Origin: a virus
Reading direction: 5' to 3' (one strand)
Virus record (IMG/VR): IMGVR_UViG_3300025326_000029
Coordinates: 2,390-66,389 of that record
DNA: 64,000 nt
The notes beneath the pieces were generated by a model. The model saw only the letters and a program-made list of their open reading frames with translations, made no database searches and was not told the DNA's origin. Position numbers and translations under genes: made by a program. This document shows, piece by piece, positions 1-64,000 of this stretch; within the stretch, counting starts at the first letter, position 1; each line of letters opens with the position of its first letter.

Positions 1-130
1 AAACTTGCCCTGCGGTAGCCTTAACTTCCTCTTCTGTTTCATCAATGTCAAGCGACCGAAAAATGCTAAGTCCGCCCGCAATAGCAGGAACGATTTCGTG
101 CTCACCACCTAGCGGGCGGACATCAGCCAT
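1..130 (-). CDS. Partial hypothetical protein, probably virion-associated; runs off the window edge
   Basis: Own translation: ATG at 130 after GAGGAAG, MADVRPLGGEHEIVPAIAGGLSIFRSLDIDETEEEVKATAGQV..., open to position 1. Confidence 0.7.
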   Translation of the reverse strand, partial: MADVRPLGGEHEIVPAIAGGLSIFRSLDIDETEEEVKATAGQV

Positions 131-150
131 ATCTTCCTCGCTTGTTCTTT

Positions 151-1140
151 CTAGTCGCAGTACTGAAGCGTGCAGTAACTATCAGCCGCCTGACTCGTAT
201 CCAGGTTTGTCATCACCACCCTAAAACCATCGAAACCGGCATTAGCCGTAAAGGCGTGTGACCAATAATTAGGATGAGTCGGAGAAAGAGATACAGTATT
301 ACCAGCCTGACCAAAACCAACTGCCAGTGTCGTTAGCACAGAGTTATCTGAATAACCTACCTCAATCTTAAAAGCAACAGAGGCAGATGCAATAACCTGG
401 GTCAATTTCTTCGTTGCAGCCCCGAAATCAACCGTATCGTGGTTAGCAGTTGAACCGGCAGCCAGATCAGTTGAGGTATTATAATCATTAACCGGATTCG
501 TCGGAGCATCTACTCCACCGCCAGTAAGAACGTCTACCTGAAGCTCTCCGTTGGCATCCGTCTTCAACACCTGATAATTCGAGCCATCCGTACCTAGAAG
601 CAGGAATCCCTTTGTACCGGCCGCAACTGCATCTCCATCCGCTACGGTATAAACGCGATCCCAACCAGTACCATCGAACCCGTAAAGCAGAGCTGCAGTA
701 ATCAGCTCATTGTTAGTATTCGAGACGTCATCTGCACCTGCAGCCAGAACATCAACAGCGTCAGTTCCGTCTCCAATCTGCACCATACCACTAACGCTGC
801 TGACACCGACACTGCCATCAACAGTGATCGTATTACCGCCATCGTGGATGTTAACGTAGAGACGTCCGTCCGCATCCGTTACTAGTGCAGCGTAATCACC
901 AGAAGCAGTCGCTGTTGAAGCCGGAGGATCATCATCGCGAACGCTGAGGACAAAAGCGCCAAAATCTCCTGTCGAATGAGCAGAATCTTCTGCGTAATCA
1001 TATGTCGTATCAACTGTAACGGTGGCGGCGGAAGAGGCAAGCGCAACTGCTACTCGTCCAGACGCATCCACCACCGCCTGATTCGCCGTGGTTACAGCAT
1101 CTACTAGGACGATCTTAGCGGCTACGCGCTCATCAGCCAC
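151..1140 (-). CDS. Asp/Ala/Thr-rich putative virion protein; C-terminal domain paralogous to 1623..2129
   Basis: 329-aa ORF in operon; ends GFRVVMTNLDTSQAADSYCTL. Confidence 0.6.
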   Translation of the reverse strand: MADERVAAKIVLVDAVTTANQAVVDASGRVAVALASSAATVTVDTTYDYAEDSAHSTGDFGAFVLSVRDDDPPASTATASGDYAALVTDADGRLYVNIHDGGNTITVDGSVGVSSVSGMVQIGDGTDAVDVLAAGADDVSNTNNELITAALLYGFDGTGWDRVYTVADGDAVAAGTKGFLLLGTDGSNYQVLKTDANGELQVDVLTGGGVDAPTNPVNDYNTSTDLAAGSTANHDTVDFGAATKKLTQVIASASVAFKIEVGYSDNSVLTTLAVGFGQAGNTVSLSPTHPNYWSHAFTANAGFDGFRVVMTNLDTSQAADSYCTLQYCD

Positions 1141-1146
1141 TTTTCA

Positions 1147-1362
1147 TCACTCCTTCGATTGATCCTTCGTTACCTTTAAATTATTGTTCTGCTTCTTCAT
1201 CTCCTCGCGGAGCGCTTCAATATTTCCAGCTACTCTCTCCTTTCTTTCGTCGAGTTCCAGAAGTTCCAACTCTTGAGACGCAATCTGAAACTCAATTTTT
1301 TTAATCTCAGTCTCGATTCTCTTAATAATAAGATTAGGAGGACCAGGTGTTACATCAGCCAT
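1147..1362 (-). CDS. Small coiled-coil protein (possible fibre chaperone)
   Basis: 71 aa, heptad Leu/Ile/Glu/Lys pattern, tight operon spacing. Confidence 0.6.
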   Translation of the reverse strand: MADVTPGPPNLIIKRIETEIKKIEFQIASQELELLELDERKERVAGNIEALREEMKKQNNNLKVTKDQSKE

Positions 1363-1363
1363 T

Positions 1364-1621
1364 TTATTTAGCCTGCTTCGTCGCTCTTACTCGCTTAATA
1401 GGCTCGCGCGTCCAGAAAATCTCACCAGACTCAAGATGCACTTCATAACGATCAGGAAGATCATACGTCTTCTTCAGTTTCGCCTGATAGACGCGTAGAT
1501 AGCTTTCTGCGGCATCAAAAGCCCGACGTTGCGCTTCATGATGAGCAAGCCTGCCTCTATATTCAAGCAGTTCCTGCTCTGTGATCGTCACTGACTCTCG
1601 TTTTCCATTCTTCCCAGCCAT
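1364..1621 (-). CDS. Hypothetical protein (start moved to MAGKNGK)
   Basis: ATG at 1621 lies just after the upstream stop; helical charged sequence. Confidence 0.6.
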   Translation of the reverse strand: MAGKNGKRESVTITEQELLEYRGRLAHHEAQRRAFDAAESYLRVYQAKLKKTYDLPDRYEVHLESGEIFWTREPIKRVRATKQAK

Positions 1622-1622
1622 A

Positions 1623-2129
1623 TCAAATCTCATCCCAATAGAGTGTCGCGTATACATCTGATGCTTGACTTGTATCGAGATTCGTTATCGAGACACCAAA
1701 GCCGCAATCATCCCCGCCTGCTTGCGTGACAAAACGCAAATCTGGTGCATTCCAGCGCCCTGTACTGCCAGCAAACGAGAAAAGAGCTGTCCTAGTCGTA
1801 CGCGCACCACTCGAGATCGTTTGCAGCTGAACCTTGAGAGGGACAGCAGCGCCAAACTCAACAGCTACAAGCCTTCCTATTTTATCAATAGGGATATCTG
1901 TGGCCGTCAAATCAGCATTTCCACCGGCAGATAGAGAAGTACCAGTCAAATATTCTGTTTGAGGGTCAGCAAGTGCAAGACCTACAGGAAATGGATCAAG
2001 AGCAGAAGCATCACTGGCGCTTCCATCTTGCCCGTGAGCGATTTTAAGACGTTGAAAAAGAAGACCGCCGATGTCATCAGCTGCGACGAGAGCCCCGATG
2101 CCAGGCGTATATCCAATGTAGTCAGCCAT
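1623..2129 (-). CDS. Putative virion protein, paralog of the 151..1140 C-terminal domain
   Basis: Ends GFGVSITNLDTSQASDVYATL; GGAG RBS. Confidence 0.6.
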   Translation of the reverse strand: MADYIGYTPGIGALVAADDIGGLLFQRLKIAHGQDGSASDASALDPFPVGLALADPQTEYLTGTSLSAGGNADLTATDIPIDKIGRLVAVEFGAAVPLKVQLQTISSGARTTRTALFSFAGSTGRWNAPDLRFVTQAGGDDCGFGVSITNLDTSQASDVYATLYWDEI

Positions 2130-2134
2130 GACAC

Positions 2135-3925
2135 TTATCTCCTATCGCGCTCAATCGTCATCGTTCCAGAATAGTTGAAAATTACCTGTTCACCTGGGTC
2201 AAGATCAATTGTTATAGGAATCGATGTGTTAGTCAATAGAGCAATACTACGTCCGTTTTTAGTAATACTAGTTACAGTACCGCCGCGCACATAAAGAACT
2301 TCCGGCGTCGGACCAGCAGTATAAGCTACACCAGTTGCTGGTGGCGTCAAGCTGATAACACCTTGTGGATTGTAGCCGCGATTATTACGAATCTTGGCTG
2401 TAGCAGGAATCGTTCCACCTATCGCGGTCACGACATCAGTATGAAATTCATTTTCTTCAATAGTTATATCTGTCACTGTACCTGCATCAAAAGAGATTCC
2501 ACGATTTGTTGTATTCTTAAAACGATTGTTTGTAACTCTGAGTCTATTAACATCAGTAGCACTCGTAGCCAACAAAAGCAAATGACCGTTAGGTCCACCC
2601 TTATCTTTCAAAATATTATTAGCGATTAGCGAATCATCCGTATCGTCGATCCACAATGCGCGATCACAAAGTCGTATAATATTATCAGAAATTACAAGCG
2701 CACGATTATTAGCGCCACCACCTTCACCTGGATTTCCGAACGCAGCAGACTTAATTCCCTGTGACTCAACAGAGGTATAATTAGGGCCAATAATTACATT
2801 ACCATTTACAACGATATCTTCGCAGCAATCAGCAGTTCCACCTGTCTCAGTATTAGAAAAGCCAATACCAACACCCAGCCCATTACTTTCATAATGATTA
2901 CCGATTACAACGGACTGGACTACTCCATCCATAGCCGTTCCAGTATCAGTGTTAGAATAATAACGATTACCAATTGCTCGATAACGACGAGAAGATCCGC
3001 AAAAAGTCGCATCACAGATAAGCACAAAATTGTTAGCATCGTTTGTGACTGGGACACAAACTGTCCCAGCTGCAAAAGTTCCAGTACCGCCCGTACAACC
3101 TGTAAAAGTTGTTGCCGTTTTACCTGTATATGTCACAATCTGAGCAGTACCAACAAGAATTTTTCCAGAGGGGCTGGCCCAACCAGTTGTATCCGGCAAT
3201 CCACCAGCAGTGCTGATAGTAATCGTACCTTGCGGTAACGTATGCGAACCAGTCGTATACACACGCATTCCATTACCAGTAAAATCATTACCAGCAATTA
3301 ACATGTCGTCACAAGCATACATTCGCACCGCGGCACCTGAGCGAAAATTTGTGAGACGACAACGAAGAATCGCGGCACGATGAACCTGACGCAAGAAAAG
3401 ACCTGACCTTGCATCACGGTTAGCTCCATCACTTTGATTAACCATATTTCCATCAAAGCCAATATTCTCAATGAAAACATCTTGAATAGCAGCGCCTTCA
3501 TAGCTAATCAATCTTCCATTAGCGCCATTTCTCAATTTAATAGTGCTGGCAGACATACCGGCGCCAACGATACGCAAATTCGACTTAAGCGTAAGCGATG
3601 CAGCGTCAACAAGATAAACGCCAGTTGGAACAAAGAGTGTTCCACCACTAGCAGGCACTTCAGCGATTGCTGCTTGAAGTGCAGCTGTGTCATTCGTAGC
3701 GCCATCCCCTGTCGCTCCCACCGCTTTTGCATCTACCCAAGAAGCATCCAACCTCGCTCGTACTGTTGCATACGAACGAGAAGGTAGAGTTCCAAGTTCC
3801 GCCTCAATCTTGTTGACTGCATCTGCAATATCATTATGATGAGTCGGATGATCGCCAGTCATGACGGTAATATCCGTCTTATTGATGGCGATGTTGTCTA
3901 AAGAAGTTGGGTAGCTACTTGGCAT
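2135..3925 (-). CDS. Tailspike-like right-handed beta-helix protein (pectate lyase 3-like depolymerase)
   Basis: GATGDGATNDTAALQAAI and GGTLFVPTGVY entry motifs followed by many Asn-ladder PbH1-like repeats. Confidence 0.85.
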   Translation of the reverse strand: MPSSYPTSLDNIAINKTDITVMTGDHPTHHNDIADAVNKIEAELGTLPSRSYATVRARLDASWVDAKAVGATGDGATNDTAALQAAIAEVPASGGTLFVPTGVYLVDAASLTLKSNLRIVGAGMSASTIKLRNGANGRLISYEGAAIQDVFIENIGFDGNMVNQSDGANRDARSGLFLRQVHRAAILRCRLTNFRSGAAVRMYACDDMLIAGNDFTGNGMRVYTTGSHTLPQGTITISTAGGLPDTTGWASPSGKILVGTAQIVTYTGKTATTFTGCTGGTGTFAAGTVCVPVTNDANNFVLICDATFCGSSRRYRAIGNRYYSNTDTGTAMDGVVQSVVIGNHYESNGLGVGIGFSNTETGGTADCCEDIVVNGNVIIGPNYTSVESQGIKSAAFGNPGEGGGANNRALVISDNIIRLCDRALWIDDTDDSLIANNILKDKGGPNGHLLLLATSATDVNRLRVTNNRFKNTTNRGISFDAGTVTDITIEENEFHTDVVTAIGGTIPATAKIRNNRGYNPQGVISLTPPATGVAYTAGPTPEVLYVRGGTVTSITKNGRSIALLTNTSIPITIDLDPGEQVIFNYSGTMTIERDRR

Positions 3926-3949
3926 GCTTATCTAATATTAGAACAACAG

Positions 3950-4357
3950 TCACAACTTAAAAATACGATTAGGTCCAGTATTATCCCACTGAACAGTAAT
4001 ATCTCCATTGTTAGGTGTAACTGAGAAACCATCTACATGTGCAATTAAATCACTCGTAGATTCAGTTCCAGTGTTATTATAAATAATCAAAGAATTAATT
4101 ACAGCACCAGTTGCTACAGTTGGAAAAGTGAGATCTTGACCGTCAAACACGCCACCTTCTGGAGAGTTGACAGTTTTGCCAGAACTAATCGTCTGAGGAC
4201 CGGCAGCTCTGATAGGAGCATCATTGAGAAAATCATCCGTATCAAAGTTCGGAGTATACGCCGACGTTCTCATCAAATAGCAACTGATCGTTGCCGTAGT
4301 CAAGTTAATAGAAGTAGTCAAACATTTAATTTTGTATGGTCGATAAAGCGAGCTAAT
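3950..4357 (-). CDS. Virion structural protein; probable start is ATT at 4357, upstream of the track TTG at 4321
   Basis: VFDGQDLTF...LIAHVD...TPNNGDITVQWD resembles a widespread phage structural family; AGGAGG 9 nt before an in-frame ATT. Confidence 0.7.
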   Translation of the reverse strand: MSSLYRPYKIKCLTTSINLTTATISCYLMRTSAYTPNFDTDDFLNDAPIRAAGPQTISSGKTVNSPEGGVFDGQDLTFPTVATGAVINSLIIYNNTGTESTSDLIAHVDGFSVTPNNGDITVQWDNTGPNRIFKL

Positions 4358-4372
4358 AGCTACTGTCCTCCT

Positions 4373-4618
4373 TTACATACCAAGCTTAACAGCTTGGACG
4401 ACGCCAAAAATAGCGCCCTTTTCCTGATCACTATATTCACGTGAAAGTTCTCCTTCAGCGTACCCTTTAACGATAAAGACATCTGCTTTCTCAGCAGGCA
4501 AATCATATTCGTCGCCAGCAAGGTAATCGTAATCATCAAGCGTAAAAGTTCCATCGTCAATCTTCCCGTCAGCAACATTTATCAACATAAGAACTCTTGT
4601 CGTCTTATCCTTCGGCAT
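4373..4618 (-). CDS. Small hypothetical protein, probably virion-associated
   Basis: 81 aa directly after portal; GGAG RBS. Confidence 0.6.
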   Translation of the reverse strand: MPKDKTTRVLMLINVADGKIDDGTFTLDDYDYLAGDEYDLPAEKADVFIVKGYAEGELSREYSDQEKGAIFGVVQAVKLGM

Positions 4619-4619
4619 T

Positions 4620-6632
4620 TCACTCCTCCGCTATTGGTTCCGACCACTCAGTCGTACCTACAATTTCACCCTGATCGTCGCGCTCAACACGTCTATGCAC
4701 AATCCGTCTAGCAGTCGATGCTTCGAGAGCCTTCTCAACCACCACTCCAACACTCTTGACTGCCTCTGCAGCCATCGCTCCAGAATCTTTCGCTGCCCTT
4801 GCTGCCTTGGCACCCGATTCTCTCGCCGCCTCAGCTGCATCACGCGCCGCTGCCGCTGCTGACTCTCCGGCTTCCCGAGCCGCCATCGCCGCTACACCAC
4901 TTGCCTCAGCTGCCGCACGGGAAGCACGCTCACTCGCTTCCGCAGCAATTTCATTCGCCTCAGCAGTAGCTTCTAGCGCGCGTTGAGTTGCTTCGAGAAC
5001 AGCTCCTGTTGCTCGCTCGCTCGTCAGCTTTAACTCACCTGTCAGCTGAAAGACGCGCTCGGCAAGCTCAAGAATATCCTGATCGCGCATCAACCTACTT
5101 GCAAGCTCAATCCGCTCGCGACCATCGTAGTACTGCCCCAACTCAGTTGTTCCTGCTTCATTCACCCGCGCTGGTATCGATGGACGAGGAGCTTTCTCTG
5201 CTTCGATCACCTCGCGCTCCATCGCTGCTCTGATTTCTCCTGGAGCCATGACCGGAATTCCCAAATACTCCATGACCGCGCGCAAATCAGCCCCAAAACG
5301 ATCAGGCGTCATTCTTTGTCCAGCAAGCCTCATCATCTCTCTCATAGCTTCAGTATCTCGTCTGTCGAATCCGGTTGTAACCTTTCTTGCTTCCGGCGCA
5401 TCAGGCCCAAAATTAAGCGCTACAAGCTGCGGAATAACATGACGATTAACTTCATCATCAAGTTCAGCCATAGAAACTGCTTGCATCTCCATTAAACGCT
5501 GTCCAAACTCCTCTGCAACATTCCGAGAACTCGAGCCGCCGCGACCCTCCGCGAGAGCCTGCTCAGGAATAGTCAATGCACGCAACTTTTGAATATCCAT
5601 ATAGTCAGCCCAATCACGCATTGCTCCGAAATTAACGTTGTGCTCAAGCGGTTTGATTTCCCAAGCGCGCAACGTCGTGGTACGCTCATCAAGTAAGCCA
5701 GTTACAGGAGTCGAAGGAAGAGATACTGCTGCGCCTGAACGCAATTTAGCAAGTACATCTAACATCGTTCCAGAATAGTCAACTTCCTGCCCAGTTACAT
5801 CATCAATTCCTGAAACCGGATGATATCCCATCAATGGTGGATCTGCCCAACGTTCGAAAGAACGATCCATCTGAGCCCATTGGAACCAGTATGACCACCA
5901 ATAGCGATACGCAGGTGCAGTACGCGGATAGCCATACATAGAATTAAATTCAGAATCACGACCATTTGTGAACCAAAGCGCCCAAGGCAAGCGAATATCT
6001 ACTGGTGGTTGCCCAGGGCCACGAGCAACCCCAGGATGCTTGGTCCCTTTTTGCGCGATTCCATTGAACTCACCACTTGCGTTCCAACTAGGTTCAACTT
6101 TCTCCGGCCGTAAGGCGACAAATGGCTTCCAAAGCAATGCATCAACACCTCGATCCCATGTTTTACGTTCAGGATCAGAATCACCAGCAGCCAATGCTTC
6201 TTTATCAAGATATGTCCAAGTAGGTTTACCCAAATAGAAACGTTTAACAACGGCTGAATAGCCAAAATCGTAAGCATTTGTAAACTGAAAAACAAGCCGA
6301 CCCCAGATAGCTCGCAAAGCATGATCAACAAAGTCTGCAACCTGGGCGTCCGAACACTTCACGTACCAAGGCGATCTCACCATTGGAACTTTCAAGAACA
6401 TTAAACCGAAAGAAAGCATTGGATCGCGCCGCATCTGATAGAGCTTTGGGAGCGCTATCCGGGTAGCGTCAAATGGCTGACCGAGTAGTATCCGAGCGCG
6501 ATCCCAATCAACCCAACCAGTTGATTCAGCAACAACTGGCCCCATATCATTACGAGCTAATCGCTCTCTCAGCCGCGCACGAGCATCTCCGTTGCCGGAG
6601 TCATTCGCAAGTACAAACTCGCGAACGCTCAT
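4620..6632 (-). CDS. Portal protein (Mu gp29/DUF935-like) with Ala-rich C-terminal extension
   Basis: Follows TerL with ATGA overlap; motifs YGYPR..AYRYW, FERWADP, IPQLVALNFG. Confidence 0.85.
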   Translation of the reverse strand: MSVREFVLANDSGNGDARARLRERLARNDMGPVVAESTGWVDWDRARILLGQPFDATRIALPKLYQMRRDPMLSFGLMFLKVPMVRSPWYVKCSDAQVADFVDHALRAIWGRLVFQFTNAYDFGYSAVVKRFYLGKPTWTYLDKEALAAGDSDPERKTWDRGVDALLWKPFVALRPEKVEPSWNASGEFNGIAQKGTKHPGVARGPGQPPVDIRLPWALWFTNGRDSEFNSMYGYPRTAPAYRYWWSYWFQWAQMDRSFERWADPPLMGYHPVSGIDDVTGQEVDYSGTMLDVLAKLRSGAAVSLPSTPVTGLLDERTTTLRAWEIKPLEHNVNFGAMRDWADYMDIQKLRALTIPEQALAEGRGGSSSRNVAEEFGQRLMEMQAVSMAELDDEVNRHVIPQLVALNFGPDAPEARKVTTGFDRRDTEAMREMMRLAGQRMTPDRFGADLRAVMEYLGIPVMAPGEIRAAMEREVIEAEKAPRPSIPARVNEAGTTELGQYYDGRERIELASRLMRDQDILELAERVFQLTGELKLTSERATGAVLEATQRALEATAEANEIAAEASERASRAAAEASGVAAMAAREAGESAAAAARDAAEAARESGAKAARAAKDSGAMAAEAVKSVGVVVEKALEASTARRIVHRRVERDDQGEIVGTTEWSEPIAEE

Positions 6633-8458
6633 AGCACCGTCCCCGCGCCAAAGTTAGCTCGCCACTCTTCACCGGGAGGCAAAGCATCATGACCAGCACC
6701 AACAAAGGCTGGCAACGCATGCGTAATATGACGTTTAGAATCAGCTCTCGCTCTTCCTTTTCCGGCGCCACGACGCTGCTGCTGCTCAATTGCGCGATAG
6801 TTGGCTGTGAAATAGCGTAAATTGGCGACAGCATGAATACCATCTTCAATAGGAATCTCAGGATCATCAATCAATCCCATTTTTTTGGAAGGATAATGCC
6901 AGGACTCGATCTCGTCAGCCATCATCGGGCAGCGATCAAGATCTAGAAAGAAAAGACCCTCGTCGAACATCTCTCGCACGGCCTTGACATGCTCCTTTAC
7001 ATCTCGCGTCACATACCATGATGTTGGCAGCGGCGGATTGTGACGAGCAAAATCGAGGCGTGCTGCCTTACCCTGGGGATCTGAAAAACGCTTATGCACA
7101 CGCCAGCCTGTATGACGTGACCCCCATAAAGATTCTCTCTTCACGATTAAATTCGCAAGTGCGATATTCCCAATCTCTGCGATATAAATCTCATCGAAAC
7201 AAACTCGTGATCCTGCTGGAAGTAATTTGCTCGGCTGACCGCGAACATCACCAAAAGCATGCGCTTCTGTGTCTTCGCGCAGTACTTGATACCAATTAAC
7301 AGCATGAGGAGCCGTACCACCCCAGTCTACGGACATATAAACCGAGCCCAGCATCGGATCAGGATCCCACCATCTAATTCCATGTACGTGACGATCGAAC
7401 CCAGGTACAACCATCCCTTCGGCAGAAGGCTTTGAACACTCCTGCTGCGCCTCCCAAACAGAACGAGGCATTGAACGAAAGAGCTTTTTTACGTCTTCAA
7501 AGGGAATCCATCCATTTGCGTGCGCGAGTCTTCCACGACAAGTGTCTTTAAGACTGCGTGTTCTGCCGTCTTCCCAATTGCCTTTGATAACGCGATCACA
7601 ACCACAACCTTCATCAGAAGACAATTCAGGATTTGCGTAAGCGCAGTTAGGAACATTCATAGCACAATCAAATACACACCATGTATAAAGTTTAAACGGT
7701 GGATCCATTTCCTTTGACTCAGCGTCTTCAATTGAATCAATTAATTCCTGCATAAGGCCATAAGAACCCTTACGCGTAGAAGTAATCCAATCTTGAGCAC
7801 AAATTCCACCAGAACTAATAGACATGTTTCTTGTCTCGAAGAAAATAGTTCTATCCATCAATTCAACTTCATCTACATGCAATTTATTCGGATGAGGACC
7901 GTTAACTGCATTCATCGAACTCGCCGCAATTTCTACTTTAGAACCATTCTTCCAACGCGTCTCACGCATCAACGATTGATCAATATCCGCATGATGCTCG
8001 GCAGTGTCACAGCGACCTTCCAACTTTAAAAGACGTCGCAGATGTTCGTAAGCACGAAATGCTTGACTTTCAATCGCGCCAAGTGACATTGAAGAACAGT
8101 TCTGTTTATACTTACTGTTCAACAAATGCAAAATCGCTACTCCTAGCGTCTTCGATCCTCCTCGTGAAGCCATTACTACTGCAGAAGTAACTCGCTCAAA
8201 ATACGCATCAGCAATGAATTGGAATGGAGCTTGATGACCTTCGCAGACAGCAACACGAGGAATGTCCAAACCAAGTCGACTCAAGATCCAAGCATGAAGT
8301 TCATCATCATCAAGCGGCCCCGCAAGCCCCAACTGACGCTCTAACTGTTGCGTCTCTTTTGCCAGCTCCATAAGCTGAGCAGTGTCAAGCTGCTTGAGCA
8401 GAGTGGCGATGTCCTTTTCTTCAAGCCTTTGGAGCTTTTCCTCTTCCCGTAAACTCAC
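6629..8458 (-). CDS. terL: Terminase large subunit
   Basis: Walker A ASRGGSKT, Walker B LHVDEVE, TST coupling motif, RNase H-like SVDWG, FSDP and C-terminal acidic motif. Confidence 0.9.
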   Translation of the reverse strand: MSLREEEKLQRLEEKDIATLLKQLDTAQLMELAKETQQLERQLGLAGPLDDDELHAWILSRLGLDIPRVAVCEGHQAPFQFIADAYFERVTSAVVMASRGGSKTLGVAILHLLNSKYKQNCSSMSLGAIESQAFRAYEHLRRLLKLEGRCDTAEHHADIDQSLMRETRWKNGSKVEIAASSMNAVNGPHPNKLHVDEVELMDRTIFFETRNMSISSGGICAQDWITSTRKGSYGLMQELIDSIEDAESKEMDPPFKLYTWCVFDCAMNVPNCAYANPELSSDEGCGCDRVIKGNWEDGRTRSLKDTCRGRLAHANGWIPFEDVKKLFRSMPRSVWEAQQECSKPSAEGMVVPGFDRHVHGIRWWDPDPMLGSVYMSVDWGGTAPHAVNWYQVLREDTEAHAFGDVRGQPSKLLPAGSRVCFDEIYIAEIGNIALANLIVKRESLWGSRHTGWRVHKRFSDPQGKAARLDFARHNPPLPTSWYVTRDVKEHVKAVREMFDEGLFFLDLDRCPMMADEIESWHYPSKKMGLIDDPEIPIEDGIHAVANLRYFTANYRAIEQQQRRGAGKGRARADSKRHITHALPAFVGAGHDALPPGEEWRANFGAGTVL

Positions 8459-8616
8459 GATGAGTCTTCCTGATAAGGAGGAGTTTCAGCTTCAACCCAA
8501 CCTTCTTCACGCACTCCTTCCGGAAGAAAAAGACCCGTCTTCAAGTCGCGCTCAAACGGAATAGATGAAGGGGAAGACAGTTGCTCTGACTCCTTCTTCT
8601 CTCGCGGCTCATTCAT
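8455..8616 (-). CDS. Small hypothetical protein (MNEPREKK...)
   Basis: Fills the gap between terS and terL with short overlaps at both ends. Confidence 0.45.
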   Translation of the reverse strand: MNEPREKKESEQLSSPSSIPFERDLKTGLFLPEGVREEGWVEAETPPYQEDSS

Positions 8617-9127
8617 GAAGAACCTCGGCTTCGAGTGCTGGATGCGCCTTACGCAACATGCCATCAAGATCAATCGCGCCGACTGAAACAGCTCGAGCGA
8701 GCCTAAAAGCAATCACATCAATCAGTTCTTCACGCTTAGCTCGCCTCAGCCTGTCCTCATCGCGCTCATCTCGCTCCATCTGTTTATGCTCTAGAGCGAT
8801 CCATTCAGTCGCTCCCTTAAGCCGAGCGCTGATATGATTGTTCGGATCGATCGCGTCCTTAAACACCTGCACGATTGCATCTTTGTGCTTGGCTGCCTCT
8901 TCAGCAGCTAGCTCAGTCGCCGTTGTGACCCGAGGGCGCCCAGAACCTGGTTGCGGGCCACCGAACTTTCTACGACCAGTCTCTTGGTCGATGACTTCAT
9001 CATGCATTTTTCGCACAAGATCTCGACGACGCTCCCGTTCAGATTCCGAGATAGCCATAAACCGTGCGCAAGCCTCCTCGACTAGATTTCGTCGCATGCC
9101 AACGATGCGCAAAAAACCTCTATTCAA
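8609..9127 (-). CDS. Probable terminase small subunit (likely start MAISES, ~9058)
   Basis: Position upstream of terL; FGGPQPGSGRP motif and helical C-terminus. Confidence 0.65.
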   Translation of the reverse strand: MNRGFLRIVGMRRNLVEEACARFMAISESERERRRDLVRKMHDEVIDQETGRRKFGGPQPGSGRPRVTTATELAAEEAAKHKDAIVQVFKDAIDPNNHISARLKGATEWIALEHKQMERDERDEDRLRRAKREELIDVIAFRLARAVSVGAIDLDGMLRKAHPALEAEVLHE

Positions 9128-9183
9128 AGGCTAACCCTGCACCAAGATGACACAGGGTGGCAAAACTTACTCTAAGGCTATTT

Positions 9184-9396
9184 TTACCAAGCGCCTAGTT
9201 CCCAGGCAAAAATAAAAAGTGACCAAAGAAACCCAAAGACTATACCAAAAATACCAGAAAATATTACTAACGATAGCAACAAAGAAAATGGCGCTAACAA
9301 TTTCTCTTTATTAGTTAACTTTTTCTTAGAAACATAATTACCAGCGCTCGTAACCATCATTCCTCCTGATCCATAATGTTTCCTAATAACAGTCAC
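9184..9396 (-). CDS. Small membrane protein
   Basis: Long C-terminal hydrophobic stretch after a basic N-terminus; GTGA overlap. Confidence 0.55.
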   Translation of the reverse strand: MTVIRKHYGSGGMMVTSAGNYVSKKKLTNKEKLLAPFSLLLSLVIFSGIFGIVFGFLWSLFIFAWELGAW

Positions 9397-10175
9397 GAAG
9401 TTGGTTTCCCTTCTCTTTCCCAGGAGTCAGTTCGCATCGTCCATTCTCGAGATAGTCTATCCACATTCGACTGATAAACATCTCTCAACGCAAGCAAAAG
9501 CGCAATATTTGCCTCATGCTCTTGCACTCGTTTAGCCCATTCCAGTACTTTGCCGTCAAAATCAGCTTCTGCATTAAGAATATCAAGAAGTTTAGGTTTT
9601 TGCGTATCATGATCAATACGATCAAGCTTAGCTAATATTTCTCCCTTAGACCAACTATGAACCTGCTTAGCAGAAGCAAGATCAGATTTTTCTACACCCA
9701 ACAGCCAAAATGTACGCACCAGATACGCATTATTTTCTCCATGCAATTTTCGTACAGTGCGATCACTAAGTTCAGTAAGATCGCGTGTAATAGGAGAAGG
9801 ATCTCCTTGCGGATTTACAGGAATAGGCAGCCCTTCTGCTTTAATTCTCGCACGAGCCGCATCAGAAGCTTCATAACCTGGTCGAGAAGAGAGAGCAAGT
9901 TTTTCTTGCTCCTGCGTCAATTGTTCTTGCTGTACAGCATTATTCTGCTCCACAGCAATCTCTCCTCCTTCTGCCATATGCAAAATGCGCGTAACGTGAT
10001 CTCCACGAACACCTTGCTTATGAGCTTCCCGCGCACTTTCAATTAATCGTTCAGCTACTTGAATAACTGTATCAGGGCCATAATCAACCTTGACGCCCAT
10101 CGAACGAGCCTCAGCAACAATCGCTTGAGCTGCATCATGAGATAAATCAATCACTGCAACACCTCCTCCTGCCAT
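9393..10175 (-). CDS. Hypothetical helical protein in the recombination module
   Basis: 260-aa ORF in operon with coiled-coil C-terminal half. Confidence 0.6.
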   Translation of the reverse strand: MAGGGVAVIDLSHDAAQAIVAEARSMGVKVDYGPDTVIQVAERLIESAREAHKQGVRGDHVTRILHMAEGGEIAVEQNNAVQQEQLTQEQEKLALSSRPGYEASDAARARIKAEGLPIPVNPQGDPSPITRDLTELSDRTVRKLHGENNAYLVRTFWLLGVEKSDLASAKQVHSWSKGEILAKLDRIDHDTQKPKLLDILNAEADFDGKVLEWAKRVQEHEANIALLLALRDVYQSNVDRLSREWTMRTDSWEREGKPTS

Positions 10176-11089
10176 CTCTGCTTTAGCCTATTCCTTATAG
10201 CGACCAAATTCCAGGAATTATCAACATTGGTCGCAAGAGCTACAGCCGCCGAATCTTCAATTTTTGTTACACCATTTCGCTCATCAAGCTTGCATACATC
10301 ACGTTTAAATTCACAATACCGACAAGGTTTCTCTGTCCACATCCAAGAAGAATCACGCTCAGGTAACTCTCCACTTTTCCAGCAATTCTTTAAAAAGACA
10401 AGATTGCGTAAGGCTTCATCAACAGCTGTTTTATCGTATTCAATAAAATACTGAAATTGATTTGCAGGTTTACTTCTTGATACATAAAGCACAGTAGCCC
10501 CATCAGGCAGTTTCAAGCCCATCTCCGATAAACCAAGTTCTTCGAATAAACATATAATCATATGCGCATATGCAAGAGCTTGAGCAGCGTGTTCATAATC
10601 AAGTAAATTTTCTCCAGATTTCATTCGATCAATAACTTCATTTTCTTTGCTTTTAATTTCTACCGGATGCGCTCGCTCCCATCCATAAGCACGCAAATCA
10701 AGCACGGCGTCAGGAAATCCTGACAACCAAAATTCAGGTAACTCAAGTCTTCGTTGAACATCATATTTTCCAATTACAAGCACTCCAACATGCTCCCAAG
10801 ATCGTACAATCATCTCCTCGACGCTTTTACCTGCGTCCATCGTGGCAAGGCCAAAAACATCCGGATCGCCAATCCCAGGAACATTCATTAGTTGATAGAT
10901 CAAATAACGACCACACGCGCGTGAATGAGATGGAAAACGGCTAGCGGGGAAAGAAGTGCAAGCCCTAGTATTCTCCGTTTTTTCTGCCTGCTTCCGCGCT
11001 TCATAAGCATGTTTTGCAGCAAGATCAACTGGCGGACCAGTTTTTGCAACAAAACCTATTTGCTGAAGAAACTGTTCTCTAGTAGCCAT
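10151..11089 (-). CDS. Cas4-like PD-(D/E)XK exonuclease
   Basis: N-terminal Cys (RACGR), GFPDAVL...VEIKS, QALAY, C-terminal CRYCEFKRDVC Fe-S ligand pattern. Confidence 0.85.
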   Translation of the reverse strand: MATREQFLQQIGFVAKTGPPVDLAAKHAYEARKQAEKTENTRACTSFPASRFPSHSRACGRYLIYQLMNVPGIGDPDVFGLATMDAGKSVEEMIVRSWEHVGVLVIGKYDVQRRLELPEFWLSGFPDAVLDLRAYGWERAHPVEIKSKENEVIDRMKSGENLLDYEHAAQALAYAHMIICLFEELGLSEMGLKLPDGATVLYVSRSKPANQFQYFIEYDKTAVDEALRNLVFLKNCWKSGELPERDSSWMWTEKPCRYCEFKRDVCKLDERNGVTKIEDSAAVALATNVDNSWNLVAIRNRLKQRWQEEVLQ

Positions 11090-11523
11090 TAAATCAGCTC
11101 CTGTGATTCATTTGCTTCGCGTATAATCGCCGGAATTGATGATCGTATACGCTTAGCGTCAGCTGATGATTGCTTATGCAACCGAGATGCATCTTCACAC
11201 ATCGCTTTCCAATCATTCTTACGCATGATCACAAGATCATACTTTGGATCGGACCGTAAACGCACAGCCCAAACAGGAATATCACCAGTGCCCCCCGGAC
11301 CTTCACAGGCGCATACTGCCTCATCAATTTCATTAGCACCAACCGGGCAAGAATCCTTACGCGTCCACTTTAAACTCCAACGCACGCCGTAACCATGTAA
11401 ATCCAGTCGCGAGCTAAAACCGCTGCCGCTACCAGGAACTCGTTGTAACCCTAATTCTCTCGCCAGCTCCTCTTCGAACGCCAAACCAGCTTCACGACGA
11501 GCAGCTATCTCATCTTTTGACAC
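11089..11523 (-). CDS. Holliday junction resolvase-like nuclease
   Basis: GLAFEEELARELG..RVPGSG..D..SLK pattern; the ExK glutamate appears replaced. Confidence 0.65.
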   Translation of the reverse strand: MSKDEIAARREAGLAFEEELARELGLQRVPGSGSGFSSRLDLHGYGVRWSLKWTRKDSCPVGANEIDEAVCACEGPGGTGDIPVWAVRLRSDPKYDLVIMRKNDWKAMCEDASRLHKQSSADAKRIRSSIPAIIREANESQELI

Positions 11524-11785
11524 TATTACGCAACTCCTCGTGCAATATATTGTACAAACCTTCCATAAGCTCTCGTTTCCTCCGCTCTTTTAACTCAACC
11601 TCGCCAGAAATTAACTGTAGGAGTCGTTCTAACCCTGGCGGCGTTTTAGTCTTTTTCTTCAACAAATAAACATTCACAACTATTTTGTGAACACACCAGC
11701 TAACTAAAAAAACAAATTTCCCGCCCCACCAAATAAATCCAGTAATGATTGCAAGCAGTAACACTAATTCTATAACATCAGTCAA
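11510..11785 (-). CDS. Small membrane protein
   Basis: N-terminal hydrophobic helices, basic C-terminal half. Confidence 0.5.
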   Translation of the reverse strand: MTDVIELVLLLAIITGFIWWGGKFVFLVSWCVHKIVVNVYLLKKKTKTPPGLERLLQLISGEVELKERRKRELMEGLYNILHEELRNSVKR

Positions 11786-12501
11786 AGCAAAAAGCCTTTA
11801 CGGAACCCATCAGCTACTGCTTCAGTTATATTTTTTACTCCTAGTTTTTGAATGATATGCTTACGATGTCGCTTAACTGTAGAAGGAGATACAAAAATCT
11901 TAGCTGCTGTAGAATGTTCTGTTTCTCCATCAGCAGCAAGTGATAATACTTGTCTTTCTCTCTTTGTCAAGCCAGACTTAACTTCACTTATCCCAAGACT
12001 AACTCGTATTTGCCCTAGAGCGTGATTACAGATCTCCAAGACGCGATTAGCGCTCAAATGCTGTTGAGAGGCAACATCAGCATACGTCCTTCCTTCAACC
12101 AAAAGGGCATACACAATCTCCTTATCGCGTAACGACAGATCCTGCATCGCTCTTATGATCTGATCCATCTGCGGTGCAACTTCTAGATCATGAGCGGCGC
12201 TTGAATCTGCGTAAATTTCACTCAGCTTAGTAAGACGAACCCGAGCGCTCCCCCCACGAGTTCTTGGTCCAGTACGCCGAATCGCCTCAATCACAGTCGC
12301 TCGCACCCTACCGAATACATATGTCTCAAAAGATTCATCTGTGCTATCACGTTCGTGCATTGCTTTTGCAAGTGTCTCCAGCGCATCACCTTCAATCGCT
12401 TGAGTATCAGCCCAGGATGGAGCGCCAATCAACATCATTTGCACCATTCGTCGAACTCGAAGTATAAGTGAAGCTACAGGCTCATTTCGTCCTTGCGCCA
12501 C
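11782..12501 (-). CDS. Sigma-70-like factor (regions 2 and 4) fused to a C-terminal LuxR HTH
   Basis: FETYVFGRVRATVIEAIRR (r2), LSLRDKEIV..EGRTYADVA (r4), LTKRERQVLSLAADG..STVKRHRKHIIQKLGV (LuxR). Confidence 0.85.
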   Translation of the reverse strand: MAQGRNEPVASLILRVRRMVQMMLIGAPSWADTQAIEGDALETLAKAMHERDSTDESFETYVFGRVRATVIEAIRRTGPRTRGGSARVRLTKLSEIYADSSAAHDLEVAPQMDQIIRAMQDLSLRDKEIVYALLVEGRTYADVASQQHLSANRVLEICNHALGQIRVSLGISEVKSGLTKRERQVLSLAADGETEHSTAAKIFVSPSTVKRHRKHIIQKLGVKNITEAVADGFRKGFLL

Positions 12502-12529
12502 TCATTGCCACCATTCTCCTACGTATATT

Positions 12530-13351
12530 TCAACGATCAACTGCTACTACTGCTTCTCCCTGATCGCGAAGCAACATTTCCATCCTAGAATAAGGAAGCC
12601 AGACGAGAGGAAATGATCTTCCCCAGCTGTTTTTCAAACGAAAAGCCTGACGCTTGTCAGATGCGCCATAAAGACACACTGCGTGACCGCCAAGAACAAC
12701 ATCTTGCGGCCTCTGTTTTTCGCGTATCCACCAATCACTATTCCGAAGATGAATTAACTCACTCGGCATCATATCGCTCCACCAAAATACACCGATCACC
12801 ACCGGCAAACCCTTTTGAAGCGCCGTCCTAATCTCATCAACATCCGCCGCCCACCGATATGTAGTGACACCTTCGGCAGGATCAGGAGTATCCGAGCCAA
12901 TCACCACAGGTCTTTCATCAGCATTTAAATAAATTCTGCGCGCACGCTTTACGCCAATGTCCTTTGCTACTTGATACGCAGCTCGTATACTTGTCCCGTT
13001 ATTATCTCCAATATTTGTATCTAGCCATTCATCTACAACCTTAGCCTGTTCCCATTGCCAGATTGGATCATAACGACGAGAAGGACGAAATAAATTAACC
13101 CAAGCGTTTTGACTTCCGTTTGAAATTGCCCGTTCCATGACAACAGCATGGCCTACGCAGCTAGAAGTAGATCCCTGCTCTGCTTGCCAATGATGCCAAG
13201 GCAATTTCAGAATTTTTTCGACCTTGACTACTGAAATAGGCATAGCAAAGCTTAATGGATACTTACTAACATGCTCCCATGAAGTTGGAATTCTTCTTCC
13301 TAGAACAAACATCATCCAACTTCCTCTCGCAACAACGACATCAACTCCCAA
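12530..13351 (-). CDS. Papain-like (C1) cysteine peptidase (likely start MMFVLG, ~13315)
   Basis: QGSTSSCVGHA, GGHAVCLYG and KNSWG: complete Gln/Cys/His/Asn set. Confidence 0.9.
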   Translation of the reverse strand: MGVDVVVARGSWMMFVLGRRIPTSWEHVSKYPLSFAMPISVVKVEKILKLPWHHWQAEQGSTSSCVGHAVVMERAISNGSQNAWVNLFRPSRRYDPIWQWEQAKVVDEWLDTNIGDNNGTSIRAAYQVAKDIGVKRARRIYLNADERPVVIGSDTPDPAEGVTTYRWAADVDEIRTALQKGLPVVIGVFWWSDMMPSELIHLRNSDWWIREKQRPQDVVLGGHAVCLYGASDKRQAFRLKNSWGRSFPLVWLPYSRMEMLLRDQGEAVVAVDR

Positions 13352-14121
13352 CCAAAATAAAATTCTTCCAAGCTATGAGCGTTCTCCCGTACGACAATTT
13401 CTTTTACTTCATCTTTGATATCTTCACCGAGAGCAACAAGTTTCAAATTACGCTCAACCTTTTCGCTATTAATACCAAGCCGACGAATTTCCTCATCTCT
13501 CCAGCATGGATTCAATTTGCAAATCGCAGAAGCAGCCGGACGACTAAGTAATCCCGGCACACCATCAGAAGAGCATCCCACCAATGCTTTATAAAGACGA
13601 TATGAAGAAGGAGAAAAGCCATGCTCCACCTCAAACTCCATCCGCCCATAGGGAACAGAACCCGGAGCCGCATAAATCAAAACATCTTCTTCGGAGAGAA
13701 GCTGACGCAAGTCATGATCAGCAGTCAAAATCGCGATTCGCTTCCCAATAAAACTTCTAACTAAAAGCGCAATCGCATCATCAGCTTCCCCGCCGTGAAC
13801 CGCGACGGGATGATAACCCTTCAAAACTGACCACTGCGGAATAGCATCAACCTGTTCTGTCACCCACCATTCGCTACGATCCGATCTAGATGCCTTATAT
13901 TCATTCCAGAACAGTCTTCGTCGAGAAGCACCGCCACCTTCCATCGCCACATAAACTGTCTCTGCTCTTAAATCACGAACCATCGCATCCACCAACCGAA
14001 TAAAACCGTAAAGCCCTCCCAAGCTGACACCATCGCTCCTACAGAAATGGTTGAGCTTGCGAGCACAACGTGCATAAACGTTCATCGCATCCACAAGCAA
14101 AATCGGCGGCGCCAGTGTCAA
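13312..14121 (-). CDS. 5'-3' exonuclease / flap endonuclease (PolA N-terminal or T4 RNase H-like)
   Basis: LLVDAMN, YKASR, EADDAIA, TADHDLRQL, ALVGCSSDGVPG. Confidence 0.9.
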   Translation of the reverse strand: MTLAPPILLVDAMNVYARCARKLNHFCRSDGVSLGGLYGFIRLVDAMVRDLRAETVYVAMEGGGASRRRLFWNEYKASRSDRSEWWVTEQVDAIPQWSVLKGYHPVAVHGGEADDAIALLVRSFIGKRIAILTADHDLRQLLSEEDVLIYAAPGSVPYGRMEFEVEHGFSPSSYRLYKALVGCSSDGVPGLLSRPAASAICKLNPCWRDEEIRRLGINSEKVERNLKLVALGEDIKDEVKEIVVRENAHSLEEFYFGWELMSLLREEVG

Positions 14122-14124
14122 GAT

Positions 14125-14358
14125 CTAGTAAGAGGCCCAAGTGTGCCCGATCGTGCCGTCTCCTTTGACCAGTGACGTCTTACCGACCCACTCGCCATCC
14201 GTTGCACCGCCACCTTTAGTAGCGTAATCTGCATTACCAGCTACAATTGCGCTCACCGTCTGACTGTCATAAACAGTAGTAACAAAACCAAACGTCTGAG
14301 CTACTCCCTGCACTGAATCTCCAGCAAAAACTCTAATCTTAGTACCAACTCTAGCCAT
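14125..14358 (-). CDS. Small beta-rich hypothetical protein
   Basis: 77 aa, strong AAGGAG RBS. Confidence 0.6.
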   Translation of the reverse strand: MARVGTKIRVFAGDSVQGVAQTFGFVTTVYDSQTVSAIVAGNADYATKGGGATDGEWVGKTSLVKGDGTIGHTWASY

Positions 14359-14369
14359 TTACACTCCTT

Positions 14370-15389
14370 TTAAGCCGCTCGAAGCTTTTCTCGCACCTGT
14401 TCGGCAAATTCAGGATGCAAGCCAATATATTCACGCAAACTTGGCTCTCCATGTAGCCGTTCTCCATCTGGAGCTGTGTACCAACCTCCCCTACCACCAC
14501 CGTTAATCAAGCCATGAAATTTGGCTGCCTTAACTAACTCCCAAGTTAGATCCCAACCACCACTAGCAAAATCATAACGCATCCTGGCTGTACGTAGTGG
14601 GCGACAAACTCTAGACTTGACTACTCGAGCTATCATTTCAATCCCCTCCGGCTCAGCCATCTCAGATGCCCCTTTCTGCATGGGAGCTTCTGGATCAAGA
14701 CGGCCATCCGCAGTCCGATAAAGCCAAGTCGCTCGCTTAAAGTAAACTGTCATCGAGGAAACAAAATCAATAAACCGACCCCCTGGAGAATGCTCTCCAC
14801 CAGTTTGACCAAAAGAATCTCGAGCTTGATTAATCATGATAACTGCATTATCAACGGCAAGTTTATCATGAACTCTAATAAGCACTTTTCCCCAAGCTCT
14901 AGCACTTAATCCTCGCTGCCACTCCTCAACTTTTGCGTTAAGAGCGTCAACTGAGATTGCATTGGCGAGAGAGTCAACTATATGTACATGATAAGTGCTA
15001 AGTAGCGACTCCATCATATCGCCAATAGATTCAATTTTTACTTCCTCAACAACACGAAAGCGATCACTACTCAGATCAATTCCTTGCTTGCTAACAAAAT
15101 CAGGATCGAATTGCTTCTCGATATTGTAATAGCATACCCCAAGACCCATCTTCATTGCATTACGCGTAACGTTCCACCCAGTAAGAGACTTACCGCTAGA
15201 AATCCCTCCCCACAAATGTGTCCAACGCCCCATTGGTATCCCGCCACCTGTAGCATGGTCAAGCTCATGACTACCTGTACTAATTCGAGCGATAGGAGGA
15301 GCATCTATCCCAGAATGTATTGAACCTACGCCATATTTCTTTTCAATAGCAGCAAATACAAAACTAGCTTGCGACGGGTCTACCGGCAT
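14370..15389 (-). CDS. recA: RecA-family recombinase
   Basis: ISTGS..LD.ATGGGIPMGR, GGISSGKS, IVDS, INQAR, PGG motifs. Confidence 0.92.
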   Translation of the reverse strand: MPVDPSQASFVFAAIEKKYGVGSIHSGIDAPPIARISTGSHELDHATGGGIPMGRWTHLWGGISSGKSLTGWNVTRNAMKMGLGVCYYNIEKQFDPDFVSKQGIDLSSDRFRVVEEVKIESIGDMMESLLSTYHVHIVDSLANAISVDALNAKVEEWQRGLSARAWGKVLIRVHDKLAVDNAVIMINQARDSFGQTGGEHSPGGRFIDFVSSMTVYFKRATWLYRTADGRLDPEAPMQKGASEMAEPEGIEMIARVVKSRVCRPLRTARMRYDFASGGWDLTWELVKAAKFHGLINGGGRGGWYTAPDGERLHGEPSLREYIGLHPEFAEQVREKLRAA

Positions 15390-18300
15390 TTGCCTCTCCC
15401 TTTTTCAACGCATTTACCAACTTTTCAATTTCACATGCAGTATCAGCAAGCACTGACCCCCTCTCTCTATCTTTTCGCCCGCCAACTATAACTATCTCAC
15501 CAGAAAGCAAAAACCCCTTATATCTCATATATGGTTCAGCAAAAAATGTACATGAATACATATTCTCACCATACATTAGATCAACAAAAGCCATCTGACC
15601 GCGCTTGCTTTTGATCTCTCTTACGCTGATAACTTCTCCTGCGACAGTAACACGAGATCCGGGAGGTAGCTGTTCGATCTCATCAGATGAATGTATTCTA
15701 GCATCTATTATATCTTTATAACGCGACAGCTCTGATCCTCCACTAAGCGCAAAGCCAAGAATCTTTCGCTCTGCTTTCGCACAATCACGTTGCTCCCAAT
15801 CGGCCCTACCACCAATTGAATCAAACGCGCCACAATCATGAAGATTCTGTCTAGCGCGAGAATTACACCTTCGCGACATAACTCGTTGCTTAAAATCATC
15901 CAGCGAATAGAACGGGCGCTTATCAATAATTTCTCCTATAGCTGCATCACCAACATAAGCAACAGGAGAAAGGCCAAAACGAATTGCATTAGTGTCTAAT
16001 GTAAAGCTAAGTTCGGACGCGTTTATGTCTGGAGGAAGAATGTTGATCCCATGTGTAGTCGCCTCTCTGATTACTTTTGCCAATTTATCAGGCTCATAAG
16101 ACATCAAAGCGGCGTAAAATTCTAACGGATAACGCAATTTAAGCCACATGTCGCGATAGGCTTCCATAGCATACCCTGCTGCATGCGAGCGATTGAATGA
16201 GTACTGGGAGAAGAAGATAACTTGCTTCCACACCCAATACGCGAAGTCCTTCTGCGAATGACCGAGGTTGGAACACACATCTGCGACAAATTCTTCCCCT
16301 TTTTGGCGCAACTCTTTCGCTCCGCGTGGATCACGTAACGCTCCTTTTCCAATCGTATGTCTAAGTTCATCCGCTCTCGCTGGTGTCCATCCAGCCAGTT
16401 TAGAAGTCACTTGAACTACCTGTTCTTGAAAGACAATAATCCCGTACGTACGTTCTACAAAAGGCGTTGCTGGTCCCCATTGATCAAGATCGTAAGGCTT
16501 CCTTCCATTTTTTCTATCTCCATACAAATAGGCAGTACCTGAATCAAGAGGACCTGGACGATACAATGCATTTGCAGCAACAAGATCAGTGAAGCTTGTA
16601 GGTTTGATTTGTCGCAGCAAGCCGGTGATTCCCAATGACTCAAACTGAAAAACACCCAACGTCATTCCGTGGCCGAAAGCATCAATTACATCATTTTCAG
16701 CAGCATCTTGATCAACGATGACAGGAAAACTATCAATGTCTTCAAAGTCGATTTTTATTCCATGACGTTGTTCTATTAGCCCCATTGCATAATCGCGTCT
16801 AGTCAACGCATCAGTAGCTAATACATCAATTTTTACAAAGCCATATTTAACAATTGGCGTCTGCGACCACTGTGTGATCACATGACCATCTTTCGCTTTC
16901 ATCGTGGGCATATACTCATAAATCGGCCTATCTGCTACAACAACACCACCAGGATGACGGGAGTTAGTCTTGGTCTGTCCCTCAATCCTGACAGCATGTT
17001 TCCAGACATGCGGATATTTTTCAGCAAAAGCTGCTACGCCAGAAATACTAAGCGCCGTTTCAAGCGTTGTGTCTCCATCAACACCTTCCAACAACGAAGT
17101 GACGTGCGCAGATTCAGGGAAAGGAATTTTCAACACTCGAGAGACATCCTTAATTGCAGTCCGCATACCAAACGTAACATAACTAGCAATATCACTGACA
17201 TTATCTCGCCCCCAGCGATCAGCAAGATAAGATTTGATTTCATTACGCCGATCATGCTGAAAGTCAATATCAACATCAGGTTGTTCTGCTCGATGCTCGT
17301 TTAAAAAACGCTCAAACAACAATTCGTGCCCGATCGGATCAACAGAAGTAATACGACAGAGAAAGGCGACCAACGACCCCGCAGCAGACCCTCTCCCCGC
17401 TCCAACTGCAATTGGTCGTCCTGGCGCCTCAAACTTCGCCCATCTCACTGCGTCAGCAATGATAGCCATATAAGAAAGAGAATCCATTCGACGCATAACA
17501 TCGAGTTCTTCTTCCATTCTCTTTCGATATTGAGCATCATCTTCTTTATGCAGTCTTTTCAGCCCTTCTTCGCACCAACTTCTCAATGCTTGCTCTGAGT
17601 TACCAGCTTGAGAAGAGAAACGAGGAATCTTGGGACTACGATCCAACTCAAGAAAATGTGAATGCGACACTATAAGATTGGTATTACTTATTGCTTCTGT
17701 AACTAAGTGAGCTGGTAGCTCTGGATGATGATGAGCGAAAGCAGCTAACGTTTCCTCTTTAGACATAACATAAAAACTATTTCCAGAGAAGGAAAGATAA
17801 TCGTCGCCTTTTTCTCTTGCCGCCTCCCTTGTCTTAAGAGTTTGCCCAGTGCTACACATCACAAGCACATCATGTGTGCCTGCCCATTCTTCATAAGGGT
17901 AGTGAACATCGCAAGTAGCTACTAAAGGAAGACCATACTTTTGCGCGAAGGAGGCTAAATGCAAATTAGCGACCTTCTGCTCAGGAATATCATGCGGTTG
18001 AATCTCCACAAAAAGACGATCACCGAAGATCGAAACCATCCTCTTAAGCGCAGTCACCGCCTCTTCTTCATTCCCCTGTAGAAGCATGGCGGGAATAAAA
18101 CCACTAAGACAGCTCGTGAAAGCTACTAGCCCATCAGAATAACGCTCAAGCAGATCCCAATCAACACAAGGTCTATAATAAAAATAATCTGATCTATAGG
18201 AAGCCGTGCTTAGTCTAATTAGATTTTTCCAACCATTCATATTTATCGCCAACAACACAAGATGATACGCACGCCGATTTTGTCTATTATGTTGTTTTGC

Positions 18301-18516
18301 ATCTTCGCGAAAATAAGCTTCAATGCCGGGAATTGAACGCAGCCCATACTCATCACAAGCTTCACGATGTTCAAGTATCCCGGCCATCGTGCCATGATCC
18401 GTAAGCGCGATAGCTTCGTGTCCTAACTCTGCAGCACGTGCCACATGTAAACGAGCCTTACCGCAGCCATCTAACTGTGAATAATCACAATGCGCATGTA
18501 GATGAACGAAGCCCAC
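15364..18516 (-). CDS. dnaE: DNA polymerase III alpha subunit (PHP, catalytic and OB domains)
   Basis: FVHLHAH, ALTDHG, GRGSAAGS, PDVDIDF, KID, FNRSHA, C-terminal OB fold. Confidence 0.97.
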   Translation of the reverse strand: MGFVHLHAHCDYSQLDGCGKARLHVARAAELGHEAIALTDHGTMAGILEHREACDEYGLRSIPGIEAYFREDAKQHNRQNRRAYHLVLLAINMNGWKNLIRLSTASYRSDYFYYRPCVDWDLLERYSDGLVAFTSCLSGFIPAMLLQGNEEEAVTALKRMVSIFGDRLFVEIQPHDIPEQKVANLHLASFAQKYGLPLVATCDVHYPYEEWAGTHDVLVMCSTGQTLKTREAAREKGDDYLSFSGNSFYVMSKEETLAAFAHHHPELPAHLVTEAISNTNLIVSHSHFLELDRSPKIPRFSSQAGNSEQALRSWCEEGLKRLHKEDDAQYRKRMEEELDVMRRMDSLSYMAIIADAVRWAKFEAPGRPIAVGAGRGSAAGSLVAFLCRITSVDPIGHELLFERFLNEHRAEQPDVDIDFQHDRRNEIKSYLADRWGRDNVSDIASYVTFGMRTAIKDVSRVLKIPFPESAHVTSLLEGVDGDTTLETALSISGVAAFAEKYPHVWKHAVRIEGQTKTNSRHPGGVVVADRPIYEYMPTMKAKDGHVITQWSQTPIVKYGFVKIDVLATDALTRRDYAMGLIEQRHGIKIDFEDIDSFPVIVDQDAAENDVIDAFGHGMTLGVFQFESLGITGLLRQIKPTSFTDLVAANALYRPGPLDSGTAYLYGDRKNGRKPYDLDQWGPATPFVERTYGIIVFQEQVVQVTSKLAGWTPARADELRHTIGKGALRDPRGAKELRQKGEEFVADVCSNLGHSQKDFAYWVWKQVIFFSQYSFNRSHAAGYAMEAYRDMWLKLRYPLEFYAALMSYEPDKLAKVIREATTHGINILPPDINASELSFTLDTNAIRFGLSPVAYVGDAAIGEIIDKRPFYSLDDFKQRVMSRRCNSRARQNLHDCGAFDSIGGRADWEQRDCAKAERKILGFALSGGSELSRYKDIIDARIHSSDEIEQLPPGSRVTVAGEVISVREIKSKRGQMAFVDLMYGENMYSCTFFAEPYMRYKGFLLSGEIVIVGGRKDRERGSVLADTACEIEKLVNALKKGEANAGRPVAS

Positions 18517-18547
18517 CTAATCTCCTCTTAATCCGAATGATTAGCAA

Positions 18548-18706
18548 TCAATGATCGCTACTTACTATTACCCACGTAGCGCGACGACAGAACGAACAAA
18601 GTATTGATCCCAAACGAATCAAACAGCTATCAACTTGCCCTCCGCAAGAGATACATTTCTTCGCTTCTTCTAAATAATCCATTGTTATCACGCTAAGCGT
18701 TATCAT
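18548..18706 (-). CDS. 52-aa Zn-finger-like protein (not in ORF track)
   Basis: Own translation: MITLSVITMDYLEEAKKCISCGGQVDSCLIRLGSILCSFCRR...; TAATG overlap. Confidence 0.55.
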   Translation of the reverse strand: MITLSVITMDYLEEAKKCISCGGQVDSCLIRLGSILCSFCRRATWVIVSSDH

Positions 18707-18954
18707 TACTTTGGTTTTCTATCAGAGTCCCAAACCTTTATCGCTGGCATTGGCATAGATACTATCTGTCCGCGTGTTAATTTTTCAGCAGATACGCTTT
18801 CTAAACCAATATAACCTAAATCATTAAACTGTTTGGAGTCACATTCTGGACAATGCGAAAAATTTCTTGGATACATTCCAGCGCCTAACAAGGTAACAAA
18901 CCCACATTGAACACATCGCAACCCGCGACAAGCCCATGCTTCAGCCATTAACAT
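18706..18954 (-). CDS. Zn-ribbon protein
   Basis: CVQCG...CPECDS. Confidence 0.6.
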   Translation of the reverse strand: MLMAEAWACRGLRCVQCGFVTLLGAGMYPRNFSHCPECDSKQFNDLGYIGLESVSAEKLTRGQIVSMPMPAIKVWDSDRKPK

Positions 18955-19522
18955 TCACCTTCCACAACTTTTCACTATAAAACGCTAATTCTTTGATACA
19001 CAACCGCAAATCAGCCATTGCTCTATGTGGAGAACCTTCATGACGAACGAGATTAGGAAGCCACATCTTGCAGCAGGAACGAATCGTAGAGACATCAAGG
19101 TTTCTATAATGAACATAATCAAGAACCCATGGCAGTTTTTCAACCAAAAACGCCCGGTCAAAGTGAATTCCAGAACCAGCTAACAACGGTTTCTTTTCTA
19201 AGTCAGTAGAAATAGATTTTAAAAATGTTCTAATTGTCTCAGAGAAAACTTCTGGCAAACAACCAGTAACAACTTCTTTTAACAATCCGCTCTTGCTATG
19301 CATCATAATCACTTCAGAAGTCATCTCCAACATATTAACAGGAACGCGCTGTATAGCTTCCATCTCTGCTTTTATATTCAATTTTTCGTCAGTAAGCACA
19401 AAAGCTATTTCTAAAATATGATCTATCTCGGGACGCAACCCTGAAGTCTCAAGATCACAAAAAAGCAATGATGATATTTGATTATTTTTACGATTCATCG
19501 CGACACAAGACCATATAGCCAA
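18941..19522 (-). CDS. orn: Oligoribonuclease (DEDDh 3'-5' exonuclease)
   Basis: DLETSGL, MHSKSGL, LAGSGIHFDRAFL, HYRNLDVST, HRAMAD. Confidence 0.9.
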   Translation of the reverse strand: MAIWSCVAMNRKNNQISSLLFCDLETSGLRPEIDHILEIAFVLTDEKLNIKAEMEAIQRVPVNMLEMTSEVIMMHSKSGLLKEVVTGCLPEVFSETIRTFLKSISTDLEKKPLLAGSGIHFDRAFLVEKLPWVLDYVHYRNLDVSTIRSCCKMWLPNLVRHEGSPHRAMADLRLCIKELAFYSEKLWKVNVNG

Positions 19523-20007
19523 GATGCTTCATCACATAAAAATTCTTTGCCATCGCAACTTCCACACCAGCGAACATGGCGATCAAGCTCATCTTCCGCC
19601 CAGGCAAGCAGACCAGGGTCTTCCGATTCAATCCGCTCAACCAATTCACCCAAGACAAAGATTCTGTATGAATCGAGCGCTCTAGCATCAACGCCGCACA
19701 TTTGCGCGACAGCTTCTACTGGTGGAAGCTTCCTTTCAGCATTCTGCGCTCGCATAGTGACTGTCAGCCAATCTCGAGAGAGCAGGACTAGCACATTAGC
19801 TTGCTCACGCTGCAAAACAAATCGCGCCGCCAACTCTCTCGGATTGGCTTCTGCCAGTCTCTTCGGGAGGGGGAACGCCTCAAAAAGACCAGCTTCTAGC
19901 ACGACGCTTACTTGTCGCCGTGTCAACCCTTTCAGGAGATAGCAGCAAACAAGCAGCTTCCACGGTTCGCGTGCATACGTCTCCTGAAGAAGTTTTTCTA
20001 TAACCAC
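19495..20007 (-). CDS. HhH-GPD DNA glycosylase, MBD4-like
   Basis: PWKLLV, degenerate HhH (MCGVDARA), DSYRIF, downstream ED..L..W. Confidence 0.75.
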   Translation of the reverse strand: MVIEKLLQETYAREPWKLLVCCYLLKGLTRRQVSVVLEAGLFEAFPLPKRLAEANPRELAARFVLQREQANVLVLLSRDWLTVTMRAQNAERKLPPVEAVAQMCGVDARALDSYRIFVLGELVERIESEDPGLLAWAEDELDRHVRWCGSCDGKEFLCDEASWLYGLVSR

Positions 20008-20095
20008 TCAAATGCTTCAATCTGACTGACAAGCATCCAAGTAGATATAAATCCTTGCATGCCACAAGTAATAACCAATTCTCGCGCCATATTAA

Positions 20096-20821
20096 CTACG
20101 TTCTTGTCGCGAGAAAAGGATTCACTTCATGTTGTACGCTCGAAGAACTTTGTGCCTGCCAAGCAGTTTGCCCCTTCCCCCAATCATCCAATGACGGGGG
20201 TGTCGCTCGTTCGCGCAAATCAGGCTTAGCTTCTGCAAGCTTACGATCTTCATCGGACATCGGCGTAGCCCGTGTCTCTCCATCTTCACCGACAACAGGC
20301 TCGATGTAATACTTCGTATTATTCATATTCGCACCCCTACGTTCGATCCGAAAATCTCTCGTTGTAAGACCTTTGTAGGTTGCATTCTTACCGTCAAGCT
20401 CTTCAAAAACGGTAATTCCAGCCTCCCAAGTAAAAATCTGATCTGCTCTCCCTTCGAAAATAACTTGATTCATCGCGTCACGAACAACATTATTTTGTTC
20501 ATCGCGTTTTGCGACCGGAGCATCACGATAAATCAAATTTACCCAACCACGAAAACGACGAGAATATTGGTTAGCACAACCTGGACAAGCTTCGCCTTTC
20601 CGTTGCTGATCGCGACAAGGGATATGATCTCCAGGTTTGCGTCCATCTCCTCGCGGCACCTCATGACACCACGCCCAAACAACTTCTTCGTCTTGCTCCA
20701 AAAAACGAACGACGGCGCTTTCGCCGTCTCTCAATCTAAAAAACTTACCACCGCCGCCAGACGCCAATTTTGCATTTCTTTCTGCAGCTGCCTGTCGGAC
20801 GCCGTCAAATCCCTGTGGCAT
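20096..20821 (-). CDS. Single-stranded DNA-binding protein (T4 gp32-like); start moved to MPQGFDG
   Basis: FFRLRDGESAVVRFL, H..C..CPGC Zn site, RDFRIERRG..NTKY; AAGGAG RBS. Confidence 0.8.
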   Translation of the reverse strand: MPQGFDGVRQAAAERNAKLASGGGGKFFRLRDGESAVVRFLEQDEEVVWAWCHEVPRGDGRKPGDHIPCRDQQRKGEACPGCANQYSRRFRGWVNLIYRDAPVAKRDEQNNVVRDAMNQVIFEGRADQIFTWEAGITVFEELDGKNATYKGLTTRDFRIERRGANMNNTKYYIEPVVGEDGETRATPMSDEDRKLAEAKPDLRERATPPSLDDWGKGQTAWQAQSSSSVQHEVNPFLATRT

Positions 20822-20983
20822 GATACTCCTTCCGTCCTGATTTAATACTATTACGCGAAATGAAGGCACAACCAACTGGCAAGACGCCATTTTCGAGCCA
20901 TCACCCGCACACTGTCTTCTTATATCTTGATACATGACCAAAGCGAGCGCAAGGGCAAACTTCTCGCAAATTGCGGTTGTTGA

Positions 20984-22069
20984 CTACAGATGAAGCAATC
21001 GCTCTAGCTCAAGTAGCTGAAACGACCTTGCTGCAGCAATTCGCTCTCGCCAATAGTCACCGTCACGTAGCTGCGCAGGATCAAAGCCACCGCCATCAAC
21101 AACAGCAGTAGGCATGACGGCAGAGAGTCTCGTTCCGATTCCCTGGCGCCAACGACTGCCATAGAGCGCGATCTCTCCCGCCTCATCAGCGTCCAGGAGC
21201 AAGACGAGACGCTCACAGTAAGAGCGCAGGAGCTTAAGCTGCTGATCTGAGAGGTAGCTCCCAGGAAGTCCCACAGCGTTGGCGATCCCCTCCTGACGCA
21301 GAGCGACAGCATTCAGCTCCCCTTCGACGAGAACAAGCGCGCCGGAGCCAAGATCAGCCGAATGAAGGCCGTACACGAGGCCAGCTAACGCTGGCAGAGG
21401 GAAGCCGTATCGAACCGGACCGCCCTCACGATCACCAAGCACCCTGTATCGAGGCTGCTCATCGAGAACATGTGTTCGCGCCTTGAAACCGATCAACCGT
21501 CCTATGTGATCGCGTAGAGCGAAGCAGAGCCTGCCGGTAAGAGGATCGCAACCAAACTCATGTCGATCCAGGATCTCGGCAGAGAAGCCACGCATGAAGG
21601 CATATGAAACCCAGCCAGGAACACGTACGCCAGAGCGCCAAGCTTCCTCAGCGGCGCTCCAGTCTGTCGCCCGTTCCTGCAAGAAGACTTCTGGAAGAGG
21701 CTGTACAACCTCCTCCGAGGCTGTTCGCTTCGGGCGAAGGATTGCCTCAAGTTCATCCAACAGACTGCTCGCTGACTCTTTGAAGCCGTTTTCATAGCGC
21801 TCACGCAACCATCTAGCAGCGAGAAGAGGAGAACAGCCTTCAAGCTCAGCAAGAAACGTAATAGCGTTCCCTTGTGCGCCACAACTCCAACACTTAAAAG
21901 CTGTTGTTTTTAGACTCATGGCCGCACTAGGATTTTGATCGCCGCGTCTGTGATCGGGGAATGGACAACTATAATTCGCCTGCAACCCTCTATTCGAACC
22001 TACAACAGAGATATTTCTGATCCCCAACGACTCCAACATATCAATCACATCAATAGAAGCAATGTCCAC
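20984..22069 (-). CDS. dnaG: DNA primase (CHC2 Zn finger + TOPRIM)
   Basis: CPFPDH..CWSCG, GFKAR, LVEGELNA, LDADEAG. Confidence 0.92.
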   Translation of the reverse strand: MDIASIDVIDMLESLGIRNISVVGSNRGLQANYSCPFPDHRRGDQNPSAAMSLKTTAFKCWSCGAQGNAITFLAELEGCSPLLAARWLRERYENGFKESASSLLDELEAILRPKRTASEEVVQPLPEVFLQERATDWSAAEEAWRSGVRVPGWVSYAFMRGFSAEILDRHEFGCDPLTGRLCFALRDHIGRLIGFKARTHVLDEQPRYRVLGDREGGPVRYGFPLPALAGLVYGLHSADLGSGALVLVEGELNAVALRQEGIANAVGLPGSYLSDQQLKLLRSYCERLVLLLDADEAGEIALYGSRWRQGIGTRLSAVMPTAVVDGGGFDPAQLRDGDYWRERIAAARSFQLLELERLLHL

Positions 22070-22093
22070 AAGTCACACCTTCGTTATAAGTTC

Positions 22094-22276
22094 CTACAGT
22101 ACGTCCCCGACCCTGAACCCATACTCTTCTTCTTCATCAAGCAGTGGCAGATCAATAGCGCATTCAATATGCACCCAAAGATCAGATTCTGTTTCAAAAT
22201 AATCAATATCATCGCCCTCATAAATATCTTCACCACACACATAACAACGTCCATCATAAGGAGCCTTTAGCATCAT
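22094..22276 (-). CDS. Small Zn-binding protein
   Basis: CYVCG...HIEC; ATGA overlap. Confidence 0.65.
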   Translation of the reverse strand: MMLKAPYDGRCYVCGEDIYEGDDIDYFETESDLWVHIECAIDLPLLDEEEEYGFRVGDVL

Positions 22277-23520
22277 GCACCTCCGTTAACGACTCTTGGA
22301 GCAAACGATTTTTCTAGCGACCATTCAGAAAAGTCCATATATTCCATGTCCCAGTGCATCAATACTGGAGGGCAGAGATCGCCGTCTCTATTTTTTAGAA
22401 TTCTTACTTCCATCCTTTTTTCTTCTCGCATCTCTTTCGTTTGATGAAGACCGAAAACAATATCAGAATCTTGTCCGATTGATCTTGCATAAGCAATATT
22501 ATCAAGTTGAGCGCCAACGTTAAAGCTGGCAATATTCGTCTGGGCGACGCCAAAATAAGGAATGCGAAGAGAGCGTGCGCTCCACTTCAATTGACCAGTG
22601 ATGTGTGTGACTCGCTCCCAAAGCGAAGCTCCAGAAGTTTTAGGAGCGTCAAGCAGAGAAATATAATCTATTCCGACTAAATCAGGTCTATATTTTACAG
22701 CTTCTGCGTAAACTCTATCAACCGTCGCCTTTCCCAAATTATCAAGTATGATAATATCATTAGAAGCATTTTTAGCTTTTTCAGCGGCTGCTTGCAGTCG
22801 TTCAATATCGTTTTTTTCAAGATTGCCAGACTTAAGTGCTCTATATTCAACTCTAGCAGCCATTGCATCAAGTTTTCTCAAGATAGCAGATGCTTCCATC
22901 TCTAATGAAATCAAGAGAGGTTTATATCCTTCGCAGTAGGCGCTAAAAAAAATGTGCAACAATAGCGACGATTTTCCAGATCCCTGCCATCCGACAATAG
23001 ACACATATTCATGCGGGCGTATCCCCAGCGTTAATTCATTAAAAGTAGGTATACCTAGAGTGAGTCCACGACTGGTCCGCTCAAGATATTTTGCTAGCCT
23101 TGTGTCAGCATGTTTATATTGAGAAACAAGCGAGCTAGGAAGCGCTTTAGCTAATTGTCGCGCCGCATCGTAAAAAATTGAGTCAATATTGTTCACTCGC
23201 TCATCTTCTGTTGCCTGTATTACTTCACGAAGCGATTCTATTGCCATCCTACGTTTTACCTCACGAAAAAAACAATCTCTAACGTAAGACAGAGGATCAG
23301 AAACAATTGGAAGCTCCCAATCAGGAAAAGCATCTGTAACGGCTCGTATCGATGGACAAGCATTGTACTGACGCTTGTATTCAACAAGATGGGACCAAAC
23401 TTTAGCGCAGGCAGAATCTTTAAAATGGTGCTCCTCCACACCATACGTAATAAGCTCTTCCAGCATCCCGGTGTGAACACACTTCGAGAGAAGCCTGTGT
23501 TCAATATCACCTATCACCAT
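22273..23520 (-). CDS. dnaB: DnaB-like replicative helicase
   Basis: GWQGSGKS, ISLEM, IDYISLL, AQTN, SIGQDSD, KNRDG. Confidence 0.93.
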   Translation of the reverse strand: MVIGDIEHRLLSKCVHTGMLEELITYGVEEHHFKDSACAKVWSHLVEYKRQYNACPSIRAVTDAFPDWELPIVSDPLSYVRDCFFREVKRRMAIESLREVIQATEDERVNNIDSIFYDAARQLAKALPSSLVSQYKHADTRLAKYLERTSRGLTLGIPTFNELTLGIRPHEYVSIVGWQGSGKSSLLLHIFFSAYCEGYKPLLISLEMEASAILRKLDAMAARVEYRALKSGNLEKNDIERLQAAAEKAKNASNDIIILDNLGKATVDRVYAEAVKYRPDLVGIDYISLLDAPKTSGASLWERVTHITGQLKWSARSLRIPYFGVAQTNIASFNVGAQLDNIAYARSIGQDSDIVFGLHQTKEMREEKRMEVRILKNRDGDLCPPVLMHWDMEYMDFSEWSLEKSFAPRVVNGGA

Positions 23521-24965
23521 TTCTCCACTGAAGTATTACCATCAGGAAGCCAACCAGGCTCCTCTTTCTCAGGATAAATAATGCCATCAGGAAGCCAACT
23601 GTCTTCTGGCTCTCCAAGCGTTATAAACTTTTGCCGCCTTCTTTCCTCTTCAGGTATGCCACTCACAAGAAACTGTTCGAATTCATCCATAAAGCTTCCT
23701 ACTGGCTCTCTAAACTCAGGGCGCGTAGGTGGCTCTGATAAGGGTTGAACAAAATAAGCAGGACGCTGAAGTTCTGTCGCTTGCTCTGCATATGTTTCCT
23801 CTTCTTCCTTCTCTGCCACCATATCTTCTTCAGCCAACGTTTTCCACATGTTATCTTCACAAGCTGTTTTCCTTATTACAGCTTGTTCAATCTTTTTATC
23901 TCGCTCAAGATTGATATTGCACTCCCTCAATTGCTCATACTTCTCACAAATATAAGCTTCATAAGCCTCTTTCAACTCATCCTCTGTCATATCTCTCCCC
24001 ACTAACTCTTGTTCTAAATCATCAAGAACATCCATTATTATTGTATTATGAGTATTATAAGCATCACTCTCCATTTTAAATTTATGATACTCCTCCTCAA
24101 TTTCTTCATCCCAGTACTCTTCCTGATTTATACTAAGTTGGTAACTGCTAACATCGTTTCTTTTCCTAGAGCAAATGTCACCGGCTGAAGCTTGCCGAGC
24201 TTCCACAGCTTCGCGTGTTTCTAGGAAGGAGCGAACTGAGGCCGAGCAGAGCGAGGCCGAAGCTTCGCTCGTTACTAGGAAGGTGGATGAGAGAGTGGCC
24301 GGAATTTGAATTTCTCGCGCGCGCGTGTCTCGTTCTCTTGGTTCGTTAGAACCAAGAGTCTCGTGTTCTTCCTTCCCCGTAGGGGAAGTCTCGTACATAG
24401 TGTTCATGAGATCGCTGCCATAGTGTTCATCCATAGTGTTCATGGCTGTTGTCTTCTCTGGCGACCGGAACAACTCTTCTGTTGCCTTCTGTGCAGACAA
24501 ATACTGCCTAGCAACCGTCTCTTTAGCCGTCCGGTAGCGTCCGTTGCGACGGGTCGGGGGACCATCTTGGAACGCCTCCGGCCTCACGTAGATCACACCG
24601 TGGCTCCGGCATTTGTGTGTTAGGCTACGCCAGCGCCAGATGTGCTGACGCTGAATCAACCCGGTTTGCTCTGCAAGGCGGAACGTTCTTCTCACCGCCT
24701 GCTCGCTGATCGAGAGATCGCCTGCGATCCGACTGATACTGGTGTAAACAGCAAAACCCATTTTTGGGCTTGCATAGCGAAGCAGGATCTGCAATAATCG
24801 TTTCCGGTAGAACTCGGGCAACCGCAGGAACGGCGCCGTGTCCATGACGTGCTGCACGAACCTCGTGGTTGTCCGAACGTGATACTCTGGACGCCTAGAA
24901 ACTTCGATCAGCGGCAAGAGTTCATCCATAACGAACTCAACCTGAGGGGATTTTCTATTAGTCAT
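23514..24965 (-). CDS. Replication initiator-like protein (N-terminal winged HTH, acidic C-terminus)
   Basis: YTSISRIAGDLSISEQAVRRTFRLAEQTGLI HTH; directly upstream of dnaB; AAGGAGG RBS. Confidence 0.65.
   Translation of the reverse strand: MTNRKSPQVEFVMDELLPLIEVSRRPEYHVRTTTRFVQHVMDTAPFLRLPEFYRKRLLQILLRYASPKMGFAVYTSISRIAGDLSISEQAVRRTFRLAEQTGLIQRQHIWRWRSLTHKCRSHGVIYVRPEAFQDGPPTRRNGRYRTAKETVARQYLSAQKATEELFRSPEKTTAMNTMDEHYGSDLMNTMYETSPTGKEEHETLGSNEPRERDTRAREIQIPATLSSTFLVTSEASASLCSASVRSFLETREAVEARQASAGDICSRKRNDVSSYQLSINQEEYWDEEIEEEYHKFKMESDAYNTHNTIIMDVLDDLEQELVGRDMTEDELKEAYEAYICEKYEQLRECNINLERDKKIEQAVIRKTACEDNMWKTLAEEDMVAEKEEEETYAEQATELQRPAYFVQPLSEPPTRPEFREPVGSFMDEFEQFLVSGIPEEERRRQKFITLGEPEDSWLPDGIIYPEKEEPGWLPDGNTSVEKW
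24396..24443. repeat. Three copies of CATAGTGTTCAT (candidate iterons)
   Basis: Exact 12-mers at 24396, 24419 and 24432, not all in the same codon phase. Confidence 0.75.
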
Positions 24966-25000
24966 GGTGCCTCCTTCTCAGCGCGGGTTACATGGATGAC

Positions 25001-25046
25001 AAAAGGGGGAGCGAAGCCCGTGCGGCTCTCGCTCCCCCCTTTTTTT
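25001..25046. terminator. Intrinsic terminator-like hairpin, possibly bidirectional
   Basis: AAAA-GGGGGAGCGA...TCGCTCCCCC-C-T7. Confidence 0.75.
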
Positions 25047-25105
25047 CATGATGTTGAGCGGGTAGCTGCGAAGAACGTGTCCCAAGCCACCACATCAGAC
25101 CCGCC

Positions 25106-25114
25106 AGTTTATCA
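25106..25114 (-). promoter_or_regulatory. Candidate extended -10 promoter for the replication operon
   Basis: TGA-TAAACT on the minus strand; same -10 hexamer as at 33276. Confidence 0.4.
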
Positions 25115-25174
25115 TCATTCGAGCTACCGGCCTAGAGAACTATTGTCATCTTTTGTCTACGGCGGAAGGGACTC

Positions 25175-25360
25175 ATGAGCATCACTCACACTTGGCCGGG
25201 AGAGAGTGACATGCGTCAAGCGATAGCCGAGCTAGAGGTCTTGCTAGGCGAGACTCCAGACATCACTGCTGAGGTCAAGGCGTACATTGAAGTTCTTGAC
25301 GCCTTCGACAAGCTCACCGCAGCCCTCAAACGTTTCGATGATCTCAGAAAGAGGTCATAG
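25175..25360 (+). CDS. Small helical hypothetical protein
   Basis: 61 aa, GGAAGGG RBS. Confidence 0.6.
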   Translation: MSITHTWPGESDMRQAIAELEVLLGETPDITAEVKAYIEVLDAFDKLTAALKRFDDLRKRS

Positions 25361-25374
25361 GCGCTGTTCCTGAT

Positions 25375-25480
25375 GGCGCCGCTCTCACCCTCCCCCTCGA
25401 GGGCGGCGTCTCCTTCACCCACGATCTTCCGCCGATCCGCTCTTCCTGGAGATACAAATGCGGATCGGCGGAGAAGGAGG
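25375..25480 (+). promoter_or_regulatory. Structured leader: two hairpins plus an anti-SD helix
   Basis: 12-bp stem 25375-86/25399-410; perfect 13-bp stem 25428-40/25460-72; TCTCCTTC complementary to GAAGGAGG. Confidence 0.6.
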
Positions 25481-25489
25481 TCATCGTAG

Positions 25490-25681
25490 ATGGCCACTAC
25501 AGATGACGAAGTCTGCATCCGCGTCGACAGCGAGCACCTTGATTCCCTGCTCGCGGCCTACCGGCTGATCGGCGCCATCGCCGAGGTGTCGCCGCTCAAC
25601 CGCACCTACACGCAGACGCTCGACGATCTCGACGAGCTGATCGGCCGCGTCCGCTACGAGATGCTGCGCAGCACGCCATGA
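25490..25681 (+). CDS. Small hypothetical protein
   Basis: 63 aa, AAGGAGG RBS, ATGA overlap with next gene. Confidence 0.65.
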   Translation: MATTDDEVCIRVDSEHLDSLLAAYRLIGAIAEVSPLNRTYTQTLDDLDELIGRVRYEMLRSTP

Positions 25682-26118
25682 ACAGCTATCCATCGCAACC
25701 CCGCGCCTTTGGCTGGATTGCGGTCTGGGTTCTCGCGCTGATTCTGCTCTTCGGCTCAATCGGCATCGGCCTTTGGGTCTTCGGCGTGTTCACGGCTGAT
25801 ATCAGAGGCGCCGGGAATGCGATCAAGCAACGTCAATCGGCGGTAAATCGCATCCAGAAGCAGGAGTTGTTCGAGCAACTCGCCGCCGACTATGAAGGCT
25901 ACCTCAGCAAGATCGCCATCGCCGAGGGCGCGCTAACGCAGGCAGCAAAGACAGGGGATAGCGTCAATGCTGGGCTGCGCCAGACCGAACTCCTCGGCCT
26001 TCGCCAGACCTGCGTTGACGCTGCCCAGCAGTTCAACGCCGAGTCACGCAAGTACACGGCTCGCATCTGGAAATCGGCCGGTCTTCCCCTGACCCTCGAT
26101 CCGGCTGACTGTCGCTAG
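25678..26118 (+). CDS. Membrane-anchored protein with coiled-coil domain
   Basis: N-terminal TM helix; C..AAQQFNAESRK motif. Confidence 0.75.
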   Translation: MNSYPSQPRAFGWIAVWVLALILLFGSIGIGLWVFGVFTADIRGAGNAIKQRQSAVNRIQKQELFEQLAADYEGYLSKIAIAEGALTQAAKTGDSVNAGLRQTELLGLRQTCVDAAQQFNAESRKYTARIWKSAGLPLTLDPADCR

Positions 26119-26127
26119 GAGGGCGAA

Positions 26128-26655
26128 ATGAGAAGGTTCATCATCATCGCGAGTGCGATTCTGATTGTCAGTGTGGTCGGCGCTAGCTATGCGTTTGCTG
26201 GCAAGCCGGACTGGTTCAAGCAGCAAGAGCTTGTGTCAGATTCGATCGCAAAGCAGCAGATCGCCGCAGTGCCCTATCCGCAGGCGCAGATGCGCGACTC
26301 GCTCGAGCGGCGCAATCTGCGCGAGCGGCTTCTACGCTTCAACAAGCCGCAGAAGATCGGTTACCTGTACCTGATGTCATTCGGCAAGTTCGTCGGCTAC
26401 TACGTGGTCAAGGGAAAGATCAGCTCAACGCAGTCGCAGATGACGAACTTGGTACAGACGTGGGAGGCAAGCAAGGACCAGGATACTATCGTGCCGTCGG
26501 TTGGCGACGACGGTTCCTTTGGCGAGAACGAGGGCGGCTCGGCTGGGATCTTCTTCTTTACCGCTCAAGGCGTTCTCGTTGAGACGACGCTGGATTGGGT
26601 CTACTCCGATGCACCGCTGAACGTCGATGTTCCTAACCTGCTCAAGCGGCCATGA
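26128..26655 (+). CDS. Secreted or membrane-anchored conserved phage protein
   Basis: Signal peptide MRRFIII...AFA; SLERRNL, GYYVVKGKISS, DDGSFGENE, GIFFFT; GGAGG RBS. Confidence 0.75.
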   Translation: MRRFIIIASAILIVSVVGASYAFAGKPDWFKQQELVSDSIAKQQIAAVPYPQAQMRDSLERRNLRERLLRFNKPQKIGYLYLMSFGKFVGYYVVKGKISSTQSQMTNLVQTWEASKDQDTIVPSVGDDGSFGENEGGSAGIFFFTAQGVLVETTLDWVYSDAPLNVDVPNLLKRP

Positions 26656-26834
26656 GCGCGCCCTACGCCTGCGAGTTGTGCGGCAGCGACCACAAAAGCG
26701 GTCGCGAGTGGCTGGTCTGGGCCTCATTCGATAGGCAACCCAAGCGCATCCGGGTGTACCTCTGCGACCTGTGTTTGGACGAGGTCGCTCGCGGACAAGT
26801 GCCGGGAGTCAGTTCTTCTTGGGAATGGAGCTAA
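26652..26834 (+). CDS. Small Zn-finger protein
   Basis: CELCG...CDLC; ATGA overlap. Confidence 0.6.
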   Translation: MSAPYACELCGSDHKSGREWLVWASFDRQPKRIRVYLCDLCLDEVARGQVPGVSSSWEWS

Positions 26835-27124
26835 CTAAATGTTACGTTGTCGTTGGCTATCGTCACGGTCCAACCAACATCGCGGAATTGCTGTGCTACT
26901 TGTTGAACGGCTGTGCGCCCAGCTCTCAAGCGACAAGTCTTGAGAATTCTACCAAATTCTGAATCTGCGGCTCCTTCTAAGAGTTCTACCGAACCACCAG
27001 GAGTCCATTCTTCCTGAAGTTTAACATTAATTGCTTGAACTAGACTGTCTATAGCATTTTCTGTTCGCTCTTGTGAAAATGCTGTAGCTTCTATTTTCGT
27101 TAATGGCTCTACCATTATTATCAT
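26831..27124 (-). CDS. Hypothetical protein
   Basis: 97 aa, AAGGA RBS; ends FRDVGWTV. Confidence 0.6.
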   Translation of the reverse strand: MIIMVEPLTKIEATAFSQERTENAIDSLVQAINVKLQEEWTPGGSVELLEGAADSEFGRILKTCRLRAGRTAVQQVAQQFRDVGWTVTIANDNVTFS

Positions 27125-27134
27125 TCCTTTTTTA

Positions 27135-27614
27135 TTAAGCTAGTCGATAACCTTCCGCGCAAATAACAGCAGGTGGGTCACCATCAGCTACAAGTGTTAT
27201 ATTTTCAAAATCTGCTTCTCGCATTTTCTTCTTGAGCAACGTCGTTGTGAATCCCGCCATATGAACATCAAACTCGTCTTTACGATGACCGCCAAAGATA
27301 TAATAAACAGCCATTTCTTCGTCAATTTCTCCACTAAGAAGCGCTTCTGCTTGCCACTCTAAATTAGGCACTTCTAAATATATACTTCCTCCTGTGTTCA
27401 ACAACTGCCACCAAATTCTTAATATCGAGACTGTTTCTGTGTAACTAAAATGCTCTAAAAGATGACAGGCTCGCACTTTGGTGCAGCTATTAGCAGGTAC
27501 ATAATTAAGAATGTCTCGTGCGTCGCAAATGAATTCAATATCAGGCAGCGAGCGAATATCTTGATGCGTATAGCCAGGATATGGACGGTCCCCTGATCCT
27601 AGTTCTAGCTGCAT
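27135..27614 (-). CDS. Class I SAM-dependent methyltransferase
   Basis: LELGSG, HLLEHF, LNTGGSIYLEVP. Confidence 0.85.
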   Translation of the reverse strand: MQLELGSGDRPYPGYTHQDIRSLPDIEFICDARDILNYVPANSCTKVRACHLLEHFSYTETVSILRIWWQLLNTGGSIYLEVPNLEWQAEALLSGEIDEEMAVYYIFGGHRKDEFDVHMAGFTTTLLKKKMREADFENITLVADGDPPAVICAEGYRLA

Positions 27615-27617
27615 AAT

Positions 27618-28136
27618 TTACGCTCTTATCGCCCAGATAGAGTAGGCTTCACGACGTTCTTCATCCTGGAATAACTCTTTGATGTTCCAACTTGATTCTT
27701 TCATCACGAGTTCAATGAGTTCTCTGTCCCACCCGAAAAGATGCTCTCGCGGGACTGGCGGTAGAGTTGCTTCATCTACTGAACGCCAGTTTGTAAGTTG
27801 ATCGTCGCAGGGAATAGTAACACAAAGTTTTTGTGCAACTCTTGAGGCTTCTGTTAGCGCTCGAGTAGCTTCAGAACGAGAAAGATGTTCCAAGATCTCA
27901 CACATCACCACGAGTTCTGCTGAATTGTCTTCGAACGGCCAAGTCTTGGTGGCATCCATCACTATATCGATTGCGATGGAGCCGCCCATATCAAAGTCTG
28001 TCTCTAAGATGTCGCAATTGAGAACGCGAGCACCAAAGCTTGCTTTGAGTCTAGCGGGATCTTCTTTCGAGCCGACATTCAGAACGACACCTTCTGTTCG
28101 AGAGACGCACTCCCATTGCCAAGCTAGCCTATCCAT
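27618..28136 (-). CDS. Class I SAM-dependent methyltransferase
   Basis: VLNVGS, DATKTWPFEDNS, EILEHL. Confidence 0.85.
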   Translation of the reverse strand: MDRLAWQWECVSRTEGVVLNVGSKEDPARLKASFGARVLNCDILETDFDMGGSIAIDIVMDATKTWPFEDNSAELVVMCEILEHLSRSEATRALTEASRVAQKLCVTIPCDDQLTNWRSVDEATLPPVPREHLFGWDRELIELVMKESSWNIKELFQDEERREAYSIWAIRA

Positions 28137-28771
28137 TCACGCTTGAAACCGAACTCGATGCAATGTTCAATATTGGGACCTTTCATCGTAACCATCTCTG
28201 TCTCAAAGCCTAATGCAGCAATGTCTCTAAGACACTCAAGTGGTTCGTACTCATAATGTGTCTCAACGCTGAGGCAACGTACTTGTTTGATCCATTGTGC
28301 GTTAATAGAAGACTCAAATAAACTTCTTTCCATACCTTCAATGTCGAATTTCATAAAATCAATAGTTTTACCACTTAGATTTGCGAAGTCGAGAAAAGAA
28401 TCGAGCGTTAAACAGCTTTGACCTTTATCTGAATCTTCTGCCTGCACGATGTTGTGCATATTTGTTGCAGGAGAATCGTAGCGACACCAGCCGTCCCAAA
28501 TGGCGATACCTATGTTGTAGACAGTCGCTTGCTTGTAAGCGGTTAAGTTCTCTACAGCAAGCTCCCAGTTGCCTCGATCAAGTTCCGCGCCAATTACTTT
28601 GGCCTCTGGGAATTTTTTACAGTAATCGATCATCGTTAGGCCGATATTAGCGCCTAGATCAACGATCAGTTTAACGTCTTTAAGCCAGTTTGGTGGGAGA
28701 TGGAAGCCATATTCAACATCTACCGCTGTACATTTATCTGTATCGTCGCGCAGTCTTACCATAATGCCCAT
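28124..28771 (-). CDS. FkbM-family methyltransferase
   Basis: IVDLGANIG, TLD, IDFMKFDIEGME, VETH. Confidence 0.9.
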   Translation of the reverse strand: MGIMVRLRDDTDKCTAVDVEYGFHLPPNWLKDVKLIVDLGANIGLTMIDYCKKFPEAKVIGAELDRGNWELAVENLTAYKQATVYNIGIAIWDGWCRYDSPATNMHNIVQAEDSDKGQSCLTLDSFLDFANLSGKTIDFMKFDIEGMERSLFESSINAQWIKQVRCLSVETHYEYEPLECLRDIAALGFETEMVTMKGPNIEHCIEFGFKREWIG

Positions 28772-29544
28772 TCTTGTAAACGACTCAGAGGTAACTCTAA
28801 ATCTGGATAGATTCTCGCAAGAGGGCTACCATCAGGTGCTCCACTTTCATGCACATGAGCTACGCGTACAACAGTGTCTATCCAGGACTGAAAACCGTTT
28901 CTAGCAGCTTCCAAGCAAAACCACTCACCATGTTCAATGACTCCCGTCGCCGCATTTTCATCTATTGAGTTACCAAACTTTGGTCCTGGCTGTTGCTCGT
29001 ACCATCTTGGACGCTCAGAAACATCAATTTCGAAGCACTCACTTCTAATGACCATGTTATCTGTACTCGGCCAGCCGACCGGTACAAGATCGCCACTTAA
29101 AAGTTCCTCTTGAGGAACATCGTCCTGGCATTGAGTTAGAGAGCCATCTCGTATGACCCATCTGCGCGCACAAGCCAAACTAACGTCTGTGCGTCCACTA
29201 ATCAAAGCAGAAACGATTGGGAGATCGTGGCTGATTAACCCCTGAAAATCAGCCTGACTGCGATAGAGAGCGTCCATCCCTTGCCAAAGCATTTTGTCAT
29301 AGCCATTTTCAATTGCAAGTTCGCGCGTCTCTTCGCGTGCATAAGAAACGATATCTTCAACCATTTGTAATCCGGAAGGAAGTTGAATTTCGTCGCCTGG
29401 ATAATCGCCAGCCCAGATGACGTCTACATTTTCCACTCCACGTACGCAAGCCAACATCATCTCAGATAATGCGTCGCGGACATAGTTTTTAGTGAAGCCA
29501 TAACGGGATACGCACAGAAGAAGACGGCCATTCACAATGACCAC
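28756..29544 (-). CDS. Putative GT-A fold glycosyltransferase
   Basis: AREETRELA..GYDKMLWQGMD, LPIVSA, MVIRSECF, GFQSWIDTVVRVAH. Confidence 0.65.
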   Translation of the reverse strand: MVIVNGRLLLCVSRYGFTKNYVRDALSEMMLACVRGVENVDVIWAGDYPGDEIQLPSGLQMVEDIVSYAREETRELAIENGYDKMLWQGMDALYRSQADFQGLISHDLPIVSALISGRTDVSLACARRWVIRDGSLTQCQDDVPQEELLSGDLVPVGWPSTDNMVIRSECFEIDVSERPRWYEQQPGPKFGNSIDENAATGVIEHGEWFCLEAARNGFQSWIDTVVRVAHVHESGAPDGSPLARIYPDLELPLSRLQEWALW

Positions 29545-30335
29545 TTATCGTCAAGAATGATTTTATTAGCCTGCTGATGAGGAATCTGTTCCTCCCATTC
29601 ATCAGCAAAATAAAGACGATGTGGCAAGGAGTATGCTACGCTATTACCTATCATAAGAAGTGAATAGTTCATTGTTTCAGCTTCAGCAGCTAATGCTTGA
29701 TTTTCATAAGCTTGTCCTCGACCAAAGTCTTCATCAAAACGTAATCCATCTCGCACTGCATTCATAGGTATTGCAGCCCAATTCAATTCCCAGCTAATTG
29801 GGTTAATAAAACAGATATCTAATTCCGATTGTAGTTTATAACTACGCACATCACGCCAGAGTAAACTGTTGATGTCTGGAGGTCCGATAAACGGATCGAC
29901 AAACACTGTATACAGTCCTTCCGGATCAATAACTTTTTCTACTTCTGGATTATTTGTAATATGCGTTATACCAGTTAATAGTGAGTCCATGCTTCCGCTA
30001 TGAAAGACAAACTTCTCTAAGTTACCAGGCGGTAGCCAAATATAATCTTGTAATGAAACAAATAATTCTACGTCAAGCTCCATCGCAAGTTCAAAACCCA
30101 TGTTGTACCAACGTGGTAATTCACTGTAGTATCCTTCACGTTTTTTAGAAGTATCAAAGTAAACAATAGGACAGAGATCGCGTGAGATTTCGTCGTAAAG
30201 ACTAGCTCTTGCGGACAAGTGATCGTCTCCAATGATCCAGATAAGATCATGCTGTCCGAGTTGATTGCGAATCGCGTCTACGCTCACATCGATTCCGCCC
30301 CACCGTTTAGTGGGTGTGAAGATCGCTATCTTCAC
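29532..30335 (-). CDS. Putative GT-A (GT2-like) glycosyltransferase
   Basis: IAIFTPTKR, WIIGDD, YNMG, LQDYIW, FDEDFG. Confidence 0.75.
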   Translation of the reverse strand: MKIAIFTPTKRWGGIDVSVDAIRNQLGQHDLIWIIGDDHLSARASLYDEISRDLCPIVYFDTSKKREGYYSELPRWYNMGFELAMELDVELFVSLQDYIWLPPGNLEKFVFHSGSMDSLLTGITHITNNPEVEKVIDPEGLYTVFVDPFIGPPDINSLLWRDVRSYKLQSELDICFINPISWELNWAAIPMNAVRDGLRFDEDFGRGQAYENQALAAEAETMNYSLLMIGNSVAYSLPHRLYFADEWEEQIPHQQANKIILDDKWSL

Positions 30336-30526
30336 TGCAACCCTAATTCCTCCGTAATCATTTCTTCAACGTTTTCAAGCTCAAAGCAATCGCGACAAAG
30401 AGAAAAATAACGAGGGGGTTTTACCATGACGCAGTAAGAGAAAGTGTCACGGCTAAGACATAGCAAGCATGGTTCCAATAGAGCGATTGCTAAGCCTACC
30501 CGCACCTTTCTCTCATCTTCGATCAC
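30332..30526 (-). CDS. Small Zn-finger protein
   Basis: CLLC...CRDC. Confidence 0.5.
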   Translation of the reverse strand: MIEDERKVRVGLAIALLEPCLLCLSRDTFSYCVMVKPPRYFSLCRDCFELENVEEMITEELGLQ

Positions 30527-30801
30527 TACGCTGGCGTAGCACTTTTAACAAGCGAAACAACAGCATCTCTCTGAATTGCAAGCTGTTCTTCTACTTCAGC
30601 TGCGCACTCCTCTAAGCCTGCTCGTCGCTCAGAAGGCGTATCTTTCACCCAACGTTCGATCAAAATCGGGCCGATCGTAACGTTGCTGTACTGAGGAAGA
30701 CCGAAAAGCTCTGAGACTTGCACGCAGACACGAGCTAGTGGTCGACCCTCTTCATCCGTGAACGCCTGTCCCGGTGAAGGGACAGGCGCCGCGGTAGGCA
30801 T
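30526..30801 (-). CDS. Hypothetical protein
   Basis: 91 aa, abutting both neighbours. Confidence 0.65.
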   Translation of the reverse strand: MPTAAPVPSPGQAFTDEEGRPLARVCVQVSELFGLPQYSNVTIGPILIERWVKDTPSERRAGLEECAAEVEEQLAIQRDAVVSLVKSATPA

Positions 30802-31122
30802 CTAACTCTCTCCGAAGACGAAGCGAGTGACCTTCTCTGTGCGTACAGTGATCGGATTCCAAGAACGCAACGGTGTCGCTACATATGTCCCCTCAGACAG
30901 CTCAGCCAGCTCTAGCGCCAACTTGATCGCGATATCAGCATTGGCTGCGCGCAGCGTCGAGACCTCTTCGTAGCTCCTATCGCCTGTCTCCTTCAAGACA
31001 ACGTACTCAGTCGTACGCTCTTCGCCCTTGCGCGGACGACCACGCTTACGCTTTGGCGTCTCTTCCCCCGCCTCGTCAGGCATTGACGGCGCGAAGGGGT
31101 CAACGCTCTCCGTGGTTGACAT
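30802..31122 (-). CDS. AT-hook-containing DNA-binding protein
   Basis: KRKRGRPRK; AAAGGAG RBS. Confidence 0.7.
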   Translation of the reverse strand: MSTTESVDPFAPSMPDEAGEETPKRKRGRPRKGEERTTEYVVLKETGDRSYEEVSTLRAANADIAIKLALELAELSEGTYVATPLRSWNPITVRTEKVTRFVFGES

Positions 31123-31151
31123 CTTACTCCTTTCCTCGAGTGTGTGTCTTA

Positions 31152-31199
31152 ATCATAGCACAGAACACGTGGAAAAGAAAGAAAAATCATGTTTTCCAC
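31152..31199 (-). promoter_or_regulatory. Extended -10 promoter (TGCTATGAT) with adjacent inverted repeat GTGGAAAA-N15-TTTTCCAC
   Basis: Motifs read directly in the intergenic gap downstream of an HTH gene. Confidence 0.5.
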
Positions 31200-31236
31200 A
31201 GGTTCCGCCCAAAAATACGTAGGGTCGCAAGCGGTT

Positions 31237-31533
31237 CTATCGCTGTCCACTTTTACGCGAACGGATGTTGCGGAGATGCTTGTCAATCTCTTCGTGAGTC
31301 GGCTTATAATGAGGTAAACCGCTGCCAGGTCTGAAATCCTCTTGTGAAATCCACTCAAGGATGGCCTTGATCTGCTCAGCGGTCCAGAAGCGCCTGTTGT
31401 CAACCGATCGGTAAGGCTGTAGCGCTTGTGGGAACTTCTTACTGTAGCCCCAGGCGCGCAACGTGTGCGGTCGCCTGTTCAGCAGCTTCGCTGCCTCGCT
31501 GATGTAAATTCGCTCTATCCTGTCGATCGTCAC
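31237..31533 (-). CDS. MerR/excisionase-like HTH protein
   Basis: YISEAAKLLNRRPHTLRAW...RRFWT. Confidence 0.8.
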   Translation of the reverse strand: MTIDRIERIYISEAAKLLNRRPHTLRAWGYSKKFPQALQPYRSVDNRRFWTAEQIKAILEWISQEDFRPGSGLPHYKPTHEEIDKHLRNIRSRKSGQR

Positions 31534-33040
31534 CGTGTGTTCCCCTTATTTCTCTCCCGATGCCATCTTTAGTATAAATAGCTAAATTTTGTGGAGAATA
31601 AACTTCTCGAATTCGAGAAGCATATTGTCCTTTTGCTATTCCCTCATCGACAAAGTCGTAAATGATGGCATCATTCTTTTTTGTATGTCGTCGTTTTATT
31701 CTTCCTATCCGTTGCGTGACAGGTGTTGCTGCCTTATACGGCCAAGCGAGAAAAAGTCTGTCAAGTCTCGGAATATCAAGCGCTTCGCCGCCAATAGTCG
31801 AGAATATAGCAACTCGACCAGCGTCAGCAAACTCAGCAATAGCTAATCTTTCTGTTCTATCTTGCGCTCCAGTAAGATCAATTGCTCTTCCAGGAGATAA
31901 GCCATTTTTAATTGCCAGCTGCTTTAGACGTTGTAGATGTTCAAGACGTTGACTCAATACCATGCAGGCATGCCCCGCCAGCGTCTCTTGCGCAATTAGC
32001 TCAGCAATTAAACGATTACGAGTCTCATCTCTGGTTAATGCAGTTAAGATGTCCTGGTAATTATTTCTGTGGACTCTTCGACCATATCTCTTGCAATCTT
32101 CATAACCGCAATCCCTGCCATTACTTCCTGCCGGATGTGTCGGCCAGAAGGGATGAAAGAAATTAGTATCGACTCTTATAACTTTTGGTTTTACGAGAAT
32201 TCCTTCTTGAAATAGATCTTCCTCCCTTGTCACGTGGAACACTGGTCCTAGTACAGCCTCTGCTAGCGGTAGCATTCCTTCTGAGTGTTCCGGGGTGGCG
32301 CTGACACCGATTCGGTAGCGAGCAGACATCTTCGACAAAATGCTTTGGTAGGTACTAGCAGACAAATGTTGACACTCATCGAGAAAGACGGCGCCCCATT
32401 GGTCAAACCAGCCACTTTGTTCTAGCTCTTCGTGCTTGCTCCAGAGTGTCTGCACCATCGCTACCGTAAGATCACGCTCTTGCCACCAGCCATCCCCAAT
32501 CAACCCCATATCGCAGCCAAGATGTTCTCTTGCGCGCTGCCGCCACTGTTCAGCGATATTGGTAAGGCCGACAAGGATGAGGCCGCGCTGATTTAGTTTA
32601 CGCGCTAAGGCAAGTACTGCGACTGTTTTCCCGGCTCCAGTAGGAGCTTGCCAGATCCCCTGCTGATGAGCAGCCATCTCTTTGATGGCAACTTTCTGAT
32701 GTTCCCAAAGCCGTGGCTCGTACAGCTCAGAGAAATCACACGGTGCGCTTGTGCGTTCATCAACAAATTCCACTCCTACTCCGTGCATTTGCAGCCCTAC
32801 CCTCAGCGTTGACGCAAAGCCACGGGGGAGGCGTAAAAAGTTTCTGTCTAGCCTCCAAAGGTCAATCGTGTTTGGTATTCCCTCCCAGTTCCAGATCATC
32901 TCACGCTTAGCGCTTTCTTTCTCTGGATTATCGAATGAAAGCGCATGCAAGATTTGCTCCTCAGCCCCTGGCGGCAAAGCGCTTCTTGCCAGCACAAGCT
33001 CACGTCCCACGATCACTAGTACATTCATCTGACCTTCCAA
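31439..33040 (-). CDS. Superfamily II (DEAD/DEAH-like) helicase
   Basis: APTGAGKT, DECQH, SAT, QRIGRIKR. Confidence 0.92.
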   Translation of the reverse strand: MEGQMNVLVIVGRELVLARSALPPGAEEQILHALSFDNPEKESAKREMIWNWEGIPNTIDLWRLDRNFLRLPRGFASTLRVGLQMHGVGVEFVDERTSAPCDFSELYEPRLWEHQKVAIKEMAAHQQGIWQAPTGAGKTVAVLALARKLNQRGLILVGLTNIAEQWRQRAREHLGCDMGLIGDGWWQERDLTVAMVQTLWSKHEELEQSGWFDQWGAVFLDECQHLSASTYQSILSKMSARYRIGVSATPEHSEGMLPLAEAVLGPVFHVTREEDLFQEGILVKPKVIRVDTNFFHPFWPTHPAGSNGRDCGYEDCKRYGRRVHRNNYQDILTALTRDETRNRLIAELIAQETLAGHACMVLSQRLEHLQRLKQLAIKNGLSPGRAIDLTGAQDRTERLAIAEFADAGRVAIFSTIGGEALDIPRLDRLFLAWPYKAATPVTQRIGRIKRRHTKKNDAIIYDFVDEGIAKGQYASRIREVYSPQNLAIYTKDGIGREIRGTHGDDRQDRANLHQRGSEAAEQATAHVARLGLQ

Positions 33041-33267
33041 CTGTTAGGCTCGAACCCTGCCGCGGTTTTGGCCGCGTTGAAGGAGCCGAACGCGCGGATG
33101 AAGGTCAGATAGCTGGGGTAGTGCGTGCCACGCACCCCCGCAAAGTCTCTCGCCGTCGGTGGTCGCCCCAACTCGCGACTGCGTTCTTGCATCAATCTGA
33201 TCAGAAGCAATCTTCGGCGTTCTACTCGTACTCGAGCTAGCTCAGCCTTGTTCCAGTCGTCCATCAT
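33025..33267 (-). CDS. Homing-endonuclease-associated-repeat-like DNA-binding protein
   Basis: ELGRPPT..DF...PSY..FIRAFGSFNAAK.AAG. Confidence 0.75.
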   Translation of the reverse strand: MMDDWNKAELARVRVERRRLLLIRLMQERSRELGRPPTARDFAGVRGTHYPSYLTFIRAFGSFNAAKTAAGFEPNSWKVR

Positions 33268-33275
33268 GGATAGCT

Positions 33276-33304
33276 AGTTTACAACATGTTTACGCCTAGG
33301 TCAA
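33276..33304 (-). promoter_or_regulatory. Housekeeping-sigma promoter, probably leaderless
   Basis: TTGACC-N17-TAAACT, ATG 8 nt downstream, no SD. Confidence 0.7.
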
Positions 33305-33318
33305 TAATGGACGATGGC

Positions 33319-33513
33319 TTAAGAGGGTGGCACCCACCAAACTGTGATCTGAGGATTGCCTGTTGGCGTCATTCCCATTTCCCATTTGATCGTTCCCTTG
33401 CTAGGTGCGCCTAGATCAAACGTCATTGTGCGTTGTTGTTCAACAATACGTGAAAAAAGATCACGAATAAAAGAGTCAAAATTAGTTTGTGGCTCAGGAA
33501 TAATAGAAGACAT
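33319..33513 (-). CDS. Small hypothetical protein
   Basis: 64 aa directly after the tail collar gene. Confidence 0.55.
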   Translation of the reverse strand: MSSIIPEPQTNFDSFIRDLFSRIVEQQRTMTFDLGAPSKGTIKWEMGMTPTGNPQITVWWVPPS

Positions 33514-33515
33514 TA

Positions 33516-34241
33516 TTATGCACGCATTATTTTATTAACTATGATCGTTGGTGGTATGTTTTGATGAGCCTGATCAGAACCAGTGTTATTAACATTGATA
33601 GTAGCGCTAGTAGCAGTTGTTGTTTTATTCACTGTCTGATTAGAGTGATAAGGCCAGTTGCCACCAGCTTCAGCCCAAGTCATCAGGTTGCCATCGTTGA
33701 TGGCGAATCCAGTTTGTCCTGCATCTCCGCCTGGTGTGCCAAATGGGGCTCCTCCGTAAACGACAACAAGCGGTGTTGTATGTGAGTGGCTAGGACTCGT
33801 AGCTGAATGATTGTGCGCAGGCATCTGAAGAGATGTGATGACGACTGCTTCTTGGCCTCCAGCTAGCCCTAGTATTCGTCCGTCTAAGCCAGCCCCAGCA
33901 ATCGTAACTCTGTTTGCGGCAGTACCTCCCATGTCATCCTTACCTACTCCTGAGCGACCTCTGTAATCAGGAAGATTGAACGTCGTCGATCCATCACCAA
34001 CCCCGTATGGATAGCCAGATGATTGTGCGATAAGATGCAAGGCGGCAAAAGTCGCACGTGATACAGCTTGCCCATAAGGGAGCACGTAGCCAACTGGGAT
34101 CTCGCTGGCACCCCAAGGCCAGTCAAGCACCGAACCGACTGGCATAGAGTTACTGCCTCCAACATGCTCAAGACGAGCTAGGCGGACGTCAATTTCGCCC
34201 AAAGACGCAAATAAGTCTTCCTGTCGCAGTGATCTGGTCAC
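33516..34241 (-). CDS. Tail collar domain (fibre) protein
   Basis: PVGSVL, GQAVSRATFAAL, GDGSTTFNLPDYRGR, MPAHNH, HQNIPP. Confidence 0.92.
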   Translation of the reverse strand: MTRSLRQEDLFASLGEIDVRLARLEHVGGSNSMPVGSVLDWPWGASEIPVGYVLPYGQAVSRATFAALHLIAQSSGYPYGVGDGSTTFNLPDYRGRSGVGKDDMGGTAANRVTIAGAGLDGRILGLAGGQEAVVITSLQMPAHNHSATSPSHSHTTPLVVVYGGAPFGTPGGDAGQTGFAINDGNLMTWAEAGGNWPYHSNQTVNKTTTATSATINVNNTGSDQAHQNIPPTIIVNKIMRA

Positions 34242-37200
34242 GATATCGCCGTTTCAAGCGAAACTACTTGCTCGTTGTCTTCATCATCAATCTGAAGTGT
34301 TGCCTTAAAAACTCGCATTGCCTGTTTTTCTGTCTTGATATTTCCATAATCAACTGATAAATAGACTTTGTCACCCAAGTAATAATCTTTGAACAGACGT
34401 GGTTGCGGAACAGATTCACTATATGGCATTGGCACAATTTCCCAAGACACTCGCGGTAAACTTCTAAGTGCAACTTCTACTCCAGCATATGCTCCTGCGA
34501 TCCCCTGTTGTACTGTTCCAATTGTAATATAGTCCTCGAGTCTTCCGTAACGAGCCTCACTTATAGTATCTTCTGCAAATTCTGCCAAACTCCCTGCGCC
34601 ACCTTGCACTGTTACGTAGTTAGCTAGAATTGATCCATCTTTAATTCGCCGCACATTTTGAATATTACTAGTCGCTACGTTATAAGCAAATAATGCATTA
34701 GGTCTGTCTGTCATATATTGTCCATAGATTTCTAGAGTACGTGTAATTGGATCAACTATAAAGTCGAAACCACTTTCAACATCTGAAAGCTCTTTAATCA
34801 TTCTACCAATATTATAGAACTTTTCATATGTAGCAGAGCGAATTTGTGTTGGTTCAGTGTAACCAATTCTTACATACGGGGCGGGAGGAGAATAAGTACT
34901 TAAACTGGAAATAGCATCGTTCACGATCGTAGCTGCATCAACGTCTGTGAAGATCATTTTTATAGGCAAGAAGCGATGATTAAGCTCTTCGAACCAGCCA
35001 ACTGCGACTACATTCATTGTTTCATCGGGCAAATTTTCTTCAATTGTCCATACAGGTCCTGACCAAACGACTTCATCATCCCGTAACACCATGATGCAAT
35101 GTTCAACTGGAGAAATTTCTTGAGCTAGGTCGCTGTTAACTGGCATAGTAAAATTAGCAGATCCTGGTTCGTTCAAAGCAAGTGTTAGTTGCTTATTCCT
35201 AGCAAATATTAGAGAGCCAATTCGTGTCATATCATCAGAATTAGCTAAGACAAACTCCCATCGTGTACGCTTTAGCTTAGTAGTAAAACTTGCTGGTTCA
35301 AAAATGTGACCAAAAGCTTCTTCTGAGGAGATACCGATAGCGAAAATAACGTTAGGTTGTATAGTAGTAATTGTTCCAAAAGCTTCTTGAGAAGTGATGC
35401 CTACAACAGTAATTTGACTTGGCAATATAGGTTCAATTATGCTAAAAGCTTCTTCGCTTGTGATACCTACAATCACTAATTTCTGATTTAGCTTAAGCGT
35501 TCCAAAAGCTTCTCCTGAAGCGATTCCAGCAGGAAAGACTGCTAGACCAATAGTTACTGCTCCTGCTCCGAACGCTTCCTGCGAATCGATTCCTACTACC
35601 GAGAAACTGACGTTGAGTTTTGGCGCTCCAAAGGCTTCCTCTGATCCAATTCCAGCAGTAGACACAACAAGTTTGGCTGTAACTGTTCCAAAAGCTTCTT
35701 CTGAGGCGACGCCAGTAACAGAGAAACGTTGATTGGTTGCGGTTTCTCCAAAAGCTTCTTCTGAAGTGATCCCAACTACAGAAAATTGTATATTCAGCTT
35801 TGGGGCGCCAAATGCTTCTTGGGAAGCCATCCCAGCTGGTTGGACATCTGAATCAGTACGAATAGCTCCAAAAGCTTCTTCTGAAGTTATTCCTGTAACA
35901 GCAACAATAACACTGGAAATTTGAATAATAACTGCTCCTAGCGCCTCCTCCGAAGAAATGCCAGTAACAGTTATATTTTGTGGGACAATTAGTGTTCCGA
36001 ACGCTTCTTCAGAAGCGATACCAAAAGGCAAAATAGATAGATCTATGCCACCGTATGAATCAGTTCCGTAGGTGTTAGCTCCATAGACATATCGCGAGAC
36101 TGCATTTACTGCCAGCGCAGATGTCCATGGACTGTACCGTTCTTCAAGAGGTAAATCAGGAGGAATAGCGTTAATATTATACGATGTTGCCCATGAACCA
36201 AAGTGAAATGCACCAAAAGGTGCGGCGTTGATTTGAGTAGAGGTAGACCAGGCAGAACTATGCTCGTCACCGGTTGATACAAATGATGTCGAATTAATGT
36301 TTGAAGAGCTAGACCATGCACCAATATTCATAAAAGGTGGTGGCGGCGGCGGTGGTGGTGTTACTCCACCGAGACTTGTAGGTACACGAAAAGCATTCTC
36401 ATTAAAATCAGCCAAACGCTCCCAACTGGTATCTCCATAATTAGTTCCACAACCATAATAAATACTATATGCATCAGTACCATAAAATGTCGGGCGATCA
36501 GCCAATGCTTCAAACAACGTTTTTCCAACGCGAGGCAATGTAAAATCACTTTGCGCTGAAGGTGGCGTCAAGTGGCTCACTGGATGATAATTACCACACC
36601 ATAGATTAATCCAATATCGACCCCAAGTTGTTGGATCATCACTTTGTGTATTGTAATTTCGTCTTGAGATAACCGGGGTATCATTTCCATTTAGCCAGAC
36701 ATCAAGTTCGCCAGGGCGTACACTGGATCCATCAGTTCTACCAAAAACTACTCGAATAATCCAGTCGTGCCAAAGACCATCTTCAGGTTTGGGAAGTATC
36801 ATTGACGCTCTAGTGTTTGCTGGACCATACTCAGCAACAATTTCATAATGAGGTGAAGATACTACAAGACCATCATCATGGGTATGTGGCCCTACATAAT
36901 CAAATGCAAGTGGTGAGACGCCATACCAAGGAAATGGTGTAACCCCTCCTCCAGCACAGTCATGCCAATTTAACCAGCGCCAGGGATATTTAAATCCCGC
37001 AGTTACTTTCATGCTGACCACGAACCACCATTCATCATGACCCTTAATTCCAGTTCTTGGATCAGTTTTTCGCGGATCAGTCATGATAAAACGATTAACA
37101 CTACCATCTCCATTTGGACTTTGATATAGTGTCGTAGGACTGGCACTGAATAAAAATACACTGGCATAATGATTAGAACCGCAAGGAGGATAACCAATCT

Positions 37201-37246
37201 CTCTTAGATTGGGTGGAGTTGTTACCCGATATGTGACTAATCCCAA
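34238..37246 (-). CDS. Modular minor tail protein: lyase/lectin-like domain, Pro linker, repeats, Gp37-like tail-tip domain
   Basis: N-terminal WHDWIIRVVFG..GELDVWLNG; P9; 12 GIxSxEAFG repeats; C-terminal WSGPVW...YYLGDKV. Confidence 0.8.
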   Translation of the reverse strand: MGLVTYRVTTPPNLREIGYPPCGSNHYASVFLFSASPTTLYQSPNGDGSVNRFIMTDPRKTDPRTGIKGHDEWWFVVSMKVTAGFKYPWRWLNWHDCAGGGVTPFPWYGVSPLAFDYVGPHTHDDGLVVSSPHYEIVAEYGPANTRASMILPKPEDGLWHDWIIRVVFGRTDGSSVRPGELDVWLNGNDTPVISRRNYNTQSDDPTTWGRYWINLWCGNYHPVSHLTPPSAQSDFTLPRVGKTLFEALADRPTFYGTDAYSIYYGCGTNYGDTSWERLADFNENAFRVPTSLGGVTPPPPPPPPFMNIGAWSSSSNINSTSFVSTGDEHSSAWSTSTQINAAPFGAFHFGSWATSYNINAIPPDLPLEERYSPWTSALAVNAVSRYVYGANTYGTDSYGGIDLSILPFGIASEEAFGTLIVPQNITVTGISSEEALGAVIIQISSVIVAVTGITSEEAFGAIRTDSDVQPAGMASQEAFGAPKLNIQFSVVGITSEEAFGETATNQRFSVTGVASEEAFGTVTAKLVVSTAGIGSEEAFGAPKLNVSFSVVGIDSQEAFGAGAVTIGLAVFPAGIASGEAFGTLKLNQKLVIVGITSEEAFSIIEPILPSQITVVGITSQEAFGTITTIQPNVIFAIGISSEEAFGHIFEPASFTTKLKRTRWEFVLANSDDMTRIGSLIFARNKQLTLALNEPGSANFTMPVNSDLAQEISPVEHCIMVLRDDEVVWSGPVWTIEENLPDETMNVVAVGWFEELNHRFLPIKMIFTDVDAATIVNDAISSLSTYSPPAPYVRIGYTEPTQIRSATYEKFYNIGRMIKELSDVESGFDFIVDPITRTLEIYGQYMTDRPNALFAYNVATSNIQNVRRIKDGSILANYVTVQGGAGSLAEFAEDTISEARYGRLEDYITIGTVQQGIAGAYAGVEVALRSLPRVSWEIVPMPYSESVPQPRLFKDYYLGDKVYLSVDYGNIKTEKQAMRVFKATLQIDDEDNEQVVSLETAIS
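35310..36030 (-). repeat. Twelve ~20-aa coding repeats (GIxS[E/Q]EAFG)
   Basis: Counted in the translation. Confidence 0.85.
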
Positions 37247-37313
37247 GTTTTACTACCCTTAGGTAAACGTAGAATCCGCCGGGAAGTCACCAGATTCATC
37301 TATAAGTGGGATG

Positions 37314-39191
37314 TCACGTATTTTGCTCAGCTCGCGCAGAGAAATATGAAGCAGTAGTGAATTGAGAGTAATAACGAAACTTACGTGCCCAAAATACACT
37401 AAGCAATCCACTAGCAGGCCAATTTTGATATGTACCAGAACCAGCTGGATCTTCATAGCGAAAACGTCCTAGTGGAGCGGTCTTAGAAAATTCTTCAGAA
37501 ATATTAACTTCGGGCGGCGTAGAGTTGTCGTCTCCCCTTCTCAACCTAACGTGAGCATTACCCTGACCTGTTTCCCAGCAAGATGCCGCCATTTGAAACT
37601 CAAGTACAGGATTATTACCAGCTTGTGTTAATCCATCTGACACAGGCGTCAAATCTTCTTTATAACGTTGTAGAAAAACAAATGGAGTGCTAGCGACAGC
37701 TGTTGCAGTGACAGAGTTTACAGTTTGCCAGTTGCCTGTAGTATCTTTGATAAGAAGTCGATAACGGTAGCGTGTTCCAGCAGTTAGACTTGTATGATTG
37801 ACAAAAATAGTTTCCCCTGGGGAGCAGTTGGTAGGGCCAGCAATAACTACTCCATCTGTGCGAGTTGTATTGGGATACGTTGCTCCAGTTAACATTCTTA
37901 TTTCAAATTGAGACACATCTGAATCATTTGGTATCGTTGCTTCAATTGCGTTCACTGTGCCACTAGAAAGAGGAGTAGCTGTAAAATTTGTTGCTGGCCC
38001 AGGGGCGGTTGTATCTCCAGCAGAAATAGCAATGCTGTCAGACCGAAGAGCCCATGTTCCTGATGAGTTTCCGGCGCGATAAGCTGCATAAAGCGTCGTT
38101 GCTCCCGTATCAGATGGAAGTGTTACAATATTGCCATCTGTGTCTGAGAAAGTAGCTGCTGCTTCAACACTATTTGTAGCGCTAACAATTCTACGAAGCC
38201 TTAAGCCTTGCACTGATGTTTCATGATCTCCCCAGCTTACAGTATGAAGAAGATAAAGATTGGTACTTGATTTTGTGAGAGCATGACGTCCGGCGACTAT
38301 TCCTTGCCAGTTAGCATTAGGCTGCGTCCACGTAATACCATCAACACTTTTCCACAATTCAATTGTTCCATTAATTCTATCTCGTACGCATGCAACGATA
38401 TAATTATTATCAGGCGAAGCAATTGATAATTGTGGCCCAGTAATATTCCAATCGTCCCAATCCATCGACGCCGACGAAAAAAGGTTGCTTGTAGGAGCTG
38501 GAGGCGATGGCGTTGCGACGCTTGGGTCGAAAGTAACAGCTTCGCACATAGCAGGAGTCGTATCAGCTCCAAAAAGTAGTGTTACTCGTGGACTTCCGCC
38601 GATGGTCCAATAAGTGCCAACCCCATGCATACCAGAAGGAGAGTTGGCGCCAAGATTCGTAAAGTTTGTCGAAACCCAGTTGGAGCCAGTGTCTGCTGTT
38701 GTTCCTGTTAAGGAAACATACCAAGCCCGAGTTTCTGTCACTCCTATAGCTGTCCACTTTTTTCCAATAACCCACAATCGAGGGTTTGTTCCTGACGGAG
38801 AAGAGAATGCATACCCCCAAGAAGTTCCTTGATCTGGGTTTGCTCCTCCACTTTGAATCACTGATTCTGCCGTTGGCGAAGTAGGCGTACCTGTATTTAC
38901 ACCACCGTTAATAGACCTAATATAAAGACTGATATACGCGTTATTGCCACCAGCATAAAGAGCCCGCAAACGATATGTTCCACCATCATTATAAATCTCC
39001 AAGCCAACTGGCAAGCGGTTAAAAGTTGCGCTTAAAACGATAGGGGCAGACCAGTTAGTATCATAATACCGTAATTCTAAGTTGGATCCTGAATTATAGA
39101 GCACCCATATTCTGCTTCCTGCTAACGCCATAAAATGGCAATGCATTCCAGGATCTGGAATAGTAAGTGTAGATATTAGAGATGACGCCAT
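37314..39191 (-). CDS. Minor tail / receptor-binding protein with propeller-like N-terminus and Fn3-like domain
   Basis: Asp-box-like KSVDGITW; DTTAPGPATNFTA...LTAGTRYRY..KDTTGNW. Confidence 0.7.
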   Translation of the reverse strand: MASSLISTLTIPDPGMHCHFMALAGSRIWVLYNSGSNLELRYYDTNWSAPIVLSATFNRLPVGLEIYNDGGTYRLRALYAGGNNAYISLYIRSINGGVNTGTPTSPTAESVIQSGGANPDQGTSWGYAFSSPSGTNPRLWVIGKKWTAIGVTETRAWYVSLTGTTADTGSNWVSTNFTNLGANSPSGMHGVGTYWTIGGSPRVTLLFGADTTPAMCEAVTFDPSVATPSPPAPTSNLFSSASMDWDDWNITGPQLSIASPDNNYIVACVRDRINGTIELWKSVDGITWTQPNANWQGIVAGRHALTKSSTNLYLLHTVSWGDHETSVQGLRLRRIVSATNSVEAAATFSDTDGNIVTLPSDTGATTLYAAYRAGNSSGTWALRSDSIAISAGDTTAPGPATNFTATPLSSGTVNAIEATIPNDSDVSQFEIRMLTGATYPNTTRTDGVVIAGPTNCSPGETIFVNHTSLTAGTRYRYRLLIKDTTGNWQTVNSVTATAVASTPFVFLQRYKEDLTPVSDGLTQAGNNPVLEFQMAASCWETGQGNAHVRLRRGDDNSTPPEVNISEEFSKTAPLGRFRYEDPAGSGTYQNWPASGLLSVFWARKFRYYSQFTTASYFSARAEQNT

Positions 39192-39206
39192 ATAATGTTC
39201 TCCCTT

Positions 39207-40670
39207 CTAAATCCAGGAATCACGCCAAACGAACTCAAAGCTTACATCATTCTGTCCAGTTTCTAGACGCCATGTTGACTTTCCAGGAAAAATAACAGGC
39301 CATATTGATCCTTCATCTATGATGCCATATTTATTGTAAACTATAGAGGGACTACGAGAATATTCAAATATTGTTCTGTTAGCACTATTAATTTCCCAGT
39401 ATCCTGGATTAGTCAGAGCACCAGTGAGTGAAAAAACTTCTCCGGTATTTAAATTGGTAATTCTTGAATCATTTTGCGGAAAGTGAAGTCTAATTAGAGG
39501 TAATGCAGCAACTGTTCCAGCGTTTTCAATAGTGAATGTATACGGAGAAGGTGGAAATATTTGACTATGCTCAGACATTTTTGCTGCTTGAATTGTAGGG
39601 AGAGCAGAGCGTAAAGTCACTAAAAATTTTCTAGTGAAGGTAAAGTCTTCCTGCTTTTCATCCATCACTATTGGGGCGCTTTTTCTGCAAAATATTACTC
39701 TGTCTCCGCTAGGTCGCGGTCTGGTACGCAGTAGATAAAGCTTTTCTGCGACACTTGATGATCTCCAGTATAAACCAGCATATCCACGAACACCTGATCC
39801 GAATGTAGTTGCATCCCCGCCAGTTAAGGTATGTGTGCCGTGTGTACCAAAAACACCTAAGAAATCTTCTGGTTCTTTTGCTGCACCAATCCAGGGAGTT
39901 GCAGGAAATTCAATTGTAATGTTGTTTCCCTCTGCTCTTAAGCGCACCCACAACAATCCATTAGATGGGATAATAAGTCCTGATGAATTATTACTTAAAG
40001 TGGTAAGCACATCATTGACACATTTTGCAATAATAAGATCTCCATTGGCTCCGTCAACGTAACCTACGATATAGTTTGACTGATTAATTGCACGAACAAT
40101 AACGCCATAACGAGAACTAGATGAGTTTGATCCAGTAAGAAAACACGCATATGTATCTACATCAACGTAGCGTCTGTCTGCTGCAGTTACGATTCCCGAC
40201 ACAACAGCATTGGTCGAGCGAACGACCTCTCCCCCGCCCATGGTTACTATTGATCCTCCTTGAGAAAACTGAAAATCGTTCTTAGACTGAGAGCGGAAGA
40301 AACGTTCTTGATATCCAGGACGATCAGTTCGAATGTAGAGAGGCGCTTCGTGTAGTTCACTAAATGCTCGACGTAAATCATCTTGCATATCTCGCAATTT
40401 AAAAAGATTACCTGCCTCAATTACCCCTTCTAGCACGATTGTTCTTCCACCATAAAGCGTGTTCAGAGGTGTTTCTCCCCACGCTGATGGATTGTTCACG
40501 GAAACACCTCGAATATCGGCGTCATCAAGACCAGCGATGCTTATCAATCTATATTTATCAGGATAGCGACGATCGTTTAGGATGAGTCCGTTATATTCCC
40601 AGAAAGCCCCTAGACCTTCAATGCCATAACCATATCCAGGTAGATGTTTTGTTGACAACAACTGTGTCAT
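39207..40670 (-). CDS. Distal tail protein (Dit) with inserted lectin-like domain
   Basis: Follows TMP; GGRTIVLEG, ENAGTVAALP, ends FVWRDSWI. Confidence 0.8.
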   Translation of the reverse strand: MTQLLSTKHLPGYGYGIEGLGAFWEYNGLILNDRRYPDKYRLISIAGLDDADIRGVSVNNPSAWGETPLNTLYGGRTIVLEGVIEAGNLFKLRDMQDDLRRAFSELHEAPLYIRTDRPGYQERFFRSQSKNDFQFSQGGSIVTMGGGEVVRSTNAVVSGIVTAADRRYVDVDTYACFLTGSNSSSSRYGVIVRAINQSNYIVGYVDGANGDLIIAKCVNDVLTTLSNNSSGLIIPSNGLLWVRLRAEGNNITIEFPATPWIGAAKEPEDFLGVFGTHGTHTLTGGDATTFGSGVRGYAGLYWRSSSVAEKLYLLRTRPRPSGDRVIFCRKSAPIVMDEKQEDFTFTRKFLVTLRSALPTIQAAKMSEHSQIFPPSPYTFTIENAGTVAALPLIRLHFPQNDSRITNLNTGEVFSLTGALTNPGYWEINSANRTIFEYSRSPSIVYNKYGIIDEGSIWPVIFPGKSTWRLETGQNDVSFEFVWRDSWI

Positions 40671-43600
40671 CGCCTGGTTTTCCTCTCAAATGCAATTCGT
40701 TTAGCCAAATAAACAGGATCAGCGACTTCAGTAGGACTGGTAATATTGAGAGTAAGATTCTCGTTAATGTTTGTATTGTCAGAAGATGATGGTATATAGC
40801 GTTGGTCTATGAACATGTCAGTTCTTAAATTCATATCACCTACCATCTCATTCGCTGGCGCACCTACCGCTGAGCGACCAGGAAGATAAAACTGATTATT
40901 GGAGATCAGTTCAATGTTAGAACTGATCGTCTCAGCGAACTTATCTATGCTGGTACCAACAGTCTGCATAGCATCATTGATGCCTTCTACGACAAGCATC
41001 ACTGGGGAAGTAGCTGTACTCTTCGTAAGCGCAGACGCGCTTGTGGATTCTGTTGCTTGTGTTGTTTCTGCTTGAGGAGGCACCTGAAACTGAGTCAGTA
41101 ACCCGCCCATTCCTGTAAAGACAGCCTGCCTGAACCATTGCCAAGCCCTCGAAGAGAATGTCTGCAGTTGACCACCCTGAAGCGCTTGTAGCTGCTTCGA
41201 GTTTTCCAGAATATCAAGATCGAGTTGCATAATTGCATCAGAAAGACGCTCTCGTTCTGCTTGTGTACGCGAGGATTCAAGCAACTCGCGTAAGCCAGTT
41301 TGCTGCTTAACGAGAATTGTATTTTTCTCGTTTAGTGCTGTGATTTGACCAACCTGATCTTGATTCAATTCAGCAATACGGAAAACAATCGAATTCAAAC
41401 GTAGTGACCGTTCTGCTTCTTTATTTATTGCTCCAGATCCACCAAGCTCTCTGATTTCACTTACAATGCTGACAATATCAACATCTAGGTCCTTAATCTG
41501 TTGTGCGGTTTCTTGTGCTAGCTCATTCCCAAGATCTTGCCCTGAAATTATTCTCAGTTGGTCACGCTGAGAGATGAGAATAGACATTTTGTCATTAAGA
41601 GCGCTAATCTGCGCTGTCTGATCTTCGTTAATCTGAGCAAGTCTAATATCAGATTCCACACTTCTTAGATCAACTTGTGACTGACGATTGACTTGATCAA
41701 GTTGTAGCTGACGAATTTCTCGATTATTTTGCAATATCTGAGAATCAATTTGCTTAAGAGCAAGAGTAAGTTGTGCAGTCTGATCTTCAGTTAGTCCTGG
41801 CAACGAGAACAATTCACTTAGACCCTGAGACTGTTTGATTAGCGTTTCACTTTTTTGTCCAACCAGTCTGATCTGCTCAACAGTATTTCCAGTTAATTGT
41901 GCAATCTGTTGAGAGACACTAAGCAGAGATATTTCTCGATCTGCCGCACGAGTCACAGTATCAATTCTCTCTTGATTTGCCGCTTCTTGAAGATCCTTCT
42001 GATCACGCAACAATTCAGCGATCTCACGAAGTACAGCAACGATATCGTTCTGCGCGCTTTCAGCTTGCTCTTGTGTAGGCGCACCAACAGAAGTAGCAGT
42101 CGAGACATCAAGAGTCGGTGTTCCGGGAGTCCAACTTGCTCCACCGGCAGCTGCTGCGCTAGGTCCACGTCCGCCGCCAGAAGGAAGTGTGACGGCAGCG
42201 GCAATCCCTTTAGCGATCTCTTGCGGGGAAGGCATGACGAAGGGAATGGCAGGAGAAGCACCAGAGGGAACAGAGAACATATCTTCGAATTTCCTTCGCC
42301 CTGTTTGATAAATGTTACTGATTTGTCCGACTTGACCAGTTTCAATCATGAACCGACGCATGAGGTTCAGTGTTCGATTGCGCTGGCGAGGATCAGTACT
42401 TAGAACATATTCAGAGTAACCACCTTCGCCTAGAAGATAAGGAATACCGCCAGGCTTCGATGAGACTCTTTCACCGCTCGCAAGTCCAGAAGGTTTTGCT
42501 ACCTGACGGGAAAGTACAACAAGTTCTCGCGCAGTTGCACTAACATTCGCTGAGAGCTTCTCCAGTTTTAGAAAATCTCTGCCGCTAAATTCATCCTTTC
42601 GCACACGCTTTGCTTCATCGCGTTGCTCGCTGATACGGCGCTGTTTTCGTATTTCACTTGTATCGGCAAAGCGACGATGTTGACCAATACTGATCCTCTT
42701 CGAAAGTTGAGTCAGCTGACCTCCAACTGTACGAGCAAGTCGAGCGAGAACGCCAGGACGAGTAGCAACAGTCTCAGATGTTGCAGAACGCAAAAATTCG
42801 CGAGAAACAAGCCTGAGTCTCGATGCTTCTGATGTTTTCAGAGCGCCAGAATCGACAAGCTCAGCTAGCCCTTCAGCGACAGAGCGCACATGTCTCGTCG
42901 TCTCCGAGCTTCTGCGTTCAGTCCGAGACGTAGAGGCTGCTGCTACATGAGGCGCCACTCTGCCTCCCTCAGCCAGCTTAGGCAGACCGCTGCCAGTGGT
43001 TTGAACGATCTGTCGCGTTTCACTGACTCGCCTTATCTCGCTCGAGAGCTTTCGTAGCTCCAGTGCTGTCTCATTCTCGCCTGTCCGCTCCTGTCGTCGC
43101 GCGACAGTGGCTAGCTCAACTGCCGTCTTGCTTGCAAATCGCTCCATCGCCCAAGCCGAGCCAACGCGAGAAGAACGTGTCAGCTCCCGCGCGACGAAAC
43201 GCAATCGCGCGCCTTCTGATGAACGGAGTGACTCACGGGAAGCAAGATCGAGAAGCTTCTCTGTTACACGCTGCGAGCGCACGTCGAGACGTTCACGCGA
43301 ACGCTCCTTGGGAGCTGGCGCTGCTGCGGCCACTCTGCCCCCCTCGGCTAGCCCTAGCAATTGAACTGGGCTCGATTTCGCGGAGACAAGCCTGGTAGTT
43401 GTCTCCCGGTCACCCATCTCAGCAAGCATGTGCCCCACCAGCAGCTTCATGCGCGAGCGTTGAGCGGGGTCAGTCGTGATCACGTACTCCGCATACCCTC
43501 CTTCGCCAAGCAGCTTAGGAGTGCCGCCTGGCTTAGCATCTACGCGTCCACCTTCCGCCAAGCCGAGCGCCGAGATATTGAGTCCTGCGGCGGTCAAAAA

Positions 43601-46600
43601 GTCGCGCAAGAACACACCCATACCGGGCAAAGAAAGAAGCTGCCGAGCTTTCTCCCTGAGGATTCCCAGTCGCGCTTCGTTGGCTGAAGCCTGCGCCGCC
43701 AAATCTGTTCCAGGCAAATTGAAAATACGCGCAATTGAAAGTCTCAACGATGCAGCCTGTTCTCTTATATCGATCGAGCGCGTTATTTTTGTAATCTGCT
43801 CTTGGAATAGTTCTGAAGCTATTTTTGCTTGCTCGTCGATATTCGTTAGAATCGCATCGCTAATTTTTCCTAGCTCGCCAGTGAGAGTTTCTAGTTCCGA
43901 CTTCAGCCTTGTCTTCGCTGTCTGAGTAAGCCCCTTCGAAGTCAGCTTTTGCTGTGTTTCTTCTATCAATCTGGCAGTTTTGTTGTGCTCGTTCTCGAGC
44001 AAACGCAGTTCAGCAATAAGGCTTTCAGATTGCTGTTCCAGAACTTTCGCTGTCGTTTTACCGAGGGTAGAAAGTACATCTGCGATGCTTCGACGACCAG
44101 AAAGAATATCTCGAGCTGCTACTCCTATATCCTTGATCTGCAAACCAGCTATACGTGCCTTCCTCTCTAATTCTCCACGCATCACTTCCAAATCTGCCCA
44201 GAAATCAGCAAGTCGCTGTTCTGCTACAGCAAAGAAGTTCGTCAGTGATCCGAGAAAGTTAAGAGCTGTTGGCTTTAGACGTTCAAGCTGTGAAAGAAAC
44301 TCTTCAATTGGAGCATCCAAGAATTGCTCAAAGCGCTCAGGAACTTTCAAGCGTGTCATTCGCTTTTCGAGGGCTTCCTTAATCGCTTTTGCTGTTGCAA
44401 GTCCACCAGAAGGGTCTGGTTCTCGACGAGAAGTACCAGTACCTGTCAAGTCTGCAATTTGTGCTTGTACCTGATCAAGCGCTCTCTTGTACTCTGTTCG
44501 TTCTTCTCCTGTAGTCTTTTTAACTTGCTGGCGAAGAGTAGTTTCAAAAGCTCGCAGTTGTTGTAGTTCAGTTTTGCTTGTGTCATCAGTGCGCTTGGAA
44601 TCACTAGTTAGAGAAGTAATACGTAATGCTACTTCTTCTAGTGCTCGATCGAGTTCGGTCAATAACTCGACATTACCCTTAGCTGCTTCCTCTCGACGCC
44701 GAAGAAATCCTTCTACTGATCGCAAAGCTTTTAGTTCTGCTTGTTTATTTCCTTTGATCGACGCTTCTAGTACAGCACTCCAGCGTTTTGGAGCAAGTTC
44801 CTCGACGCCTCTGAGTCCAATAGCTGTTTGTGTAATGCCGCCTGTAGACAGTGCGGTACCACCACCTGTAGGCAGTGAAACACTTGAAAGAGGCGGCGTG
44901 GTGGTCATTGGTGTCGTAAGTGGACCGGCGAGGTCGAGAATATTCTGGACATAGCCGCGAGCAGCTTGTGGAACCTTTTTCCCTACCGCATTAGGGCCAA
45001 GATTATAGGCTGCAAGAGCAAGGTCCCAACGACCAAATTTCTTGTGCAAACTAGCGAGATATTCTGCCCCCCAGTCGAGCGCAAAAGCTGGAGTTTCAGC
45101 TTGTTTACGAGTTACATTAGGATGGCTAGGAAGATGAATTTGAGCGAGGCCTACAGCTCCCTTCTTGGACATAACGCGCGGATCCCAAGCCGATTCCTGC
45201 GTAATAAGAGCTGTAAATAATTCTGGAGGAATGCCGCGTACTGTGGCAGCCTTTTCTGCTAAAGCGCGATAAACTGCCACCTGTGATGATTCTGCTCCAC
45301 CACCTGCAGGCGTAGCAGTATCACGAACACCAACATGAAGATGATCATAGTGATTTTGTGTATTAAAGATAATCTGATATTCACCAACGTCAAAAACGCC
45401 ACCCTTCCTTGCTCGCGCCCTTGCGGGGCTCATTCCTGCTGCAACAAGTGCTGTTTGACCAAGAAGAGTAAGCTGCTCGCCTTCGGCGGGAATATCAACA
45501 GCATTTCCTGTCCAATGTTGTGATACTCTATTAGATCCCTTTACTAATTTGCTATGGGATGTACCAGTTCCGATAGTAAGTTTCTGGTTGACCATTTCAG
45601 CTATTCGTTCTGCGAATGCAAGTGTCACATCTTTGGTGGAGACACCAGCGCGATCAACTGATGGAGCAATGGACAGTCTTGGAAATCGTTTTTCTAGTTC
45701 GGCGGCTTTAGTGCTTTGATTAGCTTGTCGTAGCGTTGCCTTCCAATACAGCTCAGCTGCTTCAGCTTGCTTGTCGAGCGCAATGCGCGCCCTGTTCATT
45801 GCTAAAGAAAAACTAATACTGTCTTCATCAGCTGTTTTTCTTAACGCTCGCTCGAGACGATCAAGTGTAGTAGTTGGTAGATGAGCAGCAATTTCAGGCA
45901 GCTTAGTGACATCCGTAGTTTTTCCTAAGACTCCTGTAATTTGCTTTCGTTCCGCTGCTCCTACAGCATATCCAGATTTAATTGTTTTAATAAGCGTGTC
46001 GAGAAAAACACGAGGTCCGCCAGGGACAAATTCGGCAACATTTGCGCCTTGTCCACGACGAATTGTTGCTATTACTTCTCCGGTTTCAGCAGTTTTTCGA
46101 AGCGCTCGCTCGAGACGATCAAGTTGTTCTGGCTTTGCTTGAGCAAGGCTTATCTTTCCTATTGTTTCTTGAAGGATCTTTCTTTCTTCGCTGCTTAGTT
46201 TTTCTCCAGCCTCAATACGCTTGAGGAGCGCTGTAATAAATGTACGAGTTTGACCACTATGAAACTCAGATACTTTTTTAGTTACATCAACGATCTGCAC
46301 TGCTTGTTGATCTTGTGTGGCGACAAAGCGAAGGAATGGAATTTGTAGCCAGTTTCTGACTTGTGTAGCTCTCTCTTCGCCTGGACCACCTGGAGGGATT
46401 GCCGCTCGTCCATAATCAACACTAGCTCCTGCCCCTGCCATTTCCTGATCTGCACCAGCTCGCGTAGTTCTCATCCATTCGATCAATCTGTCGTGATAGG
46501 TCTTGCCGTAAGCGTCAGCAGCCTCCATGCCATAGCTTTCAGCGTCCTGCGTCATCTGTGAGAGTTCATCGCCCCAAGCTGAGGCCATCTCTTCGCCTGT

Positions 46601-49564
46601 GTGTCTCAGCAGACTGACGCCGCGCTCGCGGAAGCCGTCGATCCAATCTTCAACACTTTGAAGTGCAGATTTGATCTTGCCGCCAATACCAGGAATCCAG
46701 CCTAGTGCTCGCTCCAGTCCTTCAACGAGCCCGCGTATAGCAAGCAGCATTGCGTAGATACCAAGATTTACAATGCCAAGGAGATTTTTCCAGAGATTAT
46801 CCCAGAGCACTTGTATACTCTGAATAATATTTGAGACATATAACTTAAATCTATCCCAATGTAGAATTATCTGTTCGATTGCTATTGAAGCTGCAAGTAT
46901 TAATGCTCCCCAAGCAGTAGCAACAAGTGCTGCCCGCCAAGCAGCTTTAACTGCACTCGCAGCGCGTATATTAGCTATTTGAGCAGCAGCAGCTTGTGCT
47001 ACCATGATATTTCCTGTGCGAATTGCAGCAAACTGAATTTGCGTCAATGCAAGTATTGCTGCCGCTTGCATTTCTCTAAATGCAGTTACTGTTGCAATTT
47101 TAGTAGTAATAATTGAAGAAATTGCTTTAATTTTCAAAGCAATCCAAGCTACGCCTACTCCAATAAGAGCAGAAGTCATCGCATACGCCATTGCAACAAA
47201 AGCAGCTTTAACTATGACGCTTTGTTCTTTGATCCATTCATAGAAATTAGTAAAAATTTTGAACTTATCTTCCAAAAGCACCAAGAGCGCAATAAATGAA
47301 ACAAATGGATTTCTCTTAATAACGTTAAACAGACCAAAAAACAAGAAAGTTGCAAGTTCAATACCTTTACCAAGCAGGGCTATAGCGGCAGCCCACTGAA
47401 GCGTTTCATTGGCCCATTTATTAGCAAGGAAGAAACGAGAAACAGTAGTAACAACGTTTCCGATTAACCGTGCTGCTGTAATCAATGGAGGAATCATTAC
47501 AGAATTTAAGAATTCACCGAATGCTACAACTTCATCAGGCTTAAATAGTTCTCCTGCGGCTCTTCCAATATTTTCTAATGTATGAGCAAAAATAAGCGCT
47601 ACTTGCTCAGCGCCTCGGAAGAATTCTTGAACAGCTGGACCGTTTTCTCGAATACCTTTTGTCCAGCGTTCAAACGCATTAGTCAGTCGTTCTATTAAAT
47701 TAAGCCCTGTGCGAGCACCGGCGTTAACGATTGCATCAATAAGATGGAAGAAAGCAGCAAAAAGATTTAGCCAGCCATGAACATGCACGGCTGCTTCTCT
47801 GAAGAAAGAAGTTAGTTTTTCGCCATCTTTAGCAGCATCACGCCAACGAGCAGTAAGTCGTTCAAACCCCTGTAGCAAATCTCTAATTAACGGTCCTGCA
47901 GCTACAGAAATTCTCAGTAAGGATTCAGCAATATTTGCAAATGCTTGTGCTACAAGAGGAACATTGTTCGCTGCTTCTTTGATCAATTGCCCCCATAGAT
48001 CACGCATCGCCGGTGTCGTCAATGCATCGACAACAAGCTTGATTGAATTTGCTAGCGCTCGAGCTAAAGACTCAAGAGATCCGATTAAGCGTGTATCGTC
48101 GAGTAGCTTTTCGAACCGAAGCAATGCTCCTTCAAGCGCTCCGACGATAATGTCTGTGATGGGGCGCCAAACGCGTTGGAAGTGCGTTTGCACTCGATCA
48201 AGCGTCGCTACAAGAGAACGTTCTCGAGTGCTGAGATCAGCTAGCGTTCGTCTAAGGTTCTCTTGTACAGCATTCTGATTCTCGGCAGCACGAGCAACAT
48301 TTCGCATTGCTCCTTCCAGCTGCCTCTGTGCTGATGTCGCACTTCTCGTTGCCTGTGCGATTCGCCTATCCACTGCTTCCAGCCGTTCGCGAGCTGCTAG
48401 AACAGCGTCAGATTCACGGATTCCTCGCTTAGTCGCTTCAGAGAATTCGCCTGCTGCTCGTTGCGCTGCGCCTCGAAGCCTGCTAGCAGAGATATCAGCC
48501 TCGCCAACACCTAACTGCGCTTGAGCGATCTCAACGGAGCCTCCTTCACGCAGAGCACGATGAAGGCGCAACCGCGCTTCCGTCTGCGTGAGAGCCGCTC
48601 CTTCTGCAGCCATCTGAGCTTCTCGCTCGCTACGAGCCAGTTCTTCGAGCTGCCGACGTGCTTCCTCTCGCGCTGCAATAAGTCCTTCTTGCGCGCGAGT
48701 TTGTTCTTTCTGTGCATCACGCAGGCCATCAGCAGCAGCAACAACACCCTCTTGCGCGGAAGCCAAAGAATCAAGCGCATCGCGCTGACGTTCAGCTGCA
48801 TCTGCAGTATCATCCGCAGCTCGTTGCTGCGACTGCTGTAGCAAATCAAATGCTTTAGTGACAGACTGAATACGATGGAGAGCTGTACCAAGAATTCCGA
48901 CAACAGGAACTAGCTGACCCACGATTCCTACTCCGACACCGGCCAGAGCTTTAGCGGCGATAATCGCAGAGCTAGCTACGGCAGTAAGAGCGCCAGCGAT
49001 TCCAAGAAGCATCGTTGTAATCGGTTGTACGAGCAGCAATCCGAATGCAATGATAAGGTTGGCGATATTGCGAGAAAGGCCAAATGTCTCGCCGCGATTA
49101 TCTCTTAAAGCTCTACCAAGATTTCTATGTCGTCCGGTAACACTTGATACAATCCCCCCATGATCAGTCAATATTCGATTAGTACGTTGTAGTTCCGAGC
49201 GAAATCCACGCAATTCAGATGTTTGTTGTCTAATCGCTCGCAATGTTGCAATCTGACTAGACATTACTTCTTCATGACGCTCCGTTGCTGTAGCGCCAGT
49301 TACTCGTCCTCTAAATCTATCTAGCGCTTCACCGATGCTTTCAACATTGCCACGCAACTGGCGCACAGTTTCGTTAAATCTATCGAGTACAACTCGGTTG
49401 CGCTCGACATCTACATCGCTTCCTCGAAGACCATCACGAAACTCTTCGAGAGATGTATGAGCATCTTTAGCTCCTTCGCGTACCTTGCGTAACCCAGGAG
49501 CAAGTTTGCTGGAGAAAAGGTCAACGCCGCGGATAATGACCGATATAACGTGTTCGCGATTTAT
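40667..49564 (-). CDS. Tape measure protein with peptidase-like and lytic transglycosylase domains; frame open 66 codons upstream of the track GTG (49366)
   Basis: ~2,900 aa helical with TM segments; SQHWTGNAVD..HYDHLH; QESAW..GAVGLAQ..ALAAYN. Confidence 0.93.
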   Translation of the reverse strand: MNREHVISVIIRGVDLFSSKLAPGLRKVREGAKDAHTSLEEFRDGLRGSDVDVERNRVVLDRFNETVRQLRGNVESIGEALDRFRGRVTGATATERHEEVMSSQIATLRAIRQQTSELRGFRSELQRTNRILTDHGGIVSSVTGRHRNLGRALRDNRGETFGLSRNIANLIIAFGLLLVQPITTMLLGIAGALTAVASSAIIAAKALAGVGVGIVGQLVPVVGILGTALHRIQSVTKAFDLLQQSQQRAADDTADAAERQRDALDSLASAQEGVVAAADGLRDAQKEQTRAQEGLIAAREEARRQLEELARSEREAQMAAEGAALTQTEARLRLHRALREGGSVEIAQAQLGVGEADISASRLRGAAQRAAGEFSEATKRGIRESDAVLAARERLEAVDRRIAQATRSATSAQRQLEGAMRNVARAAENQNAVQENLRRTLADLSTRERSLVATLDRVQTHFQRVWRPITDIIVGALEGALLRFEKLLDDTRLIGSLESLARALANSIKLVVDALTTPAMRDLWGQLIKEAANNVPLVAQAFANIAESLLRISVAAGPLIRDLLQGFERLTARWRDAAKDGEKLTSFFREAAVHVHGWLNLFAAFFHLIDAIVNAGARTGLNLIERLTNAFERWTKGIRENGPAVQEFFRGAEQVALIFAHTLENIGRAAGELFKPDEVVAFGEFLNSVMIPPLITAARLIGNVVTTVSRFFLANKWANETLQWAAAIALLGKGIELATFLFFGLFNVIKRNPFVSFIALLVLLEDKFKIFTNFYEWIKEQSVIVKAAFVAMAYAMTSALIGVGVAWIALKIKAISSIITTKIATVTAFREMQAAAILALTQIQFAAIRTGNIMVAQAAAAQIANIRAASAVKAAWRAALVATAWGALILAASIAIEQIILHWDRFKLYVSNIIQSIQVLWDNLWKNLLGIVNLGIYAMLLAIRGLVEGLERALGWIPGIGGKIKSALQSVEDWIDGFRERGVSLLRHTGEEMASAWGDELSQMTQDAESYGMEAADAYGKTYHDRLIEWMRTTRAGADQEMAGAGASVDYGRAAIPPGGPGEERATQVRNWLQIPFLRFVATQDQQAVQIVDVTKKVSEFHSGQTRTFITALLKRIEAGEKLSSEERKILQETIGKISLAQAKPEQLDRLERALRKTAETGEVIATIRRGQGANVAEFVPGGPRVFLDTLIKTIKSGYAVGAAERKQITGVLGKTTDVTKLPEIAAHLPTTTLDRLERALRKTADEDSISFSLAMNRARIALDKQAEAAELYWKATLRQANQSTKAAELEKRFPRLSIAPSVDRAGVSTKDVTLAFAERIAEMVNQKLTIGTGTSHSKLVKGSNRVSQHWTGNAVDIPAEGEQLTLLGQTALVAAGMSPARARARKGGVFDVGEYQIIFNTQNHYDHLHVGVRDTATPAGGGAESSQVAVYRALAEKAATVRGIPPELFTALITQESAWDPRVMSKKGAVGLAQIHLPSHPNVTRKQAETPAFALDWGAEYLASLHKKFGRWDLALAAYNLGPNAVGKKVPQAARGYVQNILDLAGPLTTPMTTTPPLSSVSLPTGGGTALSTGGITQTAIGLRGVEELAPKRWSAVLEASIKGNKQAELKALRSVEGFLRRREEAAKGNVELLTELDRALEEVALRITSLTSDSKRTDDTSKTELQQLRAFETTLRQQVKKTTGEERTEYKRALDQVQAQIADLTGTGTSRREPDPSGGLATAKAIKEALEKRMTRLKVPERFEQFLDAPIEEFLSQLERLKPTALNFLGSLTNFFAVAEQRLADFWADLEVMRGELERKARIAGLQIKDIGVAARDILSGRRSIADVLSTLGKTTAKVLEQQSESLIAELRLLENEHNKTARLIEETQQKLTSKGLTQTAKTRLKSELETLTGELGKISDAILTNIDEQAKIASELFQEQITKITRSIDIREQAASLRLSIARIFNLPGTDLAAQASANEARLGILREKARQLLSLPGMGVFLRDFLTAAGLNISALGLAEGGRVDAKPGGTPKLLGEGGYAEYVITTDPAQRSRMKLLVGHMLAEMGDRETTTRLVSAKSSPVQLLGLAEGGRVAAAAPAPKERSRERLDVRSQRVTEKLLDLASRESLRSSEGARLRFVARELTRSSRVGSAWAMERFASKTAVELATVARRQERTGENETALELRKLSSEIRRVSETRQIVQTTGSGLPKLAEGGRVAPHVAAASTSRTERRSSETTRHVRSVAEGLAELVDSGALKTSEASRLRLVSREFLRSATSETVATRPGVLARLARTVGGQLTQLSKRISIGQHRRFADTSEIRKQRRISEQRDEAKRVRKDEFSGRDFLKLEKLSANVSATARELVVLSRQVAKPSGLASGERVSSKPGGIPYLLGEGGYSEYVLSTDPRQRNRTLNLMRRFMIETGQVGQISNIYQTGRRKFEDMFSVPSGASPAIPFVMPSPQEIAKGIAAAVTLPSGGGRGPSAAAAGGASWTPGTPTLDVSTATSVGAPTQEQAESAQNDIVAVLREIAELLRDQKDLQEAANQERIDTVTRAADREISLLSVSQQIAQLTGNTVEQIRLVGQKSETLIKQSQGLSELFSLPGLTEDQTAQLTLALKQIDSQILQNNREIRQLQLDQVNRQSQVDLRSVESDIRLAQINEDQTAQISALNDKMSILISQRDQLRIISGQDLGNELAQETAQQIKDLDVDIVSIVSEIRELGGSGAINKEAERSLRLNSIVFRIAELNQDQVGQITALNEKNTILVKQQTGLRELLESSRTQAERERLSDAIMQLDLDILENSKQLQALQGGQLQTFSSRAWQWFRQAVFTGMGGLLTQFQVPPQAETTQATESTSASALTKSTATSPVMLVVEGINDAMQTVGTSIDKFAETISSNIELISNNQFYLPGRSAVGAPANEMVGDMNLRTDMFIDQRYIPSSSDNTNINENLTLNITSPTEVADPVYLAKRIAFERKTRR

Positions 49565-49575
49565 TTTACTACCGC

Positions 49576-50064
49576 CTAAGTTTGATCGACGTCATTATCT
49601 CCACCATATGGCTTGGTGCGTAGAGCTTCTAGCTCTTCTTCGCTCAGTTTTTCATCAACTTCTGGCATATTAATTGCTGCAAGGAATGGATTATTCTCAT
49701 CTCTTTCTTCTTCGCGAACAGCTCCATAAAGAGTAGTTAGTGCTTCTTCGTAATGCTCATCAATGCGTCGCAACATCTCTCCGCGCAGATCTTTTTTAGA
49801 GGAATCATAATTTGGATTTGCATAAAGTCCTGTCACCATTGATTCGCGTCTAACATGCATCTCCTCTGCTACCTCTCTTCGAGAAAAAGCGGCATAAAAC
49901 GATTCGAAACGACGCCAATACCATGTAAGCAGATCCTCTACTGTCTCGCCATGCGAGGCTGAGTACGCTTCGAGCGCGTCGATCGCCGTGATTCTCGGTT
50001 TTCCTGTTGCGGAGTGATCCCTCTCACTCGCTCGATCATCGGTTGAATCCGTTCGACGAAAAAA
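49576..50064 (-). CDS. Tail assembly chaperone, -1 frameshift extension (lambda gpGT-like)
   Basis: -1 frame open from slippery T TTT TTC (50064-50058) through GGAAAAC (50004-49998) to stop at 49576. Confidence 0.75.
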   Translation of the reverse strand, partial: FFRRTDSTDDRASERDHSATGKPRITAIDALEAYSASHGETVEDLLTWYWRRFESFYAAFSRREVAEEMHVRRESMVTGLYANPNYDSSKKDLRGEMLRRIDEHYEEALTTLYGAVREEERDENNPFLAAINMPEVDEKLSEEELEALRTKPYGGDNDVDQT

Positions 50065-50534
50065 GTCTTCAACACATCCATATTCTGAGCTACGAATGTT
50101 TCTAAGACTGCGAATCCTTCGTCGTCAGAAAGACCGCCTTCATCTGGATGCAAATCAAGTAGATCAAAAAATAGCTGACGTTCATCTCGAGGAACGCCTA
50201 ATGCAAGTGCGTATAGTTCGCGGATAAGTTCAGGAGCATAAGTAAGTAAATGTCCTGCTACTCCTAAAACTCTATCAACATCGCTACTTGTCTCACCAGT
50301 GTTCTCTATCACGTCAAAGACATCGTCGAATGAAACACCTTCTTGTCGCGCTTTCACCATCATGCGTCCAAGTAGACCAACGAGTTCAAGCTTTCCCATA
50401 TAGCTAAGTGGGCGCTGACGGTATGTTCGTTGTAGTCCTGATGGACCAAGTAGAATCTCCCTAGTTTCAACTACGGGAGAAATGCTAGCCAGCGTTTCTG
50501 TAATATTCTTTACCGCTTCGCTGCCCTCAGTCAC
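49938..50534 (-). CDS. Tail assembly chaperone (gpG-like)
   Basis: Position upstream of TMP; slippery sites near the 3' end; AGGAG RBS. Confidence 0.8.
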   Translation of the reverse strand: MTEGSEAVKNITETLASISPVVETREILLGPSGLQRTYRQRPLSYMGKLELVGLLGRMMVKARQEGVSFDDVFDVIENTGETSSDVDRVLGVAGHLLTYAPELIRELYALALGVPRDERQLFFDLLDLHPDEGGLSDDEGFAVLETFVAQNMDVLKTFFVERIQPMIERVRGITPQQENRESRRSTRSKRTQPRMARQ

Positions 50535-50544
50535 GTTTCTCCTC

Positions 50545-51075
50545 TCAAAATACTCTTGGTATAAAGAAGAATTTTCTATCCAATTCTGCGCTCAGCATAC
50601 GTAATCGCGCTGGTACATAAGTACTGCCAACGACCATAATTGCTTCTCGCATAAATGGGTTTGGTTTCTGTCCACGAACCCAGCGCGCGTATACAACTTC
50701 TCCGCTTGGCTTCACGAATCTCAGCACGCCCCCAGGACGCGCAGGAAAGATTGGTGTTCTATGCGCTCCATAAATACCTGTGCCTTCGTGATGCCAGATC
50801 CCGTGACGAGGATGGCGCCGCAGCCCTACTCGCAACTCCCACGTAGATGGTCTTAACTTCGTGACTCGAGTCTCATCAATCCCGCGTTCAACAAGTGCTC
50901 CACTCCGTTTACCAGCTCGACGACGAGCTTCTTTTCGAACCTCATCGCCTATGTCTTCCAATGCTTTCCTAATCAGCAGACCACGTTCATACTCTCCTGT
51001 TCCACTCAGTTGTCTTCCGCCAACGCCGCGGCCGAAGAATGCTGTACCACCTATTTCAATAAAGTAATCTGGCAT
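50545..51075 (-). CDS. HK97 gp10-like neck / tail completion protein
   Basis: RSGAL, HEGTG, VRGQKPNPFM. Confidence 0.8.
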   Translation of the reverse strand: MPDYFIEIGGTAFFGRGVGGRQLSGTGEYERGLLIRKALEDIGDEVRKEARRRAGKRSGALVERGIDETRVTKLRPSTWELRVGLRRHPRHGIWHHEGTGIYGAHRTPIFPARPGGVLRFVKPSGEVVYARWVRGQKPNPFMREAIMVVGSTYVPARLRMLSAELDRKFFFIPRVF

Positions 51076-51088
51076 AACTATTTATTGC

Positions 51089-51123
51089 ATAAAGGGAGCG
51101 CCCGCCTTGTGGCGGACGCTCCC
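51089..51123 (-). terminator. Intrinsic terminator after the major tail gene
   Basis: GGGAGCGTCCGCC-ACAA-GGCGGGCGCTCCC-TTTAT (13-bp stem). Confidence 0.8.
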
Positions 51124-51132
51124 GGTCTTGCT

Positions 51133-51216
51133 GAGCCCTACCATCAAGGTAATCCTCCCGTCTGACTGCCTTTGCTAGTCTGCGGGGAGTGAGTGCGCCT
51201 TTAGCTGCACCCGCTC
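51133..51216 (-). ncRNA. Putative structured RNA (three hairpins in a multibranch arrangement)
   Basis: GGGTGC/GCACTC, CTCCC(C)G..GACT/AGTC..CGGGAG, TTACC/GGTAG, closed by GAGC/GCTC; no credible ORF. Confidence 0.5.
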
Positions 51217-51269
51217 TATATCGTTTAGTTTTTTGCGAAGAACAAATGCATTGTGGGTTCAGTTAAGTA

Positions 51270-51866
51270 CTAGTCCTGGTTGAAGATGACTCCCAACCGG
51301 TCTTTCTCGTCAGCGATTGACGAGTCAGCCAATGCACGGAAGCGCACAGGAATCGTCTGCTGATCACCAGTCTTCGCATACGTAATCGTTGATTCTTGCG
51401 CAGCTCGCTGCGCCTTCCTAAACACGAATGCACGCAGCTTGTTATTCGTTCGCTGATGAACAACAGCCATCATTCTCCGCGTATAGGTACGCGGTTGACC
51501 AAAGCCCATCCGTGACTCACCACCGCTGGTGGAAATCGTTCCACCCTCCCAGGCAACCTGGAACCTCGCTAGCGTCACTTCAGCAAGTGCAGTTGCAATC
51601 GAGGCTTCCCATGAAGTCGGCTGTGAATCAATTTCGCCGTAGAGCTGATCAACGTCGAAAACTTCTTCCGTATTGTTGACAGTGATTGCTACACCCGTCT
51701 TCGTTGCGCCAAGATCGTTCCAGTTTGTCATCGCGTTATAGTTAGACAAGTTGATGACCTGACTGATGTTGGACGGAAAGCTCACTGTCAGTGCAGCCCA
51801 TAGAAAGCGGGCGGCACCACGAATGAAGGTATCATCTGAGATATCTACTCGATGGAAATCAGGCAT
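51270..51866 (-). CDS. Major tail (tube) protein
   Basis: WNDLGATKTGV, VDQ, LAEVTL, IPVRFRAL; GAGGAGG RBS. Confidence 0.88.
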   Translation of the reverse strand: MPDFHRVDISDDTFIRGAARFLWAALTVSFPSNISQVINLSNYNAMTNWNDLGATKTGVAITVNNTEEVFDVDQLYGEIDSQPTSWEASIATALAEVTLARFQVAWEGGTISTSGGESRMGFGQPRTYTRRMMAVVHQRTNNKLRAFVFRKAQRAAQESTITYAKTGDQQTIPVRFRALADSSIADEKDRLGVIFNQD

Positions 51867-51927
51867 ACTCTTTACTCACCTCCTCTTTTACTCTCGCTTG
51901 TTAGCACAAATTTAGTCATACAACTTC

Positions 51928-52509
51928 TCAGAGTAATACTGGTTTATAGACCATATAACGAAGTCTAGCCCCTTGCCAGAACCACTCCGTTCCTACCCCC
52001 AGCTCTTCCGGCCTTGTAAAAACATCACTCAACTCAACTGTCGGCGTATTCACAATCCTAACCACTAAACCGTCTAAAGTGGCGCGTTCAGAGAGAACAC
52101 GGTGAATTGCTTCTAGTGTGCGCTGGGCTCTGCTGTTTACTTCTTCTTCGCTCGTGAGCGATTTGACCATAACTTCTACATCGAGATTAACTTCGAACTC
52201 ATTTATATGATCAGCATCACTATCTGCGAATGGCGCCGCTCTATAAGCAAATGCACAAGCATTTGGATAAAGATCAACGGAGGCTTCAACTAGTGAAGGA
52301 ATTCTTCCGTGATAGAAACTTCCGTCAGGAATTGGTTCGAGTTCGACTGAAAAGGCGGGAATTCCCATATCAGTTGCAAACTGTCCATCACGAACTGTCC
52401 ATTCAGCTTCAATGTCGGACAAAGCATCATTCAAATCCTGCTTTAAAACGACAATTGCTGCTCTACCAATTACTTCAAGCCCAAGTTCAGTACCGACTAG
52501 CATGGTCAT
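51928..52509 (-). CDS. Tail terminator-like protein
   Basis: Position upstream of major tail; YPNAC..., TLDGLV. Confidence 0.65.
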   Translation of the reverse strand: MTMLVGTELGLEVIGRAAIVVLKQDLNDALSDIEAEWTVRDGQFATDMGIPAFSVELEPIPDGSFYHGRIPSLVEASVDLYPNACAFAYRAAPFADSDADHINEFEVNLDVEVMVKSLTSEEEVNSRAQRTLEAIHRVLSERATLDGLVVRIVNTPTVELSDVFTRPEELGVGTEWFWQGARLRYMVYKPVLL

Positions 52510-52511
52510 CG

Positions 52512-53048
52512 CTAAGTTATCGATCCAATGACAGCGGTAGTTTCCACAACTTTATCATCGAACGGTCCGCCGAAGTCACGCGGGTCAGGAGTTATCTTAT
52601 CTCCTGAGCCAAAGCCGACGGCAGGCGTGATTCCTGTCAATCCACCTCTCATCACGAAGTCGTAAAGTCCGCGAAGTTCGATGAAATCGGCTTTTGTTTC
52701 TTCTGCGAGTCGTTTATAGAGTTCCCACAACTGCGCTCGTCTTTCAGGAAACATAACTCGCTCATTCCGTGTGCCTGTTTCAATATCGACGCTTATTCTC
52801 TGATTACCCCAAAAGTCGATTGCAGGCGGAATCAGTCGCATTGCTGTCAGCTTGCCCAAAAACTCCAATAACATCGGATCATATGAAGTCGCTTCTAAAG
52901 AAGCTGCTGGAGCTGTTGCAAACAGCCGAAACTTGACATAATCAGCATGAGCTTGAAACCCATCAACAGGGCCAAACGCAGTCGCCCTTAGCATGGCATC
53001 ATAGCTCGCTGGAATATATCTGCGGACTATGTCAAGTACGGCTCCCAA
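52512..53048 (-). CDS. Head-to-tail adaptor-like protein
   Basis: Position after capsid; helical, 178 aa. Confidence 0.55.
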   Translation of the reverse strand: MGAVLDIVRRYIPASYDAMLRATAFGPVDGFQAHADYVKFRLFATAPAASLEATSYDPMLLEFLGKLTAMRLIPPAIDFWGNQRISVDIETGTRNERVMFPERRAQLWELYKRLAEETKADFIELRGLYDFVMRGGLTGITPAVGFGSGDKITPDPRDFGGPFDDKVVETTAVIGSIT

Positions 53049-53054
53049 TTGTAC

Positions 53055-53201
53055 CTACTTCTTTGCCTCGTCTTTATTTAGCTTCTTGGGCTTGGGCGGC
53101 TCGGGCTGCCCTGCCCGCCGACCTGTTTCTCCAGCAACAGCTTCTGCTTCTGGAGTCAGATGACGCGCAGGACTTGATTCGTGCGCATCTCCTTCTGCCA
53201 T
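53055..53201 (-). CDS. 48-aa protein (not in ORF track)
   Basis: Own translation: MAEGDAHESSPARHLTPEAEAVAGETGRRAGQPEPPKPKKLNKDEAKK; AAGGAGG RBS, TAATG overlap. Confidence 0.6.
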   Translation of the reverse strand: MAEGDAHESSPARHLTPEAEAVAGETGRRAGQPEPPKPKKLNKDEAKK

Positions 53202-53653
53202 TATTCCTCCTTGTTCGCTTTCTTCTCGATTGCATTTGATAGTGCTTCCATGACCGTGATGCGCTGCTCATGTATTTCTTCGTGCGCTTTTGCTGCAGCT
53301 AGCTCAAGATCATCCCAGCTAGAGATTGCTTGCAAAATCTCAGCTGCCTTCATCAAATCATATTCAGGAGGTAGAAGCACTTCTCTCGAGATTCGTTCAT
53401 TTTGTTGCGCGATCTGATCAGCTTCCTGATCGGAAACCTTCTTGATCAAACTACGCACATGTGCATCACCTTTGTTATAAGCCTCTTTGTAAAAAGAAGC
53501 AATCAGCTGACCAGTGATAACAGTACCAGCTGCTCGAAACACATTACGCGTTTCTTCACGCCCATCATCAAACTGTTGCAATGGTTGAGGTAAATACGTA
53601 TCAATAAGTACTTGATAGTTATCCATCGTGTGTTCTTCTGTCGTCGTGCTCAT
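53201..53653 (-). CDS. Head-associated hypothetical protein (start MSTTTEE)
   Basis: ATGA overlap with the capsid stop; small helical C-terminal domain. Confidence 0.65.
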   Translation of the reverse strand: MSTTTEEHTMDNYQVLIDTYLPQPLQQFDDGREETRNVFRAAGTVITGQLIASFYKEAYNKGDAHVRSLIKKVSDQEADQIAQQNERISREVLLPPEYDLMKAAEILQAISSWDDLELAAAKAHEEIHEQRITVMEALSNAIEKKANKEE

Positions 53654-54723
53654 GCGATCTTTGCCCAAACGAATGTCTCCGGCATCAACAGCCGAGGAAT
53701 TCTGGCCGAGGCCAGCCGTAAGAAATGCGTCTTGCTCATATGATCAAGCATGACTTCAGCTTGCGTACCGACCCTTGTTGCAGTCGTGTTGTATCCAGTT
53801 GAAACAGTCACTGGACCATCCAGCGTTTCCGCAATCCGCTGTCCATCGAGCACGTAATCAGTAGTTAGGAGTACGTGATCTTCAGGCAGATAGCGCGTTA
53901 CCTGAGAAGCAGCTTCTCCAGTGACACCAACATCGCGATAGCCCTGATCGTAGATGACAACATCAACCTGCGCTGCGAAGCTCTGGAAGACCTCAAGAAT
54001 GAGCTGCTTAGTCGGACGCTTGGGATATGAACGCGGCTCGTTCCATGTAACTATTTCCTTGATCTTCGTATTGCGAATCAAATAATCCCAGACCTTGGAA
54101 CCCATGTGCAATCGCGTACCATAAAAACCGCTATCATCAGCGATCTTTTCTGACCACGCTTGAACATCGGCAACTGGATCAGCATTAGCAACATCCGACC
54201 AAAGAGTCGACGCTGTCGGCTGATGTCCTGCGGGGAGCCCATAATCAATATGAAGCTTGTCCCCAGTCGGATAAGTAATAACCAGAGCGCCAGAAAAAGC
54301 TGCCCAGCGCATCGCCTCTGTGAGACGCTCGTTGCGCAGCCGTGCAATCTCGCCTCTAATTACCAACTCGTTCCCGGACGACTTTCGCACATTCGGGTCG
54401 GAAGAGTTGAGCTTCCGCCAGTCTTCCTCGTCGATCTGCTCCATTTCGTCCAAAAGCACCAGCCCGATGATTTCTTCGCGCCACGTTAGCGCTGTCTTGA
54501 ACAGCGGCGGCGTAGCGGCCGGAGCACGGAACTGACCCTTACCGAATGCCTTGACATCAGCTACACGAAGCTTCGCCTGCATTTCCTGATGCGGCGTGAG
54601 CGGAGCGATTACATCACCCAGCCTAACACCGTCCCTTGTTTCCGTTTTTCGCTGAAGCGGCTTGGTGATTACATCAGTTAGGGTCGCTTGATCCCACAGG
54701 TCGAAGTCGATAATATTAGCCAC
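53650..54723 (-). CDS. Major capsid protein (lambda gpE-like family)
   Basis: E.MRW.AFSG, IDYGLP, WSD.ANADP..D, YLPEDHVLL; GGAGG RBS. Confidence 0.9.
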   Translation of the reverse strand: MANIIDFDLWDQATLTDVITKPLQRKTETRDGVRLGDVIAPLTPHQEMQAKLRVADVKAFGKGQFRAPAATPPLFKTALTWREEIIGLVLLDEMEQIDEEDWRKLNSSDPNVRKSSGNELVIRGEIARLRNERLTEAMRWAAFSGALVITYPTGDKLHIDYGLPAGHQPTASTLWSDVANADPVADVQAWSEKIADDSGFYGTRLHMGSKVWDYLIRNTKIKEIVTWNEPRSYPKRPTKQLILEVFQSFAAQVDVVIYDQGYRDVGVTGEAASQVTRYLPEDHVLLTTDYVLDGQRIAETLDGPVTVSTGYNTTATRVGTQAEVMLDHMSKTHFLRLASARIPRLLMPETFVWAKIA

Positions 54724-54742
54724 GGTTTACTCACCTCCTCCC

Positions 54743-55144
54743 CTACTCGAAGTTGTTAAATGCCCGCAATGAGGCACCATCTGTACCTTCCATGATTGCA
54801 CTGAGGTACAGCGTGAAGTTGACAAGTGCTTGCGTCGCAAAGACGCAACCGAAGAAGAACATAGGCGCAGGCTCCGAGGAGGCCGTGTTCCTAGACAGTA
54901 GATCAACGGGCCTTGCAAGAACCCCGTCGATTTTTCCTGCTCCCTTATATTCAACATGCTTATCGACATTTGTTGCTGAAATACGCAATAGCGTCCCCGC
55001 AGGTACGACATACCTACTGCCATCTGCAGGAATGTTAAAGTCCATCGCATCAATGACGATCGACTTTTTAGCACCAAGACCAACAGGAAATTTCAAGATT
55101 TCTTTGTCGTCCCATTGTGCTGACTGTTGCACGTTAAAGGGCAT
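54743..55144 (-). CDS. Head decoration protein
   Basis: Between scaffold and capsid; VVPAGTLL..GVL. Confidence 0.75.
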   Translation of the reverse strand: MPFNVQQSAQWDDKEILKFPVGLGAKKSIVIDAMDFNIPADGSRYVVPAGTLLRISATNVDKHVEYKGAGKIDGVLARPVDLLSRNTASSEPAPMFFFGCVFATQALVNFTLYLSAIMEGTDGASLRAFNNFE

Positions 55145-55160
55145 TCACCTCACCTCCTCT

Positions 55161-56963
55161 CTACTCTTCCGCCAGGCCCATTTTGTCGGCAATCGAAGCC
55201 TTGATCTGAGTTACTCCTGCTTCATCCAGACCAAGATATTCCGCTGCTTCCGCTTCTCCATGAAGGAAGGCGTGTGCGCGGAATGTCTTCTCTGCCTCTG
55301 TCAGATTCTCTTCTAGCACCCCCACAGGAGGCGGCGTATTGTCGTTATCGCGATCTGATACCGAGCCTTCAGTCAGATTGACAAAAGCGTCATCAGGGAC
55401 CGAATCCATGATCCGTTCGACGACATCACTTAACGTCAACTCTACTTCTGTCCGAGAACGTCCGTTCTGCTCTGTAAAGTTGAATGTTCTCTCGCCATCA
55501 TCAGCCATCAGCATCTGTCTCGCGATCTCGACTGTCGCGGGCGGGAACTTTCCTTGCCAACGCCCGACGAGCTTCTCTACGCGATCTTCCTGAACGCGTG
55601 CGCGAAGATTCAGCAATTCTTCATGCATTTGCTGAACTTGCTCTTCTGTAAACTGAACTTCTGTACTACTCACTCTTGACTCACCTCCTCGGGAGTTGCG
55701 TGTTTTCTTGACGACATAAAGCTTTTTTACAGGTTTTGGAGGTTCAACTGGCTCTTCTTCTTCCGAGAGCACCAGTGAAACAACTTCTCCTTCAGTCATA
55801 TTAGCGCTACCAAACGGAACTAATCCGCCGATCCATGGTTTGTTTGTGAGTGCAACATGATCAATAACGGCACCAAATTGTTGTGCCGTCTCTTTGTTCA
55901 AATAATCAAAAACAATTCCTGCGCTTGTATTAGCAATTGTACCTCGTTTCACTTTACCTTCGATATCAGGTTCAGTAAAACGTGGCTTGGCGCGAAGTAT
56001 TGCAATCTTCTTTCCTGTGTTCGGATCTTCACGGTCAACAATGGCTAAATCATCAATAAAGCCTGTATTTTCTGTAACTTTGTTATCATGTGACGTTGGA
56101 ATCGTTACATGCTGAATAGCGCCAGCTTTAAAATTGTTTACAAGTTCTTGAAGCGAGACAATACTTTTCTTCCAGTCTGATGGCCCATCTCGTCGTACAT
56201 GGAACGGAACAGGAACCGGCTTCTGCCCCGGACCAGGGCGCATTTTGAAAGTGCCCTCGCGAAGGATTTCTTTCCACCCATCTTCGCTTTGGGTGCCTTC
56301 GAAATAGAACTCGCTGAGGCCACCTGCCTCAGAAAACGTGGCGTGACCAGAAAAGAAATCGCAAGACATTTCTGGCGTCACGTCATCACGCCAAAGCGCA
56401 CATGTAGCTGGCGTTTCTTCAAATGACTGTCTGAACCACCTACACGCAGCACATGACGTCTGCGGCATGTCACCCATACGGTAGTTCGCTACATCTGGAA
56501 TGGCAGAGGTAGGATCATCACTATCAGCGAGCATGGCGGCGATGAGTTCATCGTCGAGTGAGAGAAGCGCCTCCTCCTGCTCTTCTGTCAACTCAAGGCC
56601 GATCTCGTCGACAAGAGCATTGAACTCGGCCACTTCTTCAGGCGTCGGATCTTCGCTGAGGCTCTTTTTACGTTCGTCTCCACGCCACTTGGTCGTCCCA
56701 CGAATAAGATCCTTAAGCACCGCACAGGTTTTCTGAGCGCGATCTGCTCCAAAACGCTTCGTGTTGTCTCGTATGCAACTAGTGAAAGGATGTCTCTTTC
56801 CAGCATAGAAGCGCAGGAGCGGTGAAAGTTTCTTGCGTGCTTCTGGCCCAACAGTCTTCGCGGAGAAGAGCGCGACAGTGAGATAGGCATCTGCCTCCTC
56901 TTCTGTAAACACTAACGGTTCCCAGTCTTCGGCATTCATTTGACTGTCAAGAACGCTCGTCAT
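55161..56963 (-). CDS. Capsid maturation protease (Mu gpI-like) / scaffold fusion with extra N-terminal domains
   Basis: SH, NTSAG, HVALTNKPWI; acidic coiled C-terminus. Confidence 0.8.
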   Translation of the reverse strand: MTSVLDSQMNAEDWEPLVFTEEEADAYLTVALFSAKTVGPEARKKLSPLLRFYAGKRHPFTSCIRDNTKRFGADRAQKTCAVLKDLIRGTTKWRGDERKKSLSEDPTPEEVAEFNALVDEIGLELTEEQEEALLSLDDELIAAMLADSDDPTSAIPDVANYRMGDMPQTSCAACRWFRQSFEETPATCALWRDDVTPEMSCDFFSGHATFSEAGGLSEFYFEGTQSEDGWKEILREGTFKMRPGPGQKPVPVPFHVRRDGPSDWKKSIVSLQELVNNFKAGAIQHVTIPTSHDNKVTENTGFIDDLAIVDREDPNTGKKIAILRAKPRFTEPDIEGKVKRGTIANTSAGIVFDYLNKETAQQFGAVIDHVALTNKPWIGGLVPFGSANMTEGEVVSLVLSEEEEPVEPPKPVKKLYVVKKTRNSRGGESRVSSTEVQFTEEQVQQMHEELLNLRARVQEDRVEKLVGRWQGKFPPATVEIARQMLMADDGERTFNFTEQNGRSRTEVELTLSDVVERIMDSVPDDAFVNLTEGSVSDRDNDNTPPPVGVLEENLTEAEKTFRAHAFLHGEAEAAEYLGLDEAGVTQIKASIADKMGLAEE

Positions 56964-57270
56964 CGCCTCCCGTTCTCTCTTTCAATAAGTCGAATACAAG
57001 CTTGTCCGCTGGCGCGAAGCACCAACGGCAATCAGGGCATTTGTAAATGGTTGTCGTCTCTTCAGCGAATTCTTCGATGAGCTGCATTGGCACATACTGA
57101 AGAATGTCGTGCGGCTTCTTGCATCGTGGGCATACCATATTACGCCCCTCAATGAGACGCCGACGCTGATGAACACGACGTGTCACATGTGCCATCGTTC
57201 CAACGATAGGTTTATTACCGTATATGTAAGCGTGGCAAAAGTTACCTTGTTGCCATAAGAATTTTTTCAT
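56947..57270 (-). CDS. Zn-ribbon protein (likely start MAHVTRR, ~57195)
   Basis: CPRC...CPDC. Confidence 0.65.
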   Translation of the reverse strand: MKKFLWQQGNFCHAYIYGNKPIVGTMAHVTRRVHQRRRLIEGRNMVCPRCKKPHDILQYVPMQLIEEFAEETTTIYKCPDCRWCFAPADKLVFDLLKERTGGDDERS

Positions 57271-57356
57271 GCTATAATAAATATCAAATTAATACAGGCA
57301 TGGCTCGTGCCCGCCTAAATCTTTTTCACGAGCTAGCTCCCACCAAGACGAGGAGG

Positions 57357-57752
57357 ATGGAGTTGAAACTTTCAACTGCCACGCTTGCTGCGTTCTTAGC
57401 TGTTTTTTTAAGTCCAGTTGCTGTAGCTGAAAACTATGGAGGCAACAGCGAGCAAGAACAAATTCGTATGAAAGAACTAATCTATCAATATTTCGGTAAT
57501 GGTTGGGTAGGACGCGTAATGGTATGCATAGCCCGCAAAGAAAGCGGCTTGAATCCTCGCGCCACAAATTATTATGATACTAATGGCGGATCTTACGGAT
57601 TGATGCAAAATAATGCTATCTGGAGAAGAGAAAACGAAAGCGTACGCTCTTTTGCGTTTCGCATGCAGAACCCACACGAAAGCTTACGCGCCGCCCTCAA
57701 AACTTACCGCGTTCAAGGCTTGCATGCTTGGACGACAGCTAGAGCATGCTAA
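57357..57752 (+). CDS. Secreted lysozyme-fold / lytic transglycosylase
   Basis: GAGGAGG RBS, signal peptide ending AVA, CIARKESG.NP.A, SYGLMQ, AW..C. Confidence 0.85.
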   Translation: MELKLSTATLAAFLAVFLSPVAVAENYGGNSEQEQIRMKELIYQYFGNGWVGRVMVCIARKESGLNPRATNYYDTNGGSYGLMQNNAIWRRENESVRSFAFRMQNPHESLRAALKTYRVQGLHAWTTARAC

Positions 57753-57761
57753 GCTAGATAG

Positions 57762-58298
57762 ATGCCAGCGCGAGGAGTCCTTCAAGGCCAACAGCTTCAA
57801 CCAAGAGAAATCGCTTCCATCTGCTATGCAGCAGGATGGCGCGACAAGAATCTGATTATTGCCGTCGCTGTCTGTTTAGCCGAATCGCAGGGCTACATCA
57901 GAGCGTACAACGATAATCTCGCCGCCGACGGAGAGACGATCCTCAGCAGAGACGTTGGAATCTTCCAGATCAACATCCCCGCTAATAAGGTTGGCACTCC
58001 AGAAGAAGAACGCCTTTATAATCCACACTACAATGTTTCTCGCGCTCGTACGCTATTCGAAGCGAGAGGGTTCCAACCTTGGGTAGCATACAACACAGGG
58101 ATTGCGCTCAATCCTGCTTGGTGGCGCTGGAGCGAAAAGCAATCAGCATGGGTTGGGACGGGGCGTTATGTTCATCGTGCAACTCGCGGCTGTGCAAATT
58201 TTTATGCGTTAGAAATGAAGATCGCATCACCAGACGATGTTATGCTCGATTATCGAGCAATACCATCCAAACCTCAAAAGCCACCAGGAAGCATTTAA
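57762..58298 (+). CDS. Lysozyme-fold / lytic transglycosylase (endolysin candidate)
   Basis: AVAVCLAES, DVGIFQIN, NP.YN, GFQPW. Confidence 0.85.
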   Translation: MPARGVLQGQQLQPREIASICYAAGWRDKNLIIAVAVCLAESQGYIRAYNDNLAADGETILSRDVGIFQINIPANKVGTPEEERLYNPHYNVSRARTLFEARGFQPWVAYNTGIALNPAWWRWSEKQSAWVGTGRYVHRATRGCANFYALEMKIASPDDVMLDYRAIPSKPQKPPGSI

Positions 58299-59062
58299 GT
58301 CCAACCTATAGTCTTGTTTTGAGCTAGACGCTCTTGATGGAGCGAATTCCAATAACGAGCAAAAGAAGCTTGCTTCCTGTTAGAGCCATTTCGCATCGCT
58401 CCTTCTTTGCGTGCTTGTCTGAGTAATACTATCGCTCGATAAGCAGTATTTTTACGTATATTATGTTGATATTGTAGTCGAGTCCAGATAGTCTTACTAA
58501 AACCAGCGCGGCGACATATTTCTGTGTGACTAAGACGCTGCTCAAGCTCTATAAATACGAATGCGATCTTAGATATTGAAATAAAACCGTGGTTGTCTAC
58601 GTGTGTCTGTACTCTAGGAAATAAGACACAATCTTTGCAACGTGTGAAAAGCTTCCCGGTGCGATACGTTCCACGATGAACATAAAAAGACTCAAGCGGA
58701 AGTATTTTTCCTTCAGGTGGATGAAGCGGGCCTGTGCATAATTTTCCGCCGTTCTTGTAACGTTTCAGCATTATTGATTGAGGAATAAATAATTCCCCTT
58801 GCCGCGACAACTCTGAAGTACTCTTCCAAACGCTATTCTCTATCAGCTCTGACGATAATAATGCGCGAGCTATGCGTAAAGAGATGTAGCTACCTTGAAC
58901 AGTGTAACTGCGAACAGTTGTCTCAGGAACATTATGTTCCCTTGACACTCTCGCCCAGGTGCCATAACGCTCATAAAGAGCGAACAGCTCATCCTTTACT
59001 GGCTGACTTATCCGGGCGTAGATGCGAGACTCATTGACAGCACCATCCATACTTACTGCCAA
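58295..59062 (-). CDS. Multi-HTH / Zn-finger DNA-binding protein
   Basis: N-terminal HTH, CTGPLH..LESFY..RCKDC, second HTH. Confidence 0.65.
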   Translation of the reverse strand: MAVSMDGAVNESRIYARISQPVKDELFALYERYGTWARVSREHNVPETTVRSYTVQGSYISLRIARALLSSELIENSVWKSTSELSRQGELFIPQSIMLKRYKNGGKLCTGPLHPPEGKILPLESFYVHRGTYRTGKLFTRCKDCVLFPRVQTHVDNHGFISISKIAFVFIELEQRLSHTEICRRAGFSKTIWTRLQYQHNIRKNTAYRAIVLLRQARKEGAMRNGSNRKQASFARYWNSLHQERLAQNKTIGWT

Positions 59063-59367
59063 ATTACATAAACTCCCTGATCAATTCCAGTTGGATGAGA
59101 TAAGTATCCTAGCGCATGGGCTCGTATCACGCAAGTAGCTATATTATTTCCTTCTAAATTATTTTTTATTTCTTGAATCGTATTATAAGCATTTGAACGG
59201 CTAATCAACATCGTTGTTGCGATCTGTTTTACAGACATTCCACTTGCGTAAAATGCGAGTAGTTGTGCTTGTTTTCTTGTTAAGATGCCGCGACTGCGGA
59301 CACTCGGCCGGAGCCTGGGGATAGTTCCCGGAAGAGGTCCAGCCAAGATGAAGCAAGCTTCTCCCAC
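59053..59367 (-). CDS. LuxR-family HTH regulator
   Basis: LTRKQAQLL..ASGMSVKQIA..ISRSNAY..IKNNL. Confidence 0.8.
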   Translation of the reverse strand: MGEACFILAGPLPGTIPRLRPSVRSRGILTRKQAQLLAFYASGMSVKQIATTMLISRSNAYNTIQEIKNNLEGNNIATCVIRAHALGYLSHPTGIDQGVYVIWQ

Positions 59368-60416
59368 GTTCTCTCCTTGACTAATGCCAGACCAGCCTCT
59401 CTGGCGTCTTCATACAATTCTGTGTCAGATAGCAATTCAAGCACACAATCTACATATTCATCAGAATCAAGTGGTAATGGCAGCTGTAACGAATGCTGTC
59501 CGAATTCTTCTCCTAAGCAATCAGCGTTAGTAATAACGCATGGGGCTCCACAAGCCATTGCCTCCATCACCGCACAACAACCAGTTTCAGTCGGAGCCAT
59601 TGAATCGCACGGGTAGAGTAATGCTGTTGCGGATCGCAAGAATTTATGCAATTCTGTTCTACCTACTCGACCACGATCACGAACTCCTGGAAGTTCCAAC
59701 ACGTCTTTGATAGTAAGTGCCATTTCTGCTTGAGCGTAATGCGAAAAGACGTGACGACTAATCATATCTTTTGCGCCATAGAAAACGTCAAGCGTTGCAT
59801 TCGGATATGTTTTTCGCAACTTAGGCCAGATTTCGAGCATATGCACTAATCCGCGGTCCGGACTAGAAGTGTATGCAAACCTTGCTGCTCCAATTCTTGA
59901 TTCGAGCGAATCGCCACCATCTATGAGCATTGAATCAACACCATTGGGAATCACATGCACTCGTTCTGGCTCAAGCATTGGTTCGCACTGCAGCAAAAAA
60001 CGACGATGCCAGGGAGAGAGCGCTACTACTGCATCGAACTGAACTGCTTCATCAATGCCGCCAATCAGATGAGCGACCTGAAGGCCGAGCAGCATCAAAG
60101 GTTGACAATCACGTACGGTTGGATCACCTAGCAGCCAAGGTGCTTCCCAAGAAATGACGGCGTCGTAACGTCTGGCGGCAAGCTCCGTCGGCGCCAGGTC
60201 GGCTGGCAGATATCGATGAACGCCTGTACCGTATTCATGTTCCTCGCCGCCGTCTCGAGGTACGAAACAGTCGACTTCGTAGCCCATTCCCGCCCATTCA
60301 CGGGCCAACGAAAGAAGAGCCAACTCTCTACCGCCGCAGCCGCGAGCAAGAAGTGACGGACCAACGTCTCCTCCCCAGGAGTCCCATGGTAAGACTTGAG
60401 CTATACGAAGCTGCAT
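59280..60416 (-). CDS. GT-B (GT4-like) glycosyltransferase
   Basis: GGRE, LSPWH, IPNGVD, YTSSPDRGL, ETGCCAVMEAMACG. Confidence 0.92.
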   Translation of the reverse strand: MQLRIAQVLPWDSWGGDVGPSLLARGCGGRELALLSLAREWAGMGYEVDCFVPRDGGEEHEYGTGVHRYLPADLAPTELAARRYDAVISWEAPWLLGDPTVRDCQPLMLLGLQVAHLIGGIDEAVQFDAVVALSPWHRRFLLQCEPMLEPERVHVIPNGVDSMLIDGGDSLESRIGAARFAYTSSPDRGLVHMLEIWPKLRKTYPNATLDVFYGAKDMISRHVFSHYAQAEMALTIKDVLELPGVRDRGRVGRTELHKFLRSATALLYPCDSMAPTETGCCAVMEAMACGAPCVITNADCLGEEFGQHSLQLPLPLDSDEYVDCVLELLSDTELYEDAREAGLALVKERTWEKLASSWLDLFRELSPGSGRVSAVAAS

Positions 60417-60426
60417 CTGCTCATGA

Positions 60427-60897
60427 TTATAGCGCGACTACTGTCTTGATACAGTACTTCCAGCGCAACAGACCAAGCAACGTGTCTCCAGTAAGAGCGG
60501 TCCATGGTTCGCCCTCGCCATCAAGAGCCAGCATAAAGTCTGCAGGATACGCGTGGCTCGAACGCGCCCCATTTGCTTGAACGAGCATGCGTCCGGCGTA
60601 GGCGACCGTTCCTAAAACCAATGGATCGTGACCGGAGTGCAGATCCCCCCGAGCGCGTTGTAAGGCTAGCTCTGCTAGATGCTCCTCGGCATCCTTGAGA
60701 TGATGAAAGGAATGAATTCCACAGGCATGCATCCATTGAGATGCTGCAGCATCACAGTGGCAGCGAGCTTCAAAAAGATGAAATGGTTCCCATGCTGCCG
60801 GGTTTTTAACGTTAGGAAAGTGAGTTGAGGTAAGCAGGATCTCCTGATTACGCTCTTGAACGCGCCAAACGCGCCACCCATAAAGACAAACAGTCAG
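60427..60897 (-). CDS. Conserved phage protein (GWRVW...C..CGI); probable CTG start
   Basis: Frame open 55 codons upstream of the track ATG; CTGA overlap with the upstream stop. Confidence 0.7.
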   Translation of the reverse strand: MTVCLYGWRVWRVQERNQEILLTSTHFPNVKNPAAWEPFHLFEARCHCDAAASQWMHACGIHSFHHLKDAEEHLAELALQRARGDLHSGHDPLVLGTVAYAGRMLVQANGARSSHAYPADFMLALDGEGEPWTALTGDTLLGLLRWKYCIKTVVAL

Positions 60898-61031
60898 CGA
60901 GCGAGCTTTCGTAGAACAGCCAAAATATACAAGAATGGTCGATTTAGTCTGTTTTTATAGAATTTTCGCCAAATAGCGGCTTTATTTGGCAAAATTCTTA
61001 ACTTTTTTGTAATTTCAATCGTAAATTTCAT
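60894..61031 (-). CDS. 45-aa highly basic peptide (not in ORF track)
   Basis: GGAGG RBS; MKFTIEITKKLRILPNKAAIWRKFYKNRLNRPFLYILAVLRKLAR. Confidence 0.5.
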   Translation of the reverse strand: MKFTIEITKKLRILPNKAAIWRKFYKNRLNRPFLYILAVLRKLAR

Positions 61032-61058
61032 CAATTTCCTCCAAATTTGTTCAAAAAA

Positions 61059-61403
61059 TTACTTTTCTTGTTCTTCATTGCTGACAATACGTTTAATTTC
61101 TTCGGAATGAATCTTACACAATTCTGAACCGTTTATAACGCAAGTAGCACGATTTTTACAGCCTGACCGTCGGCATTCTCCAGATAGTTTCACTGACTGA
61201 ACTAATCGTGGACGACGATGCCGCGAAACTGCTGTTTTATGACGCTTTGGTGGAGTATATGTAAATTCTGGATGAGTATCCTCCCTATGTCGCTGGAAAA
61301 GATCACGTCCTTCAGCGAATAAACCAGCGTATGTCCACGTACAACGCGAGCAAGCAAAAGAAACTTCTTGGTCGTCTACGCGCAAACGTTCCTCTATGCT
61401 CAT
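61059..61403 (-). CDS. Zn-finger protein
   Basis: CSRC..H....H and C....C....C..C..H. Confidence 0.65.
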   Translation of the reverse strand: MSIEERLRVDDQEVSFACSRCTWTYAGLFAEGRDLFQRHREDTHPEFTYTPPKRHKTAVSRHRRPRLVQSVKLSGECRRSGCKNRATCVINGSELCKIHSEEIKRIVSNEEQEK

Positions 61404-61433
61404 CTGTTGACGTGTTTTGCCTTGAGGAACGGT

Positions 61434-61661
61434 TCATGTTCCTTCAGCGTGCCCTCCTGATTCTAGCCGACGAAGAGCGTCGCGAGCTACCGGATGACCT
61501 GTACGAGTCCACACTTCTTTCAATGTCTCTCGCAGTCTTGCGTTCTCAGTCTCGATGTTTCGCAAAGCTCTTTGTCCCGCTGAGCGCGGCGGATCAGGTC
61601 GCTTAACACCTAATGGAAAGCCGAGCGCCGCCCAGACACTATTGAAGTCTTCAATGGTCAT
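61434..61661 (-). CDS. Small hypothetical protein
   Basis: 75 aa, ATGA overlap. Confidence 0.55.
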   Translation of the reverse strand: MTIEDFNSVWAALGFPLGVKRPDPPRSAGQRALRNIETENARLRETLKEVWTRTGHPVARDALRRLESGGHAEGT

Positions 61662-61828
61662 ACAGTCTCTATATCAAGCATTAATGGCTCGCAGCCGAGC
61701 CAGCGAGCGAGGTTGCCGAGCGGCTGCCCTATGAACCTGCGCACGATCGGCGGCCCCTTGACGATCCGGCCATTCGTCGTGGCGACGGCCACGGTCATCC
61801 CTTTGCCGGTGAGGTACCACCATGTCAC
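61658..61828 (-). CDS. Small hypothetical protein (start GTG, MTWWYL...)
   Basis: GTGA overlap; PPIVRRFIGQP. Confidence 0.6.
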   Translation of the reverse strand: MTWWYLTGKGMTVAVATTNGRIVKGPPIVRRFIGQPLGNLARWLGCEPLMLDIETV

Positions 61829-62031
61829 GGCGCATACCAGCCCCAGGGGGCTGTCGGCATGCCCAGGTTTACGTAGCACTCAGTACAGGCGAAGTGGCCG
61901 TTCTCGCGGTTGTAGGTGCCCTCCTCCGTGCGCACGTACTCGTCCGGCGTCACCTCGTCGTATGCCGCTGCCTCGACGTACTCGGGGATCATGTCCGGGT
62001 AGCGCTTGCAATAGGGGTCGAAAGGCCTCAT
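61825..62031 (-). CDS. Small Cys-containing phage protein
   Basis: EEGTYN..NGHFACTECY..LGMP; TAATG overlap. Confidence 0.7.
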   Translation of the reverse strand: MRPFDPYCKRYPDMIPEYVEAAAYDEVTPDEYVRTEEGTYNRENGHFACTECYVNLGMPTAPWGWYAP

Positions 62032-62402
62032 TATCGTAGCCCTTCGCCCTTTTTAGCTATTTCCGGCTTCGCTACATCAGATCCACCTGGTCGCTCACGA
62101 TAAAGCATTCCCGAAAGAAATTTATCTATCTCTCCTTCCGAACAATTACGATTCTTAAGACTATCCTTCATAATTTTTACATTATGAGCCCAACAGCGAA
62201 AGCAATCGGCATCTGCTGTACGCTTAAAAGGGTCAGCCGCGTGAAAGTGAAAATCCTTTACTTCAGGTATTGAAAGCACGATGTGTTCCACTTTCTCATT
62301 CATCAGGTAGCCGCAACCATCGCAAGTCATATGCGTTCGCTCTACAGTGACTGACTTTTTCATGTTAGTGCTTGCTCCAGCTTCGAAATGTTTAACGCTC
62401 AT
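62031..62402 (-). CDS. Zn-binding hypothetical protein (start MSVKHF)
   Basis: AGGAG RBS; CDGCG..HFH..C. Confidence 0.6.
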   Translation of the reverse strand: MSVKHFEAGASTNMKKSVTVERTHMTCDGCGYLMNEKVEHIVLSIPEVKDFHFHAADPFKRTADADCFRCWAHNVKIMKDSLKNRNCSEGEIDKFLSGMLYRERPGGSDVAKPEIAKKGEGLR

Positions 62403-62418
62403 ACTAATCTCCTGCCGA

Positions 62419-62655
62419 TCATGCTGTACTAAGCTCAGCAATTACATCTTCTCGAGACGCTCCGCGACCACCTGCAACTTCCACCCAATTAACAATCTGC
62501 CCCTTTTTATCAGCGCGAAATGCAAGTGTCTCAAAATCACTATAAAGAGCGATTACCGAACTGACAACGAAATAATCATCACCGCGCTTAACAAGACACG
62601 CGCTCCCCTTCCAATCGACTCCATCGAGTTCACTTACGAATTCAACTCTCGTCAT
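62419..62655 (-). CDS. Hypothetical protein (start MTRVEF)
   Basis: GGGGAG RBS, TAATG overlap; YFVVSSV..ETLAF.AD..G. Confidence 0.65.
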   Translation of the reverse strand: MTRVEFVSELDGVDWKGSACLVKRGDDYFVVSSVIALYSDFETLAFRADKKGQIVNWVEVAGGRGASREDVIAELSTA

Positions 62656-63080
62656 TATTTGATCTCCCCGCGATAGCGCATAACAGCTCGATAGGCAGCC
62701 CAATCGCACTCGCGCTCGCCAAATCGCGCGCGCGGCAGTTGTCGGTGATGCTGACCTTCGTGAGCAACGATAGCGACAACCGCTTCCCTCCAGTCGTTTA
62801 GTTCGAACGAGGGCGGCGCCTGCCGTCGCCGGTAGGGAATATAAGAGTCGATCCTCTCTCCACGCGGAAGCGACACGATAATTTGCTCGCGATCCTCACC
62901 TCGCTGTGGATACCAGGAGGCTCGGTAGCGCCCTGTTGCGTGCGTCGAGCCCCCGCGTCGATAGCGAATGGTGACTGCGACAGCAGAAATATCAAAATCG
63001 CGCAGCGTTTGTCGCACGAGTCGCCGCACCTCGGCTGAATCGTGCTCGGTCAAGTTCTTCACCTTGATGCCCTTTGCCAC
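62655..63080 (-). CDS. Putative Zn metallopeptidase (start GTG, MAKGIKV)
   Basis: GAGGAG RBS; AHEGQH (HExxH) and downstream E..C. Confidence 0.7.
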   Translation of the reverse strand: MAKGIKVKNLTEHDSAEVRRLVRQTLRDFDISAVAVTIRYRRGGSTHATGRYRASWYPQRGEDREQIIVSLPRGERIDSYIPYRRRQAPPSFELNDWREAVVAIVAHEGQHHRQLPRARFGERECDWAAYRAVMRYRGEIK

Positions 63081-63100
63081 GGCTCCTCTCTTTTCCCTTT

Positions 63101-63547
63101 CTAGCGAAACGATCCTCCCCGCGCTCCCGGCCCCCAAGGAAAATTGAACTCCTGCGGGAAGTAAACGAAATCCTTGGTCGAGTCCGAGAGCGCGTCGAAC
63201 AGCGCCAGCTGCGCCAGCCTCCCCCGTACTAAGGCACTGCGTCGCAACGGCAACGGCCGGTTCGGGTCCATCCCCTTCGCAATTGCGATGCGAACCCCCC
63301 ACACCGTCAAAATTACCGCCAACGCCTGCGCAGCAGCAATGTTCTCGTCTTTGTTCGATTTCTGCGGCAACGACGTGACAACTTCCGCCGTCAGTTTGCT
63401 CAGCCATCCAGCAACGTCGCAGTCAGGATGAACAGGATCGCTGTCGACGTCGACGCTCTCCCAAATCAACGCCTGCACGCGATCCACCCAGTACGCCGAG
63501 TCATGCCCGCTAACGCGCCGCAAAAAAACATCCTTGGGGGCAGTCAT
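63101..63547 (-). CDS. Hypothetical protein (start MTAPKD)
   Basis: ATGA overlap with the upstream small ORF. Confidence 0.6.
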   Translation of the reverse strand: MTAPKDVFLRRVSGHDSAYWVDRVQALIWESVDVDSDPVHPDCDVAGWLSKLTAEVVTSLPQKSNKDENIAAAQALAVILTVWGVRIAIAKGMDPNRPLPLRRSALVRGRLAQLALFDALSDSTKDFVYFPQEFNFPWGPGARGGSFR

Positions 63548-63696
63548 TGCCCTTGTTTCTTTTTGTAGCGGCGAATTCTCTTGCGGTGTTTGAGCCAATC
63601 AATCCACCCCCACATCGCAACAAGCCCGGCAAGAACCGCCAGCAACGTCCAGACCCACTCCGGCACGAGAAAATCAGCCGCGAGTACTACGAACAT
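63544..63696 (-). CDS. 50-aa single-TM protein with basic tail (not in ORF track)
   Basis: AAGGAGG RBS; MFVVLAADFLVPEWVWTLLAVLAGLVAMWGWIDWLKHRKRIRRYKKKQGQ. Confidence 0.7.
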   Translation of the reverse strand: MFVVLAADFLVPEWVWTLLAVLAGLVAMWGWIDWLKHRKRIRRYKKKQGQ

Positions 63697-63729
63697 ACAT
63701 CCTCCTTTCCCTACAGCCCTGAAATCGGC

Positions 63730-63753
63730 GGGGAAGAGTCAAATCTCTTCCCC
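63730..63753. other. Perfect 9-bp hairpin in the leader of the first early gene
   Basis: GGGGAAGAG-TCAAAT-CTCTTCCCC. Confidence 0.6.
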
Positions 63754-63774
63754 TAGCCCTAGTAAGCACATCTT

Positions 63775-63918
63775 TTCTATTATACAGGAGCACGTGAGAG
63801 GAGTGAGTAGCGAGCTGGAGGTAGCTATTCTATTATATAGAGTTTCAGAGTAAGTAGCGAGCTAGAAGTAGAGTTCTATTATATAGAGTTTCAGAGCAAG
63901 TAGCGTGCTAGAGGTAGA
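63775..63918 (-). repeat. Tandem ~46-bp repeats each carrying TATAAT on the minus strand (candidate stacked early promoters)
   Basis: TTCTATTATA at 63775, 63828, 63874; TTCTATTATATAGAGTTTCAGAG twice; AGTAGCG(A/T)GCT three times. Confidence 0.75.
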
Positions 63919-64000
63919 TGCGCAGGCCCAACCTCTGGCCGATGCCAGAAGGCATCGGCAGGGGGGGGGGGCGGCCCGGTACGTTCGAGGGTTTCGCCGG

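Follow-up and report, generated by a model that had tools for sequence, protein, structure and literature searches.

A covarying pair of RNA hairpins precedes a terminator-type hairpin downstream of the tail-tube gene in a group of uncultivated phages

Hairpins and terminators are common after the tail-tube genes of bacteriophages and are usually dismissed as operon punctuation. Hairpins that bind proteins typically show a bulged A two to three pairs away from a small, A-rich loop, as in the MS2 coat operator and the boxB elements of lambda and P22. Small RNAs derived from 3' untranslated regions (3' UTRs) usually take the form of a structured RNA that ends in a terminator hairpin, and a conserved RNA, the Mu-gpT-DE motif, follows the gene for a major structural (head) protein of a phage. 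In Rfam this motif is RF03012 (name and accession as given in PMC7657543). In the siphovirus SPP1, stem-loop terminators are described as delimiting the late gene clusters (PMC6316719). The put RNAs of phage HK022, in the account of PMC9378689, are about 70 nt long, form two stem-loops, stand ahead of terminators, are placed after the early promoters and need no protein. A 2023 survey of the IMG/VR database has reported 8495 unnamed 'DNAVirus_X' structured-RNA candidates, 1241 of them with a predicted terminator (PMC10690425).

In this paper we describe a two-hairpin RNA motif in a 64,000-nucleotide stretch of viral DNA, the whole of which is referred to as the window. As in the SPP1-type terminators, so far as PMC6316719 describes them, a G/C-rich hairpin with a T-run occupies a spacer of the late structural operon, after the gene for a many-copy protein. 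Unlike a plain terminator of this type, the hairpin is preceded here by a covarying pair of bulged-A hairpins that is conserved in sequence and inherited with the tube gene. The likeness of these hairpins to the MS2 operator and to boxB is one of shape only; the elements studied here are carried by double-stranded DNA phages, and boxB has a loop of five bases whereas the loops of the two-hairpin motif have 3-4. The candidates listed in PMC10690425 come from the same data source and are the same kind of object, and, as they are presented there, may already include the motif.

The window makes up most of a 66-kb IMG/VR record with an estimated completeness of 70%, and is present in 13 sequencing runs, all of them of DNA and all from soil and sediment. 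Positions 50400-52000 were compared by DNA similarity with deposited phage genomes (n=50,697) and gave no match, and a search of GTDB for related prophages, with each species represented by one genome, gave 89 pattern matches, none of which was confirmed.

All genes around the element are on the minus strand. The tail-tube gene (major tail protein, 198 aa) occupies 51270..51866 (-), with the RNA element in its 3' UTR, and an ORF for the major head protein lies upstream of it. An AlphaFold2 model of the tube protein (mean pLDDT 84.2) was compared by Foldseek with the PDB and gave 34 matches at E <=0.001, led by tube proteins; the top matches were those of phages Douge, Bxb1 and JBD30 and lambda gpV (E 4.7e-7 to 2e-4). 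Against BFVD the model gave 127 matches at E <=0.001, named 'major tail protein', with a best E of 2.5e-10. The ORF upstream of the element is thus assigned the tail-tube fold on its predicted structure. It matched no Pfam family at E up to 0.1, and the flanking ORFs likewise matched none. The tube-gene ATG is preceded by a strong Shine-Dalgarno sequence, AGAGGAGGTGA. An extended Shine-Dalgarno block (about GGCCGAGAGGAGGTG) is common to the tube-gene 5' UTRs of the related loci L002-L087, the corresponding block of the window, at 51867-51927 (-), being AGAGGAGGTGA; in A/T-rich loci an A/T-rich stretch with -10-like words stands ahead of this block. The tube gene may form a highly expressed unit of its own.

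Downstream of the element the next gene, of 176 aa (50545..51075, -), encodes a protein that is weakly of the tail-completion or HK97 gp10 type (phrog_5, E 6.7e-9) and that is 28-30% identical to the corresponding ORFs of loci L010 and L022. Its start is 13 nt from the TTTAT run that follows the terminator-type hairpin, which leaves no room for a promoter of its own, and a gene placed directly after such a hairpin is therefore read from transcripts that pass it. Farther downstream are ORFs of 198 and 94 aa, then an ORF of 2899 aa (8.7 kb, 40667-49366, -) in the tape-measure position, then a gene for a Dit-like protein. The 2899-aa ORF is presumed to be the tape-measure gene by size and position, and if it is, its length implies a very long tail. 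The gp10-like ORF is downstream of the tube gene in the window, in L010 and in L022; in HK022 the order is reversed, and the gp10-family gene precedes that for the major tail protein.

On the minus strand the element reads as follows. A spacer of 53 nt (51217..51269) separates the stop codon from hairpin 1, against a usual 13-23 nt in homologous loci, and GAGC (51216-51213) forms the 5' strand of a proposed closing helix. Hairpin 1 (51191..51212) consists of GGGTGC (51212-51207), the apex AGCTAAAGGC (51206-51197) and GCACTC (51196-51191); its fold has a 6-bp outer stem, GGGUGC/GCACUC, a bulged A, inner G-C, C-G and U-G pairs and an AAA loop. After a single A (51190) comes hairpin 2 (51155..51189), with the outer 5' arm CTCCCCG (51189-51183), CA, the inner arm GACT (51180-51177), the apex AGCAAAGGC (51176-51168), AGTC (51167-51164), AGA and CGGGAG (51160-51155). 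It folds with an outer CUCCC(C)G/CGGGAG helix, an inner GACU/AGUC helix, a bulged A, G-C and C-G pairs and an AAAG loop. Hairpin 3 (51138..51152) is made of TTACC (51152-51148), TTGAT and GGTAG (51142-51138), and GCTC (51133..51136) is the proposed 3' strand that would pair with GAGC. The terminator-type hairpin with its tail spans 51089..51123, as GGGAGCGTCCGCC (51123-51111), a loop ACAA, GGCGGGCGCTCCC (51106-51094) and TTTAT (51093-51089). Its stem has 13 pairs, one of them G-U, with an energy of -29.2 kcal/mol, and its short-run tail, UUUAUGCA, has 4 T in 8; the hairpin passes a looser terminator scan and is absent from one that requires 5 T in 8.

A reading made from the sequence only, before any search, had drawn a multi-hairpin RNA fused to this terminator. 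All of the strings that it quoted are present on the minus strand, and when 51089-51220(-) is folded alone its drawing is reproduced exactly: three hairpins, the GAGC/GCUC helix and the 13-bp terminator, at -66.1 kcal/mol (z -6.5; 0/200 shuffles as stable). The full 194-nt spacer has a best fold of -75.3 kcal/mol (z -5.4), in which the 53-nt spacer offers a pairing partner for the 5' side of hairpin 1 and a G-U-rich helix with upstream sequence displaces both hairpin 1 and the closing helix. Pair probability in this context is 0.23 for hairpin 1 and 0.00 for the GAGC/GCUC helix, and is above 0.88 for the inner stem of hairpin 2, most of hairpin 3 (0.88-0.97 for four pairs) and the terminator, whose stem reaches 1.0. 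The closing helix is not supported; it forms only when the element is folded alone and shows no conservation. Of the multi-hairpin RNA that had been drawn, hairpins 1 and 2 are conserved, and the four-way junction is confined to the window. A cloverleaf of tRNA or tmRNA type was rejected, as ARAGORN found 0 genes in the window and the closing helix has a probability of 0.00 in context.

Relatives were gathered by tube protein and then by tube-protein alignment (5, 29 and 52 loci). Among 87 loci, 9 are without the 3' end of the gene, and the other 78 gave 58 distinct downstream sequences. The same two hairpins, with different stems and nearly fixed tips, follow soon after the stop codon in homologous spacers, and the motif is present in 27 of the 58 distinct loci encoding tube-protein homologues. 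The tips have the consensus A-CGC-AAN-GCG in hairpin 1 and A-GC-A(A/G)AN-GC in hairpin 2. Both hairpins share one design: above a variable stem comes a wobble or otherwise non-canonical pair, then a bulged A, then 2-3 G/C pairs capped by a loop of 3-4 nt that is rich in A. The gap between them is usually 0-1 nt, and the distance from the pair to the terminator-type hairpin is usually about 20 nt and is 44 nt in the window. The two similar apical motifs that had been remarked on in the window are thus the conserved core of the two-hairpin loci. In the homologous loci as read, nothing corresponds to hairpin 3 or to the closing helix, although L045 has a different hairpin at that place; hairpin 3 is an insert specific to the window between hairpin 2 and the terminator, and by comparison of these loci only hairpins 1 and 2 and the terminator appear as conserved parts.

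For the covariance model R1, which has 69 positions and two hairpins, a seed of 23 sequences was aligned and its structure was written by hand. The seed sequences, chosen by eye and by regular expression, make up 23 of the 27 loci, and the model found full-length matches at E <1e-6 in 27/57 sources, four of which (L022, L029, L030 and L045) are outside the seed. In the window the match, with flanks, is at 51147..51216 (-) and scores 44.9 bits. The matched sequences range in G+C from 0.32 to 0.70.

Covariation was measured on a model-made alignment of 26 sequences and 19 pairs. Paired cells made up 82.6% against 65.8% in shuffled alignments, and 17/19 pairs had changed on both sides. The covariation score was 0.539 against 0.223 when shuffled (0/500 as high), and fell to 0.09-0.16 when the partners were slid by 1-3 columns. 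An alignment made by MAFFT only gave 82.4% paired cells and a score of 0.517. The helix of hairpin 1 was 92.8% paired, with 8/8 pairs changed on both sides; the inner helix of hairpin 2 was 83.5% paired, with 5/7 pairs covarying, and its outer helix was about 60% paired (60.6% in the model-made alignment). RNAalifold, unaided, recovered hairpin 1 and the apex of hairpin 2. The apical G-C and C-G pairs of hairpin 2 are invariant in 26/26 sequences, and the bulged A does not vary either; this points to a constraint beyond pairing alone. G-U cells numbered 32/494 (summed by hand from the covariation table), and since these would be A-C mismatches on the other strand, it is the sense transcript that folds. 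A leave-one-out model, R3, built from the 25 other sequences, found the window element at 36.7 bits (E 4.1e-9), the next best score in the window being 8.0 bits, which makes the window a true, if divergent, member. Conservation and covariation, which the sequence-only reading had proposed to look for, were found for hairpins 1 and 2. The structure is real; selection acts on it in the sense strand, and it is passed on together with the tail-tube gene.

A literature search brought up no account of an RNA element that follows the gene for the major tail protein. Rfam 15 was searched over positions 50500-51900 of the window at E up to 10, which gave two matches, both to the terminator stem only and far below the gathering scores, and over 9 homologous loci at E up to 5, which gave two unrelated matches elsewhere. 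The statement that the RNA belonged to no recognised family agrees with this, as no Rfam 15 family, EAR and the known small ribozymes among them, matches the element in the window or in the 9 loci. Mu-gpT-DE, which gave no match in these searches, differs in both gene and fold. An exact 26-mer of hairpin 1 had 0 matches in IMG/VR. As an RNA motif the two-hairpin core is well supported, and Rfam 15 does not contain it.

The association with the tube gene is also seen when the search starts from the RNA. A pattern of the two tips found 49 stretches in IMG/VR, 16 of which pass the model, and in this pattern scan all 16 are on contigs already reached through the tube protein. A looser two-apex pattern found at least 119 stretches in IMG/VR; among the matches listed, 2/80 passed the model. 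The 66-kb record holds a single copy, and apex words elsewhere in the window are in no excess over shuffles (9 vs 10.3; 6 vs 5.8). In loci of the L022 type a 240-aa ORF separates the terminator from the gp10-like gene, and the motif still adjoins the tube gene. This ORF (L022 2221-2943, +; MFRRIHKGPLG...) matches no Pfam family and is also found in L017, L028-L030, L047, L054 and L056.

In a tree of the tube proteins, two-hairpin loci fall on both sides of the midpoint root, and loci with one hairpin, with a plain terminator or with no spacer (classes assigned by reading the spacer sequences) are nested among them, with 7 changes for the two-hairpin label. This nested distribution indicates that the element is old, is inherited with the gene and has been lost repeatedly. 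The existence of relatives with one hairpin, a plain terminator or nothing shows that the element is dispensable, and since some have the terminator only, the boundary works without the hairpins. In L071 and L072 an ORF begins directly after the tube-gene stop, in place of the RNA motif; it contains ...EPDFLVP...IEVNGC..HGC.EC..., which we take by its look to be nuclease-like, and it may be a selfish insertion at the tube-gene junction.

Coding explanations for the spacer were rejected. The longest small ORFs in the spacers of 20 loci are of 0-34 aa, in inconsistent frames and with none in 2/20, which rules out a conserved small ORF, and tandem stops in most loci speak against a read-through or frameshift extension of the tube protein; in the window, the sole further long ORF of the minus strand in this part reaches no farther than 51263, which is 7 nt beyond the stop of the tube gene. 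The window has a 20-codon ORF (MVGLSKTGSVRHKAGAPFMQ) at 51082-51144 (-), with GGAGG nine bases upstream, which runs through hairpin 3 and the terminator in the part specific to the window.

A terminator-type hairpin after the tail-tube gene had also been recognised from the sequence, and the 13-bp stem, with its probability of 1.0, is preceded by the RNA as described. Its placement is general in the family. Among the two-hairpin loci, 23/27 have a hairpin with a T-rich tail after hairpin 2, and the T-tails of homologues are mostly clearer than that in the window; of the other 4/27, 2 end too early and 2 have the hairpin but no T-run.

We hold with moderate confidence that the element, an uncatalogued RNA in the 3' UTR of the tail-tube mRNA, would be a factor-binding module at an operon boundary. 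This reading is favoured because invariant loops, a bulged A and apical pairs sit on stems that change freely. One tube-protein family has retained this additional module, in which the loop bases and a bulged A do not vary, while the G+C of the motif ranges from 32% to 70%, and tips that stay fixed over such a range point to specific recognition and not simply to stable folding. The invariant positions, in the bulged A's and the loops, would form a recognition surface for a phage protein, a host protein or RNA polymerase, and the module would set the fate of transcripts where the tube gene gives way to the genes downstream: a share of them would end here and be stabilised as abundant tube-protein mRNA, and another share would continue into the genes up to the presumed tape-measure ORF. 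If a partner, whether protein or polymerase, were found, it would show how these phages come to have tube protein in large excess over the products of the tail genes downstream, and the motif would be a new small RNA module through which termination or the fate of an mRNA is controlled.

A possible but rather unlikely alternative is that the hairpins protect the 3' end passively or form an RNase processing site, by which the tube-protein mRNA would outlive the rest of the operon transcript. Such a role would agree with the position of the element, immediately behind a gene whose ribosome-binding site is very strong, with the retention of hairpin 1 alone or of just a plain hairpin in some relatives, and with the stem-loop terminators that delimit the late clusters of SPP1 in the description of PMC6316719. 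A block to exonucleases depends on stability and not on sequence, however, yet what is invariant here, on freely changing stems and in motifs of widely different G+C, are the loop bases, the bulged A and two apical pairs, and the much stronger terminator hairpin at -29.2 kcal/mol already gives a block. If the element were only a stabiliser, it would be a well-supported new entry in the catalogue of RNA families and little more.

The factor-binding reading may be set beside a bolder one, in which the hairpins are a processive antiterminator RNA like HK022 put or Bacillus EAR and bind the elongating RNA polymerase from the nascent transcript. We consider this unlikely. The hairpins would engage RNA polymerase as it comes up to a checkpoint terminator; modified polymerases would pass this and the later stops of the long tail operon, and unmodified ones would stop, leaving extra tube-protein mRNA. 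Size and placement fit, as the element, like putL and putR as described in PMC9378689, consists of two adjacent hairpins, about 60-70 nt in all, and immediately precedes a terminator; downstream is an ORF of 8.7 kb, and there is no promoter room after the terminator. HK022 put, a possible model for the action of the element, needs specific polymerase contacts. On the whole HK022 genome R1 matches only a 13-nt fragment (9.6 bits, E 0.36), in addition to which the element matches no Rfam 15 family. The put sites described in PMC9378689 follow early promoters and are not in a late operon, relatives with only the terminator or with no motif exist, and positions 45000-60000, which take in part of the downstream operon, hold 14 terminator-like sites against 14.2 in shuffles. 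It is doubtful that the motif would be a new class of nascent-RNA processive antiterminator, like put and EAR in action, unrelated to them in sequence and placed in a late tail operon. If it were, it would both determine by how much tube-protein mRNA is in excess and allow the very long presumed tape-measure ORF to be transcribed, and its carriers would be uncultivated siphoviruses of soil and sediment, a widespread group.

It is very unlikely that the hairpins and terminator are released together as a small RNA of about 110-130 nt, derived from the 3' UTR and acting in trans through the conserved loops. The structured, terminator-ended form and the conserved loops agree with such an RNA, but the loops are of 3-4 nt, no conserved complementary partner was found for them, and the element occurs as a single copy, in strict association with one gene. 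Reading of the loci gave no consistent partner for the hairpin loops in either the tube-gene 5' UTR or the terminator.

The weakest explanation is that of the sequence-only reading, an attenuator that senses a protein or a ligand and in which the partner of CUCCC(C)G is the CGGGAG either of hairpin 2 or of the terminator. The repeat on which it was built does exist in the window, at 51160-51155 in hairpin 2 and at 51124-51119 in the terminator 5' arm. Mutually exclusive folds were not obtained: forcing CUCCC to pair with the terminator GGGAG costs 17 kcal/mol (-59.5 vs -76.5) and leaves a 7-bp G/C hairpin still standing, and the terminator stem forms with a probability of 1.0 in the full spacer. 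The repeat together with the CTCCCCG arm occurs in 0/26 of the other two-hairpin loci, as read, and duplexes between upstream RNA and the terminator 5' arm, scanned in 20 loci, gave no consistent gain over shuffled arms (z +1.1 to -3.0). The conserved bases, moreover, are in the apical loops and not in a junction or pocket. A self-contained terminator/antiterminator switch on the CGGGAG repeat is not supported, a ligand-sensing attenuator is unlikely, a protein-sensing role is possible, and the model built on the CUCCC(C)G pairing is highly improbable even with the different loop-terminator complementarity that one subclade of 11 loci displays.

In these 11 loci (L002, L003, L004, L010, L014, L024, L025, L040, L042, L046 and L081) 6-8 pairs can form between the (C)AGAGGC loop of hairpin 2 and a GCCUCU(G) segment located in either the 5' arm or the loop of the terminator. 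The duplex scan found this in 10/11 of them (z -0.1 to -3.0), and in L024 the complementarity, of 7 pairs, was read from the sequence. Other subclades carry no compensation that matches (C)AGAGGC/GCCUCU(G). A separate complementarity is present in L034, L070, L073, L077, L078 and L085, between the 3' half of hairpin 1 (AAAGCGGNCC) and a segment after hairpin 2 (GGNCCGCUUU). The long helix formed by these two segments replaces hairpin 1 in the best fold of 3/6 of the loci, and a change from A-U to G-C between L070 and L078 keeps it; it could be a real alternative fold, in the L034/L070 class only.
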